64,000 bases of DNA from a virus: positions 32,001 to 96,000 of IMG/VR virus record IMGVR_UViG_3300014720_000003; one strand, 5' to 3'. The translations under genes were made by a program, and so were the position numbers. Of the stretch, positions 1 to 64,000 are shown piece by piece. How positions within the stretch are numbered: position 1 is the first letter of the stretch; each line of letters begins with the position of its first letter. The notes under the pieces were generated by a model. The model searched no databases. It was not told the DNA's origin and worked only from the letters and a program-made list of their open reading frames with translations.

Positions 1-173
1 ATTTGATGATCCGTTTCGATTCTGTCGCGTCGGTCACACTTAGCATCCAATTCGGCCAGCGTCACACCATCGGTGCGATTATCGCGGAAGTCCTCGGGCA
101 GCCAACTATTCGGCACCACGATGCAATCTTTGATAATCCGCTCAAACTCCGCCATCAGTTCGTAGCCGTTCAT
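1..173 (-). CDS. small early hypothetical protein (runs off window start)
   Basis: Hand-translated MNGYELMAEFERIIKDCIVVPNSWLPEDF...; GGAGG RBS 5' of ATG at 173; directly downstream of the promoter at 196-223. Confidence 0.7.
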   Translation of the reverse strand, partial: MNGYELMAEFERIIKDCIVVPNSWLPEDFRDNRTDGVTLAELDAKCDRRDRIETDHQ

Positions 174-195
174 GGTTTCCTCCGTTGTTGTATGG

Positions 196-223
196 ATTAT
201 ACAGATGGAAAAGGGCTTGTCAA
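196..223 (-). promoter_or_regulatory. sigma70-type promoter TTGACA-N16-TATAAT
   Basis: Perfect consensus hexamers on the minus strand, upstream of an RBS and ATG. Confidence 0.85.
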
Positions 224-239
224 CTCGACAAAAATCAGT

Positions 240-255
240 AGCAAATACTGTGCCA
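240..255 (-). promoter_or_regulatory. sigma54 (-24/-12)-like box TGGCAC-AGTAT-TTGCT
   Basis: Matches the RpoN consensus TGGCAC-N5-TTGCW. Confidence 0.55.
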
Positions 256-293
256 AAGTGGCAGGCCGGGCGCGCCACCCGCCATTATGGCAG
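251..293. repeat. tandem (T/C)GCCA-N3-TGGCA palindrome pair, 29-bp period
   Basis: tgccaaagtggca at 251 and cgccattatggca at 280, with a GC-rich spacer. Confidence 0.75.
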
Positions 294-304
294 ATGGTCT
301 TTTT

Positions 305-382
305 TTAGATTAGGGATAGAAAGTAGGTCATAACAATAAAACCCACCAGGAATCCCACAAATCTTACAATATTTTCAATCAT
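305..382 (-). CDS. 25-aa hydrophobic micropeptide
   Basis: MIENIVRFVGFLVGFIVMTYFLSLI; start overlaps the end of the upstream ORF. Confidence 0.5.
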   Translation of the reverse strand: MIENIVRFVGFLVGFIVMTYFLSLI

Positions 383-482
383 TATTTTCCCTCATTGGAA
401 AAACCAAATCAGAAACAAACCAACAACCAACAACACCAGCAACAAATCCCACACCTATTTGTACCCAGTTTATATCGGCCAT
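375..482 (-). CDS. 35-aa single-TM micropeptide
   Basis: MADINWVQIGVGFVAGVVGCWFVSDLVFPMRENND; purine-rich RBS (AAGGGG) upstream. Confidence 0.55.
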   Translation of the reverse strand: MADINWVQIGVGFVAGVVGCWFVSDLVFPMRENND

Positions 483-497
483 CCCTAGCCCCTTTCT

Positions 498-590
498 TTA
501 GTCTAAGATGTTTTCCACAAAGAATAATACGGTTTTGACCATAATAACCAGTATTAGAAAACCCACAACTCCAAATAATAGACCTATCAT
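498..590 (-). CDS. 30-aa hydrophobic micropeptide
   Basis: MIGLLFGVVGFLILVIMVKTVLFFVENILD; ATGA overlap with the stop of 587..898. Confidence 0.55.
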   Translation of the reverse strand: MIGLLFGVVGFLILVIMVKTVLFFVENILD

Positions 591-898
591 CCTTGCACCA
601 CCATATTTTCCATAAAAGGATATTCCTTGCCGTTGATTCTCACAAACCATTCGTACTTCCGCTGGTACACTCTCACCGGGCTATACTGGTTGATTCTATC
701 CTTAGTTGTGACCGTTTGCCATCCCCCCGTTTGCAGGGTATAGGTATTGTCGGGATGAATCTTCACAACATAGGTACTGTGCAGCATAATACCAACGCTA
801 TTATCATGCAGGATTTCAGCGTATGTATTATTACCAATCTTCCGCCGGCTCTTATTACGCTTGCCGCGAACCATGCTAACCGCTTCGTTGTAATTCAT
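587..898 (-). CDS. phage hypothetical protein (103 aa)
   Basis: Translationally coupled ORF; GGWQTVTTKDRIN motif of a type I associate with small phage early proteins. Confidence 0.75.
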   Translation of the reverse strand: MNYNEAVSMVRGKRNKSRRKIGNNTYAEILHDNSVGIMLHSTYVVKIHPDNTYTLQTGGWQTVTTKDRINQYSPVRVYQRKYEWFVRINGKEYPFMENMVVQG

Positions 899-987
899 CA
901 GAAAAGTTCCCCGTATCCGTGAAGGTAATCGTACACCCTAACACTCACACAATAACCTATCAAACCGAAAAACGCAAGAGCAATCAT
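898..987 (-). CDS. 29-aa hydrophobic micropeptide
   Basis: MIALAFFGLIGYCVSVRVYDYLHGYGELF; AAGGGA RBS; TGATG overlap with the next gene; first ORF after the promoter at 1014-1041. Confidence 0.55.
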   Translation of the reverse strand: MIALAFFGLIGYCVSVRVYDYLHGYGELF

Positions 988-1013
988 GCTTCGTTCCCTT
1001 GTTGTATATCGGT

Positions 1014-1041
1014 ATTCTACAGCCCAAAGTTTAGTTGTCAA
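1014..1041 (-). promoter_or_regulatory. sigma70-type promoter TTGACA-N16-TAGAAT
   Basis: Near-consensus hexamers with the same 16-bp spacer as the sibling promoters. Confidence 0.8.
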
Positions 1042-1057
1042 ACGGAGAAAATATTTT

Positions 1058-1100
1058 TGCCATTTTGGCAGATCGGGCGCGCCGCCTGCCATTTTGGCAG
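1058..1100. repeat. tandem TGCCATTTTGGCA palindrome pair, 29-bp period
   Basis: Copies at 1058 and 1087. Confidence 0.8.
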
Positions 1101-1147
1101 AGACCCCTCATTGGTGGGGGAGCGGCACCATACCCCTTAGTGGGGGG

Positions 1148-1522
1148 TTATTCCCCATCCCACCCAAAGGGGGAGACTTCCTCTCCACTGGCGAGAATCG
1201 CACCATACTGTTCGGCCAAGGCCGCTTTCCGCTCATCGCAACCGGGCTTGCCCACCTTGATAATCATCGTATCATCACCCCCCTTGTAGCGGGGGTCAAC
1301 CCTCTCAACCTTACGCTTGCCCACGCGACGTAACGCCTTGCGATTGAACTTGAGAACCTTTTCGGTCATCACCTTACGCTGTCGATCACCGACCCCGTAA
1401 ACATAGTCTACGCCGTCGATCACCCGATCATCGGAAACGTCGATAGCGTCGGGGATAGCGATTCCATAGAGCCAGTTGATGATAGCACGCTGAAAATCAC
1501 GCAGAATCGGACTAGTTGACAT
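1148..1522 (-). CDS. early hypothetical protein (124 aa)
   Basis: MSTSPILRDF...; GGAG RBS before ATG at 1522 favours this start over the longer ORF-track start. Confidence 0.7.
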   Translation of the reverse strand: MSTSPILRDFQRAIINWLYGIAIPDAIDVSDDRVIDGVDYVYGVGDRQRKVMTEKVLKFNRKALRRVGKRKVERVDPRYKGGDDTMIIKVGKPGCDERKAALAEQYGAILASGEEVSPFGWDGE

Positions 1523-1592
1523 GATGCTTTGCTCCAAAGGATTACTGACTGTACCAAAAAACTTTTTTGACCACAACCCCCATTCTGGGGGA

Positions 1593-1802
1593 CTACCATC
1601 CATTCTGTCGACAAGTCTCATCCCACGAATCCTGTTCACGACGCTGGCGGTCACTCATCGGCTCGTCACCCGGGCACCATTCATCTTTAGCAGCATCGTA
1701 GGCATCGTCGGAATAATCGTACGATCCAACTTCACAATGTTCGCCACAACGCGAGCAAATATCCTGAAACCGAACTTCCGCACCACAGCAATCACTCAGC
1801 AT
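1593..1802 (-). CDS. small Cys-rich (zinc-finger-like) early protein
   Basis: SDCCGA...CSRCGEHC; GGAG RBS; follows the promoter at 1840-1867. Confidence 0.7.
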   Translation of the reverse strand: MLSDCCGAEVRFQDICSRCGEHCEVGSYDYSDDAYDAAKDEWCPGDEPMSDRQRREQDSWDETCRQNGW

Positions 1803-1839
1803 TTTTCACTCTCCGTTTCTTTCTTTCTTTCTATATCGG

Positions 1840-1867
1840 ATTATACGGTCTGAAACTTGAAAAGCAA
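1840..1867 (-). promoter_or_regulatory. sigma70-type promoter TTGCTT-N16-TATAAT
   Basis: Repeated promoter family. Confidence 0.75.
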
Positions 1868-1899
1868 ACCGAAAAAAATCGGGAGAGAAAAATATTTTG

Positions 1900-1941
1900 T
1901 GGCACAATATTTGCTGGCGCGATTTTGGTACAAGATTTGCT
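1900..1941 (+). promoter_or_regulatory. two sigma54-like boxes (TGGCAC-AATAT-TTGCT; TGGTAC-AAGAT-TTGCT)
   Basis: At 1900-1915 and 1926-1941; GG-N10-GC spacing intact. Confidence 0.55.
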
Positions 1942-1944
1942 AGC

Positions 1945-2088
1945 CTGCCATTTTGGCAGTTCGCGCGGCCGATCTGCCATTTTGGCAGTCTGGCTGACTG
2001 TCATTATGGCAGCCAGCCGATAGGATCGGCTAGAACACCCCCCTAGAGGGGTAGAGCCCCACCCCCCCCTATTGGTGGGGATACCCCC
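1945..2088. repeat. ~140-bp palindrome-rich direct repeat, copy 1
   Basis: Near-identical to 2786-2925; the first ~43 bp recur at 3605-3647. Confidence 0.9.
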
Positions 2089-2103
2089 ACGTACATTTGT
2101 TCA

Positions 2104-2301
2104 CTACTTAGCGTGAATGAACACCCGTTCACTCACCGTACGAGCGGTCAACGTAATGATCCAGTTATTACCGCTACCATCCTCCCGCACGATTCCGTTC
2201 ACCAATCCACAGTGAGCCTTACCCTTGGGATCAATCACTCCAACATACTTACCAGTTCGCATAGCGGAAAAAATCTTATCAAGGTTATTTGTGTTCATCA
2301 T
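2104..2301 (-). CDS. small early hypothetical protein (65 aa)
   Basis: AAGGA RBS; second gene of a cassette. Confidence 0.7.
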   Translation of the reverse strand: MMNTNNLDKIFSAMRTGKYVGVIDPKGKAHCGLVNGIVREDGSGNNWIITLTARTVSERVFIHAK

Positions 2302-2365
2302 TCTTTATTCCTTCACGGGTAGTCCCCCAACGGGGGGAGGGTTGGTCCTTCCATCCATCGGGGGG

Positions 2366-2632
2366 TCAACCCGCCCCGACACTCTCCAGCATATCGCGGC
2401 GGGTCTTACCCTCGGGCCAGTATTCGGTGACGATGCACGTGTAGTGGTGCATGTTCTCCATGTAGAACGTCTTATACTCGGTCGTGCCGTTGGGGCCGAC
2501 ACTGTGGAGAACAACCCGACGACCCTTGGGGCCGTCGACCACACTCTCCACCACGCCGACGAACAGCCGATCATCACTCTTGCGAAAGCCACAGAACGCA
2601 CGACCAACAACCACGTTATCCATTTTCATCAT
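2366..2632 (-). CDS. small early protein, paralogue family A
   Basis: VGRAFCGFRKSDDRLFVGVVESV..PKG...YKTFYMENM aligns with 3750..4031. Confidence 0.8.
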   Translation of the reverse strand: MMKMDNVVVGRAFCGFRKSDDRLFVGVVESVVDGPKGRRVVLHSVGPNGTTEYKTFYMENMHHYTCIVTEYWPEGKTRRDMLESVGAG

Positions 2633-2666
2633 CCTTCAACTAGGGGTTATCTTCAACTCTGCCACG

Positions 2667-2694
2667 ATTATACAGTAGAGTATCGGTAAAGCAA
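2667..2694 (-). promoter_or_regulatory. sigma70-type promoter TTGCTT-N16-TATAAT
   Basis: Repeated promoter family. Confidence 0.75.
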
Positions 2695-2727
2695 ACGGAA
2701 AAAAATAGAGGAAATATTTTTGCGATT

Positions 2728-2781
2728 TGGCACAGGATTTGCTGTTGCCAATTTGGCAGGGATTTTGGCATGATATTTGCT
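2728..2781 (+). promoter_or_regulatory. two sigma54-like boxes (TGGCAC-AGGAT-TTGCT; TGGCAT-GATAT-TTGCT)
   Basis: At 2728-2743 and 2766-2781. Confidence 0.55.
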
Positions 2782-2785
2782 GCAT

Positions 2786-2925
2786 CTGCCATTTTGGCAG
2801 TTCGCGCGGCCGATCTGCCATTTTGGCAGCTTGGCTGACTGTCATTATGGCAGCCGATAGGATCGGCTGATACACCCCCCCTGAGAGGGGTAGAGCCCCA
2901 CCCCCCTATTGGTGGGGATACCCCC
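2786..2925. repeat. ~140-bp palindrome-rich direct repeat, copy 2
   Basis: Near-identical to 1945-2088. Confidence 0.9.
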
Positions 2926-2939
2926 CTCGGTGGGGGCCA

Positions 2940-3137
2940 CTATTTGGTGGGGGTAGTTCCTATCCTCAACCCCTCCCCCCTTTCCAGTCTCCTGACTAGA
3001 TAATCGTAGTCGTCCGTTCTGAACAATTGAACACCATCGGTATTTTTCACGAGCCATTCCCGACAATGCCCGGTCCAACGGCTGTCGATTTGCAGATTGT
3101 GACGATTTGCGAGGATTTGTAGCGTAGCGTTGGTCAT
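2940..3137 (-). CDS. small early hypothetical protein (65 aa)
   Basis: MTNATLQILANRHN...; AAGGA RBS before ATG at 3137. Confidence 0.65.
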   Translation of the reverse strand: MTNATLQILANRHNLQIDSRWTGHCREWLVKNTDGVQLFRTDDYDYLVRRLERGEGLRIGTTPTK

Positions 3138-3204
3138 GATTTTTTCCTTAGGGGTTAGTCCCCCAACGGGGGGAGAGTATGATTGTTCCCGCCGTTGTCC
3201 AGAA

Positions 3205-3426
3205 TCACGAGATATCGACATTCCAGTATTCTACGTTGTCGCACTCGTCGAGATAGAGCGTAGCATACTTAGTCTGCTTCCACTCCCGATCCCAGTTTGC
3301 GACCACGATCATGATGCCACGATCACCCATGTCGCGGACCTTTTCGATCCATCCGTCGAAATACTTGCCGTCGCGGCGACGAGTGGCGAAAAACTGCTGG
3401 AGGGGCTTCGGGGTATCGGCAATCAT
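3205..3426 (-). CDS. small early protein, divergent member of paralogue family A
   Basis: MIADTPK...RRRDGKYFDGWIEKV...KYATLYLDEC resembles RNDGRYFVGIVESV...YKSFYLE; start taken downstream of the promoter. Confidence 0.65.
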   Translation of the reverse strand: MIADTPKPLQQFFATRRRDGKYFDGWIEKVRDMGDRGIMIVVANWDREWKQTKYATLYLDECDNVEYWNVDIS

Positions 3427-3472
3427 GTTTCTATCTTTCTCTGCTAGGGGTTTCATTCTCAACTCTGCCATT

Positions 3473-3500
3473 GTTATATCATCTAGTATCGGCAAATCAA
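3473..3500 (-). promoter_or_regulatory. sigma70-type promoter TTGATT-N16-TATAAC
   Basis: Repeated promoter family with conserved flanks. Confidence 0.7.
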
Positions 3501-3533
3501 ACGGAAAAAAACAGCGGAAATATTTTTGCGATT

Positions 3534-3683
3534 TGGCATGATATTTGCTAGGGCAAAAACTGTGCCGAAAAAATTTTTGCGATTTGGCATGATATTTGCT
3601 GCATCTGCCATTTTGGCAGTTCGCGCGGCCGATCTGCCATTTTGGCATGTGTCTGCCATTTGTTGTATGGCACAACATTTGCT
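3534..3683 (+). promoter_or_regulatory. cluster of sigma54-like boxes and a palindrome pair
   Basis: Boxes at 3534-3549, 3585-3600 and 3668-3683 (+), with a CGGCAC-N5-TTGCC variant at 3552-3567 (-); palindromes at 3606 and 3635. Confidence 0.55.
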
Positions 3684-3749
3684 ACTGCCGTTATGGCAGT
3701 TTTCTAGCCTGCCAGTTTGGCAGATACAATATCTCCCCCGATGGGGGGT

Positions 3750-4031
3750 TCAAGCCCCCGCGGTTTCCGCGAGCAACCGGGCAACATACTGATCCCGCGT
3801 CAAGCCCGCGGGCCAATGCTTCGTTTCATTGCATGAATAGATATCCATCGTTTCAAGATAGAATGATTTGTAGATCGTCTTGACCTCTCCGTTGACCACA
3901 CTCTCGGCCGTATGCAGCACTATCAGCGTACCCTTGGGGGTAGACTTTACACTCTCCACGATTCCGACGAAATATCGACCATCGTTCCGAAAGCCCGAAA
4001 AAGCGTATCCAACCTTTACTGTATCCATCAT
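3750..4031 (-). CDS. small early protein, paralogue family A
   Basis: Clear alignment to 2366..2632; GGAG RBS. Confidence 0.8.
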   Translation of the reverse strand: MMDTVKVGYAFSGFRNDGRYFVGIVESVKSTPKGTLIVLHTAESVVNGEVKTIYKSFYLETMDIYSCNETKHWPAGLTRDQYVARLLAETAGA

Positions 4032-4067
4032 TCATTCTCCGTTGAGATATCTTCCGAACTACACCCT

Positions 4068-4095
4068 ATTCTACAGCATAGTATCGGCAAAGCAA
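4068..4095 (-). promoter_or_regulatory. sigma70-type promoter TTGCTT-N16-TAGAAT
   Basis: Repeated promoter family. Confidence 0.7.
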
Positions 4096-4148
4096 ACGGA
4101 AAAAAACAGCCGAAATATAGGTGGGGAAAACTTCATCATTCGATTATT

Positions 4149-4164
4149 TGGTATGATATTTGCA
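4149..4164 (+). promoter_or_regulatory. sigma54-like box TGGTAT-GATAT-TTGCA
   Basis: GG-N10-GC spacing; similar position relative to the sigma70 promoter as in the other cassettes. Confidence 0.45.
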
Positions 4165-4224
4165 TGGTGGGGGTTTGCACTGATCCCCCCGATAGGGGGG
4201 TGGGGGCATGGCAGGGGGTACGCT

Positions 4225-4252
4225 CCCCCGATAGGGGGGTTTTTCTGTTTTC
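4225..4252 (+). terminator. possible intrinsic terminator
   Basis: CCCCC-GATA-GGGGG hairpin followed by GTTTTTCTGTTTT; a twin hairpin lies at 4185-4200. Confidence 0.45.
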
Positions 4253-4362
4253 TAAAGGACTGTGCGTTTTTTGCGACAAAATCGCCGGGTGGTCCAAACA
4301 CAATTCGACCACCATAAAAAAATTAGCCAGTTTCTTTTTTATCTGCTTGGCTACTATAAGAT

Positions 4363-5187
4363 ATGAGAACCTACCAGACTCGATGTTTCAATCTTCTACG
4401 ATCACAAGAAAGATCGTATCGTCAAAATGTGTTGCTTGATACTATAGAATCTTTTCAAGCTAATTATAACCATTATAAAGCTCAAGCCTCACACAATTTA
4501 AACACATGGTTATCACTATACCAACCACAACCCCCCATAGTTGATGTTGTATCTATGGATTGGGGTGATGCTACATTATTATTTACTAAAAAATATGCTC
4601 ACACATTCTGCGTACTTAATATGGCCAACCCCACCTATCCTGGCGGTGGTTACTTATACAATTGTGTTGCTCAAGAAGAAAATATGTTTCGACGATCAGA
4701 TTGTTTTTTTAGTATCACAGACAATCTACTAGATTCTGAATTATACTCATATAATACTAATTTTAGCAATTTATTACAAGCTCACAATAATCTTGTTTAT
4801 CTAGACACCAACCCCCGACTCTGCATAAAAAGTGGTGAACAATCTCAATACAAACTATTGGATAATAGTAATATATTCTCTTTCTTGGAATTACGAGCAT
4901 CCGCCCAAGATTTGAGAAATGGAAACTCTTTGAATATCGATAACGCTGTTCACAGAATAGAAGCTCAATTTGATACTCTTTTACAACACAATATACAACA
5001 CGTAATATTTAGCGCTTTTGGTTGTGGTGCTTTTAATAATCCCCCAAAAACTATTGCTAATATATATAAACAACAAATACTCAACTATAAAAAATACTTT
5101 AAAGCTATAGTATTCGCTATATACTATCCTGGCTATGGTCCCGACAATTATACCACATTTAGCAAAGTGTTACTCGCTAATAGCTGA
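4363..5187 (+). CDS. bacterial-type poly(ADP-ribose) glycohydrolase (DUF2263/TIGR02452 macrodomain)
   Basis: LNMAN..PGGG-x7-QEE PARG catalytic loop and AFGCGAF.NPP motif. Confidence 0.85.
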   Translation: MRTYQTRCFNLLRSQERSYRQNVLLDTIESFQANYNHYKAQASHNLNTWLSLYQPQPPIVDVVSMDWGDATLLFTKKYAHTFCVLNMANPTYPGGGYLYNCVAQEENMFRRSDCFFSITDNLLDSELYSYNTNFSNLLQAHNNLVYLDTNPRLCIKSGEQSQYKLLDNSNIFSFLELRASAQDLRNGNSLNIDNAVHRIEAQFDTLLQHNIQHVIFSAFGCGAFNNPPKTIANIYKQQILNYKKYFKAIVFAIYYPGYGPDNYTTFSKVLLANS

Positions 5188-5379
5188 AGAATTCTTTTTT
5201 CTACGACCTCTTGGTTTGCTAACACCAATCTTACGACGCTGACGACGAACCATACCATAAGTCACAGTTTCGCTAGTCATTTCGCTTAATTTAGCGGCTA
5301 ATTCAACATCGCTAAAAGATCCTAGATTATTACGAATAAAATCGATTTCAGCATCTGTCCATTTTTTATATGTGGCCAT
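5170..5379 (-). CDS. small HTH DNA-binding protein
   Basis: KWTDAEIDFIR...ELAAKL...VRRQRRKIG pattern; GAAAGG RBS before ATG at 5379. Confidence 0.7.
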   Translation of the reverse strand: MATYKKWTDAEIDFIRNNLGSFSDVELAAKLSEMTSETVTYGMVRRQRRKIGVSKPRGRRKKNSSAISE

Positions 5380-5460
5380 AAAACCTTTCCTTTTTTGACA
5401 AAAAGTGTACGAATCATAATATATACTAGGTTTTGTGTCTTTTAACGCAAGAGGATTTTT

Positions 5461-5622
5461 ATGCATATTGACAATATTACCCCACTAATCTTACACGTAA
5501 CCGCTAAAGATAATGTTTCAGTGGACCAAGACCTTAATAGTATTCAAAATAAATCACTAGTGGAACTAATAAATGACGAAGAAAAAAAGAACCAAGAAAA
5601 CGAAGACAATATCGGTGGATGA
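5461..5622 (+). CDS. 53-aa hypothetical protein
   Basis: Hand-found ORF MHIDNITPLILHVTAK... with GAGG RBS; overlaps the next gene. Confidence 0.45.
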   Translation: MHIDNITPLILHVTAKDNVSVDQDLNSIQNKSLVELINDEEKKNQENEDNIGG

Positions 5623-6211
5623 AAATGAGTTTCTTAAAATTGTTGATATTATATCAAAGAAATTAGCGTATAAATTTAAATTTGGATACCATGACTACAA
5701 CGATATGAAACAGCAAATCAGCATATTTGCACTAGAAGGACTAAAAAATTATGATCACAAAAGACCCCTAGAAAACTTTCTATGGACCCACGTTAGAAAT
5801 CGATTGTTTAATTACAAACGAGACAACTATCAACGCCCAGACAAACCCTGCTTAACATGTCCACTATATGACAAAGGATGCAAACAAAGTGCTAGTGGTT
5901 GTTTAGAATATTCCAATAAAAATGATTGCGAACTATATAGTAGTTGGTTGGATCGTAATAGTACCAAAAAAAACCTTATGTATCTTAATACTATAGACGA
6001 GGTTAAAAATTATGGATCAGCATTTGTAAGTAATGATGATTCTTTTATGAATCAAATTAGCACATCAGAAATTATAAAACTCATAGATCAACATTTGGTG
6101 GGCGAAGAACGAACCATTTACCTAAAGTTAAAAGCCGGATCCAAAATACCCAAAGCTGATATGACTAAACTTAGCATCAAACTTAAAGAGATTATTAAAA
6201 ATCATGGCTAA
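5573..6211 (+). CDS. phage-encoded sigma70-family (ECF-like) sigma factor
   Basis: Region-2-like DMKQQ....ALEGL..YD..R.LENFL...VRNRLFNYKRD, a Cys-rich insert and a short region-4-like C-terminus; sits at the head of the late module. Confidence 0.7.
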   Translation: MTKKKRTKKTKTISVDENEFLKIVDIISKKLAYKFKFGYHDYNDMKQQISIFALEGLKNYDHKRPLENFLWTHVRNRLFNYKRDNYQRPDKPCLTCPLYDKGCKQSASGCLEYSNKNDCELYSSWLDRNSTKKNLMYLNTIDEVKNYGSAFVSNDDSFMNQISTSEIIKLIDQHLVGEERTIYLKLKAGSKIPKADMTKLSIKLKEIIKNHG

Positions 6212-7013
6212 AAAACGCGGACAATTGAGTTTAGATGAGGAAAAATTTATCACCGATAACATATCCTCATTAAGTATAGATCAAATAGCTTATCAACTTA
6301 ATCGTAATACTGATCCTATCAAAAGATATGTGGACGAAAATCAACTATACAATCTAGAAAACAAAAGTGAAAACGAGATCCTAAAAAGAAAACTCAGAAG
6401 CAAAACATTCTGGAACGAAATTGTTAGACAGTTTGATGAGAATAGTGGCGAATTAGAATACTTTGAGAATACGTGGGTTGGCCTAATTAAACAATTCAAA
6501 GAGGATGTGTTGCCCGCAGAAGAATTACAAATCAAACAATTTATTACTATAGATATTTTGATTAATCGTAGCATGAAAGAGCGTAAGCGTCATATTGCAG
6601 AAACTGAGAAACTACAAAAATTAGTAGATAAAGAATATGAAAAAACTGAAGATCAAAGAGATATTCCACGACTAGCTAATCTTGAAACTCAGCTCAGTTT
6701 TGCTCGTAATAGTATTGCTAGTTACACTAATGAATATACTAAGCTTTTAAATGAACAGCAAAAGATAAGTAAAGATTTAAAAGCCACCCGTGAGCAACGC
6801 ATCAAAAGAATAGAAGACGGTAAGAGTAGTTGGGTCGGTTTGATTCGTATGCTAGAAGACGAATTAATAAGAGAGAAAGAAGGACGAGAAATGGAAATAC
6901 TAGCTATGGCCACAGAAAAGGCTAAACAACAATTATACGATTATCATAGTTATAGTGATAACTCTGTTGATTCACCCATATTATGTCCAGAAACCCATGA
7001 TCACCATGAATAG
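6204..7013 (+). CDS. hypothetical protein, candidate terminase small subunit
   Basis: N-terminal HTH-like segment plus coiled coil, upstream of terL. Confidence 0.45.
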   Translation: MAKKRGQLSLDEEKFITDNISSLSIDQIAYQLNRNTDPIKRYVDENQLYNLENKSENEILKRKLRSKTFWNEIVRQFDENSGELEYFENTWVGLIKQFKEDVLPAEELQIKQFITIDILINRSMKERKRHIAETEKLQKLVDKEYEKTEDQRDIPRLANLETQLSFARNSIASYTNEYTKLLNEQQKISKDLKATREQRIKRIEDGKSSWVGLIRMLEDELIREKEGREMEILAMATEKAKQQLYDYHSYSDNSVDSPILCPETHDHHE

Positions 7014-7278
7014 AAATTACAAAGATCCTCTCTATAAAAAATGGAGACAAATTATTCACACCAGAGATAATAATACATGTCAGTGGCCCCACTGTAATAG
7101 CACAAAGAAAATTCATGCTCACCACATTAATAAATGGGCCGATTTCCCCGGTTTAAGATACCACCCAAACAACGGAATTCTTCTCTGCAAAATTCATCAT
7201 GACCAAATTAAAAATAACGAAGAAAATTATGCTAGTTTTTTCCAGACCATAGTTCTTAACAAACTAAAAAAACAATGA
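7006..7278 (+). CDS. HNH endonuclease (packaging-associated position)
   Basis: RD..TCQ..HC.....HAHHI......NNGILLC..HH. Confidence 0.85.
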   Translation: MNRNYKDPLYKKWRQIIHTRDNNTCQWPHCNSTKKIHAHHINKWADFPGLRYHPNNGILLCKIHHDQIKNNEENYASFFQTIVLNKLKKQ

Positions 7279-7748
7279 CTAAAGATCCTTTTACCATAAT
7301 AATTGATACGCGCGAACAAACTCCGTGGGAATTTGGTTTGCACGTTACTAGTCGTGAGAAACTAGATACTGGTGATTATAGTATCAAAGGATACGAACAT
7401 TTGTTAGCTATAGAACGCAAAAGTAGCGTTAGCGAAATAGCCACAAATATTACAGAAAATAGATTTTCTGATGTTATTCAAAGATTAAGCAGTATTCCTC
7501 ATAGTTTTATTTTGTGTGAGTTTGATATTATGGACATATACAACTACCCTGTGGGTAGTGATATTCCTAAAAAAATGTGGGACAAACTTAAAATAAGTGG
7601 TAATTATATTATGAAAATAATGGTAGAACTACAATTAAATCATAATATTCACATATTATACTGTGGATCTCCATCAACCGCAGAACGAGTCGCAGTAGGC
7701 ATAATGAAACGAATATATGAAAAATATGGAAACAATATCAACATTTGA
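7275..7748 (+). CDS. ERCC4-domain nuclease
   Basis: IIDTREQ...L.TGDY....AIERK signature. Confidence 0.85.
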   Translation: MTKDPFTIIIDTREQTPWEFGLHVTSREKLDTGDYSIKGYEHLLAIERKSSVSEIATNITENRFSDVIQRLSSIPHSFILCEFDIMDIYNYPVGSDIPKKMWDKLKISGNYIMKIMVELQLNHNIHILYCGSPSTAERVAVGIMKRIYEKYGNNINI

Positions 7749-9747
7749 TGATGCGTGGCTAGGTCTTGGTGATCTTGCCTCTTTGCAAATAGCTAAAAAT
7801 CCTATGATAGGACGAAGCAAAGAAGATATAGAAAATCCTGATCTTCATTTGCTGCGTCTTCTTCGAGATCCTAAATATTTTGGATCATCGTGCAAGTTAT
7901 TATTTGGTATAGAGCTTCATCCTATTCAGGTAGCGATATTACAAGAATTTTGGATTCGTCCTTTTCCAATGTTTGTTGCTAGTCGTGGTTTTGGTAAAAG
8001 TTTTCTATTAGCATTGTACTGTATTTTACGCATGGTATTTTGTCCTGGTACTAAAATTGTGATAGTGGGCGCTGCTTTCCGACAAAGTAAAATCATTTTT
8101 GAATATATGGAAACTATATGGCGCAGCAGCCAGATTCTGAGAAACCTATTTAATGGAAACGATGATGGTCCGCGTCGAGATGTTGATAGATGCACTATAA
8201 GATTAGGAGATAGTTGGGCAGTGGCTATTCCTATGGGTGATGGTAGTAAAATTAGAGGCTTAAGAGCGCATATTATCATCGCGGACGAGTTCGCATCAAT
8301 ATCTCCAGATATCTATGAAACCGTTGTTTCAGGGTTCGCTGCTGTGTCGGCTAGTCCTATCCAAAATGTTAAAGAAGAAGCTAAAAAAGCTGCTATGAAA
8401 CAAGCAGGATTATGGAACGATGAGCTAGAAGCTATACAAATTAAAAAAGGTAACCAAGCTATAATATCTGGTACAGCAGATTATAGTTTTAAACATTTTG
8501 CTAGTTATTGGAAACGATATAAACAAATTATCAATAGTCGCGGAGATAAAAAAAAGCTTGAAGAAATTTTTAAAGGAGAAGTGCCAGAAAGCTTTAATTG
8601 GAAAGACTATAGTATAGTTAGAATCCCATATGAACTCATTCCTAAAGGATTTATGGATGATAAGCAAGTTAGTAGAGCTAAAGCCACAATTCATACTGGT
8701 ATTTACAATATGGAATACGCCGCATGTTTTACAGAAGATAGTGATGGATTCTTCAGAAGAAGTCTCATAGAAAGTTGTGTAGTTAATGAAACAAAACCCA
8801 TATCTATTAATGAGCAAAATATTCTTTTCGATGTTAGACTAAAAGGAGATCCAAACCTCAAATACGTCTACGGTGTCGATCCTGCATCAGAAAAAGATAA
8901 TTTTAGTATAGTAGTTTTAGAATTACATCCAACCCATAGTCGCATAATATATACTTGGACTACAAATCGTAATAATTTTAAAGATAGACAACAGACCGGA
9001 TTAATTAATGAGTTTGATTTTTATAGTTTTTGTGCTCGTAAAATACGTAATTTGATGAAAGTTTTTCCGTGTCACAGAATAGGTATGGATGCTCAAGGTG
9101 GGGGCGTAGCGATAGAAGAGGCTTTACACGACCCAGGAAAACTAGAAGATGGAGAAATATTAATTTGGCCCGCTATAGATTTATCTAAACCTAAAGACAC
9201 AGATGATCAAGCCGGATTACATATTCTTGAACTTATACAATTCGCTAGAGCAGACTGGACAGCGCAAGCAAATCATGGCCTACGAAAAGATCTAGAAGAT
9301 AAAGTATTATTATTTCCACGATTTGATCAGGTGAGTTTGGCCCTAGCTCTTGACAGAGAAGGAAAGGATATTATGAAAGAAGGATTGGACAATCTATATG
9401 ACTGCGAAAGTGAATGTATTTTAGAAATAGAAGAATTAAAAAATGAACTCACAACGATAGTGATGAGTCAGACTAGCACCGGACCAAATGCTAGAGATAG
9501 ATGGGATACTCCAGAAGTTAAACTTCCTAATGGGAAAAAGGGTAAATTGAGAAAAGACCGATATAGCGCGCTATTAATAGCAAATATGTTAGCAAGACAA
9601 ATTAGTAGAACTTTAGATATGGTCAATTATGATATTATAGGAAATGATTTACGCTTCATGGAGAAAAAAGAAGGTCAAATGTATAAAGGACCAAATTGGT
9701 TTACAGACGGAGCTAATACTAATATATATACAGGGATTTATCGTTAA
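7717..9747 (+). CDS. terL: terminase large subunit
   Basis: Walker A ASRGFGKS, IRG motif, Walker B IIIADEF, RNase H-like YGVDPA and C-terminal DRYSAL. Confidence 0.92.
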   Translation: MKNMETISTFDDAWLGLGDLASLQIAKNPMIGRSKEDIENPDLHLLRLLRDPKYFGSSCKLLFGIELHPIQVAILQEFWIRPFPMFVASRGFGKSFLLALYCILRMVFCPGTKIVIVGAAFRQSKIIFEYMETIWRSSQILRNLFNGNDDGPRRDVDRCTIRLGDSWAVAIPMGDGSKIRGLRAHIIIADEFASISPDIYETVVSGFAAVSASPIQNVKEEAKKAAMKQAGLWNDELEAIQIKKGNQAIISGTADYSFKHFASYWKRYKQIINSRGDKKKLEEIFKGEVPESFNWKDYSIVRIPYELIPKGFMDDKQVSRAKATIHTGIYNMEYAACFTEDSDGFFRRSLIESCVVNETKPISINEQNILFDVRLKGDPNLKYVYGVDPASEKDNFSIVVLELHPTHSRIIYTWTTNRNNFKDRQQTGLINEFDFYSFCARKIRNLMKVFPCHRIGMDAQGGGVAIEEALHDPGKLEDGEILIWPAIDLSKPKDTDDQAGLHILELIQFARADWTAQANHGLRKDLEDKVLLFPRFDQVSLALALDREGKDIMKEGLDNLYDCESECILEIEELKNELTTIVMSQTSTGPNARDRWDTPEVKLPNGKKGKLRKDRYSALLIANMLARQISRTLDMVNYDIIGNDLRFMEKKEGQMYKGPNWFTDGANTNIYTGIYR

Positions 9748-9795
9748 ACAGTGTAATTAATATTAATCCTATAACAATACTATTGTAATTCTATT

Positions 9796-11988
9796 ATGCC
9801 TAGAAAAAAATATCCTAAAAGCGAAGCAATGGAACAATCTTCCCCAATTATTCCTGATAATGCTTATGTTACATGGTCAGACGATAATTTAGCCGATAAA
9901 AGAGAAGCACTAAGGGAAGCTAGCAAAGGATTAGACGAATTCGGAATAGCTGATAAAGCTACTGCTGCTACCACTAGTAGATTTCGTAGTTTTATCAATC
10001 TAGATGGTAATACCTCTGGTCGTCCAGGATTTAATAGAGCAGATTATGATTATTTCAGACCCGATGAGGCTGTACCGACTAGACTAAAAGAAATTTTTGC
10101 TAATTGTGATGCTGTTTACAATAGAGTTGGCTTAGTAAAAAATGTTATTGATCTTATGGGAGATTTTGCTAGTCAAGGTATTAGATTAGTTCATCCTAAC
10201 AAAAGAATAGAAAGATTTTATCGTAATTGGTTTGATAAAATCAAAGGAGAGGAACGAAGCGAAAGATTTTTAAATAATCTGTATCGCATAGGGAATGTTG
10301 TAATTAATCGTCAAACAGCTAAAATTAGTATTAAAGTTGCTGATGAAATGTATAGAGCTAAAGCTTCTCCAGATTTTATGATTAATAATGATGATGTACA
10401 AATAGAAAAAAGAGAAATTCCTTGGAGATATACATTTATAGATCCTCAATATGTTGATGTTATTGGTGCTTCTTTATCTTCTTTTGTAAGTGATAAGTCA
10501 TATTCAATCACTATGCCAGCAGGATTGCGCAAATTGATCAATGCTCCGAAAGACGATGCTGAAAGAGCAATTATCAATCAGTTACCACCGGCTCTAGTTG
10601 AAGCAGCAAAAAGTAAAAAACCATTCCCATTAGATCCCGAAAAAACATCTGTTTTCCACTATAAGAAAGACGATTGGAAAACTTGGGCATATCCTATGAT
10701 ATATGCTATATTAGATGATATTAATATTGTAGAAAAATTAAAGTTAGCTGACCTTGCTGCTCTGGATGGTGCTATTAGCAATATTCGTATTTTTAAATTA
10801 GGTAGTTTAGAACATAGAATAGCTCCAACTCAAGCTGCTGCTAGTAAACTTAGTAGTATACTACAAAATAATATGGGTGGTGGCACAATGGACCTAGTAT
10901 GGGGTCCAGATATTGAACTACTGGAAAGCAAGACAAGTGTTCATCAATTTTTAGGCGAGGGTAAATATACTCCTCATTTAAATGCTATATATGCTGGGCT
11001 AGGTATTCCACCCACTCTCACAGGAACATATGGTGCCGCTGGAACTACAAACAATTTTATCAGTTTAAAAACCCTAACGCAAAGATTACAATATGGACGC
11101 AAAGTATTAATGAGTTTTTGGAAAAAAGAAATAGCAATCGTACAGAAGGCGATGGGATTCAGATTTCCTGCTAAAATAGAATTTGATAGAATGGACCTGA
11201 GCAATGAAGATGCTGAAAAAGCATTACTAATTCAATTAGCAGATAGAAATATTATTAGTGATGAATTATTACAAAGAATATTTGGTTTTGATCCAGATAT
11301 GGAGAAGAGTAGAATTAATAGAGAAGATAGAGATAGAACTAATAATAGAATGACAGAAAAAGCTGGTCCATATTTTAATCCGCAACTAGAAGATAATCTT
11401 AAAAAGATTGCTTTGCAAACTGGTATAGTCACACCTAGCCAAGTTGGTCTAGAATTATTAAAAAAGAAACCTAGTGAGCAGACCAGTATGGAAATGAAAA
11501 TTCCTAAAATTCCACCTCAAGGTGGTAATACTAATATAGATAGTAAACCAGCAGGAGTTTCTGGTCAGGGTCGTCCTAGGAATAGTAAAGACTCAGAAAA
11601 AAGAAAAACGAAAAAGTTTGCTCCTCAAACAGGGGCATCATTACAACTCTGGGCTATAGAAGCTCAAGATAAAATTTCTGAGATTTTGAATCCTCTTTTA
11701 CTAGAATTCTATCAGAAGAAAAATATGAGAAGTTTATCAAAATCAGAATATGATGAGGCAGAAGATACTAAAACAAAAATTTTTCTATCATTAGATGCGC
11801 TAGAAAATATTCAAACAGATAATATTATAGCAAAACTTAACACTATTAATAATACAGAAACTCTTAATATTAGTAAGGCCTATAAAAACTTGTTAAATAA
11901 TGTTGCGTCACAAATGAATAGGCCCTTAACCACTGATGAATTAAAGTATACAAAAGCATATTTTTATCAAACGGTGTATGATTCTTAA
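9796..11988 (+). CDS. portal protein
   Basis: 730 aa directly after terL; AGLGIP..L.G motif typical of portals. Confidence 0.8.
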   Translation: MPRKKYPKSEAMEQSSPIIPDNAYVTWSDDNLADKREALREASKGLDEFGIADKATAATTSRFRSFINLDGNTSGRPGFNRADYDYFRPDEAVPTRLKEIFANCDAVYNRVGLVKNVIDLMGDFASQGIRLVHPNKRIERFYRNWFDKIKGEERSERFLNNLYRIGNVVINRQTAKISIKVADEMYRAKASPDFMINNDDVQIEKREIPWRYTFIDPQYVDVIGASLSSFVSDKSYSITMPAGLRKLINAPKDDAERAIINQLPPALVEAAKSKKPFPLDPEKTSVFHYKKDDWKTWAYPMIYAILDDINIVEKLKLADLAALDGAISNIRIFKLGSLEHRIAPTQAAASKLSSILQNNMGGGTMDLVWGPDIELLESKTSVHQFLGEGKYTPHLNAIYAGLGIPPTLTGTYGAAGTTNNFISLKTLTQRLQYGRKVLMSFWKKEIAIVQKAMGFRFPAKIEFDRMDLSNEDAEKALLIQLADRNIISDELLQRIFGFDPDMEKSRINREDRDRTNNRMTEKAGPYFNPQLEDNLKKIALQTGIVTPSQVGLELLKKKPSEQTSMEMKIPKIPPQGGNTNIDSKPAGVSGQGRPRNSKDSEKRKTKKFAPQTGASLQLWAIEAQDKISEILNPLLLEFYQKKNMRSLSKSEYDEAEDTKTKIFLSLDALENIQTDNIIAKLNTINNTETLNISKAYKNLLNNVASQMNRPLTTDELKYTKAYFYQTVYDS

Positions 11989-12006
11989 TGCAAAACCCTT
12001 TATTTA

Positions 12007-13491
12007 ATGCGTATTATGAATATATATCAACATGAAATTGATGCGGGTCTATCTGATCAATTATCAGCCAGGGCCTCAATAGTATATGCATCACAAGTAG
12101 AAAAATCAAATTCATCTTGTAATACTAAAATTAAACAAGAAGTAGAAAAAATCATTAAAACATCCGCTGGACTACAAGATAGTGATCTATACTACACTCA
12201 GTCAATTCTTGTAACAACATCATGGAATAAAAATGATGATATTTTTGATCCTAGAGAAGTATGGATGGCTAAGGATACACCAACACATAAACCAACAAAT
12301 TTAGAGCATGACGAAGGCACTATTGTTGGTCATATCACTTCTAACTGGCCCATAGGGGAAGATGGTCAAATTATAGATGAAAATATAGATATAAATAATT
12401 TACCAGAAAAATTTCATATATTAACTGGTTCTGTTATTTATGCTGGATTTACTGAACCATCTCTCAAAGAAAGATCATATAAATTAATATCAGAAATCGA
12501 AAGTGGCGATAAATATGTTAGTATGGAATGTTTTTTTAAGGGCTTTGATTATGGCCTAATAGATAAAAGCACTGGTAAATATTATGTTTTACCAAGAAAT
12601 GCTGAAACCGCATTCTTAACCCAGCATCTTAGAGCATATGGGGGTGTTGGTGAACACCAAAACTATAAACTAGGTAGAGTATTAAGATCTATAACCTTCT
12701 CTGGTAAAGGATTTGTTAGTAGACCAGCAAATCCAGAAAGTATTATTTTTACAGTTGATGACTTAAAATTAGAGAAAGAAAAAGCAGAACTACAAATTAA
12801 TAATCAAAAAAATGACAATTCTTCGAATATAGGTGTATTTTCAATTCAAGCCAATTTAAAGGAGATGACTATGAGTGTTGAAACACAACCCGCAGAAACT
12901 GAAGTAACAGAAAATCCAGTAGCAGAGGCCACAACAGTTGTTGAGGCACCAGTTTCTGATACTCAAATAGTTGCTGAACTAGAAGCTCTAAAAGTACTTC
13001 ATGAAGAAGCAGCTAAAAAGATGGCCGAAGACATGAAAAATAAAGAAGACGAAATGGAAAAAATGAAAGCAGAGATCGTCGCTGCTCAAGAGGTCATTGC
13101 TGCTTATAAAACAAAAGAAGCAGAAATGATGAAAAAGACCAAAAATATGAAACGTATGGCTGCTCTAGTTGAAAAAGGTATTGACTCTGATTTAGCAAGC
13201 GCAACAGTCGATAAATTAGAAAATATTGATGACGAAGCATTTGAGAGCATGACCTCTCTTATTGCTGGTAAAATGCCAGATTGGCTAATGAAGAAAAAAG
13301 AGCAAGATAAACCAAAAGCATCAGAAGTAGCTCCGGAAGAATCAATTCTTGAAACAGCTGAAGCTTCTGAAGATGTGGTTTTAAGTGTTGGTACAGATAT
13401 CAATCTAGTAAATGAAATTCAGAATACAAGAGCAGCTTTAGTTGATTTTGTTTGTAATAGATTAGGCACAAAACTTAATAAGGGAGAGTGA
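12007..13491 (+). CDS. prohead protease fused to scaffold
   Basis: NLEHD...VG, VSMEC and G.V.RPANP herpes/HK97-like protease motifs, followed by an acidic coiled coil. Confidence 0.75.
   Translation: MRIMNIYQHEIDAGLSDQLSARASIVYASQVEKSNSSCNTKIKQEVEKIIKTSAGLQDSDLYYTQSILVTTSWNKNDDIFDPREVWMAKDTPTHKPTNLEHDEGTIVGHITSNWPIGEDGQIIDENIDINNLPEKFHILTGSVIYAGFTEPSLKERSYKLISEIESGDKYVSMECFFKGFDYGLIDKSTGKYYVLPRNAETAFLTQHLRAYGGVGEHQNYKLGRVLRSITFSGKGFVSRPANPESIIFTVDDLKLEKEKAELQINNQKNDNSSNIGVFSIQANLKEMTMSVETQPAETEVTENPVAEATTVVEAPVSDTQIVAELEALKVLHEEAAKKMAEDMKNKEDEMEKMKAEIVAAQEVIAAYKTKEAEMMKKTKNMKRMAALVEKGIDSDLASATVDKLENIDDEAFESMTSLIAGKMPDWLMKKKEQDKPKASEVAPEESILETAEASEDVVLSVGTDINLVNEIQNTRAALVDFVCNRLGTKLNKGE
12871..13491 (+). 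CDS. nested in-frame scaffold protein (internal start)
   Basis: AAGGAG at 12859-12864, 6 nt before an in-frame ATG, at the protease/coiled-coil boundary. Confidence 0.6.
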   Translation: MSVETQPAETEVTENPVAEATTVVEAPVSDTQIVAELEALKVLHEEAAKKMAEDMKNKEDEMEKMKAEIVAAQEVIAAYKTKEAEMMKKTKNMKRMAALVEKGIDSDLASATVDKLENIDDEAFESMTSLIAGKMPDWLMKKKEQDKPKASEVAPEESILETAEASEDVVLSVGTDINLVNEIQNTRAALVDFVCNRLGTKLNKGE

Positions 13492-13493
13492 AC

Positions 13494-13958
13494 ATGGCTT
13501 TAAAATCAGATCGCGTTGAAGCATACACTGATATATCATTTTTTTGCAACGACACCACAGCAGAACGTGGCGGTATTATGGTACACGCTACAGGTGTTGC
13601 CGGTTCGGGCGTTGCTATGGATCATCCTGATGCTGTTGTAACCTATGCTGCTACCGCCTCTGGCAGAGTTCCAGCTGGTTTACTACTAAACGATGTTGTT
13701 AATCTTGATCTAACAAGACAACACATTAACTGGCATAAAGATGAAGTCCAAACAGGTAGTAAAGTAACACTATTACGTCAGGGTCAAGTTACAACCAATA
13801 GTATCGTATCGGGTGTAACAGTCGGTCCTGGTTCTGGTGCTTATGTTGGCGCTAATGGCAACCTAACCACTGTATCAACAAACAGTGTACAAGTAGGTAG
13901 ATTCTTAAGTGCCAAAGATGCAGATGGTTATGCAAAAGTTGACATTAATCTAACATGA
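13494..13958 (+). CDS. capsid decoration/cement protein
   Basis: Small, beta-rich, Gly/Ala-rich ORF between scaffold and MCP; strong RBS. Confidence 0.65.
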   Translation: MALKSDRVEAYTDISFFCNDTTAERGGIMVHATGVAGSGVAMDHPDAVVTYAATASGRVPAGLLLNDVVNLDLTRQHINWHKDEVQTGSKVTLLRQGQVTTNSIVSGVTVGPGSGAYVGANGNLTTVSTNSVQVGRFLSAKDADGYAKVDINLT

Positions 13959-13972
13959 TAAGGGAGAAAAAT

Positions 13973-15001
13973 ATGGCCAATAAAAAGTTTGAACCAACAT
14001 CAGAACTAACTGATCTTCTAGTTCGTTCTGGTTCTTTTCAGAAAGAAGAGGCTTTAGCAGCAAATCATGAATTTGCAAAAGCTCTCGAACTTCCTCTGCG
14101 TCAAGGTGTTCTTAGTGGTAATATCCTAGATAACATTTTTGAGCCAATCCAACTAGCTCAAAGTGCTACTCCAGAATTTCCACTAGATTTCTTAGCTCCT
14201 GGCACAGAAAAAGATTTTGTGGCTTATACCATCCCAAATCATGGTTATATTCCACAAAAGCATGTTGAGGGCGATTATGTCATGGTTCCAACCTATGACA
14301 TTGGTGCTAGTATCGATTATCTTCTAAAGTATGCTCGTGACGCCCGCTGGGACGTTGTTGGTCGTGCTATGGAAGTTCTCGAAGCTCAATTTGTTAAGAA
14401 AATGAATGATGATGGTTGGCACACTCTACTAGCTGCTGGTGTTGATCGTAACATCATAGTTTATGATGCCGATTCTGATCCAGGCGTTTTCAGCAAGAGA
14501 CTAGTTTCTCTAATGAAGACCGTTATGCGTCGTAACGGTGGTGGTAATAGTGCTAGTAATAATCGTGGTATGTTAACAGATCTTTATGTTAGTCCAGAAG
14601 CTATGGAAGACATTCGTAATTGGGGTCTAGATCAAATTGACGAAGTAACTCGTCGTGAGATCTATACTGCTACTGATGGTGCTATCAATCGCGTTTTTGG
14701 TGTTAATCTCCATGATCGTGATGAACTAGGTGAAGGTCAACAGTACCAATTATTCTATAGTAATGTGCTTAGTGGCACACTACCACAGAATGCTGGTGGT
14801 GATAGTAATAATGACAAGGTTGAACTTGTTGTTGGCCTTGATCTTCGTAAGAGAGATAGCTTTATTATGCCAGTTCGTCAAGAAGTACAAATCTTCGAAG
14901 ACGATACACTACATCGTCAAAAACGAGCTGGTTTCTATGGTTGGGCTGAACAAGGTTTTGCTGTTCTCGATAATCGTAGAGTTCTACTTGGCGCTCTCTG
15001 A
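13973..15001 (+). CDS. major capsid protein
   Basis: 342 aa; AAGGGAG RBS; strongly biased codons; followed by a terminator; canonical gene order. Confidence 0.85.
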   Translation: MANKKFEPTSELTDLLVRSGSFQKEEALAANHEFAKALELPLRQGVLSGNILDNIFEPIQLAQSATPEFPLDFLAPGTEKDFVAYTIPNHGYIPQKHVEGDYVMVPTYDIGASIDYLLKYARDARWDVVGRAMEVLEAQFVKKMNDDGWHTLLAAGVDRNIIVYDADSDPGVFSKRLVSLMKTVMRRNGGGNSASNNRGMLTDLYVSPEAMEDIRNWGLDQIDEVTRREIYTATDGAINRVFGVNLHDRDELGEGQQYQLFYSNVLSGTLPQNAGGDSNNDKVELVVGLDLRKRDSFIMPVRQEVQIFEDDTLHRQKRAGFYGWAEQGFAVLDNRRVLLGAL

Positions 15002-15021
15002 TCATTATTAATGTTGTTTCT

Positions 15022-15056
15022 AAAAAAAGGCTGGCCTTGTGCCGGCCTTTTTTTTT
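15022..15056 (+). terminator. intrinsic (bidirectional-type) terminator
   Basis: A7-GGCTGGC-CTTGT-GCCGGCC-T9. Confidence 0.9.
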
Positions 15057-15098
15057 AGGTGTATATACAAGTATCATCTTTTTTAAAAAGGACATTTT

Positions 15099-15623
15099 AT
15101 GGCATGGCAACCAACTCTTACGTTAATTGTTAGAAATCTAATTAATGATGTTAATACTCCGTATGAATTTAGCGATAGTAGAATAGAACAAGTATTAGTA
15201 GTTGCTGGTCAATATGTTCAATTTGATGTTAATTTAGCAATACGTTATGAAATAGATGTTATTAATAAAACATTTACTCCAGATCCAGTAGTTGGTAAAG
15301 ATGATATATTTAATAGTATTGTTTGTTTAAAGGCTGCTTGTATTATTGATCAAGGAACATTTAGAACTAAAGCAGCACTTGAAGGTATTAGTACTAAGTT
15401 GGGTCCAGCAGTACTAAATCTATCTGGCACACTGCAAGGATGGAAATCTATTATAGAGCACGGAGCTTGTGCTCTATATGATCAATTAACAGAACATTGG
15501 GATGTACAAAATGCCACAGCATGGGCAGCTGTACTATCCCCATTTGTCGGTAACAGATTTGATCCTCGATACTTACATAGTGGACCATTCAGAAGTTTAG
15601 GTAATAACGACTTTTATTCATGA
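15099..15623 (+). CDS. head-tail adaptor (putative)
   Basis: Position after MCP; VR.LI.D....Y.FSD pattern seen in adaptor proteins. Confidence 0.6.
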   Translation: MAWQPTLTLIVRNLINDVNTPYEFSDSRIEQVLVVAGQYVQFDVNLAIRYEIDVINKTFTPDPVVGKDDIFNSIVCLKAACIIDQGTFRTKAALEGISTKLGPAVLNLSGTLQGWKSIIEHGACALYDQLTEHWDVQNATAWAAVLSPFVGNRFDPRYLHSGPFRSLGNNDFYS

Positions 15624-15639
15624 TTAGGATCAATTATCG

Positions 15640-16185
15640 ATGGTTGTTAATTTTAACCAACTAAAAGCAATATATAACCAACAAATTAATTTATTGTTGA
15701 GTTCTACTGGTTTAACAACCCAATGTGTTTTTAGTTTTGGAACAACAAAGACCAATATCTGCCCAAATTGTATATATGATCCTAACTTAAAAAAATCAGC
15801 TAATAAATATAAATCTGGAGGTCCAGTACCATTTGCTGTTGGTAGAATATGTCCTTATTGTAATGGTATTGGTTTTTATGGAGACACTAAAACTGAGTGT
15901 GGATATTTAGCAATATTATGGGATTATAAAACCTGGATTAATCCTCCTACTAATATTAGCAATCCAGAAGGATATATTCAAACAATATGTGATAAAACAT
16001 ATCTGAGTACTATACGTAATTGCAAGGATATTACTGTATTATATCACAACAGTAAGTCTAATCCTGTTTTTGAATTACATGAAGAACCAAATCCAGCTGG
16101 TTTAGGAGATAATAATTATTTAATTTGTACATGGAAGAAAGTTGGTGTTAGTGATAGAGTATATGTTTGTCCATCAGTTATATGA
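15640..16185 (+). CDS. head closure/neck protein (putative) with CxxC pairs
   Basis: Gene order; CPNC and CPYC.G.G. Confidence 0.5.
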   Translation: MVVNFNQLKAIYNQQINLLLSSTGLTTQCVFSFGTTKTNICPNCIYDPNLKKSANKYKSGGPVPFAVGRICPYCNGIGFYGDTKTECGYLAILWDYKTWINPPTNISNPEGYIQTICDKTYLSTIRNCKDITVLYHNSKSNPVFELHEEPNPAGLGDNNYLICTWKKVGVSDRVYVCPSVI

Positions 16186-16212
16186 GCAATGTCAAATTAT
16201 TCTTAATAAATT

Positions 16213-16851
16213 ATGAGATACTCTATAAAAATTTTAGAATCTAATCAGGACATTACTAGCGCTATCAATAAGGCTTTACTGTCTCAAGTATCGACTTTTA
16301 TGAATGATGCTTTTAATGAATTAAAACAATATTTACCAAACATTATTACCACAGCTATAACTAGTGCTCCAGAATATAACTCTTTAATTCGAGGTACGCT
16401 TAGATATCATTTAGGTTTAGTTGATGCTGGCTCTAAAATAGATGGATTAATTAATATATGGATAAATAATATAGAATATAATTATAGTCCGCCGTTTATT
16501 AGTAATAATAAAATTAGTAGTAAATTTAGTGCTAATTTAATTAGAGCAGACCTATCCGATGTATTATATTCAGAATATGCTCATATGATTGATACTTATA
16601 GGGGCTATAGTTTACCCTGGTTAGAATGGTTACTATTAGATGGTACTCAAAATTTAGTAAACAACTATGAAATAGTTATTGGTCCTAATAAATATTCTAG
16701 AACGGGGTATGCTATAATGAAACCAGCTTCGGGTAGCTGGTCTGTTCCATCAGAATTTGCTGGTACTATAACAGATAACTGGATAACAAGAGCCATACAA
16801 ACATCAGAAACAGATATTAACAACTTATTAAGAAAGATTTTTTCACTATGA
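16213..16851 (+). CDS. neck/tail completion protein (putative)
   Basis: Gene order. Confidence 0.45.
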   Translation: MRYSIKILESNQDITSAINKALLSQVSTFMNDAFNELKQYLPNIITTAITSAPEYNSLIRGTLRYHLGLVDAGSKIDGLINIWINNIEYNYSPPFISNNKISSKFSANLIRADLSDVLYSEYAHMIDTYRGYSLPWLEWLLLDGTQNLVNNYEIVIGPNKYSRTGYAIMKPASGSWSVPSEFAGTITDNWITRAIQTSETDINNLLRKIFSL

Positions 16852-27300: not shown

Positions 27301-30300
27301 AGTTGGCGCTCCTGGTGGTACTGGTGGTGCTCCTCCTCCTTTACCCCCTAGGGGTGGTGGCGGTCCTCCTCCTTTACCCCCTAGGGGTGGTGGCGGTCCT
27401 CCTCCAGTGCCCCCCGGGTCGTCGTCCTCGTCCTCGTCGTCCCCAGCGCCTCCAGTTGATGGCATAGAGCAACAAAGAACAAGAGCAGAGAGAAGAGCTA
27501 AGCGTAGAAATATATCTTATGAAGATTTTATAGCAGAAAGTGAAGCTGCTGCTTTAAGTGGTGTTGCTAGTGGATCAGCCAGAGCAAAAGAAGATAGATT
27601 TGAAGAATTTTTAGGTGCTGGTTTATCTAATGAACAAGAATATAGAACAATGGCTCGTAGTGGAGATAAATCACAAGAGAAAAAATTAACATCAACACTC
27701 AAACAAGATATAGGAGCGGCTACTGGCTTAGAAGGAGCCGCATTAGACCAAGCAGTTAAAGATGTTATTGATAAGTTAAAAAATACATCTCAATCATTTG
27801 ATACTATCATCGAAAATAACGCCTCTATTATAGAAGCATCAAAAGAAGTTGAATCTGCAAAATCAAGAGCAGCCAAAGAATATGATAAATTAGTAGAAAC
27901 TCTTGGTAAAGAATTAACAGAAGAACAATTTGGTTCTAAAAAAGACTTTACTCGCAAGGCAGCTAGAGCAGAAAACAGAGATATTGTTAGCAGACAGATC
28001 GGGGAAAGATTTGGTAAGGGTGGAGCTGAAATAGCTAAATTTTTCCCCGGCATGGCGAGAAAATTCAATGAAAGTGGTACTGCTAATCGTTTAGCTGAAT
28101 TTGGTAAAATGTTTGAAACTGCTAATGTACAGAAAAAATTAGAGGGTGGATTAACATCCTTATTTAATAAAGTTGGTGGTGGTAAATTATTAGATAAAAT
28201 AGGGTTTGCAGGAGGCACTAAAGGCTTAGCTGGTATTGTAGGTAAACAGTTTGGCGGATTGGTTAATAAATTAGGTGGTCCAGCCACTGCTGCTGGTATG
28301 GCATTAAGTTTAGTTGGAGATAAATTACCAGATTTATATAATAGTTTAGATAGTACTTTTGGTACAAAACTAGGAAAGAGTACCGCTGCTGCTGGGGTGG
28401 CTGGAGCTATAGGAGGAGCCGGTCAAGGATTGGCTACTGGTGCAACTATTGGATCCATTTTTGGTCCTCCGGGAGCGGCCGTAGGTGCTGCTCTAGGAGC
28501 ACTTGTAGGCGCTATTAATGGAGCCAGAGACTCTATAGCAAATAAACGATTAGAAAATACATTAGATGCTCTCAAAACAACATCTGGTGATTTAGAAAAA
28601 GCATTCCAAAAACTAGAAGGTAGTTTTACTAAAGCAGATTTTGATAAAGTTAGCCAAGAATTTGGGAAAAGCTTAAAAGTGACCAGTGATTTAGAAGGCA
28701 TGGCAACAGCCAATACTTCATGGTTTAATCCTTTATCCTATTTACCAGGAGCCACAGGCTCAAAACAAAAAGCTGAAGCTCAAGAAGCACTCAGAGGTAA
28801 AACCCAAGCAGATGTAGCTAATATTGGTAGAATGGCATCAGCACAATATAGAACTATGTCTGATGCTGATTTTAATAAAATATATGAGCAAGGGATCAGG
28901 GGTGGAGAAACAGGTGCTAGTCAAGCTGATATAGCAGCAGCTGCTGAGTCTTCATTTATGGTAGAAGAATACAAAAAACAGGGTAGAGATGCATCAGAGG
29001 CATATTTAACATCTTATAGGGCAGAACAAGCTAGACTAGGTAAAAGTAGTTCTGAGATAGAAAAAGAAATCAGTGGAAATAGAGCCAAAGCTATCGAAGA
29101 AGGTAAAAAACTTGTTGCGGAACAACAGGCACAAATTCTTAAACAAATAGCATTAGCAAGAGCTACTAAAGCAGTACAAATAGCAGCAGAAGCCTTGACA
29201 CAAACTTTCAGAAAAATTAATGCAGCACTACAAAGATTTAGCGATGATATGCAAAATATGGATAATGTATTGCAAACAGAAATAGGAGATTTGACTGGTA
29301 ATGTTAGTATGGGTAAAGTTAACAGAACCCAAGAACAGGTATTAGGTAACATTAGTGGCTATTCCACACAAGAAGTACAAGCAGCTGCTGCAACAGCAGC
29401 AAGATTAGCTGGGGGTGGAGAGGCGGGTAAACGAGTAGAGCAGAGCGCTGTTGCGGCTAAAGTTCTACAAGATGAGTTACCAGATATTTTAAGGAGTACC
29501 GCTTCTGGCGCTGGAGCTGAGGATATAATCTCACGAGTAGAAGATACATTTAGTAAAATGAATATTAGTGGTGACACAGCCAAGCCAATTATTGATGAGT
29601 TAAGAAAGAAATTAGAAAGTGAAGCTGAGAGTGGAACTAGTTTCGCAGAAATTTCTAGTATGGATGCTTTAAGGATAGCAGGAGACTCAGCAGCACAGGG
29701 TTTAGAGACAGCTAAAAATATTCTTAAACAATTTAATGATACTTTACAAAAGAGTATTGATTATATTGATCAACAAAATAATTTAATACAACAAAGTTTA
29801 GATTATCAAAGAAAAGCCAATGATATTAGATTAAATGGTGAGTTACAATTAGCTAGAACTCTAGGTAAAGAATTATCATTAGATCAAATGAATGCGCCAG
29901 AAAATCAAACTATTCGCAGTATGACATCTGGTATTATTCCCGGTGGCACACTTGATCCAAGACAACTAGGTGAAGCTATTAGAAGCAATCAAGCTACTAT
30001 GGCTGCTGATGAAGCTAGATTAGCATCTCTGATGGCTCAAGGACCAGAATCAGGAGAACAAGCTGATATAGATAAATATCTTAGACAAGTTAATGATAGC
30101 ACTGCTAGTTTACAAAAAAATAAATTAGCACAAGCAGAAGCAACTAAAGCATTAAAACTGATGGCTGATAGTGGCCAAGCAGCATCTAATGCTCTAGAAG
30201 TAATGAATCGTAGAGCAGTAGCAACCACAGCTGGTGCTAATATGCTAGAAAAAATACTTACATCTGATCCAGAACAACTATTTGATATGCAGGGTCAATT

Positions 30301-33163
30301 TGCAGCAGCTCAAAAATTAGCAGCTGGCACCGCTACTCAAGAAGAATTACAAAGTACACAATTTAGACAACAAGGATTTGCTGGTCTTAATGAACTAACT
30401 GGTTTATTACCAGAAAGTATAAGAGGTAAAGTTAAAGCTAGCGCAATGAGACAATCTTTACAAGCAGGAGGTACTGATCTTAATCAAACTTTAGCAAGTT
30501 ATACAGATGAAAATGGTAAATTAGTTAAATTAAGTATTGAAGATGTTTTAAGAAAAATGGAAAAACCAGAAGAAGATCCAACAGTAAAAGCGTATAGAGA
30601 AGCTGTGGATAAACAAGCAGCAGCTAATGAAGAAATGGGTAAACTATTTGGTGCTGCTGCTGATAGACTTACACAAGCTCTTAATGATAATACAGCAGCT
30701 TTATCTGGCGATTTTCAAAGAAGAATTCAGGAAGCTGGACCTAAACAATTAGAAGCAGAGAAGAAAACAGCAGAAGCAACTAAGCCCACCACTAGTACAT
30801 CCGATAGTCCTGTTGGTGGAGCAGTTAAGAGTGCTGTTGATACTACCAGTCAAGCTAGTACTGTTTATGGTTTGGGCACACTACCACGAGATATTCGAGC
30901 GGGCGCAGCAGCTGGAAGTAGAGGAGATGCTTTTGTTTCGGGCGTGCTAAATAAAGGTAAAAAAGTGTCTGGAGCGGTTCGAGGAGCAGCATCAGGAACA
31001 GTATCTAAATATGCAGGAATAGCTAAAGATATGTTGTCCACAGCAAGAGGAAGTTATGCTGCTGAAATGTCTCCTTTTGCGGATGAAGCTTCGGCCGCTT
31101 TTGGTAAAACTGGTAAAGTAGCATCAAAAGGAGGAGAATATGCGGCAAAAACAGTTAAAACAGTTAAAGGTTTGTTTGGTGGCTTAAAAGATGTGGGGTT
31201 AGGTGCTGTTAGAGGAGCGGCTCAAACACCAGCAGCTCAACAAGCTCTTAAATTCGGATCAGATGTGGTACAAACAGCTAAATCTAGCACCGTTGGTAAA
31301 GCAGCAACCGGTTTATATGATGTTGCTAAGGGTGGACTCACAGGAGCAGTAGATGCGGCTAAAAAAACAGGAGCAGGCAAATATGTTGCTGGATTAGTAG
31401 GCAAAGCAAAAGATGCTGGTGGATTAGGCGGACTCTTATCTGGAACTTCTAAACAAGGAGGTAAATTATTAGGAAGTGCTGGATCTATGCTCTCTGGTGT
31501 GGCCAAAAATCCTCTGGTTGGTACCGCATTAAAAGGCGCTAGTAAAATATTGGGTCCTCTTGGCCTAGTATTAGGTGCAGGAAGCGCTATGGCAGAAAAA
31601 GGAGAAGTTAAAAAAGATGGTAAGCAACGAGGAATGATCGAAAAGGGCTTATTGGGTATGTTCACGGGGGGACAAGATTCTTCTCAACAAAGTATGATTG
31701 GTCGTATGTTAGGAGCGAAACAAGGAAGCACTCTGGATAAAGCTGGTGCTATTGGTGGAGCCGCATTATCAGGAGCCGCTACAGGGGCCACGATTGGTTC
31801 GTTCATTCCCGTTATAGGTACCGCTATAGGAGCTGGTGTGGGTGGTTTAATAGGAGCTGGTTTGGAGGGATACAAACAATATACTGGTGGTGGTAAACAA
31901 AAACCATCAACCACAGCTCGTTCCAAAGCCGTAGAAAAACAAGTAAAAACAGCAGCAGTAATGGGTACTACCCCAACAGAACCAACAACCGCCTCTGCCG
32001 AAAAAGGTTTAGTTGAAGCCAGAACTAGTTTAATGGAGTCTCAACAAGAACAAGCAGCAACAAACCAACAAATCGGTCCCGCACAACCCACAGATAATAG
32101 AGCAGCATCTTTAATGGCACCATACCAAGAGCCATTAACAGGAACCCTATCACCATCATCAACACCTTCTCCACCCGCCACAACAACCCAGCCTAATGGC
32201 ACTGATATGGCCCGTAAAAGATTTGAGGAACGAGCCGCGTATCTTAGAAGTTGGGGTATGCCAACAGAGCCACTCCCCGATAATGCCCCATCAACTCCGG
32301 CCTCACCAGGAATGGAACCAGATATTTTTGTAAGAAAAAGAGCAGAAGCAGAAGCTCAAGCATTACAAGAAGAAATTAGTAGAATGGAATCTTCAATTAG
32401 TGGTAAACAAAGTGAAATATCGGGTTTTGAAAAGAAGGCCGTATACGAAAGACGCGCCAAAATGGGTGCTGGTACATATAAAAAGGGTGTGCCAACAACT
32501 TCCGAAGCGGCCGCAGCATCCGCCAAAGCTGATATTGAAACTATTAATGCTGAGATGGAAGAAAAACGTAAACAGCTAAAGGCTGCTCAAGACAGAGCAT
32601 CTAGTGCTATGAGGCCAGTCGCTAAACCCGTGGAAACATCATCGACTACTACAACCAATCCAGAATTTGCCGCTTTCGCAGCAGATTCGGCCGCTAGAAG
32701 ACAGCAGCCTGCGTCCGATATGTTAACCACAATCAGACAAGCACAACCCACAACCGCTCTTGCTACACAAGGACCAATACCAGCACCACTAGGGACCACG
32801 CCAGTAGCCAGAACAGCAACAGCATCCGCCGGAACTCAACAGGGTGATACTCAACAAATGATGGCTAATGTATTAACATTAGATGATCAATCAAGACAAT
32901 TTTTAGAGAGTTTTGGTACTATACTTAATAATTTTGGAACTTATGTGGATAAACTAGCTACTATTAATATTCCTAAGATTCCAGAAAAAATAGAGATGCA
33001 AGGCAATCATGTGGTGGATGTTCGTATCACTGGAGCAGCAGCTTTTGAGGGATTAAAGAAAGATTTTGGCAATATGATTCAAGCTGAAATTAGTAAAAAG
33101 ATGAATAAAATATGGGTTCAATCTAATGGTCAGTATGGAGAAGCAGAAGGACAGAAAACATAA
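21314..33163 (+). CDS. tape measure protein (3949 aa) with embedded enzyme-like domains
   Basis: TP901-type N-terminal core (LAQAG; RESAETIATGLRTIFTRI), Gly/Ala-rich hydrophobic segments, long helical stretches; GAAGGAG RBS. Confidence 0.9.
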   Translation: MAQAFNLTAQINLQGPSAAAIKPIVADIKRQLGSATVDVKIKIPPKAAASIDVVTKKLQAMNGVLSEAQLNANNLSSALSSLSSSFQNLNSNASKTQSSVANTASSVKATSNTIKVASSRMEEFGKQSSLAVKRFAAFSLAAGPIYALINAVNSAFKAFISFDKQLVKLQQVTGQGAIGIKDLEKTITNLSINLGISSEGLIEVASTLAQAGLTADDTRIALAALAKTDLAPSFDDITETTEGAIAAMRQFGLEASDLEAVLGSINAVAAAFAVESRDIITAIQRTGGVFASASKGVSEGADALNEFIAVFTSVRATTRESAETIATGLRTIFTRIQRGSTIKQLKQFGIELTDLEGKFVGPYEAIKRLSEGLKSLDPRDLRFSQIVEELGGFRQIGKVIPLIQQFGEAQKALGVAQRGQGSLTEAQIKAQQSLANQLARVREQFLALIRDIGQSSVFQGLFKIVTSLTSGFISLAGAFKPILPILGLMGVVKGASALTQFASGFFGGVSKGGGAKQVGQSYGESISGAKEKERTEATSKAADAIRSNTDAIKSLTSAIESLEFSILDIYTAPPTTKNSGGKILAFARGGVVPGQGNRDTVPAMLQPGEFVIRKKAVETIGANRLHKMNKYAKGGPVKLKELAREDSSIESGYNNKIQSNDQVSASINRKQFDFDANQTSPINWKTLAKRIEERYQGGESYFKAQGHAFEESIVNLLGREAKRTADIANYGADYPIDIISGNKVAEVKFTKKIHDDNTYLSKLVRHHIQQQSLSKYPFTSKFDPDVGIGSIDVFEMASNAKDQFQKWYNTTWSQKKNIGGLIQKFAEGSPGGIRLPSGKGRGRKGKLGRRDRFISPTEGGLPGIEKYLDWAKQIYAEYDADPSLVKASYMGVSMPPEIALADYLLAQYALETGGAGLRVGKEFVRVPADKITDELKKDLIPDPTDPTQMGFYKDKIARFLLKEKKTKSSQQSTTRGLKKTEGALTFSAAGLQRGPRAPAGQAALKLAEYEQDPEYRKEMGLDAAKIPFLQQFEKAAKTEQFLSPKALLEKFPQAKSQLEQLQSSIQTELSRTTDAKIQKSLTDQLRKVTTALSDFDNYIGGALPKNAGRASHFAWAMRQAVPGSAEFANGGLVQKFVDGGEPEPISTPRSITEIIKLVQELGTSSRIKSLIGTGKIIQEASAVGVRGVLPKRILDLDFLKSDKVTPFIPTIDKLLDLALIEDAKVKREDDFRLSPEEIASARPVGIVGFRSNLKDLMPYYRKRKGKNPIRVYTGILQPTDYADVEQLWREYYESQMKAAGNIASRRGQSAMSISEVDRKTFGIANAQGYDVEMILAALGSTGGKRSSQDAIDFASGLSPLAADVFGIPAGIPTQAKLTVTSDSITDAIDGIVKTFFFGGKVNPLAKKYGLSQKEFEQVQKLASAMGLDQAGLEQQVQRAAARKQKGKDIKFGLLDTQAELMASDTIRTQEEAALQEFMKAQGFAVGGAVKLYHGTTTGTNDSILKSFQEQGGMSGIAQGYGQGAGLFLYTDRDRAVKQAQMRVSGGGFGTVTSGDTSGRPMVVTFSEILDPKNFDLDYELEKGLIIKWLTSNYDQIKDKLNPTKDLGGIVDIITENRSQGIMSSGIVTKTASQGLKEIYAGSPSNITEGAIISQIISRLRTADPELVDAFESKLFEKPMGLVLKYIGESALRPISLEPFAKGGSAKDTVPALLTPGEFVINKQAAQKIGYSKLNKMNKADKIQGFNKGGAVGNIRRFFEGGKAEKDVERAQGEVIKDVSHALETVSEIISSLPAHIQQALKNTQIESLRPGQRLSLQGGSGPEFREGQRGVAVTSEAGSTAIGLKIGKGILSSIKGLFGIKTKDAATTETVAHETGHLADAAVSSQAGMNTFASETKGTFQFDVVEKVKPVMEKAFLNAGYSAEWIAKYLASNKELFAEFFAKASPAVRNILTSTIDSEQGMKMLAEELARTGSTYAGLQASDIVPQVGPGTPIPQVGAPGGTGGAPPPLPPRGGGGPPPLPPRGGGGPPPVPPGSSSSSSSSPAPPVDGIEQQRTRAERRAKRRNISYEDFIAESEAAALSGVASGSARAKEDRFEEFLGAGLSNEQEYRTMARSGDKSQEKKLTSTLKQDIGAATGLEGAALDQAVKDVIDKLKNTSQSFDTIIENNASIIEASKEVESAKSRAAKEYDKLVETLGKELTEEQFGSKKDFTRKAARAENRDIVSRQIGERFGKGGAEIAKFFPGMARKFNESGTANRLAEFGKMFETANVQKKLEGGLTSLFNKVGGGKLLDKIGFAGGTKGLAGIVGKQFGGLVNKLGGPATAAGMALSLVGDKLPDLYNSLDSTFGTKLGKSTAAAGVAGAIGGAGQGLATGATIGSIFGPPGAAVGAALGALVGAINGARDSIANKRLENTLDALKTTSGDLEKAFQKLEGSFTKADFDKVSQEFGKSLKVTSDLEGMATANTSWFNPLSYLPGATGSKQKAEAQEALRGKTQADVANIGRMASAQYRTMSDADFNKIYEQGIRGGETGASQADIAAAAESSFMVEEYKKQGRDASEAYLTSYRAEQARLGKSSSEIEKEISGNRAKAIEEGKKLVAEQQAQILKQIALARATKAVQIAAEALTQTFRKINAALQRFSDDMQNMDNVLQTEIGDLTGNVSMGKVNRTQEQVLGNISGYSTQEVQAAAATAARLAGGGEAGKRVEQSAVAAKVLQDELPDILRSTASGAGAEDIISRVEDTFSKMNISGDTAKPIIDELRKKLESEAESGTSFAEISSMDALRIAGDSAAQGLETAKNILKQFNDTLQKSIDYIDQQNNLIQQSLDYQRKANDIRLNGELQLARTLGKELSLDQMNAPENQTIRSMTSGIIPGGTLDPRQLGEAIRSNQATMAADEARLASLMAQGPESGEQADIDKYLRQVNDSTASLQKNKLAQAEATKALKLMADSGQAASNALEVMNRRAVATTAGANMLEKILTSDPEQLFDMQGQFAAAQKLAAGTATQEELQSTQFRQQGFAGLNELTGLLPESIRGKVKASAMRQSLQAGGTDLNQTLASYTDENGKLVKLSIEDVLRKMEKPEEDPTVKAYREAVDKQAAANEEMGKLFGAAADRLTQALNDNTAALSGDFQRRIQEAGPKQLEAEKKTAEATKPTTSTSDSPVGGAVKSAVDTTSQASTVYGLGTLPRDIRAGAAAGSRGDAFVSGVLNKGKKVSGAVRGAASGTVSKYAGIAKDMLSTARGSYAAEMSPFADEASAAFGKTGKVASKGGEYAAKTVKTVKGLFGGLKDVGLGAVRGAAQTPAAQQALKFGSDVVQTAKSSTVGKAATGLYDVAKGGLTGAVDAAKKTGAGKYVAGLVGKAKDAGGLGGLLSGTSKQGGKLLGSAGSMLSGVAKNPLVGTALKGASKILGPLGLVLGAGSAMAEKGEVKKDGKQRGMIEKGLLGMFTGGQDSSQQSMIGRMLGAKQGSTLDKAGAIGGAALSGAATGATIGSFIPVIGTAIGAGVGGLIGAGLEGYKQYTGGGKQKPSTTARSKAVEKQVKTAAVMGTTPTEPTTASAEKGLVEARTSLMESQQEQAATNQQIGPAQPTDNRAASLMAPYQEPLTGTLSPSSTPSPPATTTQPNGTDMARKRFEERAAYLRSWGMPTEPLPDNAPSTPASPGMEPDIFVRKRAEAEAQALQEEISRMESSISGKQSEISGFEKKAVYERRAKMGAGTYKKGVPTTSEAAAASAKADIETINAEMEEKRKQLKAAQDRASSAMRPVAKPVETSSTTTTNPEFAAFAADSAARRQQPASDMLTTIRQAQPTTALATQGPIPAPLGTTPVARTATASAGTQQGDTQQMMANVLTLDDQSRQFLESFGTILNNFGTYVDKLATINIPKIPEKIEMQGNHVVDVRITGAAAFEGLKKDFGNMIQAEISKKMNKIWVQSNGQYGEAEGQKT
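27331..27405 (+). repeat. 33-bp exact tandem repeat (2.3 copies) encoding PPPLPPRGGGG
   Basis: tcctcctcctttaccccctaggggtggtggcgg x2, plus a partial copy. Confidence 0.95.
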
Positions 33164-34923
33164 TGGCATACGAAAGCAATCTTAAAGTATACTACTGTGC
33201 TCAGTCTAGTAGTCCGAGCGACTCTAATAGAATTGTTCCGGCTCCTATGCTCACTATTAATCCTGAAATTTATTATGCTAATGATAGTGTTATAGGATAT
33301 ACTTATATTATTACTCTCAAAGGATACGCCAATGCCTTAAGATTAGAAGATAATTCTAGACCAGTTGGACAACCTAATTATGGCGCTAATCAAACCATAG
33401 GTCACATGGATGATATTAGAAATATTTTTAATTTTAATGGTGGAAATTTGCATGTTAAGAGTGGATCTTCCACAGTATTATTAGCTAAGGGTGGTACTAT
33501 TAAAAGTATAAATTTTGATCAGTCAGACAATTTTTGGGTAAATTATTCTCAATTCACCATAGAGATTGAATTTAATGAAATTGATATGACTGGTTGTTCT
33601 AATAATTCAGCTATAGCATGTAACAGTAGTTTTTTTCATACCCCAAATCAATCAAATAATGAATATACATCCGATAATTTAGTGGATATGAAAAAATTTA
33701 AGATCAAAGAGTTTTCTGATAAATGGTCAATATCTATTGATGATCAAATCTATGATAACTACCAAGACTTTTATAATAGTAACTTTAAAGTAACATATAC
33801 TCTATCTGCTACTGGTAAAAATTACTATAATAACGATCAGTTTGTGCCAGCTTGGGAACAAGCTAAATTATTTGTCCAAGATAGGCTATATACCCAAGTC
33901 AATGGATTAATTAATGGTATACTAGTAATGACTGGTCAATCTAACACCAATTATGATGGATGTCTTCCAGGTAAAAAGCTATCTGAAATTCATGCTGTGT
34001 CAACAGATGGTGGCATTATGGATGCTTTTGATACTCCTAAAAACGGAGGTAATAAATATCAGGTTCATAATGAGATTATAACTTGTGAAACATCAGAATC
34101 CGATGGATCTTTTTCTATTACATATAATGCTATTTTAAAAAGACATAATCCATCATTTAGTAAATCTCAAAATTCATGCATACATACTTATACAAAAAGT
34201 ATTAGTTATGATGCTTCTAATCAGGTTACTATTAATATTCAGGGTACTTTACAAGGATTAGTACAAGGTGGATTTATATATGAAAAAGATGTTGAATTTA
34301 CTCTACCTAAAAACGGCACTTTTATTACGAGACACGATGGAGAAGAAACCAAATATAGCAATGCTTTAGCTTTTTATAATTCTAGGATAGGAATTATTGG
34401 TGGAGATCTAATGGATAGCTTAAAACAAACACTCAATATTACTAAAAGTGCTTTGCTTATAAGTAACCCAACCACTGGCTATCCAGTTGCTCAAAGCTTT
34501 ACACTAGATCATGATTATCATGAAGGATCAATAACATATACTGCTGTTTATGATACTAAATCAACGGAAAGTAATGATATGGGTTATACAAATATTAGTA
34601 TAGTAAGAAAAGATCCTGTTCAAATGACCCAAGAATTTATTATACCTGGTAGGGTTAGTGGTCCTATTATTCAAAAATTAAGAATGTTTACACCACTCAC
34701 AATTTCTATTAATATAGATGGTGCTCATCCTAGCAATAAAAGTTGTGGTACTGGATGGTGTAATGCTGATCCTATTAATACTATTGCTAATATTGCATCA
34801 CTAAGAACACTCACAGGAGATACTTGGATCAAAACTAAAGATGATACAACTGTTAATTCTATCGATGGATCTTTTAGTATTAATTTAGAGTATATGTGCA
34901 AAAATAATCAACCTCTATGTTAG
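33163..34923 (+). CDS. tail-tip/distal tail protein, paralogue 1
   Basis: Follows TMP; beta-rich; paralogous to the next gene. Confidence 0.6.
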   Translation: MAYESNLKVYYCAQSSSPSDSNRIVPAPMLTINPEIYYANDSVIGYTYIITLKGYANALRLEDNSRPVGQPNYGANQTIGHMDDIRNIFNFNGGNLHVKSGSSTVLLAKGGTIKSINFDQSDNFWVNYSQFTIEIEFNEIDMTGCSNNSAIACNSSFFHTPNQSNNEYTSDNLVDMKKFKIKEFSDKWSISIDDQIYDNYQDFYNSNFKVTYTLSATGKNYYNNDQFVPAWEQAKLFVQDRLYTQVNGLINGILVMTGQSNTNYDGCLPGKKLSEIHAVSTDGGIMDAFDTPKNGGNKYQVHNEIITCETSESDGSFSITYNAILKRHNPSFSKSQNSCIHTYTKSISYDASNQVTINIQGTLQGLVQGGFIYEKDVEFTLPKNGTFITRHDGEETKYSNALAFYNSRIGIIGGDLMDSLKQTLNITKSALLISNPTTGYPVAQSFTLDHDYHEGSITYTAVYDTKSTESNDMGYTNISIVRKDPVQMTQEFIIPGRVSGPIIQKLRMFTPLTISINIDGAHPSNKSCGTGWCNADPINTIANIASLRTLTGDTWIKTKDDTTVNSIDGSFSINLEYMCKNNQPLC

Positions 34924-34932
34924 TGATATATT

Positions 34933-36768
34933 ATGAGTTATATATATAGTCCTGAAACTAAAATGTTCTATGGTCCACAAGATGCTGATCATAGATTAGT
35001 TCCAGCCCCAATGATTAGTATCAATAAAGAAAATATATATAGTAACGATACAATTATAGGATTTACATACACTATAGACTTTACAGGTTATGCTACCGCA
35101 CTGGACTTAAGGAATATTAATGGCTCATACGACCCCAATTCTTTACCGTATAATACGGGAAGTGTTGTTGATCATATTCATAAATTACGCAAAATCCTGA
35201 GTCAAAATGGTAATATTCTAGTAGTAGTAGATAGTAGTAGTAATATTATGCTCAAAGCAAAGGGAGGTATATTAAGATCATTTAATATTGATGAATCAAA
35301 TAATAACTGGATCCACTTTGCCAACTATACAGCATCTATCGAATTTAGTTCAGTAGAATTTCTGGGTGCTTCATGGCAAACTTATACAACAGAAGATTGT
35401 GGTAGTATACATCTTAAGGATGGATCATATCCAGATAATAATGACGATGGTACAGTTAATATTCAAAAATTTAAAATCAAAAGCTATACTGATAGTTGGT
35501 CAATTAATTTTGATGAAAACGCAGCTTTTAATAGGGTGAAGAAAAGAGACGATGCTTCTACTATGTTAAATATTGATAATCATGGTTTTGATATTGAGTA
35601 TACTATTTCTGCTGTTGGTAAACACCATTTTGTTTATAGTAATGAAACCACCAATGCATCTAAATTATTACCAGCATGGGAACAAGCTAAAAATTTTGTT
35701 CAGTATAGATTATATAATCAGGTCACTAATCTATTAGATAAAGTATTAAAGAATACTGCTAATGATGGTTGTGACTCTACATCCACCCCCAGCACAGCGC
35801 ATGTTCCAGGATCAGCCGTGGGTAATAATGGATTATTAAAAAATATAGGAGATAGTAAATATAAAATATTTAATGAGAATATATCGTGTGATGTTTCAGA
35901 ATCAGATGGCTCTTTTTCTGCAACATATAGTGCAACTATTAAAAATAACACTGTATCAGATTATAGTACCGCAGAAACTAAACACACAGTTAAAAAATCA
36001 TTCAATATTACTAATCAAAATAATACCAAAGCTGTTGGACTAACTATTAGTGGTACTATAGAGGGTCTACTAGAGGGTGGTATTATTAATAGCTCATCAC
36101 CCATTGAGTTGCCTGATAGTGGTTCTATTCTAATATATAAAAATAATAATGATACTAAATATGATAATGCTAAAGTACTTCTAGATAAAATATTTAAAGA
36201 AACAGAATATAATGCAGGTTTTGGTGCTAGTGGTAAAAAAGATTTGATCAAAGCATTTAAAGATAGTCTCGGTGTAACACTAACAGCTCTGGGTCTAAGT
36301 CCTGCTCCCGATGATCCTGTTAGTGATCCTCCTCACCCAATATCATTTAACTTGACACATGACTATAATACTGGTACTATAAATTATACGGTAGAGTATA
36401 GTAGTGATACTTTGGCGTGTGGTCGTAAATACCAAGAAATTAGTATTCAAACTAATAATCCGGTCAAAGTTATAGCTCCATTTAATATACCATTAAGTGA
36501 TAAAGGCCCATTAATACAAGAATTAGGAACACAAACAGCAAAAACTGTAACAGTAACTATCAACGGTTCGGATCTATCAGCACAAGGAAAACCAAGACCA
36601 ATGGATTTATTGAGTGAATTAAATTGTAATGCTAATTATTTACCAATTACTCTACCTAATATTAATGGTATAAAAACTAATCAAGAATATACTAGAAATA
36701 TTCTAGATGGGTCGTATACTATTAATTTATCATATATTTGTGATAATAATGGATGTTTAATATCTTAG
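34933..36768 (+). CDS. tail-tip/distal tail protein, paralogue 2
   Basis: Shares VPAPM, AKGG, KFKIK, PAWEQAK.FVQ.RLY.QV, SESDGSFS and F.L.HDY with the previous gene. Confidence 0.6.
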   Translation: MSYIYSPETKMFYGPQDADHRLVPAPMISINKENIYSNDTIIGFTYTIDFTGYATALDLRNINGSYDPNSLPYNTGSVVDHIHKLRKILSQNGNILVVVDSSSNIMLKAKGGILRSFNIDESNNNWIHFANYTASIEFSSVEFLGASWQTYTTEDCGSIHLKDGSYPDNNDDGTVNIQKFKIKSYTDSWSINFDENAAFNRVKKRDDASTMLNIDNHGFDIEYTISAVGKHHFVYSNETTNASKLLPAWEQAKNFVQYRLYNQVTNLLDKVLKNTANDGCDSTSTPSTAHVPGSAVGNNGLLKNIGDSKYKIFNENISCDVSESDGSFSATYSATIKNNTVSDYSTAETKHTVKKSFNITNQNNTKAVGLTISGTIEGLLEGGIINSSSPIELPDSGSILIYKNNNDTKYDNAKVLLDKIFKETEYNAGFGASGKKDLIKAFKDSLGVTLTALGLSPAPDDPVSDPPHPISFNLTHDYNTGTINYTVEYSSDTLACGRKYQEISIQTNNPVKVIAPFNIPLSDKGPLIQELGTQTAKTVTVTINGSDLSAQGKPRPMDLLSELNCNANYLPITLPNINGIKTNQEYTRNILDGSYTINLSYICDNNGCLIS

Positions 36769-36777
36769 GAAACTATT

Positions 36778-38484
36778 ATGGCAGATATTATCAACGCACC
36801 AATTAAGTTTTTAGGCGCTACAGTTTTATCAACTAGTACTAGTATAGGTTACGGATCATCCAGTGAGAGCACCCTATCTGTAGAACTAGTAGAAGACTGT
36901 GATGCTAATGATCAATTTTTACCATCAGAAGTTGGTGCTCCTATTTATTTTAACTGTGGATCGTTTATATTTGGAGGTATTCTAACAGGATGGACTGAAA
37001 ATATTAGTCAATCTGGTAAAACTTTTAGTGTTAGAGCATCAGACCCTAGGCAATTATTAGATAATTTTACAATATTGGTGGATACTCAGATAGGTGCGGG
37101 AGTAGGAGAAAATAATGTATTTGATATCTGGGGTTATTGGGATAGTACAACACAAGCAGATTCCGACCAAGGTACTATTGCCACAAGAAAAGTTGGTAAT
37201 GAGTGCGATGATTATCCACAGTTTAATGTGCAAAAAGACAATATTAATGATCCAAAAAAGGGTCAATTCGGTAGAGCACAAAGCAGTGAAAGAGGTATGA
37301 AATACCGTCAAATAATAGATGCTTTAGAATGTAAAAATCCTTCTGTGTATAGTAACACTGGTTATGAATACAGTGTTGATTTCACAACCTTTCCCGCCAA
37401 AGCTCTAGTTCCTGATTTTTATAGAATACAAGGACCTACCACACTACTACAACTATTACAAAACATATGTGATATTTTAGGTCAAGAATTTTATGTTTAT
37501 TTAGAAGAAGTAGGCGTAAAACATACTATAAAAATAGGTCTTATTGATTTAACGCAAGAGCCAGGAACATTTAATGGCATAGTTACCCAATTCAAGGGTT
37601 GCGCTACAGACTTATCTTATGGTCAAGAATTGCGTCACGATAAAATTAAAACTGCAATATTTGGAGAAAATTATCATACAAACGAAGAATATCAAGATTG
37701 TTATTTTTATTTTGGTGCTGAACTTTATGAAACAGCTCCAAATGCAAATCAAATACTGAGACACATAGTACCACAAAAAGCTGGAGATGATGGATGTGGA
37801 TTTTGGATATTTAAAAGTATAACAGAACTTAATGCAACACTTCATAAACCTATCGCCCCATTAGCTGGTGGACAAAAAAATGGACCATATTCTATAAGCG
37901 AACTAGACCTAAGAGCTGCTATGAGTGGATTTAAAGTTTGGAAAAATAGAACTTTTTCAAAAGATATTCCAGGTAGTTTTAATAGAGCAGTTAGAAATAC
38001 ATATCCTATTTATGAAGATAGTGTGAGAGATACTATTAATGGTTTAGAGGGGGCAGCAACCGCAGCCACAGTAGGTAGAGCACTCCCAGACGCTGCTGTA
38101 CAGCCAACTAAATCAGATCAAAATATTACCCGTTTCAATGAAGAAACACAAGATGTAGAAAAGGTTTATGCCTGGATCAAACAGCTTGCTGATACTTATT
38201 ATGGTCGTCAGTTTTTAGTACCAATGAAAAATATTAGTTATTATTTAGAAGATGACAATGTTACCACTATGCCAAATCCAGAGCAGTCACAATTTATGTT
38301 TACTAAAGTTCCCACCAATGCTGGTGGTTGGACCGATCCTATTAATGGTAAAGTCACTGTGCTAGGACTAAGCGATCCAGCATTACAGTTTTTTAAGCAA
38401 GATGATGGGAGGGTTAGTAGTTTTGCTTCATTTCCTATAGAAATAAATAAAGAAACTGGTTGTAACGATAGTTTAGCAAATTAA
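36778..38484 (+). CDS. baseplate hub/tail-tip protein (putative)
   Basis: Gene order; F.FGGIL..W......G..FSV.A.DPR hub-like N-terminus. Confidence 0.55.
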   Translation: MADIINAPIKFLGATVLSTSTSIGYGSSSESTLSVELVEDCDANDQFLPSEVGAPIYFNCGSFIFGGILTGWTENISQSGKTFSVRASDPRQLLDNFTILVDTQIGAGVGENNVFDIWGYWDSTTQADSDQGTIATRKVGNECDDYPQFNVQKDNINDPKKGQFGRAQSSERGMKYRQIIDALECKNPSVYSNTGYEYSVDFTTFPAKALVPDFYRIQGPTTLLQLLQNICDILGQEFYVYLEEVGVKHTIKIGLIDLTQEPGTFNGIVTQFKGCATDLSYGQELRHDKIKTAIFGENYHTNEEYQDCYFYFGAELYETAPNANQILRHIVPQKAGDDGCGFWIFKSITELNATLHKPIAPLAGGQKNGPYSISELDLRAAMSGFKVWKNRTFSKDIPGSFNRAVRNTYPIYEDSVRDTINGLEGAATAATVGRALPDAAVQPTKSDQNITRFNEETQDVEKVYAWIKQLADTYYGRQFLVPMKNISYYLEDDNVTTMPNPEQSQFMFTKVPTNAGGWTDPINGKVTVLGLSDPALQFFKQDDGRVSSFASFPIEINKETGCNDSLAN

Positions 38485-38497
38485 ATGGAGATATATA

Positions 38498-40840
38498 ATG
38501 CCAGCAGATAGAAATTGTGGAAAAATTGATCTTACAAAAATATCTTCTGATGAACTAATAACAGATGTTACATTTAATGGAGATACCACTTCTGGTACTG
38601 CATATATTAGGTGCGAAGTTGATGAAAATTTAGTAGTTGTATTACCAGGTAGAAGCGGAGATGTTCCTGCTGGTGTTTATGCTGTAATTAAATTTAATGA
38701 GGGATGTTTTGCCGATCTTTGTAAAGACTCTGCTGATTATAATCCAGCATTATCATTATTATCAAACTTACTAGATACCGCAGCTAAGTCGGAGGACGGT
38801 AGTATACCTACTCCAGAAACAGCACCAAATTTAATTAAGAATGCCAATAATAACCCTCCAACTAATTCTAGAACCAGCGATAGCAGTTGCGCTGAAAAAA
38901 GATCAACACCACCCAGCATTTGTGGAATAAATCCTGAAAGATTATTGGCAGCAACAAAAAGTGTTGATTCAGCAGAAACCAATATTCATGGTTTTCAACC
39001 AGCAGCAATTTTTCCTAATAAATTTAATATTCCATTAAAAGATAATACTGAAAGATATGGTCCGTATAAAAGTAATAATTTTGATAATATCAAAGGTGCT
39101 GCTGATATAATTATTAATACTGATTTATCACCCTGGAATTTTGGTAGTTTCGATAAAATGGGTCAGGCTGGTAATCAACTAGTAAGCAATCTTGCTACAG
39201 GATTACGCAAAGCGGAAACAGGGTCAGTAACAGTTCCAGGATTGCCAACACTAGCCAGACTAGGAGCTGCTATAAACAACGGACCACTACTAAGTAATGT
39301 TAGTATTAGTTTTGGTTCTTCGGGTATTACTACCACCTATGAGTTTAGAACTTTTAATCCCAAAGCTGGTGGATTAGCTCGTATGGGTGTTGAGAGATTC
39401 AAAGAATTAAGAGAAGCTAGACAACAACAACTGAGATTACTAAAAAGCGATCAAATTAATCAATATCGTATTAATCAAAAACTAAATAGAATTCGTAATC
39501 AACACAATATGGATGCTTTAAGACATGCTCGTGTTAATCAACAAGCATCATTACAACGAGTTTTGGTTGGAGAAATCTATAATTTTTCCTTGGAAACACA
39601 GGATGTAAACCAATTAGGACAAAGAACAGTTGTTGGCATATCAACTCTAGCAAAATCTGTTGCTGAGATGACTTATGACTATGAGAGAAAAGCATATATG
39701 AGTTTGGATGGCTTATTTGGACCCATTTCCAAAAATGGTGGTGGTACTGATAGTGGTGGTAATTTTCGTTTACCTCAATATGCTGGCTATGGGGATGATA
39801 GTTATATAACTAGTTCTCATAAAGCTTCTCCCATATCTCCTCAGCCCCCATTTATAAAAAACGGTGGATGTAGTGATACAAATTTAACGTATACTGTATA
39901 TAATTTAGATTTAAGCCAAAATTATTTTGATCCTTTAACTAATAAGTTTGAAACTCATACTTATCATTATGGTGCTGGTGCTGGTCACGTTGTTGATTTA
40001 TTGGGAAGACAAGAAGAAGTATATACAGAAGGACTTATTACTAATTTATTTAAAACAACTGATAATAAAAGATATAGTGAGGATTATCGATTCTTAGCTC
40101 TTAGAGGTCCTCTAATGCTTCATAGTTGGGGCTATGATCTGGATGGTAAACCAATTCCTAATGAAGCTGATACTGTCGAAGAGACTAAAATGGGTAACTT
40201 TAAGGTTGACCATCTTAAAGATCGTTTTATGAAAGACTGGTTACAAAAACCATTTTCTTGGCCAGCAGCACCAGTGGATCTAAGATTTGATCGTAAGCGT
40301 GGAGTATGGGTAAGCCCACAACCTTATAAGATTATTGTTGCTAAAATCGTTAAAGAGGTTCCTGCTTTCGGCCAAGGTTTAGGTGTGTTAGTAAATTATG
40401 GTAATAAACTATATGATGCTGATGGTAATGAAATAAATGCTGGTCCTGGCACAGAAAATAATGCGTGCTGTGAAACTCTAGCACCAAGTGGAACATGTTT
40501 TGGTAATTGGATAGATGTAGTAACAAATGTTTGCTTAACGCCATCAGGACTGGTTGTTAAAAAAGTCAAGGTTAGAGTATTAGATGCCGAGTATGATGAC
40601 TGCTGTACTGATATAATACCAACCGAATCATGTAGCAGTAGTACGGGCGGAAATTCAAATTGTGATTGTTTTACTGTAGATTGTTCATCTTCGTCATCAT
40701 CATCGTCCAGTTGCACAGAATCTACTGATATGAATCTAATAGAAATTGTGGATCGTATAGGACATAGACACAAAGCTGGATGTTATGTTTATGCTTATTA
40801 TGATACCACAACAGCTAAATATATAGTATTACAGAACTAA
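38498..40840 (+). CDS. tail-tip/central spike protein (putative), Cys/Ser-rich C-terminus
   Basis: GGAG RBS; last gene of the structural module. Confidence 0.5.
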   Translation: MPADRNCGKIDLTKISSDELITDVTFNGDTTSGTAYIRCEVDENLVVVLPGRSGDVPAGVYAVIKFNEGCFADLCKDSADYNPALSLLSNLLDTAAKSEDGSIPTPETAPNLIKNANNNPPTNSRTSDSSCAEKRSTPPSICGINPERLLAATKSVDSAETNIHGFQPAAIFPNKFNIPLKDNTERYGPYKSNNFDNIKGAADIIINTDLSPWNFGSFDKMGQAGNQLVSNLATGLRKAETGSVTVPGLPTLARLGAAINNGPLLSNVSISFGSSGITTTYEFRTFNPKAGGLARMGVERFKELREARQQQLRLLKSDQINQYRINQKLNRIRNQHNMDALRHARVNQQASLQRVLVGEIYNFSLETQDVNQLGQRTVVGISTLAKSVAEMTYDYERKAYMSLDGLFGPISKNGGGTDSGGNFRLPQYAGYGDDSYITSSHKASPISPQPPFIKNGGCSDTNLTYTVYNLDLSQNYFDPLTNKFETHTYHYGAGAGHVVDLLGRQEEVYTEGLITNLFKTTDNKRYSEDYRFLALRGPLMLHSWGYDLDGKPIPNEADTVEETKMGNFKVDHLKDRFMKDWLQKPFSWPAAPVDLRFDRKRGVWVSPQPYKIIVAKIVKEVPAFGQGLGVLVNYGNKLYDADGNEINAGPGTENNACCETLAPSGTCFGNWIDVVTNVCLTPSGLVVKKVKVRVLDAEYDDCCTDIIPTESCSSSTGGNSNCDCFTVDCSSSSSSSSSCTESTDMNLIEIVDRIGHRHKAGCYVYAYYDTTTAKYIVLQN

Positions 40841-41869
40841 TCAGAGATTGCTCAGTTCCCAACTATTGAAAATATTTTCCCAACACTTGGAACTATTTTC
40901 TTTTCCCCATTGTTGGTCTATCTTATTTCTAGCATTAATTCTCAACTCTTGAGTTTCTGTACTTTCGAAAGCTGATCTTGATGCCTTATAAACAAATTCA
41001 CGATGATCGGCGCATAACCAACCTGTTTTACCATCATCCACTAAAACTTCCCATCCTCCTTTTTTATCAACAATTAATAGTGAACCAGAACTCATCGCCT
41101 CAAAACCTACTCGTGGTAAGTTCTCAAATGTATCTGTGGTCATAATAATAACATCACAAAATGCATATAATTCTTGTTGCGTTATTTGTCCTTCATGTAG
41201 ACCCAGGATATATGAAGGTAATTTACCTAATTTTTTTTCTGCTCTTTGATCCCAACCTAATATCATACCTCTTTTTAATATGGGAGAGGTCATAGTTTCA
41301 TAGATCCACAATTGTAAACCACCATATTTGTCAGCATCACCTCTAGAGATTCTACCAAAATTGAATGTTTCTGAGGTTTTTCTTTCGACAAACGGAAATG
41401 GATCGGTGTCGAAATACGGATTAAAAAATAATGGTCTATATGGTTTACCAGTCTCTATTAATCTAGGACTCACTCTATTATATTGGTGCTTGGTTTGATA
41501 TAGGTGAAAGTCTAACAGTCCTCTGCTTTGAGCCTCTATTTCTTTTGGAAAATTCCATGTCATGCAATTTACAAACGTGGTACTTTTAGCGTACTTTTTT
41601 ATTTCTTCTATATTTTTTAGGAATTCACCGTTACAAAAAGATATAGTATGAAAACCAGCACAATCCCTCCATGATCTGCTATCAATATATTTACATCCAA
41701 TATCTAGCATGGATTTTTTCATTTTATTCAAATTATCATCAAACCCACCCGTATGACAAATATATACATCGATGCCCATCTCTCTCCATAATCTTATCTG
41801 ATGATCCAACTCAGTATCCGCCCCACCTAATCTGGACGGATGTCCTATAACACACAATTCCTTGATCAT
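40841..41869 (-). CDS. GT-B (GT4-like) glycosyltransferase
   Basis: GGA N-terminal loop; ENLPRVGFEAMSSG (Ex7E); EVLVDDGKTGWL. Confidence 0.85.
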   Translation of the reverse strand: MIKELCVIGHPSRLGGADTELDHQIRLWREMGIDVYICHTGGFDDNLNKMKKSMLDIGCKYIDSRSWRDCAGFHTISFCNGEFLKNIEEIKKYAKSTTFVNCMTWNFPKEIEAQSRGLLDFHLYQTKHQYNRVSPRLIETGKPYRPLFFNPYFDTDPFPFVERKTSETFNFGRISRGDADKYGGLQLWIYETMTSPILKRGMILGWDQRAEKKLGKLPSYILGLHEGQITQQELYAFCDVIIMTTDTFENLPRVGFEAMSSGSLLIVDKKGGWEVLVDDGKTGWLCADHREFVYKASRSAFESTETQELRINARNKIDQQWGKENSSKCWENIFNSWELSNL

Positions 41870-42039
41870 ACCTTTTTCCTACATACCCATACCACAGATG
41901 TGGCAAAGTCTTTCATAGATTCTAGTAATCTAATGAAATTATTTATATAATATTCAAACGATCTTTTCCATCCATCTGACAGATCATCTCTATCAAGATC
42001 CCGTATTCCTGTTACAAAAGATATTTGAGTATTTATCAT
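41866..42039 (-). pseudogene. 57-aa fragment resembling an HtrL/YibB-like protein N-terminus
   Basis: Hand-translated SFVTGIRDLDRDDLSDGWKRSFEYYINNFIRLL; far shorter than full-length family members. Confidence 0.45.
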
Positions 42040-42040
42040 T

Positions 42041-42496
42041 TTAACAAAAACTCCCCGCAGTAATATCTATAACTTGACATGTTCCAAGGGTTACGTGCCA
42101 TGAGACTATGGTATAATCACAATAGTCCCCAGCACCTTGACAATCACAATCGGGAAAATTACTTAGTAAAAAAGTTACCATTACTCTACAGGACTGCGGA
42201 TAGCAGTTCTCAAAATACAAATCATATTCTGCCTCATAAAGACAAGGATTATTCGATATATTAAGTCTGTTTAGATAAGATCCATTTAAATAATTAACTA
42301 AGCTGTTGCTCATACATTTTGAGCACACTATATTGTTATTCAGTGTGAAGGTCAGCTCTTGTGTGTTACCTCCCCACGGCACATACTGAGGACAATCACA
42401 GCCGCCGCCGCCCTCTCCGCAACAACACGAAAGGTCACTAGCTAATTTACCATTTACGGTTAATAGTTTACCATTATATGAGATTAGTGGAGCCAC
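42041..42496 (-). CDS. Cys-rich hypothetical protein
   Basis: GTG start coupled to the upstream stop; NGKLLTVNGKLASDLSCCC motif. Confidence 0.6.
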   Translation of the reverse strand: MAPLISYNGKLLTVNGKLASDLSCCCGEGGGGCDCPQYVPWGGNTQELTFTLNNNIVCSKCMSNSLVNYLNGSYLNRLNISNNPCLYEAEYDLYFENCYPQSCRVMVTFLLSNFPDCDCQGAGDYCDYTIVSWHVTLGTCQVIDITAGSFC

Positions 42497-42822
42497 TATT
42501 TATCCTTTTCTTTACTCCATTTATGCCATCCTTTATTGGGCAAATAGTTTCCTTCATCATCTTTGCGTTTTGGAAATAATGTTCCACCTTTTTTATGTTG
42601 ACCAAAAGCCAGTATTGCTCCACAATCACCACACCTTAATTCATAGTAATCGTTGCCTTCAACATTTCTTACTATAAACTTTAGATTGGTACTACCACAT
42701 AATCCGCACTTTTCTTCTCCAAAGATTTCTTGTATAATAGCCAGTTCTTTGAAGATTTCTTTTTGACCTGATCCTTCAACCTCGAACTCTAATCTATCAC
42801 TGACCTTATACTTAACTTTCAT
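42496..42822 (-). CDS. zinc-ribbon hypothetical protein
   Basis: CGLC...CGDC; AGGTG RBS. Confidence 0.7.
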   Translation of the reverse strand: MKVKYKVSDRLEFEVEGSGQKEIFKELAIIQEIFGEEKCGLCGSTNLKFIVRNVEGNDYYELRCGDCGAILAFGQHKKGGTLFPKRKDDEGNYLPNKGWHKWSKEKDK

Positions 42823-42829
42823 AAATCAC

Positions 42830-43567
42830 CTATTTCCAGTTATTATCATACCCAAGTATATTATCCGGTATGGAGTTTGTTTGTTGGTAACTAGATAACG
42901 ATGTTACAATTTTTACAGCATCGTCATGCGATATATGATAGATATTTTTGGAGTCTATAGCAAGAGATTCTAGTAATTTAGTCACATTAATATTAATACG
43001 TTTAGCTAATACGTCTATAAAATTAATCTGATTATTCGTGATCTTGTCCACAGTATTATGATCAGGATGATCCTCAATATCTTTGGCCAATTCTTCAGCG
43101 GCCACAACTTTTCGTAGTTTTAGTGCTCGTCTTAATGCTCGTCCTTCTGCTCTTGTTTCTGCCACAGCAACCGGGTGGTTGCGATAAACCTTGTCACAAT
43201 TACCCCAATAAACGTCCGCAGCGCCACTAACAGAGCGATGATTTAAATTATGGTCCTTGGACTCATCCCTATTTAAATAGTAGCTCAGTTTGTGAACAAC
43301 TGTGGCTCTTTTTTCGTTATCTGGAGATGGACTCTGAACCACCTCTGAATTAGAATCCAGAATTGTACAGTTAAGGGCTATCTCAAAAATTCTTCGTAAT
43401 CCATCTGTTGTTGGATTGCCCATTATTTTTTCATCTTCTGATAGTAAACTCAGCACATAGTCTGTCCACTCTAAATCATTGGGTGTGAGATTAGCATTTG
43501 TAATTTCAACACTCACAGTAGCATTGATAGTTTCTGTCGTGGTTTCCTTTTTTGATCTAGCCATCAT
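42830..43567 (-). CDS. putative single-strand annealing protein (Rad52/Sak-like)
   Basis: AETRAEGRALRRAL helix and C-terminal IT.NQI..I helical domain. Confidence 0.45.
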   Translation of the reverse strand: MMARSKKETTTETINATVSVEITNANLTPNDLEWTDYVLSLLSEDEKIMGNPTTDGLRRIFEIALNCTILDSNSEVVQSPSPDNEKRATVVHKLSYYLNRDESKDHNLNHRSVSGAADVYWGNCDKVYRNHPVAVAETRAEGRALRRALKLRKVVAAEELAKDIEDHPDHNTVDKITNNQINFIDVLAKRININVTKLLESLAIDSKNIYHISHDDAVKIVTSLSSYQQTNSIPDNILGYDNNWK

Positions 43568-44355
43568 TCGTCTCCTAGATTAATAATTTTACTATTGGGC
43601 ATGTTTTTTCCTTTGATACTATCTAATATCTCTAGTAATTGGTTAAATATAATAAGTCCTCTTGATGGAGAAAAGTCTTTTGTTTGTTTGATTCTGATTA
43701 AATATAGACCTTTACCTAGAATTAATCCTGTTTTTTTATCATCATACTTTTTATTACGTTTTAGAGCATCATCGCCCCACACTGGTTCAAAATGCGATGG
43801 ACCATCAACTTCAATGGCCGCATTTAGTTTAGGTAGAAACAGATCAATTTGCAACTTTGTATTTAGTATGCTTTGCTCTTTGTGGAATTCAACAGAAAAT
43901 CCCTTTGATAATAACTTAGTATGTAAAAATTTTTCTAATTTGGATCCTGTTTTGCTACTTTGTCTCACAGCATCATTAGCTTGTTTTAACATATACTGTT
44001 TTTCATCATCGCTTTTCTTTTCCCAATTCAAACGAGCTTTAGTTTTTCTGTCTTTAATTTCTTTATCATCCATTCCCTCCCAAACCTGTAAAACAGATAA
44101 TCCTATCTTGGATTTGGTTTCATTAGATCTTTGTTTGCCTTGTGTCGGATGCTGAGTTTTACCCAAAGCCAAAGCATTCTTTTGTGCTTCGCTTTTATTA
44201 CGAATCTTAATCTTATATTTTATAGCATCTCTGCGTAATTTATTAGCATAAGTCCCGCATTCACTAGCTATATCTTGAAAACTTTTATTATTTTTTTCGT
44301 ATTCTTTTATTAAGAAGTTTTTTTTGTCATTATCAGATAGCTTATCATATTTCAT
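43564..44355 (-). CDS. DUF559/Vsr-like endonuclease with NUMOD3-like segment (homing endonuclease-like)
   Basis: GKQRSNETKSKIG; SKLE...IDLF....AIEVDGPSH...D..K......G..LIRI. Confidence 0.7.
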   Translation of the reverse strand: MKYDKLSDNDKKNFLIKEYEKNNKSFQDIASECGTYANKLRRDAIKYKIKIRNKSEAQKNALALGKTQHPTQGKQRSNETKSKIGLSVLQVWEGMDDKEIKDRKTKARLNWEKKSDDEKQYMLKQANDAVRQSSKTGSKLEKFLHTKLLSKGFSVEFHKEQSILNTKLQIDLFLPKLNAAIEVDGPSHFEPVWGDDALKRNKKYDDKKTGLILGKGLYLIRIKQTKDFSPSRGLIIFNQLLEILDSIKGKNMPNSKIINLGDE

Positions 44356-44714
44356 AGTTGAATCTCTTCTATCTTTGCGTTGTTATTAGTTAATAGTTTA
44401 TATTGATTCAATGTTTTTCTATCAAGTTTTTGTGAAACACAATCATTAATATCAACATACAGATATATATCTTTTGATAAGAGATTATCGTGTTGTATAA
44501 GATCTTGATAATTTAAAAAAACTATAGTGCCATCATAATTATGCATATAATAGTCTAGAAGAACAGCATATTTTTGATTTTCCCATCCGTCACTATTCGT
44601 AAATATATTGAAATCAATCAAACTATATTTTTGTGTAAAAAATACTTTAATTAATTCTATAATAGAAGCATTTTCGAGAAAACTATTAGTAAAAATAGAT
44701 ATTTTATGTTTCAT
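44352..44714 (-). CDS. hypothetical protein
   Basis: ATGA-coupled ORF. Confidence 0.65.
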   Translation of the reverse strand: MKHKISIFTNSFLENASIIELIKVFFTQKYSLIDFNIFTNSDGWENQKYAVLLDYYMHNYDGTIVFLNYQDLIQHDNLLSKDIYLYVDINDCVSQKLDRKTLNQYKLLTNNNAKIEEIQL

Positions 44715-45355
44715 ATTCTTTGATAGGTTGTTGGTTTAAGATTAATATTGAATGGTTTGACTATACAATTATTAGACACTGTAAGTTTATTAATTAGTTC
44801 AAAAATAAAATAGTTGTGTACGATATTGGTTTCTAATACTGTTTTCATATATGAGGCATGATCTTTAGACAAGTAATAGATGTCATATAGGTAATTATCT
44901 AAATCATAACTAATATTCTCAATAATTTTGTTGTTAATAATACAACCTAATTTATTCTTAGTGTGCTTATTAATAAAAATCTGAGTACCATCAGATGTAT
45001 CAAATTTATTAAATAGCCTAACACTCAAATTACTATCACCAAACAATATCAAACAATCACTATCTAAATAATCTTTAGCCAAATATAAACTATGAGCATA
45101 ATTATATTGATCATATTCAGAATTATAAATTAAATTGACGTTTTTTAATAAGTGATCATGCTTAGAGATAAAACTCAGAAATTTTTTATTATCAAATCCG
45201 TATACATATGCTATAGTGGGGTTGTCGAATACTGTATTAATAATTCCTAGCTGATTTTGTAAAATAGTTTGATGGTTGGAGGTTTTTAATAAACCCACAC
45301 ACCCTTTGGATTTCATTCGCTTTTGAAATTTATCTCCCAGTATAATAATATTCAT
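44711..45355 (-). CDS. NTP-transferase (LicC/GT-A)-like protein
   Basis: IIILG....RMKSKG...LLK; N..Y..YN..HSLYLA; LILFGD. Confidence 0.65.
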   Translation of the reverse strand: MNIIILGDKFQKRMKSKGCVGLLKTSNHQTILQNQLGIINTVFDNPTIAYVYGFDNKKFLSFISKHDHLLKNVNLIYNSEYDQYNYAHSLYLAKDYLDSDCLILFGDSNLSVRLFNKFDTSDGTQIFINKHTKNKLGCIINNKIIENISYDLDNYLYDIYYLSKDHASYMKTVLETNIVHNYFIFELINKLTVSNNCIVKPFNINLKPTTYQRI

Positions 45356-46110
45356 ACAAACATATATTTAGTATCATCATTTAGTAGATTGGTATTTTCT
45401 ATTTTCCTAACATATCGATATACTGATGCACTATATACTATACATGTCTTATTTTTATCTGAAACCACCATTATCTGTCCCATATCTTTATGTACAATCT
45501 CATTTGTTTTAATAATTGGATTGAGATTACTCACAGGACCACTTATCTGAACAATAAACCTAGATTTAATATTTGTGTATAGAATACTATTAATAATTGA
45601 CTCATCAGTAACATCTTCATCTAAAATACTCTGTATGCGCCAACCACAAGATATATTACATTCATCTATCAAACTATTCATCATACCAAAGGTATAAATT
45701 AATGATTGTGATTTACGACGTAAGAAAATGATTTTTTTTGGAGGACCGACCGTATTATCCATAAGGTTGGAGCATAAAGTTTTTAAGTCGGATGGGTTCT
45801 CAAATCCATGTAAACTAATAATCACAGTATAATGTAATCTATTTGTCTCTGTAAATTTAGTGATTTTATCATCCAAGCACGCATCCGCTAGACCAAATTG
45901 TTCAAACCATTTGTTTTCCCTATATCCAATACATTTTTTATTATTGATAATATAAAATTCTTTCTCATTATCATATGCTTCGATAATTTCAACATTATTC
46001 TGTCGTAATTTATTAATAAAATCTAATGAGCAGTTTGTTTGTGTATTTTCATCATATTTGGCGAATACACAATTTTTGCATGAAGTATGAATAGCGCTGA
46101 TGGTTGTCAT
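45352..46110 (-). CDS. hypothetical protein (N-terminal CxxC)
   Basis: ATGA-coupled ORF within the glycosyltransferase cluster. Confidence 0.65.
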   Translation of the reverse strand: MTTISAIHTSCKNCVFAKYDENTQTNCSLDFINKLRQNNVEIIEAYDNEKEFYIINNKKCIGYRENKWFEQFGLADACLDDKITKFTETNRLHYTVIISLHGFENPSDLKTLCSNLMDNTVGPPKKIIFLRRKSQSLIYTFGMMNSLIDECNISCGWRIQSILDEDVTDESIINSILYTNIKSRFIVQISGPVSNLNPIIKTNEIVHKDMGQIMVVSDKNKTCIVYSASVYRYVRKIENTNLLNDDTKYMFV

Positions 46111-47726
46111 GGAATAAAATCCTCTTTGGCTATAGAATTTTTGTTTGTTCTCATCTGTTCACAAACAATTTTATTATTTAGGAATGATTCTAGAATAGCA
46201 ATAACATCTTGATGACCAAAGGTTTTAAAATGACCATTCTGAACTATTACACTATTAATAAAATCCTTGATTAACATTTGTATTGGTGCTGTATTAATTA
46301 AGTATGGTTCATTAATTACATGAGAACACATGAATTCAACAAATTCTTTTTTTGATATTGTGGATGGAATCGATACATTCGTATGGTTTGTTGTATATTT
46401 TTCTGATGTATCCCAATTTGTTTTCTGATTATTTTTTATATGATCAAAGGCAGCATTCCATGTTTGATAAACATTATCCCAAGAATATTTTTCAATACAT
46501 TTCTCTCTGATATGATCACTATTAGGAATAGTAATAGTCTTATTAAAGAATTGAGTTAGTAAATTGATAGTATAGTTGTTATCTGGAAGTGCTCTTAAAG
46601 CATTACTTTCCATTTCCCTAAATAGGGAACACGGTATTTTATACCCTAATAAATTATCAGCAATTTCGGACATAGCACTATAATCCACAACCATAATAGG
46701 AATGCCACAAGATGCAGCCTCTATTTGTGGAATACCAAATCCTTCACATATAGCATATTGTAGATAAACATCGAACAGATTATATATCTCACTCAATTGT
46801 GAAGTAGACACCGAATTAGTTGTACTAGTAAATCGTGCATTATAAGATCCACAACTTGTACACTTTGTCGTAATCCCATTAAATTTAGAAGGGAAAAAAC
46901 TATTACATGATTTACACAAATAGGTAAAATAAACCCTATCAGCAACACCATATTCTAAAAGAAGCGAGGGAATATCCCACCCAGCCTCTTCTGGATAACT
47001 AGTATGAAGATATAATACTGTATTTGTTGAATTACTAGGATTCTTAATAAATTCATTTAATACTAATATAAGATCAGCTAGTAATTTACGCTTTTGATTA
47101 CGCATTACTGTGCCAATCACATTAATTTTGTTTGTACCTAAATATTTGGTTTTGTGTTCATCTTTATTATATATTGGTTTAAATATATTGTAATCTACTC
47201 CAGCATTAGCGATTTGTGGGAATAGATTAATAGTATCTCCACACTCTTGTATTAGGGTGTCTTTGGCCCATTGAGTATATGGAACTACTAAATCACTATT
47301 TTTAAATGTAATTTTCCAATCTATGCGCTGAGGAGCAGAATCTACTGTTGGCATTATTACCCAATTATAAAATCTACGATATGGGCTGGTTTCTTGATAC
47401 GCGCTCATCCAATAGTCTCTAACATCAAAAACTATATCAGGATTAAAGTCTGCTAAAACCCTATTAAATCTCCAAAGACCAAACTGATTAAGGTTGTTAC
47501 TTTTATAAGTGTTGTATCTTTCGTCATTAACAGGCACAGCATTAGCATAGAACCGCCAGGGAATATCTTTAATTCTGGTATTTAAATGATCAACAAAACA
47601 ACCTAATTCTGCTACTTCATACTCTTCGTTTTTATGTAGTCGTGAGAGAATTTCCTTACCATAAATACCATAACCGGTATCTAAAAAACTAGCATCGTTA
47701 CATAGTAAAATTTTTGTTTTTTTCAT
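46107..47726 (-). CDS. GT-B (GT4-like) glycosyltransferase with zinc-ribbon insert
   Basis: TGYG; RNQKRK; EGFGIPQIEAASCG; CKSC...CTSC insert. Confidence 0.85.
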   Translation of the reverse strand: MKKTKILLCNDASFLDTGYGIYGKEILSRLHKNEEYEVAELGCFVDHLNTRIKDIPWRFYANAVPVNDERYNTYKSNNLNQFGLWRFNRVLADFNPDIVFDVRDYWMSAYQETSPYRRFYNWVIMPTVDSAPQRIDWKITFKNSDLVVPYTQWAKDTLIQECGDTINLFPQIANAGVDYNIFKPIYNKDEHKTKYLGTNKINVIGTVMRNQKRKLLADLILVLNEFIKNPSNSTNTVLYLHTSYPEEAGWDIPSLLLEYGVADRVYFTYLCKSCNSFFPSKFNGITTKCTSCGSYNARFTSTTNSVSTSQLSEIYNLFDVYLQYAICEGFGIPQIEAASCGIPIMVVDYSAMSEIADNLLGYKIPCSLFREMESNALRALPDNNYTINLLTQFFNKTITIPNSDHIREKCIEKYSWDNVYQTWNAAFDHIKNNQKTNWDTSEKYTTNHTNVSIPSTISKKEFVEFMCSHVINEPYLINTAPIQMLIKDFINSVIVQNGHFKTFGHQDVIAILESFLNNKIVCEQMRTNKNSIAKEDFIP

Positions 47727-47742
47727 GTTATAGAATACAGAC

Positions 47743-47767
47743 CCCTGGCACCATTGAGATGCCAGGG
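47743..47767 (-). terminator. hairpin downstream of ssb
   Basis: 8-bp stem CCCTGGCA/TGCCAGGG; weak U tail. Confidence 0.5.
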
Positions 47768-47790
47768 ATCTATATTAGAGATACTTAAAA

Positions 47791-48156
47791 TCAGAACGCA
47801 ACAGCGTCGGCTGTTTTTTCTGATCTTTTGGTTTTTGAGATTTTACCAAAATTATTAACTCTGACCTTTAGAGTATTATGTTTTACTCCATCCTTTTCCC
47901 AACTGTCATTACGTAATGATCCTTCGATAATTACTAGATCTCCCTTCTTCAACGAAGATGAAATGGCCTCAGCGCCACTATCCCATGCTTCACACTGAAT
48001 AAATGAGGTAATTTTATCTTGTGTACCATTAGCCTTGGTGAATTCTCTTGATGTGGCAACAGTAAAATTAACCACATAAGTTTGTTTATCACCAGTTGTA
48101 ATAACTCTGAGTTCCGGATCCCTAGCTAAATTACCTTTAATCATAACAATATTCAT
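47791..48156 (-). CDS. ssb: single-stranded DNA-binding protein
   Basis: MN.V.I.GNL.RDPELR; KKGD.V.IEG.L...W; C-terminal ...VAF; AAGGAG RBS. Confidence 0.92.
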   Translation of the reverse strand: MNIVMIKGNLARDPELRVITTGDKQTYVVNFTVATSREFTKANGTQDKITSFIQCEAWDSGAEAISSSLKKGDLVIIEGSLRNDSWEKDGVKHNTLKVRVNNFGKISKTKRSEKTADAVAF

Positions 48157-48222
48157 ATACATCTCCTTGTTAATTTAAAACCAAACCTGACCTGACATAT
48201 TGTAAGCTCGACGGGACACAAG

Positions 48223-49848
48223 TCAAGCCCTTGGAATATAAGCCTTTTCCACAATTAGGCCATCACCAGTTTTTGATTTATTTCCCTTTAATATGATAAC
48301 ATTACCAACGAATAATATATTCTTATATTCTTTATACTTTTCTGGAAACATTATAACCGAATCCAAAGAGCCTGTGCTATCAATTATTGTAAGAAATGCC
48401 ATCTCTGATCCTGGATTTTTTCCTGATTTTGTTTTTGTTACACTAATAAAATCTATTTCTCCACCGATAATTAAATTATCTTTCATAGTAGTTGTTTTAA
48501 ACTCTTTACATGTAATATTTGTCATACTAATATCATACATGTCTATTTTTGAGCAAGAGATTGAGTATCCTAGTAAGGAATCTTCACAGTCAGATATCCA
48601 TTCAGGACTATCTTGTAAAGAATACGGGGGATTTTTTAATGAATTGATCATATCTTGTATAGCATTTTTTCTATTTTTATTAATTTTAGACTGACCAAGA
48701 ACTAATGATAATAGTTCACTGAGCTTGTGTTTATCTTTAAATTCTTTCACATAACTACTTAAAATTTCTAACTCCTTTTTTGTCAAACCACTCACGGTGT
48801 TGTATTCGAACAACATTTTGTTTCTGGATATTTTAAAAAATCCAAGAGATCCACTTTGAATTAATGCTTTCGATGCTGTACTATTAATATTAATTAAGAC
48901 AAATAATAAACACTCAAACCAACACATAGAGTTAAAATCTATTTGTGTAGATAATTTAGTAATCTTATCAAACACAGAAGATCCAACACCCTTGATATCA
49001 GTTAAACCAAAATAAATTTTATTATCATGCAGAATGAAAAATTCGTTTTTTAATCTCAAATCCGGATTATGTACAGAAATATCCATCTCGCTGGCATTAA
49101 GTATTAACTCCTTAATTTCTGCTTGAGGGTCTATTTTATCTTTAGCAAATCGCAGATACGAAGCAAAGAATATTTTCGGAAAGTGTGCTTTAGCATATGC
49201 CGATAAATAAGCATTAACAGCATAACTTACAGCATGACTTTTATTAAAAGAATATCTCTGACTTTTTTCGATCCATCCAAAAATTTGTTCAGCCTGTTCT
49301 TGAGTAACTAGGCTCATAGCACTAGCGCCATCCATAAATTTGGATTTAACTTTGGCCATTTCTTCTGGTTTCTTTTTACCAATAGCTTTGCGCAACATAT
49401 CTGCTTCTTGAAGATTGAAACCGGCGACTACCTTAACAATCTCCATTGCTTGTTCTTGATAAACCATCTCTCCATATGTATTCTCTAATACTTCTTTCAA
49501 GCAAGGATGAAAATAATCTACTGATTCTAGTCCATTTTTTTTATCTATATAATGATGACTAACACTTTTACCATCTCTAATAGCTTCCAAACAACCAGGA
49601 CGCATAATGCTTATGAGCGCTGATAGTTGTTCTATATTAGATGGTTTCAATTTCTTAGCCATAGATCTACCAAGGCGACTCTCTAATTGAAAGCACCCTT
49701 TTGTATTTCCATCTGATATAAGATCCCAGGTTCTTTGACAGTCTAGGGTTATATGATCTATAGAAGGATCAAAAGTGATCTGTGTGGAACCATTGTTTTC
49801 TACAATAGGAAACTTACACCCACACGAATATGAAAAATGTTTAGACAT
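48223..49848 (-). CDS. dnaE: DNA polymerase III alpha, C-terminal half
   Basis: G.FQLES, RPG, YQEQ.M, AD.LRKAIGKK, YSFNKSHA, HhH GL..IKGVG and OB fold. Confidence 0.92.
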   Translation of the reverse strand: MSKHFSYSCGCKFPIVENNGSTQITFDPSIDHITLDCQRTWDLISDGNTKGCFQLESRLGRSMAKKLKPSNIEQLSALISIMRPGCLEAIRDGKSVSHHYIDKKNGLESVDYFHPCLKEVLENTYGEMVYQEQAMEIVKVVAGFNLQEADMLRKAIGKKKPEEMAKVKSKFMDGASAMSLVTQEQAEQIFGWIEKSQRYSFNKSHAVSYAVNAYLSAYAKAHFPKIFFASYLRFAKDKIDPQAEIKELILNASEMDISVHNPDLRLKNEFFILHDNKIYFGLTDIKGVGSSVFDKITKLSTQIDFNSMCWFECLLFVLININSTASKALIQSGSLGFFKISRNKMLFEYNTVSGLTKKELEILSSYVKEFKDKHKLSELLSLVLGQSKINKNRKNAIQDMINSLKNPPYSLQDSPEWISDCEDSLLGYSISCSKIDMYDISMTNITCKEFKTTTMKDNLIIGGEIDFISVTKTKSGKNPGSEMAFLTIIDSTGSLDSVIMFPEKYKEYKNILFVGNVIILKGNKSKTGDGLIVEKAYIPRA

Positions 49849-50539
49849 TACTGCTTGAGAATGCGTTTCTAAATTTAACTTTCTGTCCTAGATTTCTATG
49901 TAACTTAAGAAAACGCACAATAATTTGAGCGGTATCCTTTACATCTTGCAAAGCATCATGAGCATTATCCTTGGATAACCCAAAATAATCTCTCACATTA
50001 TCTAGTGTGTAGTTTTTTAAATCGTTATTGTTTTCAAACCAATAAAACATCAAATTCATACCATCAACAACATCTCGTGGATAGAATAAATTGGTCCTAT
50101 GTTCTTTATTTAGGTTACCATATTTACGGCTTAATCTATCAATAATATGTAAATCAAACCGATTAATATTATATCCAGCAGCTATTGGTGCTGTAAATTG
50201 ACTTTTTTTGGATGATCTAGTATGATATTTTTCTAAATAATTTACAAATATCTTCCAAGAGTGATCCTGTTTAGGATATTTATACCATGACTTTAGGACC
50301 TCTTCTTTGGAACACCCCTTAACCTTTGAATGAAAGTCCAGAATATCAGTTTCATAAGTGTAGTTCTCTGTATTTTCTAGAACCTCTGGCTTAAAGTGGA
50401 TATTTAATTCTGAATCATCTATTACTTCTAAACTAATAGGATCTATAATAATAGCAGCCAGTTGCACGGGACTGCATACCGATGGATCAGAGCCATCTGT
50501 TTCAAAATCAAAAACACAAATTTTGTTATAGTTAATCAT
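49841..50539 (-). CDS. DEDDh 3'-5' exonuclease (DnaQ/epsilon-like)
   Basis: VFDFETDG; GYN..FD; HDALQD. Confidence 0.88.
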   Translation of the reverse strand: MINYNKICVFDFETDGSDPSVCSPVQLAAIIIDPISLEVIDDSELNIHFKPEVLENTENYTYETDILDFHSKVKGCSKEEVLKSWYKYPKQDHSWKIFVNYLEKYHTRSSKKSQFTAPIAAGYNINRFDLHIIDRLSRKYGNLNKEHRTNLFYPRDVVDGMNLMFYWFENNNDLKNYTLDNVRDYFGLSKDNAHDALQDVKDTAQIIVRFLKLHRNLGQKVKFRNAFSSSNV

Positions 50540-50715
50540 TCAGAGACCACTACCTCTTGAGTTGGTTGTACAAAAATTCTATTCTGCACATTCTGTACAG
50601 CTATTGCATTTATAGATTTGCAACAACTAACCTTTGCAGTATCGACCTTTTTATATTGTGTTTCATTTAGAGTAAATACCGAACCAACGGATACTTCTTG
50701 AAACTGCTTATTCAT
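50536..50715 (-). CDS. 59-aa hypothetical protein
   Basis: Hand-found MNKQFQEVSVGSVF...; AAGGAG RBS; ATGA overlaps at both ends. Confidence 0.75.
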   Translation of the reverse strand: MNKQFQEVSVGSVFTLNETQYKKVDTAKVSCCKSINAIAVQNVQNRIFVQPTQEVVVSE

Positions 50716-52586
50716 ATATTAACTCCTTTACTAAGTAAATTTTGAATAGTCATAATCTTATCTAACATTGCAACACCGAGAATATCGAATTTAATTATAC
50801 CAATATTTTCTAGATCTTGCATTTCCATACCAGCAATCATTTGTTCGTTCTTGGTGTCATAAATCATTGGACATATTTGATGCAAAGGCTCCGAGCTAAT
50901 AGCGATACCAGCGGCGTGTTTTGATTGATTCGACTTTGTTCCTTCTAATCTTATAGCCTGTTCGAATCTTTTGGCCAGTGGTCCCTGAAGCTCGCCATTA
51001 TCGTCGATGTAACACCATTCTCTAAGTTTATCTCCATTATTTTCCAATGCCCATCTAATAATTGATGCCTCACCTGTCTCTTCTTTCATTTCCTGAAGAT
51101 CATCAGCTATTTTAGCTTCGTCCGGAATATTTTTAGTTATACGATTCATTTCTTCGAAACCAATATTACCATATACTCTTAAAACATCCTTAAGAGCACC
51201 CCTACCCTTTATAGTATTGAAGGTAATCATTTGTGCAACTTTATCCACACCATATTTATTTTTTATGTATTCTATGATATATTCTCTTTTATCTATAGGC
51301 ACATCCACATCAATATCTGGCATACTTATTCTATCCTTCGTATTCCTACCAGAATTATAAAATCTATCAAAAAATAAGTTATATTTGATAGGATCTATAT
51401 TTGTAATACCAATAAGATAAGATACTAAACAACCAGCCGCAGAACCCCTACCAGGACCGGGTAACCAACTATTGTCCTTCACATATTTTACAATATCTTG
51501 AACTATTAAAAAATAGCTACTGAGATCAGCACCCTGTAAAACATCTAACTCATATTTTATGCGATCCACATATTGCTGCTGATGTTCTTTTGGTATATTA
51601 TTGGCAATTTTATCTTTCCAGCCCTTTCTACAAAGCTCTCTTAAATATTCAGCATCATCATATCCTGTTGGACACTGAAATGGTGGCAACCTAGGTTTGC
51701 TCAAAATATCATAATCCTCTATTAAATTTGCTACATAATTTGTATTACTGATTTCCTCTAGTGTATGCAGATCGTTAATTTCTTCTTGAGATGGAATATG
51801 GTAATTTTCAGAAATAAAGAAACACCCCAGTGGAACCTGTTCGTCGTTGCTGAGTTTGCGACTAATTTCTGGAAATGTTGTTTTTAAATTATTGCATAAT
51901 AATATACGTTGATCAACAGCGTCTTCTTTTTTACAGTAGTGAGCATCCGGGGTGCAAATAACCTTAGTGTCGGTTTCTTTACCTATGGTCCTAATAGCAT
52001 CAGTTAATAGAATTTGTACTGGAAGATTATCTTTATCAATTAATTGTGCTTCTAAAAACACATGATTATTGAATATCTTTTTAAGATATCTCACATGTTC
52101 TATTCCTAGAGATAACCAATTGTCTTTTAGATTATAGTTATCCAAAATTAGATCGGCTAAAGTTGAGCCCAAATGCCCTGTGATCGCTACTAAATGACCA
52201 TTGTTGAGTTTGGCTAAAGTTTGCAGATCTAATCTGGGTTTATGATAATAATATTCTGGTTTATTAGATTCTGATACTATTCTAATTAGGTCTTTCCATC
52301 CGTTATAGTTACGAGCAAGCACAATAAAATGAGATAGAGATCTATTTTCTTTATCCTTAAATGATGGGTCTTGATCACATATGTATAGTTCACACCCCAA
52401 AATGGGCTTAATACCAGCTGCCTTCATGGCAGTGTAAAACTTTATTGCACCAGCAATATTACCATGATCAGTAAGAGCACAAGCAGATGCTCCAATTTCT
52501 TTACATCTTTCTGCCATTGATTTTGGCTGAGATAAACCATCCAATAAACTATACATGGAATGGCAATGTAATGGTATATAGTTCAT
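50712..52586 (-). CDS. dnaE: DNA polymerase III alpha, N-terminal half (PHP + palm)
   Basis: LHCHS.YSLLDG, TDHG, GPGRGSAAG, PDIDVD, HAAG, KFDILG. Confidence 0.93.
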   Translation of the reverse strand: MNYIPLHCHSMYSLLDGLSQPKSMAERCKEIGASACALTDHGNIAGAIKFYTAMKAAGIKPILGCELYICDQDPSFKDKENRSLSHFIVLARNYNGWKDLIRIVSESNKPEYYYHKPRLDLQTLAKLNNGHLVAITGHLGSTLADLILDNYNLKDNWLSLGIEHVRYLKKIFNNHVFLEAQLIDKDNLPVQILLTDAIRTIGKETDTKVICTPDAHYCKKEDAVDQRILLCNNLKTTFPEISRKLSNDEQVPLGCFFISENYHIPSQEEINDLHTLEEISNTNYVANLIEDYDILSKPRLPPFQCPTGYDDAEYLRELCRKGWKDKIANNIPKEHQQQYVDRIKYELDVLQGADLSSYFLIVQDIVKYVKDNSWLPGPGRGSAAGCLVSYLIGITNIDPIKYNLFFDRFYNSGRNTKDRISMPDIDVDVPIDKREYIIEYIKNKYGVDKVAQMITFNTIKGRGALKDVLRVYGNIGFEEMNRITKNIPDEAKIADDLQEMKEETGEASIIRWALENNGDKLREWCYIDDNGELQGPLAKRFEQAIRLEGTKSNQSKHAAGIAISSEPLHQICPMIYDTKNEQMIAGMEMQDLENIGIIKFDILGVAMLDKIMTIQNLLSKGVNI

Positions 52587-53620
52587 TCTGTGCTGCCGGG
52601 TGCTTTGTACTTACCTACAGTATACCCTGGTGTTGTATATTCGTCAAGTACCTTGTTGACACCCTTGATTTCAATATCGTGTTTGATTTGTTCGCATTTT
52701 GTCATGGTACTATCTATAGCACACACTTGATTGGGTCTATATTCCACTATTGGTAGCATACTACTATTGTCAAAAGTACTTTTACCAAAGTGACATAATT
52801 TATTACATTTCCAGGTTTTATTCAGTTGCGGAATTTTAGTGTGTTTTATCGTCTCGAATTTAGATCGTAGCATTTCTTCTGTTTTGATAAGATCTTTTTT
52901 ATCATAACAAATGGTGAAAGCACCACCATCATTAATGAAGTTAATACTAACCATAACATGATCATACTCAGGATATAGTGAGCTAACAGCATAATGATAT
53001 ATTCTTAGTTGAGGATCGTCTTGTAATTTTGCTAAGGTTTTTTCCTGACCCGTGGCCCAATCCAATCTTTTACCAGTTTTCCAATCTATGATTTCTAATG
53101 TATTATCGTTAACTCTTGTGATAAGATCTATGGTTCCTTTAATAGCCAAATACCCCTCTAAATTATCTCTATCATATTTATAATAGGCCCATTTCCGTTT
53201 AATCTCTATATCGAATCTTTGCTCTGGTTGCACAATGTCTCTGGAGCGAGGATCAAACGATCCATTGTGGTCTGTAATCGCTTTGTGAACCCAGGCGTGG
53301 CAGTCTTTATAGTCTTTAGCTTCCCATTCATGATGTTTAAACTGAGACGAATAGTACTTGTAAACTCTTTCTATAATAGTGGTCAAATTATAAGAATCTA
53401 TAGATATTGAACCTAAAATATCATCGATATATACGGATAAATTATTTTGTTGACATAATTTAATATGCGCTAATATTTCTAGAACTTTGTGACAAATGGT
53501 GCCTTTATCGGCCTTCTTATTAGATGGGCTTTTAAGTCCTAAATTATATTCGATAAAATATTGCATAGGACACATACTGTGTGTGCCGTATGAACTACTT
53601 CTAAGATATGTAATAATTAT
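52583..53620 (-). CDS. Cas4/AddB-like PD-(D/E)xK exonuclease
   Basis: CP..Y; GTICH; G.ID; IIDWKTG; QL.IY; C-terminal Cys cluster; N-terminus probably extends to ATA at 53620. Confidence 0.8.
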   Translation of the reverse strand: MIITYLRSSSYGTHSMCPMQYFIEYNLGLKSPSNKKADKGTICHKVLEILAHIKLCQQNNLSVYIDDILGSISIDSYNLTTIIERVYKYYSSQFKHHEWEAKDYKDCHAWVHKAITDHNGSFDPRSRDIVQPEQRFDIEIKRKWAYYKYDRDNLEGYLAIKGTIDLITRVNDNTLEIIDWKTGKRLDWATGQEKTLAKLQDDPQLRIYHYAVSSLYPEYDHVMVSINFINDGGAFTICYDKKDLIKTEEMLRSKFETIKHTKIPQLNKTWKCNKLCHFGKSTFDNSSMLPIVEYRPNQVCAIDSTMTKCEQIKHDIEIKGVNKVLDEYTTPGYTVGKYKAPGSTE

Positions 53621-54210
53621 GTCAGCACCTTTTTCTTCTTTAGGAAGCTAATGACCATGTTGTTTTGCTCATCAATAGAAATGTTCTCATTGTATATGAC
53701 CAAGTCAAAATTCTTAATAGAGTAATTTTCTTCATCCAAAGCTGTTTCGCTAGCATGATTAGAATTATGTGGATTTCTATTTAGCTTGATTACTATGCCC
53801 CCAACCTCTTTTACTGCCTCTACCTCATTAGGAAATCTACAATCGGCAATGATAGCTAGAGCAGGCTTATCATTATTTATTTTTTGAATAGTAGCATTCG
53901 CCCAAACATCGTGTTTCATTTTTCTAAACACATCCGTCCCCACAAACTGCATGACTTCTCTGGCGGTTAATTGTTTGCCATCCCATACTAACTGTGTTGG
54001 AGTGTTTTTGTCGATATCTTCTCCGTAGCACTGACTATATGATAGTCCAAGAATATTCATACAAATATCTTGTTTGAGAGGATCGGCAAAGTTATAAATC
54101 TTGGAACTATTAAATGGCTCAGTAGTACCATTATGGTATTTTGCCACAAATTCTGAACAGGTGGTTTTTCCGGACTGTTTACGACCAGCGAATGCTATTA
54201 TTTTTGTCAT
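53617..54210 (-). CDS. deoxynucleoside monophosphate kinase
   Basis: G.KQSGKTT; FADPLK; RE.MQ.VGT; D.RFPNE; H.SE. Confidence 0.88.
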   Translation of the reverse strand: MTKIIAFAGRKQSGKTTCSEFVAKYHNGTTEPFNSSKIYNFADPLKQDICMNILGLSYSQCYGEDIDKNTPTQLVWDGKQLTAREVMQFVGTDVFRKMKHDVWANATIQKINNDKPALAIIADCRFPNEVEAVKEVGGIVIKLNRNPHNSNHASETALDEENYSIKNFDLVIYNENISIDEQNNMVISFLKKKKVLT

Positions 54211-55367
54211 ATAATTTTATTGATATATTCCTTAATTTCTACATCTATTTCTGATGATGTCATTTCTCCAATATCATTTTTAGAAATCTGAGGACTAAAA
54301 ATCCTATAGGTGTTTTGACACTTAATTTTAATTTGATCTGCCGCCTTGCGACCAGCCTCATCATTATCTGTTAATATAATAATATTCATAGCTCCAGACG
54401 AATCTAATAATATTTTTTGTCGATCACTTAATGAGGAACCAAATATAGCAACACTATTATGAATACCGTTTTCTTCTAATCTCCAAACATTACCTGGGCT
54501 TTCCACAATAATAACTGTTGCTGTGCTTAGAATATGTTGTTTAGCAAACCAGAAATTATAGAGATGGTTTTGACTTTTGAAGCCGCTGCTGTGTTTCCAT
54601 TTTGAATATTTCCAACCATCATCATTGTTTGGACAATTTGTATTTGTATCGTGATGTGATTTACATAAGCCGCATTTTTCAAAAATGCTACGACCAGAAC
54701 AACCAATCATATACTTATAATCATTATCATATACTGGTACAACAATTCTTTTATACATTTCTTTGTCTGGTTTGTCACATAAACCAACATCGTATTTGCT
54801 GAGTATTTCAGCAGAATATTTTCTATCGAGATAATATTGTGATGGTATGATTAAAGATCTAACTATTTGTGATCTGATAATTTTTTTTGTGGTATTCTCA
54901 TTATCAGAATTATTGAGATAACCTATCACGCTGGTGAACTGTTTTTTTTCTTTATCTTTTCTATTTATTTTAATATCAGACAGATCTTTATTAATAATAG
55001 ATGTTGCATATTCTACAGCTTCTTTAAATGAGCAACTATTATCTCCATTCTTGGTCCATCCATATTTTTGATGAGAAATAACACCACGAATAAAACCCAA
55101 TACTGATGCTTTAAAAATATTTTCACAATTATGTGTTCTACACTTCCAATTACCTCTGTAGTTGTCTCCAGTAGGATAGAGATTTAATGCGGACTGGTTA
55201 TCTCCACCATGAATAGGACAACTCATAGTAATCATCTTATTATTTAACTTATAATCAAGACCCAAGGAGTCTAATAATAGTTCAATATTATCACAAACCT
55301 CATCACAAACTATTTTTAGCTTAGCTTGATCATTCAAATGGGATTGTCGTATCATTGTTGTCATCAA
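54207..55367 (-). CDS. dnaG: DnaG-type primase
   Basis: CPIH...W.C.T..C zinc finger; TOPRIM IIVE and TDNDEAG. Confidence 0.82.
   Translation of the reverse strand: MMTTMIRQSHLNDQAKLKIVCDEVCDNIELLLDSLGLDYKLNNKMITMSCPIHGGDNQSALNLYPTGDNYRGNWKCRTHNCENIFKASVLGFIRGVISHQKYGWTKNGDNSCSFKEAVEYATSIINKDLSDIKINRKDKEKKQFTSVIGYLNNSDNENTTKKIIRSQIVRSLIIPSQYYLDRKYSAEILSKYDVGLCDKPDKEMYKRIVVPVYDNDYKYMIGCSGRSIFEKCGLCKSHHDTNTNCPNNDDGWKYSKWKHSSGFKSQNHLYNFWFAKQHILSTATVIIVESPGNVWRLEENGIHNSVAIFGSSLSDRQKILLDSSGAMNIIILTDNDEAGRKAADQIKIKCQNTYRIFSPQISKNDIGEMTSSEIDVEIKEYINKII

Positions 55368-64000: not shown

Follow-up and report, generated by a model that had tools for sequence, protein, structure and literature searches.

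The early region of this uncultured lake phage carries a dense array of sequences matching the sigma-54 (RpoN) −24/−12 consensus, and to the reading that these boxes are docking sites for host sigma-54 RNA polymerase, parked there by default, the sequence leads us to assign a probability of about 0.4. Within the window, i.e., the whole 64,000-nucleotide stretch of viral DNA analyzed here, nine exact TGGYAY-N5-TTGCW boxes lie between positions 240 and 4164, against 0.37 expected (shuffle mean; none of 100 shuffles reached nine). The initial annotation had listed these nine boxes, at 240(−), 1900, 1926, 2728, 2766, 3534, 3585, 3668, and 4149(+), with correct coordinates and strands. Its additional variant at 3552(−) is also real, appearing at 3553 to 3566(−) among the 10 sites of the relaxed-end pattern GGYAY-N5-TTGC, all of which fall inside 241 to 4163 (1.36 expected). 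The clustering holds for the whole 138-kb genome, where 10 of the 11 exact boxes are confined to ~6 kb (genome positions 30,093 to 36,164), the eleventh being a lone site at 124,856. The box sequence equals the sigma-54 consensus at 11 of 11 defined positions, in agreement with the earlier identification of the motif.

Layout of the early modules

Because the early genes and their sigma-70 promoters occupy the minus strand, eight of the nine exact boxes point away from them, as had been remarked for most boxes, and 9 of the 10 box sites have no sense gene downstream. The only box that faces a gene, and the only one co-directional with the early genes, is TGGCACAGTATTTGCT (240 to 255, minus strand); its TGGCA doubles as a palindrome's right half, and 16 bp separate the end of the box from the −35 TTGACA, a layout also present in loci L026 and L027. 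The other boxes face palindromes, hairpins, or a terminator.

The modules run in the order sigma-70 promoter, 32-bp A/T-rich spacer, one or two backward boxes, and palindrome pair. Across related contigs the register is fixed, with the box 31 to 33 bp past the sigma-70 −35 and followed at 4 to 6 bp by a CTGCCA-N3-TGGCAG palindrome. For the first box in a cassette, the distance beyond the −35 had been given as ~33 to 54 bp, which fits the distances measured here, namely, 32 to 33 bp (for the 3534 cassette 33 bp, read by eye) and 53 bp for the terminal box. The early promoters, all on the minus strand, are TTGACA-N16-TATAAT (196 to 223); TTGACA-N16-TAGAAT (1014 to 1041), in a cassette with palindromes and without a box; the sigma-70-type TTGCTT-N16-TATAAT (1840 to 1867, with an A/T-rich stretch upstream, and again 2667 to 2694); a weaker sigma-70-type TTGATT-N16-TATAAC assigned by eye (3473 to 3500, repeat family D2); and the sigma-70-type TTGCTT-N16-TAGAAT (4068 to 4095), whose cassette is nearest to the early/late divergence point. 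The island contains 18 minus-strand promoters at 11 to 12 of 12 consensus positions, plus repeated hairpins.

On the plus strand, two tandem boxes (1900 to 1915 and 1926 to 1941) lie 26 bp apart start to start, the first beginning 32 bp past the −35 and the second ending 4 bp before a palindrome. Three operator-like CTGCCA-N3-TGGCAG palindromes, 29 and 24 bp apart, occupy 1946 to 2011, and similar groups are found at 251 to 293, 1058 to 1099, 2787 to 2852, and 3606 to 3722. Two further plus-strand boxes (2728 to 2743 and 2766 to 2781) are 38 bp apart with the mini-palindrome TGCCAATTTGGCA between them. The region from 3534 to 3600 comprises a plus-strand box (3534 to 3549), the convergent variant CGGCAC-N5-TTGCC (3552 to 3567, minus strand), and a second plus-strand box (3585 to 3600), while the single box matched at 3668 to 3683 (plus strand) is flanked by two palindromes. 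The terminal box, TGGTATGATATTTGCA (4149 to 4164, plus strand), faces the late genes. An intrinsic terminator, GCTCCCCCGATAGGGGGGT then TTTTTCTGTTT (4222 to 4250, plus strand; L001 16222 to 16240), stands 3′ of it, and the relatives likewise have a hairpin and T run after their terminal box. A short RNA from the terminal box, ended by this terminator, is possible; the RNA 3′ of the box folded no better than shuffles (z = 0.20), and a search of positions 1 to 4400 for known RNA families returned only one subthreshold miRNA match.

Conservation and recurrence of the boxes

As to conservation in relatives, a test of which the initial annotation had called for, 31 related loci (307 kb) contain 90 distinct exact boxes, compared to 0.8 in shuffles. 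Only the N5 spacer is enriched in these loci, all other spacers from N0 to N12 yielding 1 to 4 sites each. The claim that the GG-GC spacing is invariant therefore stands. The central N5, noted as varying, is not free but prefers R-A-N-A-T; in addition, TT precedes the TGG of the boxes. The 11 defined positions are constant while N5 and the flanks vary, and decayed copies are rare, with one-mismatch sites near background (62 versus about 33). In a half-swap test on the related loci, TTGYAY-N5-TTGCW occurred 0 times and TGGYAY-N5-TGGCW 4 times versus 90 for the true form, so that the two halves behave as different, noninterchangeable elements. The packing is regular, with boxes at 25 to 29 bp and just 3 pairs at shorter distances, a pattern that a bulky reader would be expected to produce; convergent pairs 18 to 21 bp apart recur elsewhere. 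The gene content of the cassettes varies among relatives.

Tandem boxes are also found well outside this family, in at least 120 viral stretches versus 5 for a reversed control pattern, and at least 113 other (nonfamily) viral contigs carry them. Among the matches listed, the family palindrome is present in 0 of 117 new loci, which range from 31 to 64% GC and together with the family loci form 62 blastn groups. The tested phage proteins are not common to the 113 listed nonfamily loci, the exceptions being one marginal match, two weak TerL matches, and one sigma homologue. Arrays that recur in at least 113 other contigs without the palindrome or the tested phage proteins favor a conserved host reader, i.e., sigma-54. 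The fixed register to sigma-70 promoters, in contrast, is specific to the family and absent in the other lineages. For an array taken from another lineage, the phage collection contained no match, and the sense or antisense placement of ORFs around the boxes was ambiguous in most cases.

Proposed docking of sigma-54 polymerase and alternative readings

To open DNA, sigma-54 polymerase requires an ATP-driven activator. No gene for sigma-54 or for such an activator was found in the phage or in five relatives, the sole AAA+ match looking RuvB-like by eye, and the default state would thus be a parked closed complex. The boxes may serve as high-affinity docking sites for host sigma-54 RNA polymerase or free sigma-54, forming part of the control modules in those early cassettes that lie nearest to the early (leftward)/late (rightward) divergence point. 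Being mostly directed away from genes, they resemble parking or counter-promoter sites and not ordinary promoters. A closed complex parked back to back with sigma-70 polymerase could retain host sigma-54 and could tune the adjoining early promoter or insulate it, and any transcript from a box would oppose the early genes and end in palindromes, hairpins, or the plus-strand terminator.

The same consensus would suit working activator-dependent sigma-54 promoters, at which a host activator or an unrecognized phage factor would fire short or antisense RNAs. These would collide or pair with early transcripts as a switch set by host state or timing, and box 240(−) would be a second, sense promoter. 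The box sequence is of promoter quality, and a strong plus-strand terminator stands between the terminal box and the helix-turn-helix (HTH) and sigma genes, in this phage as in most relatives. In the family, the downstream side of the boxes is enriched in hairpins with a T run on the box strand (28 of 112 boxes, compared with 2 for the upstream side and 5 for the opposite strand), a hint that the boxes do fire, but many of these 28 terminator-like matches are the palindromes themselves, and nonfamily boxes show no such enrichment (11 of 450 downstream versus 13 and 7). Moreover, in addition to the missing activator gene, no upstream enhancer was found for the boxes, the palindromes lying 4 to 6 bp downstream, at the predicted start site rather than 80 to 150 bp upstream, and tandems at 26 bp or convergent pairs at 18 to 21 bp make poor promoters. 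Phage YuA, dependent on host sigma-54 according to the citing passages in PMC5053324 and PMC10914365, lends this reading a precedent, with three active −24/−12 promoters annotated in its record (NC_010116); these, however, are in sense orientation before late structural genes, and none fits the strict pattern even if one mismatch is allowed. On balance, we regard working promoters as unlikely.

Slightly better placed, but still doubtful, is a phage protein as the reader, the sigma-54 match being convergence or mimicry and the host perhaps lacking rpoN. One candidate, from its structural model, is a putative DNA-binding protein of 69 aa with a three-helix HTH and a basic RGR tail, encoded by the first early-strand gene (5173 to 5379, minus strand); another would be a binder of the palindromes. 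The model has a mean pLDDT of 79.5 and gave weak fold matches (E ≥ 0.3) to the DNA-binding domains of GcrA, small terminase, and Myb, and a PDB sequence search with the protein was empty. In 17 relatives this conserved early gene likewise lies next to the terminal box; furthermore, boxes and palindromes have TTTGGCA in common, one box overlaps a palindrome half, and the register is as rigid as that of activator or architectural sites. Against such a reader, the box halves are never swapped, boxes occur without palindromes in all 117 listed other loci, six family loci have palindromes and no box, homologues of the HTH protein are absent from the 113 listed nonfamily box loci, and agreement by chance at every one of the 11 positions, with the spacing also correct, is improbable. 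The phage sigma-70-family factor (5573 to 6211, plus strand, the same strand as the boxes) was rejected as a common reader, having a homologue in only 1 of the 113 listed other loci. It is most improbable that the boxes have no reader at all and persist, through duplication and recombination, as inherited pieces of a repeated cassette seam. The island is indeed composed of repeated promoter-terminator cassettes, and PeSLs shuffle genes in T4-type phages (PMC2839356), but this would not account for 11 defined positions staying fixed while their surroundings vary, or for the same bipartite motif recurring in DNA-unrelated phage groups. N4-like hairpin promoters were also considered and discarded, the 3949-aa ORF being a tape measure protein.

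Relation to known systems and host

The enhancer-dependent sigma-54 promoters of bacteria (e.g., hypA, glnA, pspA, and rtcB in Table 1 of PMC4591121) have the same bipartite −24/−12 sequence, with GG and GC 10 bp apart. Of the 42 intergenic-sense E. coli ChIP-seq sites in that table, we counted only 10 that fit the strict pattern, and the phage boxes equal the best-scoring sites, e.g., hypA CTGGCACAATTATTGCT. The phage boxes differ from these promoters in having no activator gene, no upstream enhancer and, at 9 of 10 sites, no sense gene, and in being tandem or convergent and in fixed register with a sigma-70 promoter and a palindrome. The claim that the holoenzyme binds as a stable closed complex agrees with the same source, where its binding is transcriptionally inactive; the idea of a roadblock is weakened, as intragenic E. 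coli sites had no roadblock effect there. Also close to the phage boxes are the inactive intragenic or antisense E. coli sites (Bonocora et al. 2015, PMC4591121), which are bound without transcription and to which no function is assigned there. Like them, the phage boxes, at which binding is predicted, are motifs without a productive downstream gene. They differ in being perfect matches that cluster between genes in a conserved register, whereas those of E. coli are dispersed, lie for the most part within genes, and often deviate from the motif.

A precedent for sigma-54 use among phages exists in YuA (Ceyssens et al. 2008, as cited in PMC5053324 and PMC10914365). The likeness lies in a phage using host sigma-54, here a prediction; the present boxes are early, backward, and arrayed. 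The PeSLs of T4-type phages (Arbiol et al. 2010) are likewise repeated cassettes of a strong sigma-70-like early promoter and a stem-loop, standing, as here, between small accessory genes, and the abstract of PMC2839356 mentions neither a sigma-54 box nor paired palindromes. No paper on backward or tandem sigma-54 box arrays was found in the literature searched.

No bacterial sigma factor other than sigma-54 is known to bind DNA stably without transcribing it. Even in E. coli, most of its binding sites have no known function. Being perfect, clustered, register-conserved, and recurrent across unrelated phages, the present sites offer a clean natural system in which to ask what parked sigma-54 polymerase does. 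Going further, many unrelated phages might carry perfect sigma-54 arrays as a cis-acting takeover element that captures the enhancer-dependent polymerase or free sigma-54, a speculative generalization that we hold to be improbable. If correct, sigma-54-dependent stress responses could be disarmed, or fixed polymerase-DNA complexes set at early-gene boundaries, and this lake-phage family would additionally have wired the element to its sigma-70 early promoters. Titration or reuse of sigma-54 by phages would be a new route of host takeover through DNA sequence and not through a phage protein; were the reader a phage protein, the motif mimicry would be striking.

As to the host, the box-plus-palindrome composite pattern matched one bacterial genome-contig record. 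The bin holding this phage-family member contains rpoB and lacks sigma-54 and a true activator, and sigma-54 was above the cutoff in 0 of 31 genomes (that bin and its relatives, the latter of 0.5 to 1.2 Mb). The bin was rejected as host evidence: it holds a 141-kb phage contig and at least five different terminase contigs, which mark it as a mixed grab-bag and weak evidence on host rpoN. The DNA had no match in the phage collection, a 494-aa ORF had no match either, and psbA, looked for in the phage, is absent. DnaE, DnaB, and TerL match phages of many hosts at 21 to 34% identity, and a Kyano_Gp96-like early protein is also present in Synechococcus, Pseudomonas, Caulobacter, and Burkholderia phages.

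Box cluster at the early/late divergence

The nine exact sigma-54 (RpoN)-type boxes (TGGYAY-N5-TTGCW, hereafter the strict pattern) described in the initial annotation were all recovered, against 0.37 expected and with nine reached in 0 of 100 shuffles. Its variant box was also found, a search with relaxed ends giving ten sites, including 3553-3566 (minus strand), and no further ones in the 64 kb. Across the whole genome, 10 of the 11 exact boxes cluster in 6 kb. The virus record is 138,480 bp long, the window being its bases 32,001-96,000, and carries a 123-bp terminal repeat that looks like an assembly overlap.

Genes diverge at 36 kb: those on the minus strand extend leftwards, and the late genes, such as terminase and tape measure, extend rightwards on the plus strand. 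The box cluster thus stands at the start of the early block, next to the early/late divergence, in a 14-kb early island (genome 22,000-36,200; positions 2000-16200 of L001, a separately numbered stretch of the same record; window to ~4,300) with a GC content of 41-51% versus ~34% in the remaining genome. The island comprises ~25 small minus-strand genes, 18 minus-strand promoters that fit TTGACA-N16/17-TATAAT at 11-12 of 12 positions, and seven tRNA genes (Lys-UUU, Ser-ACU, Asn-GUU, Gln-UUG, Thr-UGU, Arg-UCU, and Glu-UUC). Most of these tRNAs decode codons that end in A; possibly, the early genes are adapted to a higher-GC host until the phage tRNAs are made. The GC-rich/AT-rich junction that follows the terminal box (4149-4164, plus strand; the last before the late genes) recurs in four relatives, which rules out an assembly chimera as the origin of the island.

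Among the early products, the protein encoded at 587-898 (minus strand) matches the Kyano_Gp96/phrog_554 family, which has homologues in Synechococcus, Pseudomonas, Burkholderia, and Caulobacter phages, again in early regions; the record of one of these homologues describes it as a putative transcription regulator. The small proteins of the box-bearing cassettes, 65-93 aa long, are paralogues (2366-2632, 3205-3426, 3750-4031, and perhaps 2104-2301, minus strand) with no family match in Pfam or PHROGs and with tblastn matches in relatives that overlap at the same places. The C-run/G-run hairpins (CCCC...GGGG) found after early genes at 2014-2090, 2851-2952, 3735-3750, and 4186-4240 may represent an unusual terminator type, since most have no T tail on the early strand.

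Cassette architecture and conservation among relatives

Read along the early strand, a typical cassette consists of terminator hairpins, two CTGCCA-N3-TGGCAG palindromes 29 bp apart, and a sigma-70 promoter; the cassettes closest to the divergence also have one or two boxes, pointing backwards, between their palindromes and an A/T-rich stretch. The palindrome was detected in at least 119 viral stretches, of which ~30 are true relatives with paired sites, and in these the boxes co-occur with the paired palindromes. The 118 box instances from 26 loci of this family fall into 91 distinct contexts and give the logo TT-TGGCAY-R-A-N-A-T-TTGCT. A set of 31 loci (307 kb) has 90 exact boxes, versus 0.8 in shuffles, and 62 one-mismatch sites, versus ~33 expected, indicating that nearly all real sites are perfect. 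The invariant spacing claimed in the initial annotation was borne out in the same loci, N5 accounting for 90 sites and each other spacing for 1-4; no box with swapped halves was seen there.

The boxes also keep register with their surroundings. Of 90 distinct boxes in 20 loci of the family, 27 start 31-33 bp beyond the divergent -35 element and 37 end 4-6 bp before a palindrome. Terminal boxes, which are followed by a hairpin and T run, lie 52-53 bp from the -35 in five cases, and three boxes, including the one at 240 (minus strand), the only one co-directional with the early genes, have their TGGCA in common with a palindrome, their ends lying 16 bp ahead of a -35 on the same strand. Synteny is conserved in 17 relatives, from the box cassettes through the terminal box, a small HTH gene on the early strand, the sigma-factor gene (5573-6211, plus strand), and a 269-aa gene to the terminase. 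In this phage, a microbial-type PARG gene (4363-5187, plus strand) separates the terminal box from the HTH gene; tblastn gave 0 matches to it across 35 family loci, so that it looks like an insertion peculiar to this genome.

Tandem boxes in other viral lineages

Two boxes 5-35 bp apart occur in at least 120 viral stretches versus 5 for the same pattern read backwards. The 117 new tandem-box loci span 31-64% GC; 89 have three or more boxes, and the family palindrome is present in none. Blastn sorts them and 32 family loci into 62 groups, with only four new loci joining the family of this phage. Same-strand pairs peak at a spacing of 25-29 bp (88 pairs, only 3 closer), convergent boxes at 21 bp, and divergent boxes at 26 bp; the family spacings of 26-28, 37-38, and 51-52 bp follow the same packing rule. 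Arrays of 5-22 boxes, in tandem or mirror arrangement, are present in other viral contigs (L134, 17-256; L162, 8236-8447; L225, 4810-4928; L204), and in a 41-member podovirus-like group a distance of ~1.2 kb separates the array from the genes for terminase and portal. In another, unrelated contig (L243, 6264-6800), very long runs of C and of G come immediately after the boxes.

The proteins of this phage used as queries are nearly absent from the 113 non-family loci (0.98 Mb): there was one marginal match (E = 0.002) for nine early proteins, two weak matches for the terminase, and a homologue of the sigma factor in one locus (tblastn and profile), with no homologue of the HTH protein, PARG, or the 269-aa protein. 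This suggests that the common reader of the boxes would most simply be a host factor.

Candidate readers of the boxes

Judged by sequence, the phage boxes belong at the upper end of the sigma-54 range. Of the 42 intergenic-sense sites bound by sigma-54 in E. coli (PMC4591121), only 10 match the strict pattern by our own count, and the best of them, hypA, differs very little from the phage boxes. Some findings speak against sigma-54. Neither a sigma-54 DNA-binding domain nor an activator is encoded by this phage or five relatives (one a complete 224-kb record), the single AAA+ match looking RuvB-like by eye. Sigma-54 is absent from G001, the one bacterial bin containing a relative, and from its small-genome relatives. 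This bin, a GTDB species-representative MAG of 1.8 Mb (relatives, 0.5-1.2 Mb), appears inflated by phage contigs and says little about the phage host, since its contigs (C90, C118, C142, C145, and C103) include a 141-kb contig of a phage related to this one, and at least five different terminase genes occur across the bin.

With no activator and no upstream enhancer, host sigma-54 polymerase parked on the boxes would be the default state, and we tentatively favor the boxes as such docking sites (probability, about 0.4). According to PMC4591121, the sigma-54 holoenzyme on DNA is in an inactive state and promoter occlusion through overlapping sigma-54 sites is on record; parked complexes were no roadblocks in E. 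coli, so that, of the roles proposed in the initial annotation, the roadblock is not favored. A box reader other than sigma-54 is a somewhat less likely alternative, with which the TTTGGCA common to boxes and palindromes and the conserved 69-aa HTH protein of the family would agree. Less likely still, the boxes would be working backward promoters: a hairpin and T run lies downstream of 28 of 112 family boxes, compared with 2 upstream of them and 5 on the other strand, but many of the 28 are the palindromes themselves, and non-family lineages lack the enrichment (11 of 450 boxes). That the boxes have no reader at all is highly improbable. The downstream hairpin enrichment, with the qualifications just noted, counts against pure parking, and the fixed register to sigma-70 promoters is likewise specific to the family relative to the other lineages compared; the ranking takes both into account.

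In the literature searched, we found no description of such sigma-54 box arrays; one paper on a Pectobacterium phage mentions only a weak sigma-54-like protein prediction. Pseudomonas phage YuA depends on host sigma-54, according to PMC5053324 and PMC10914365; its record has three annotated sense -24/-12 promoters before late genes, none of which comes near the strict pattern. The promoter-early stem-loop cassettes of T4-type phages, as described in PMC2839356, are alike in design but not in the boxes.

The 69-aa HTH protein (MATYKKW...GMVRRQRRK...KPRGRRKK; 5173-5379, minus strand) is the product of the first gene on the early strand and is kept in 17 relatives. It has three predicted helices and a basic, AT-hook-like RGR tail, and its model (mean pLDDT, 79.5) gives weak fold matches only, to the GcrA DNA-binding domain, small-terminase, and Myb-type DNA-binding domains. 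It would be a fair candidate reader of the palindromes, and less so of the boxes.
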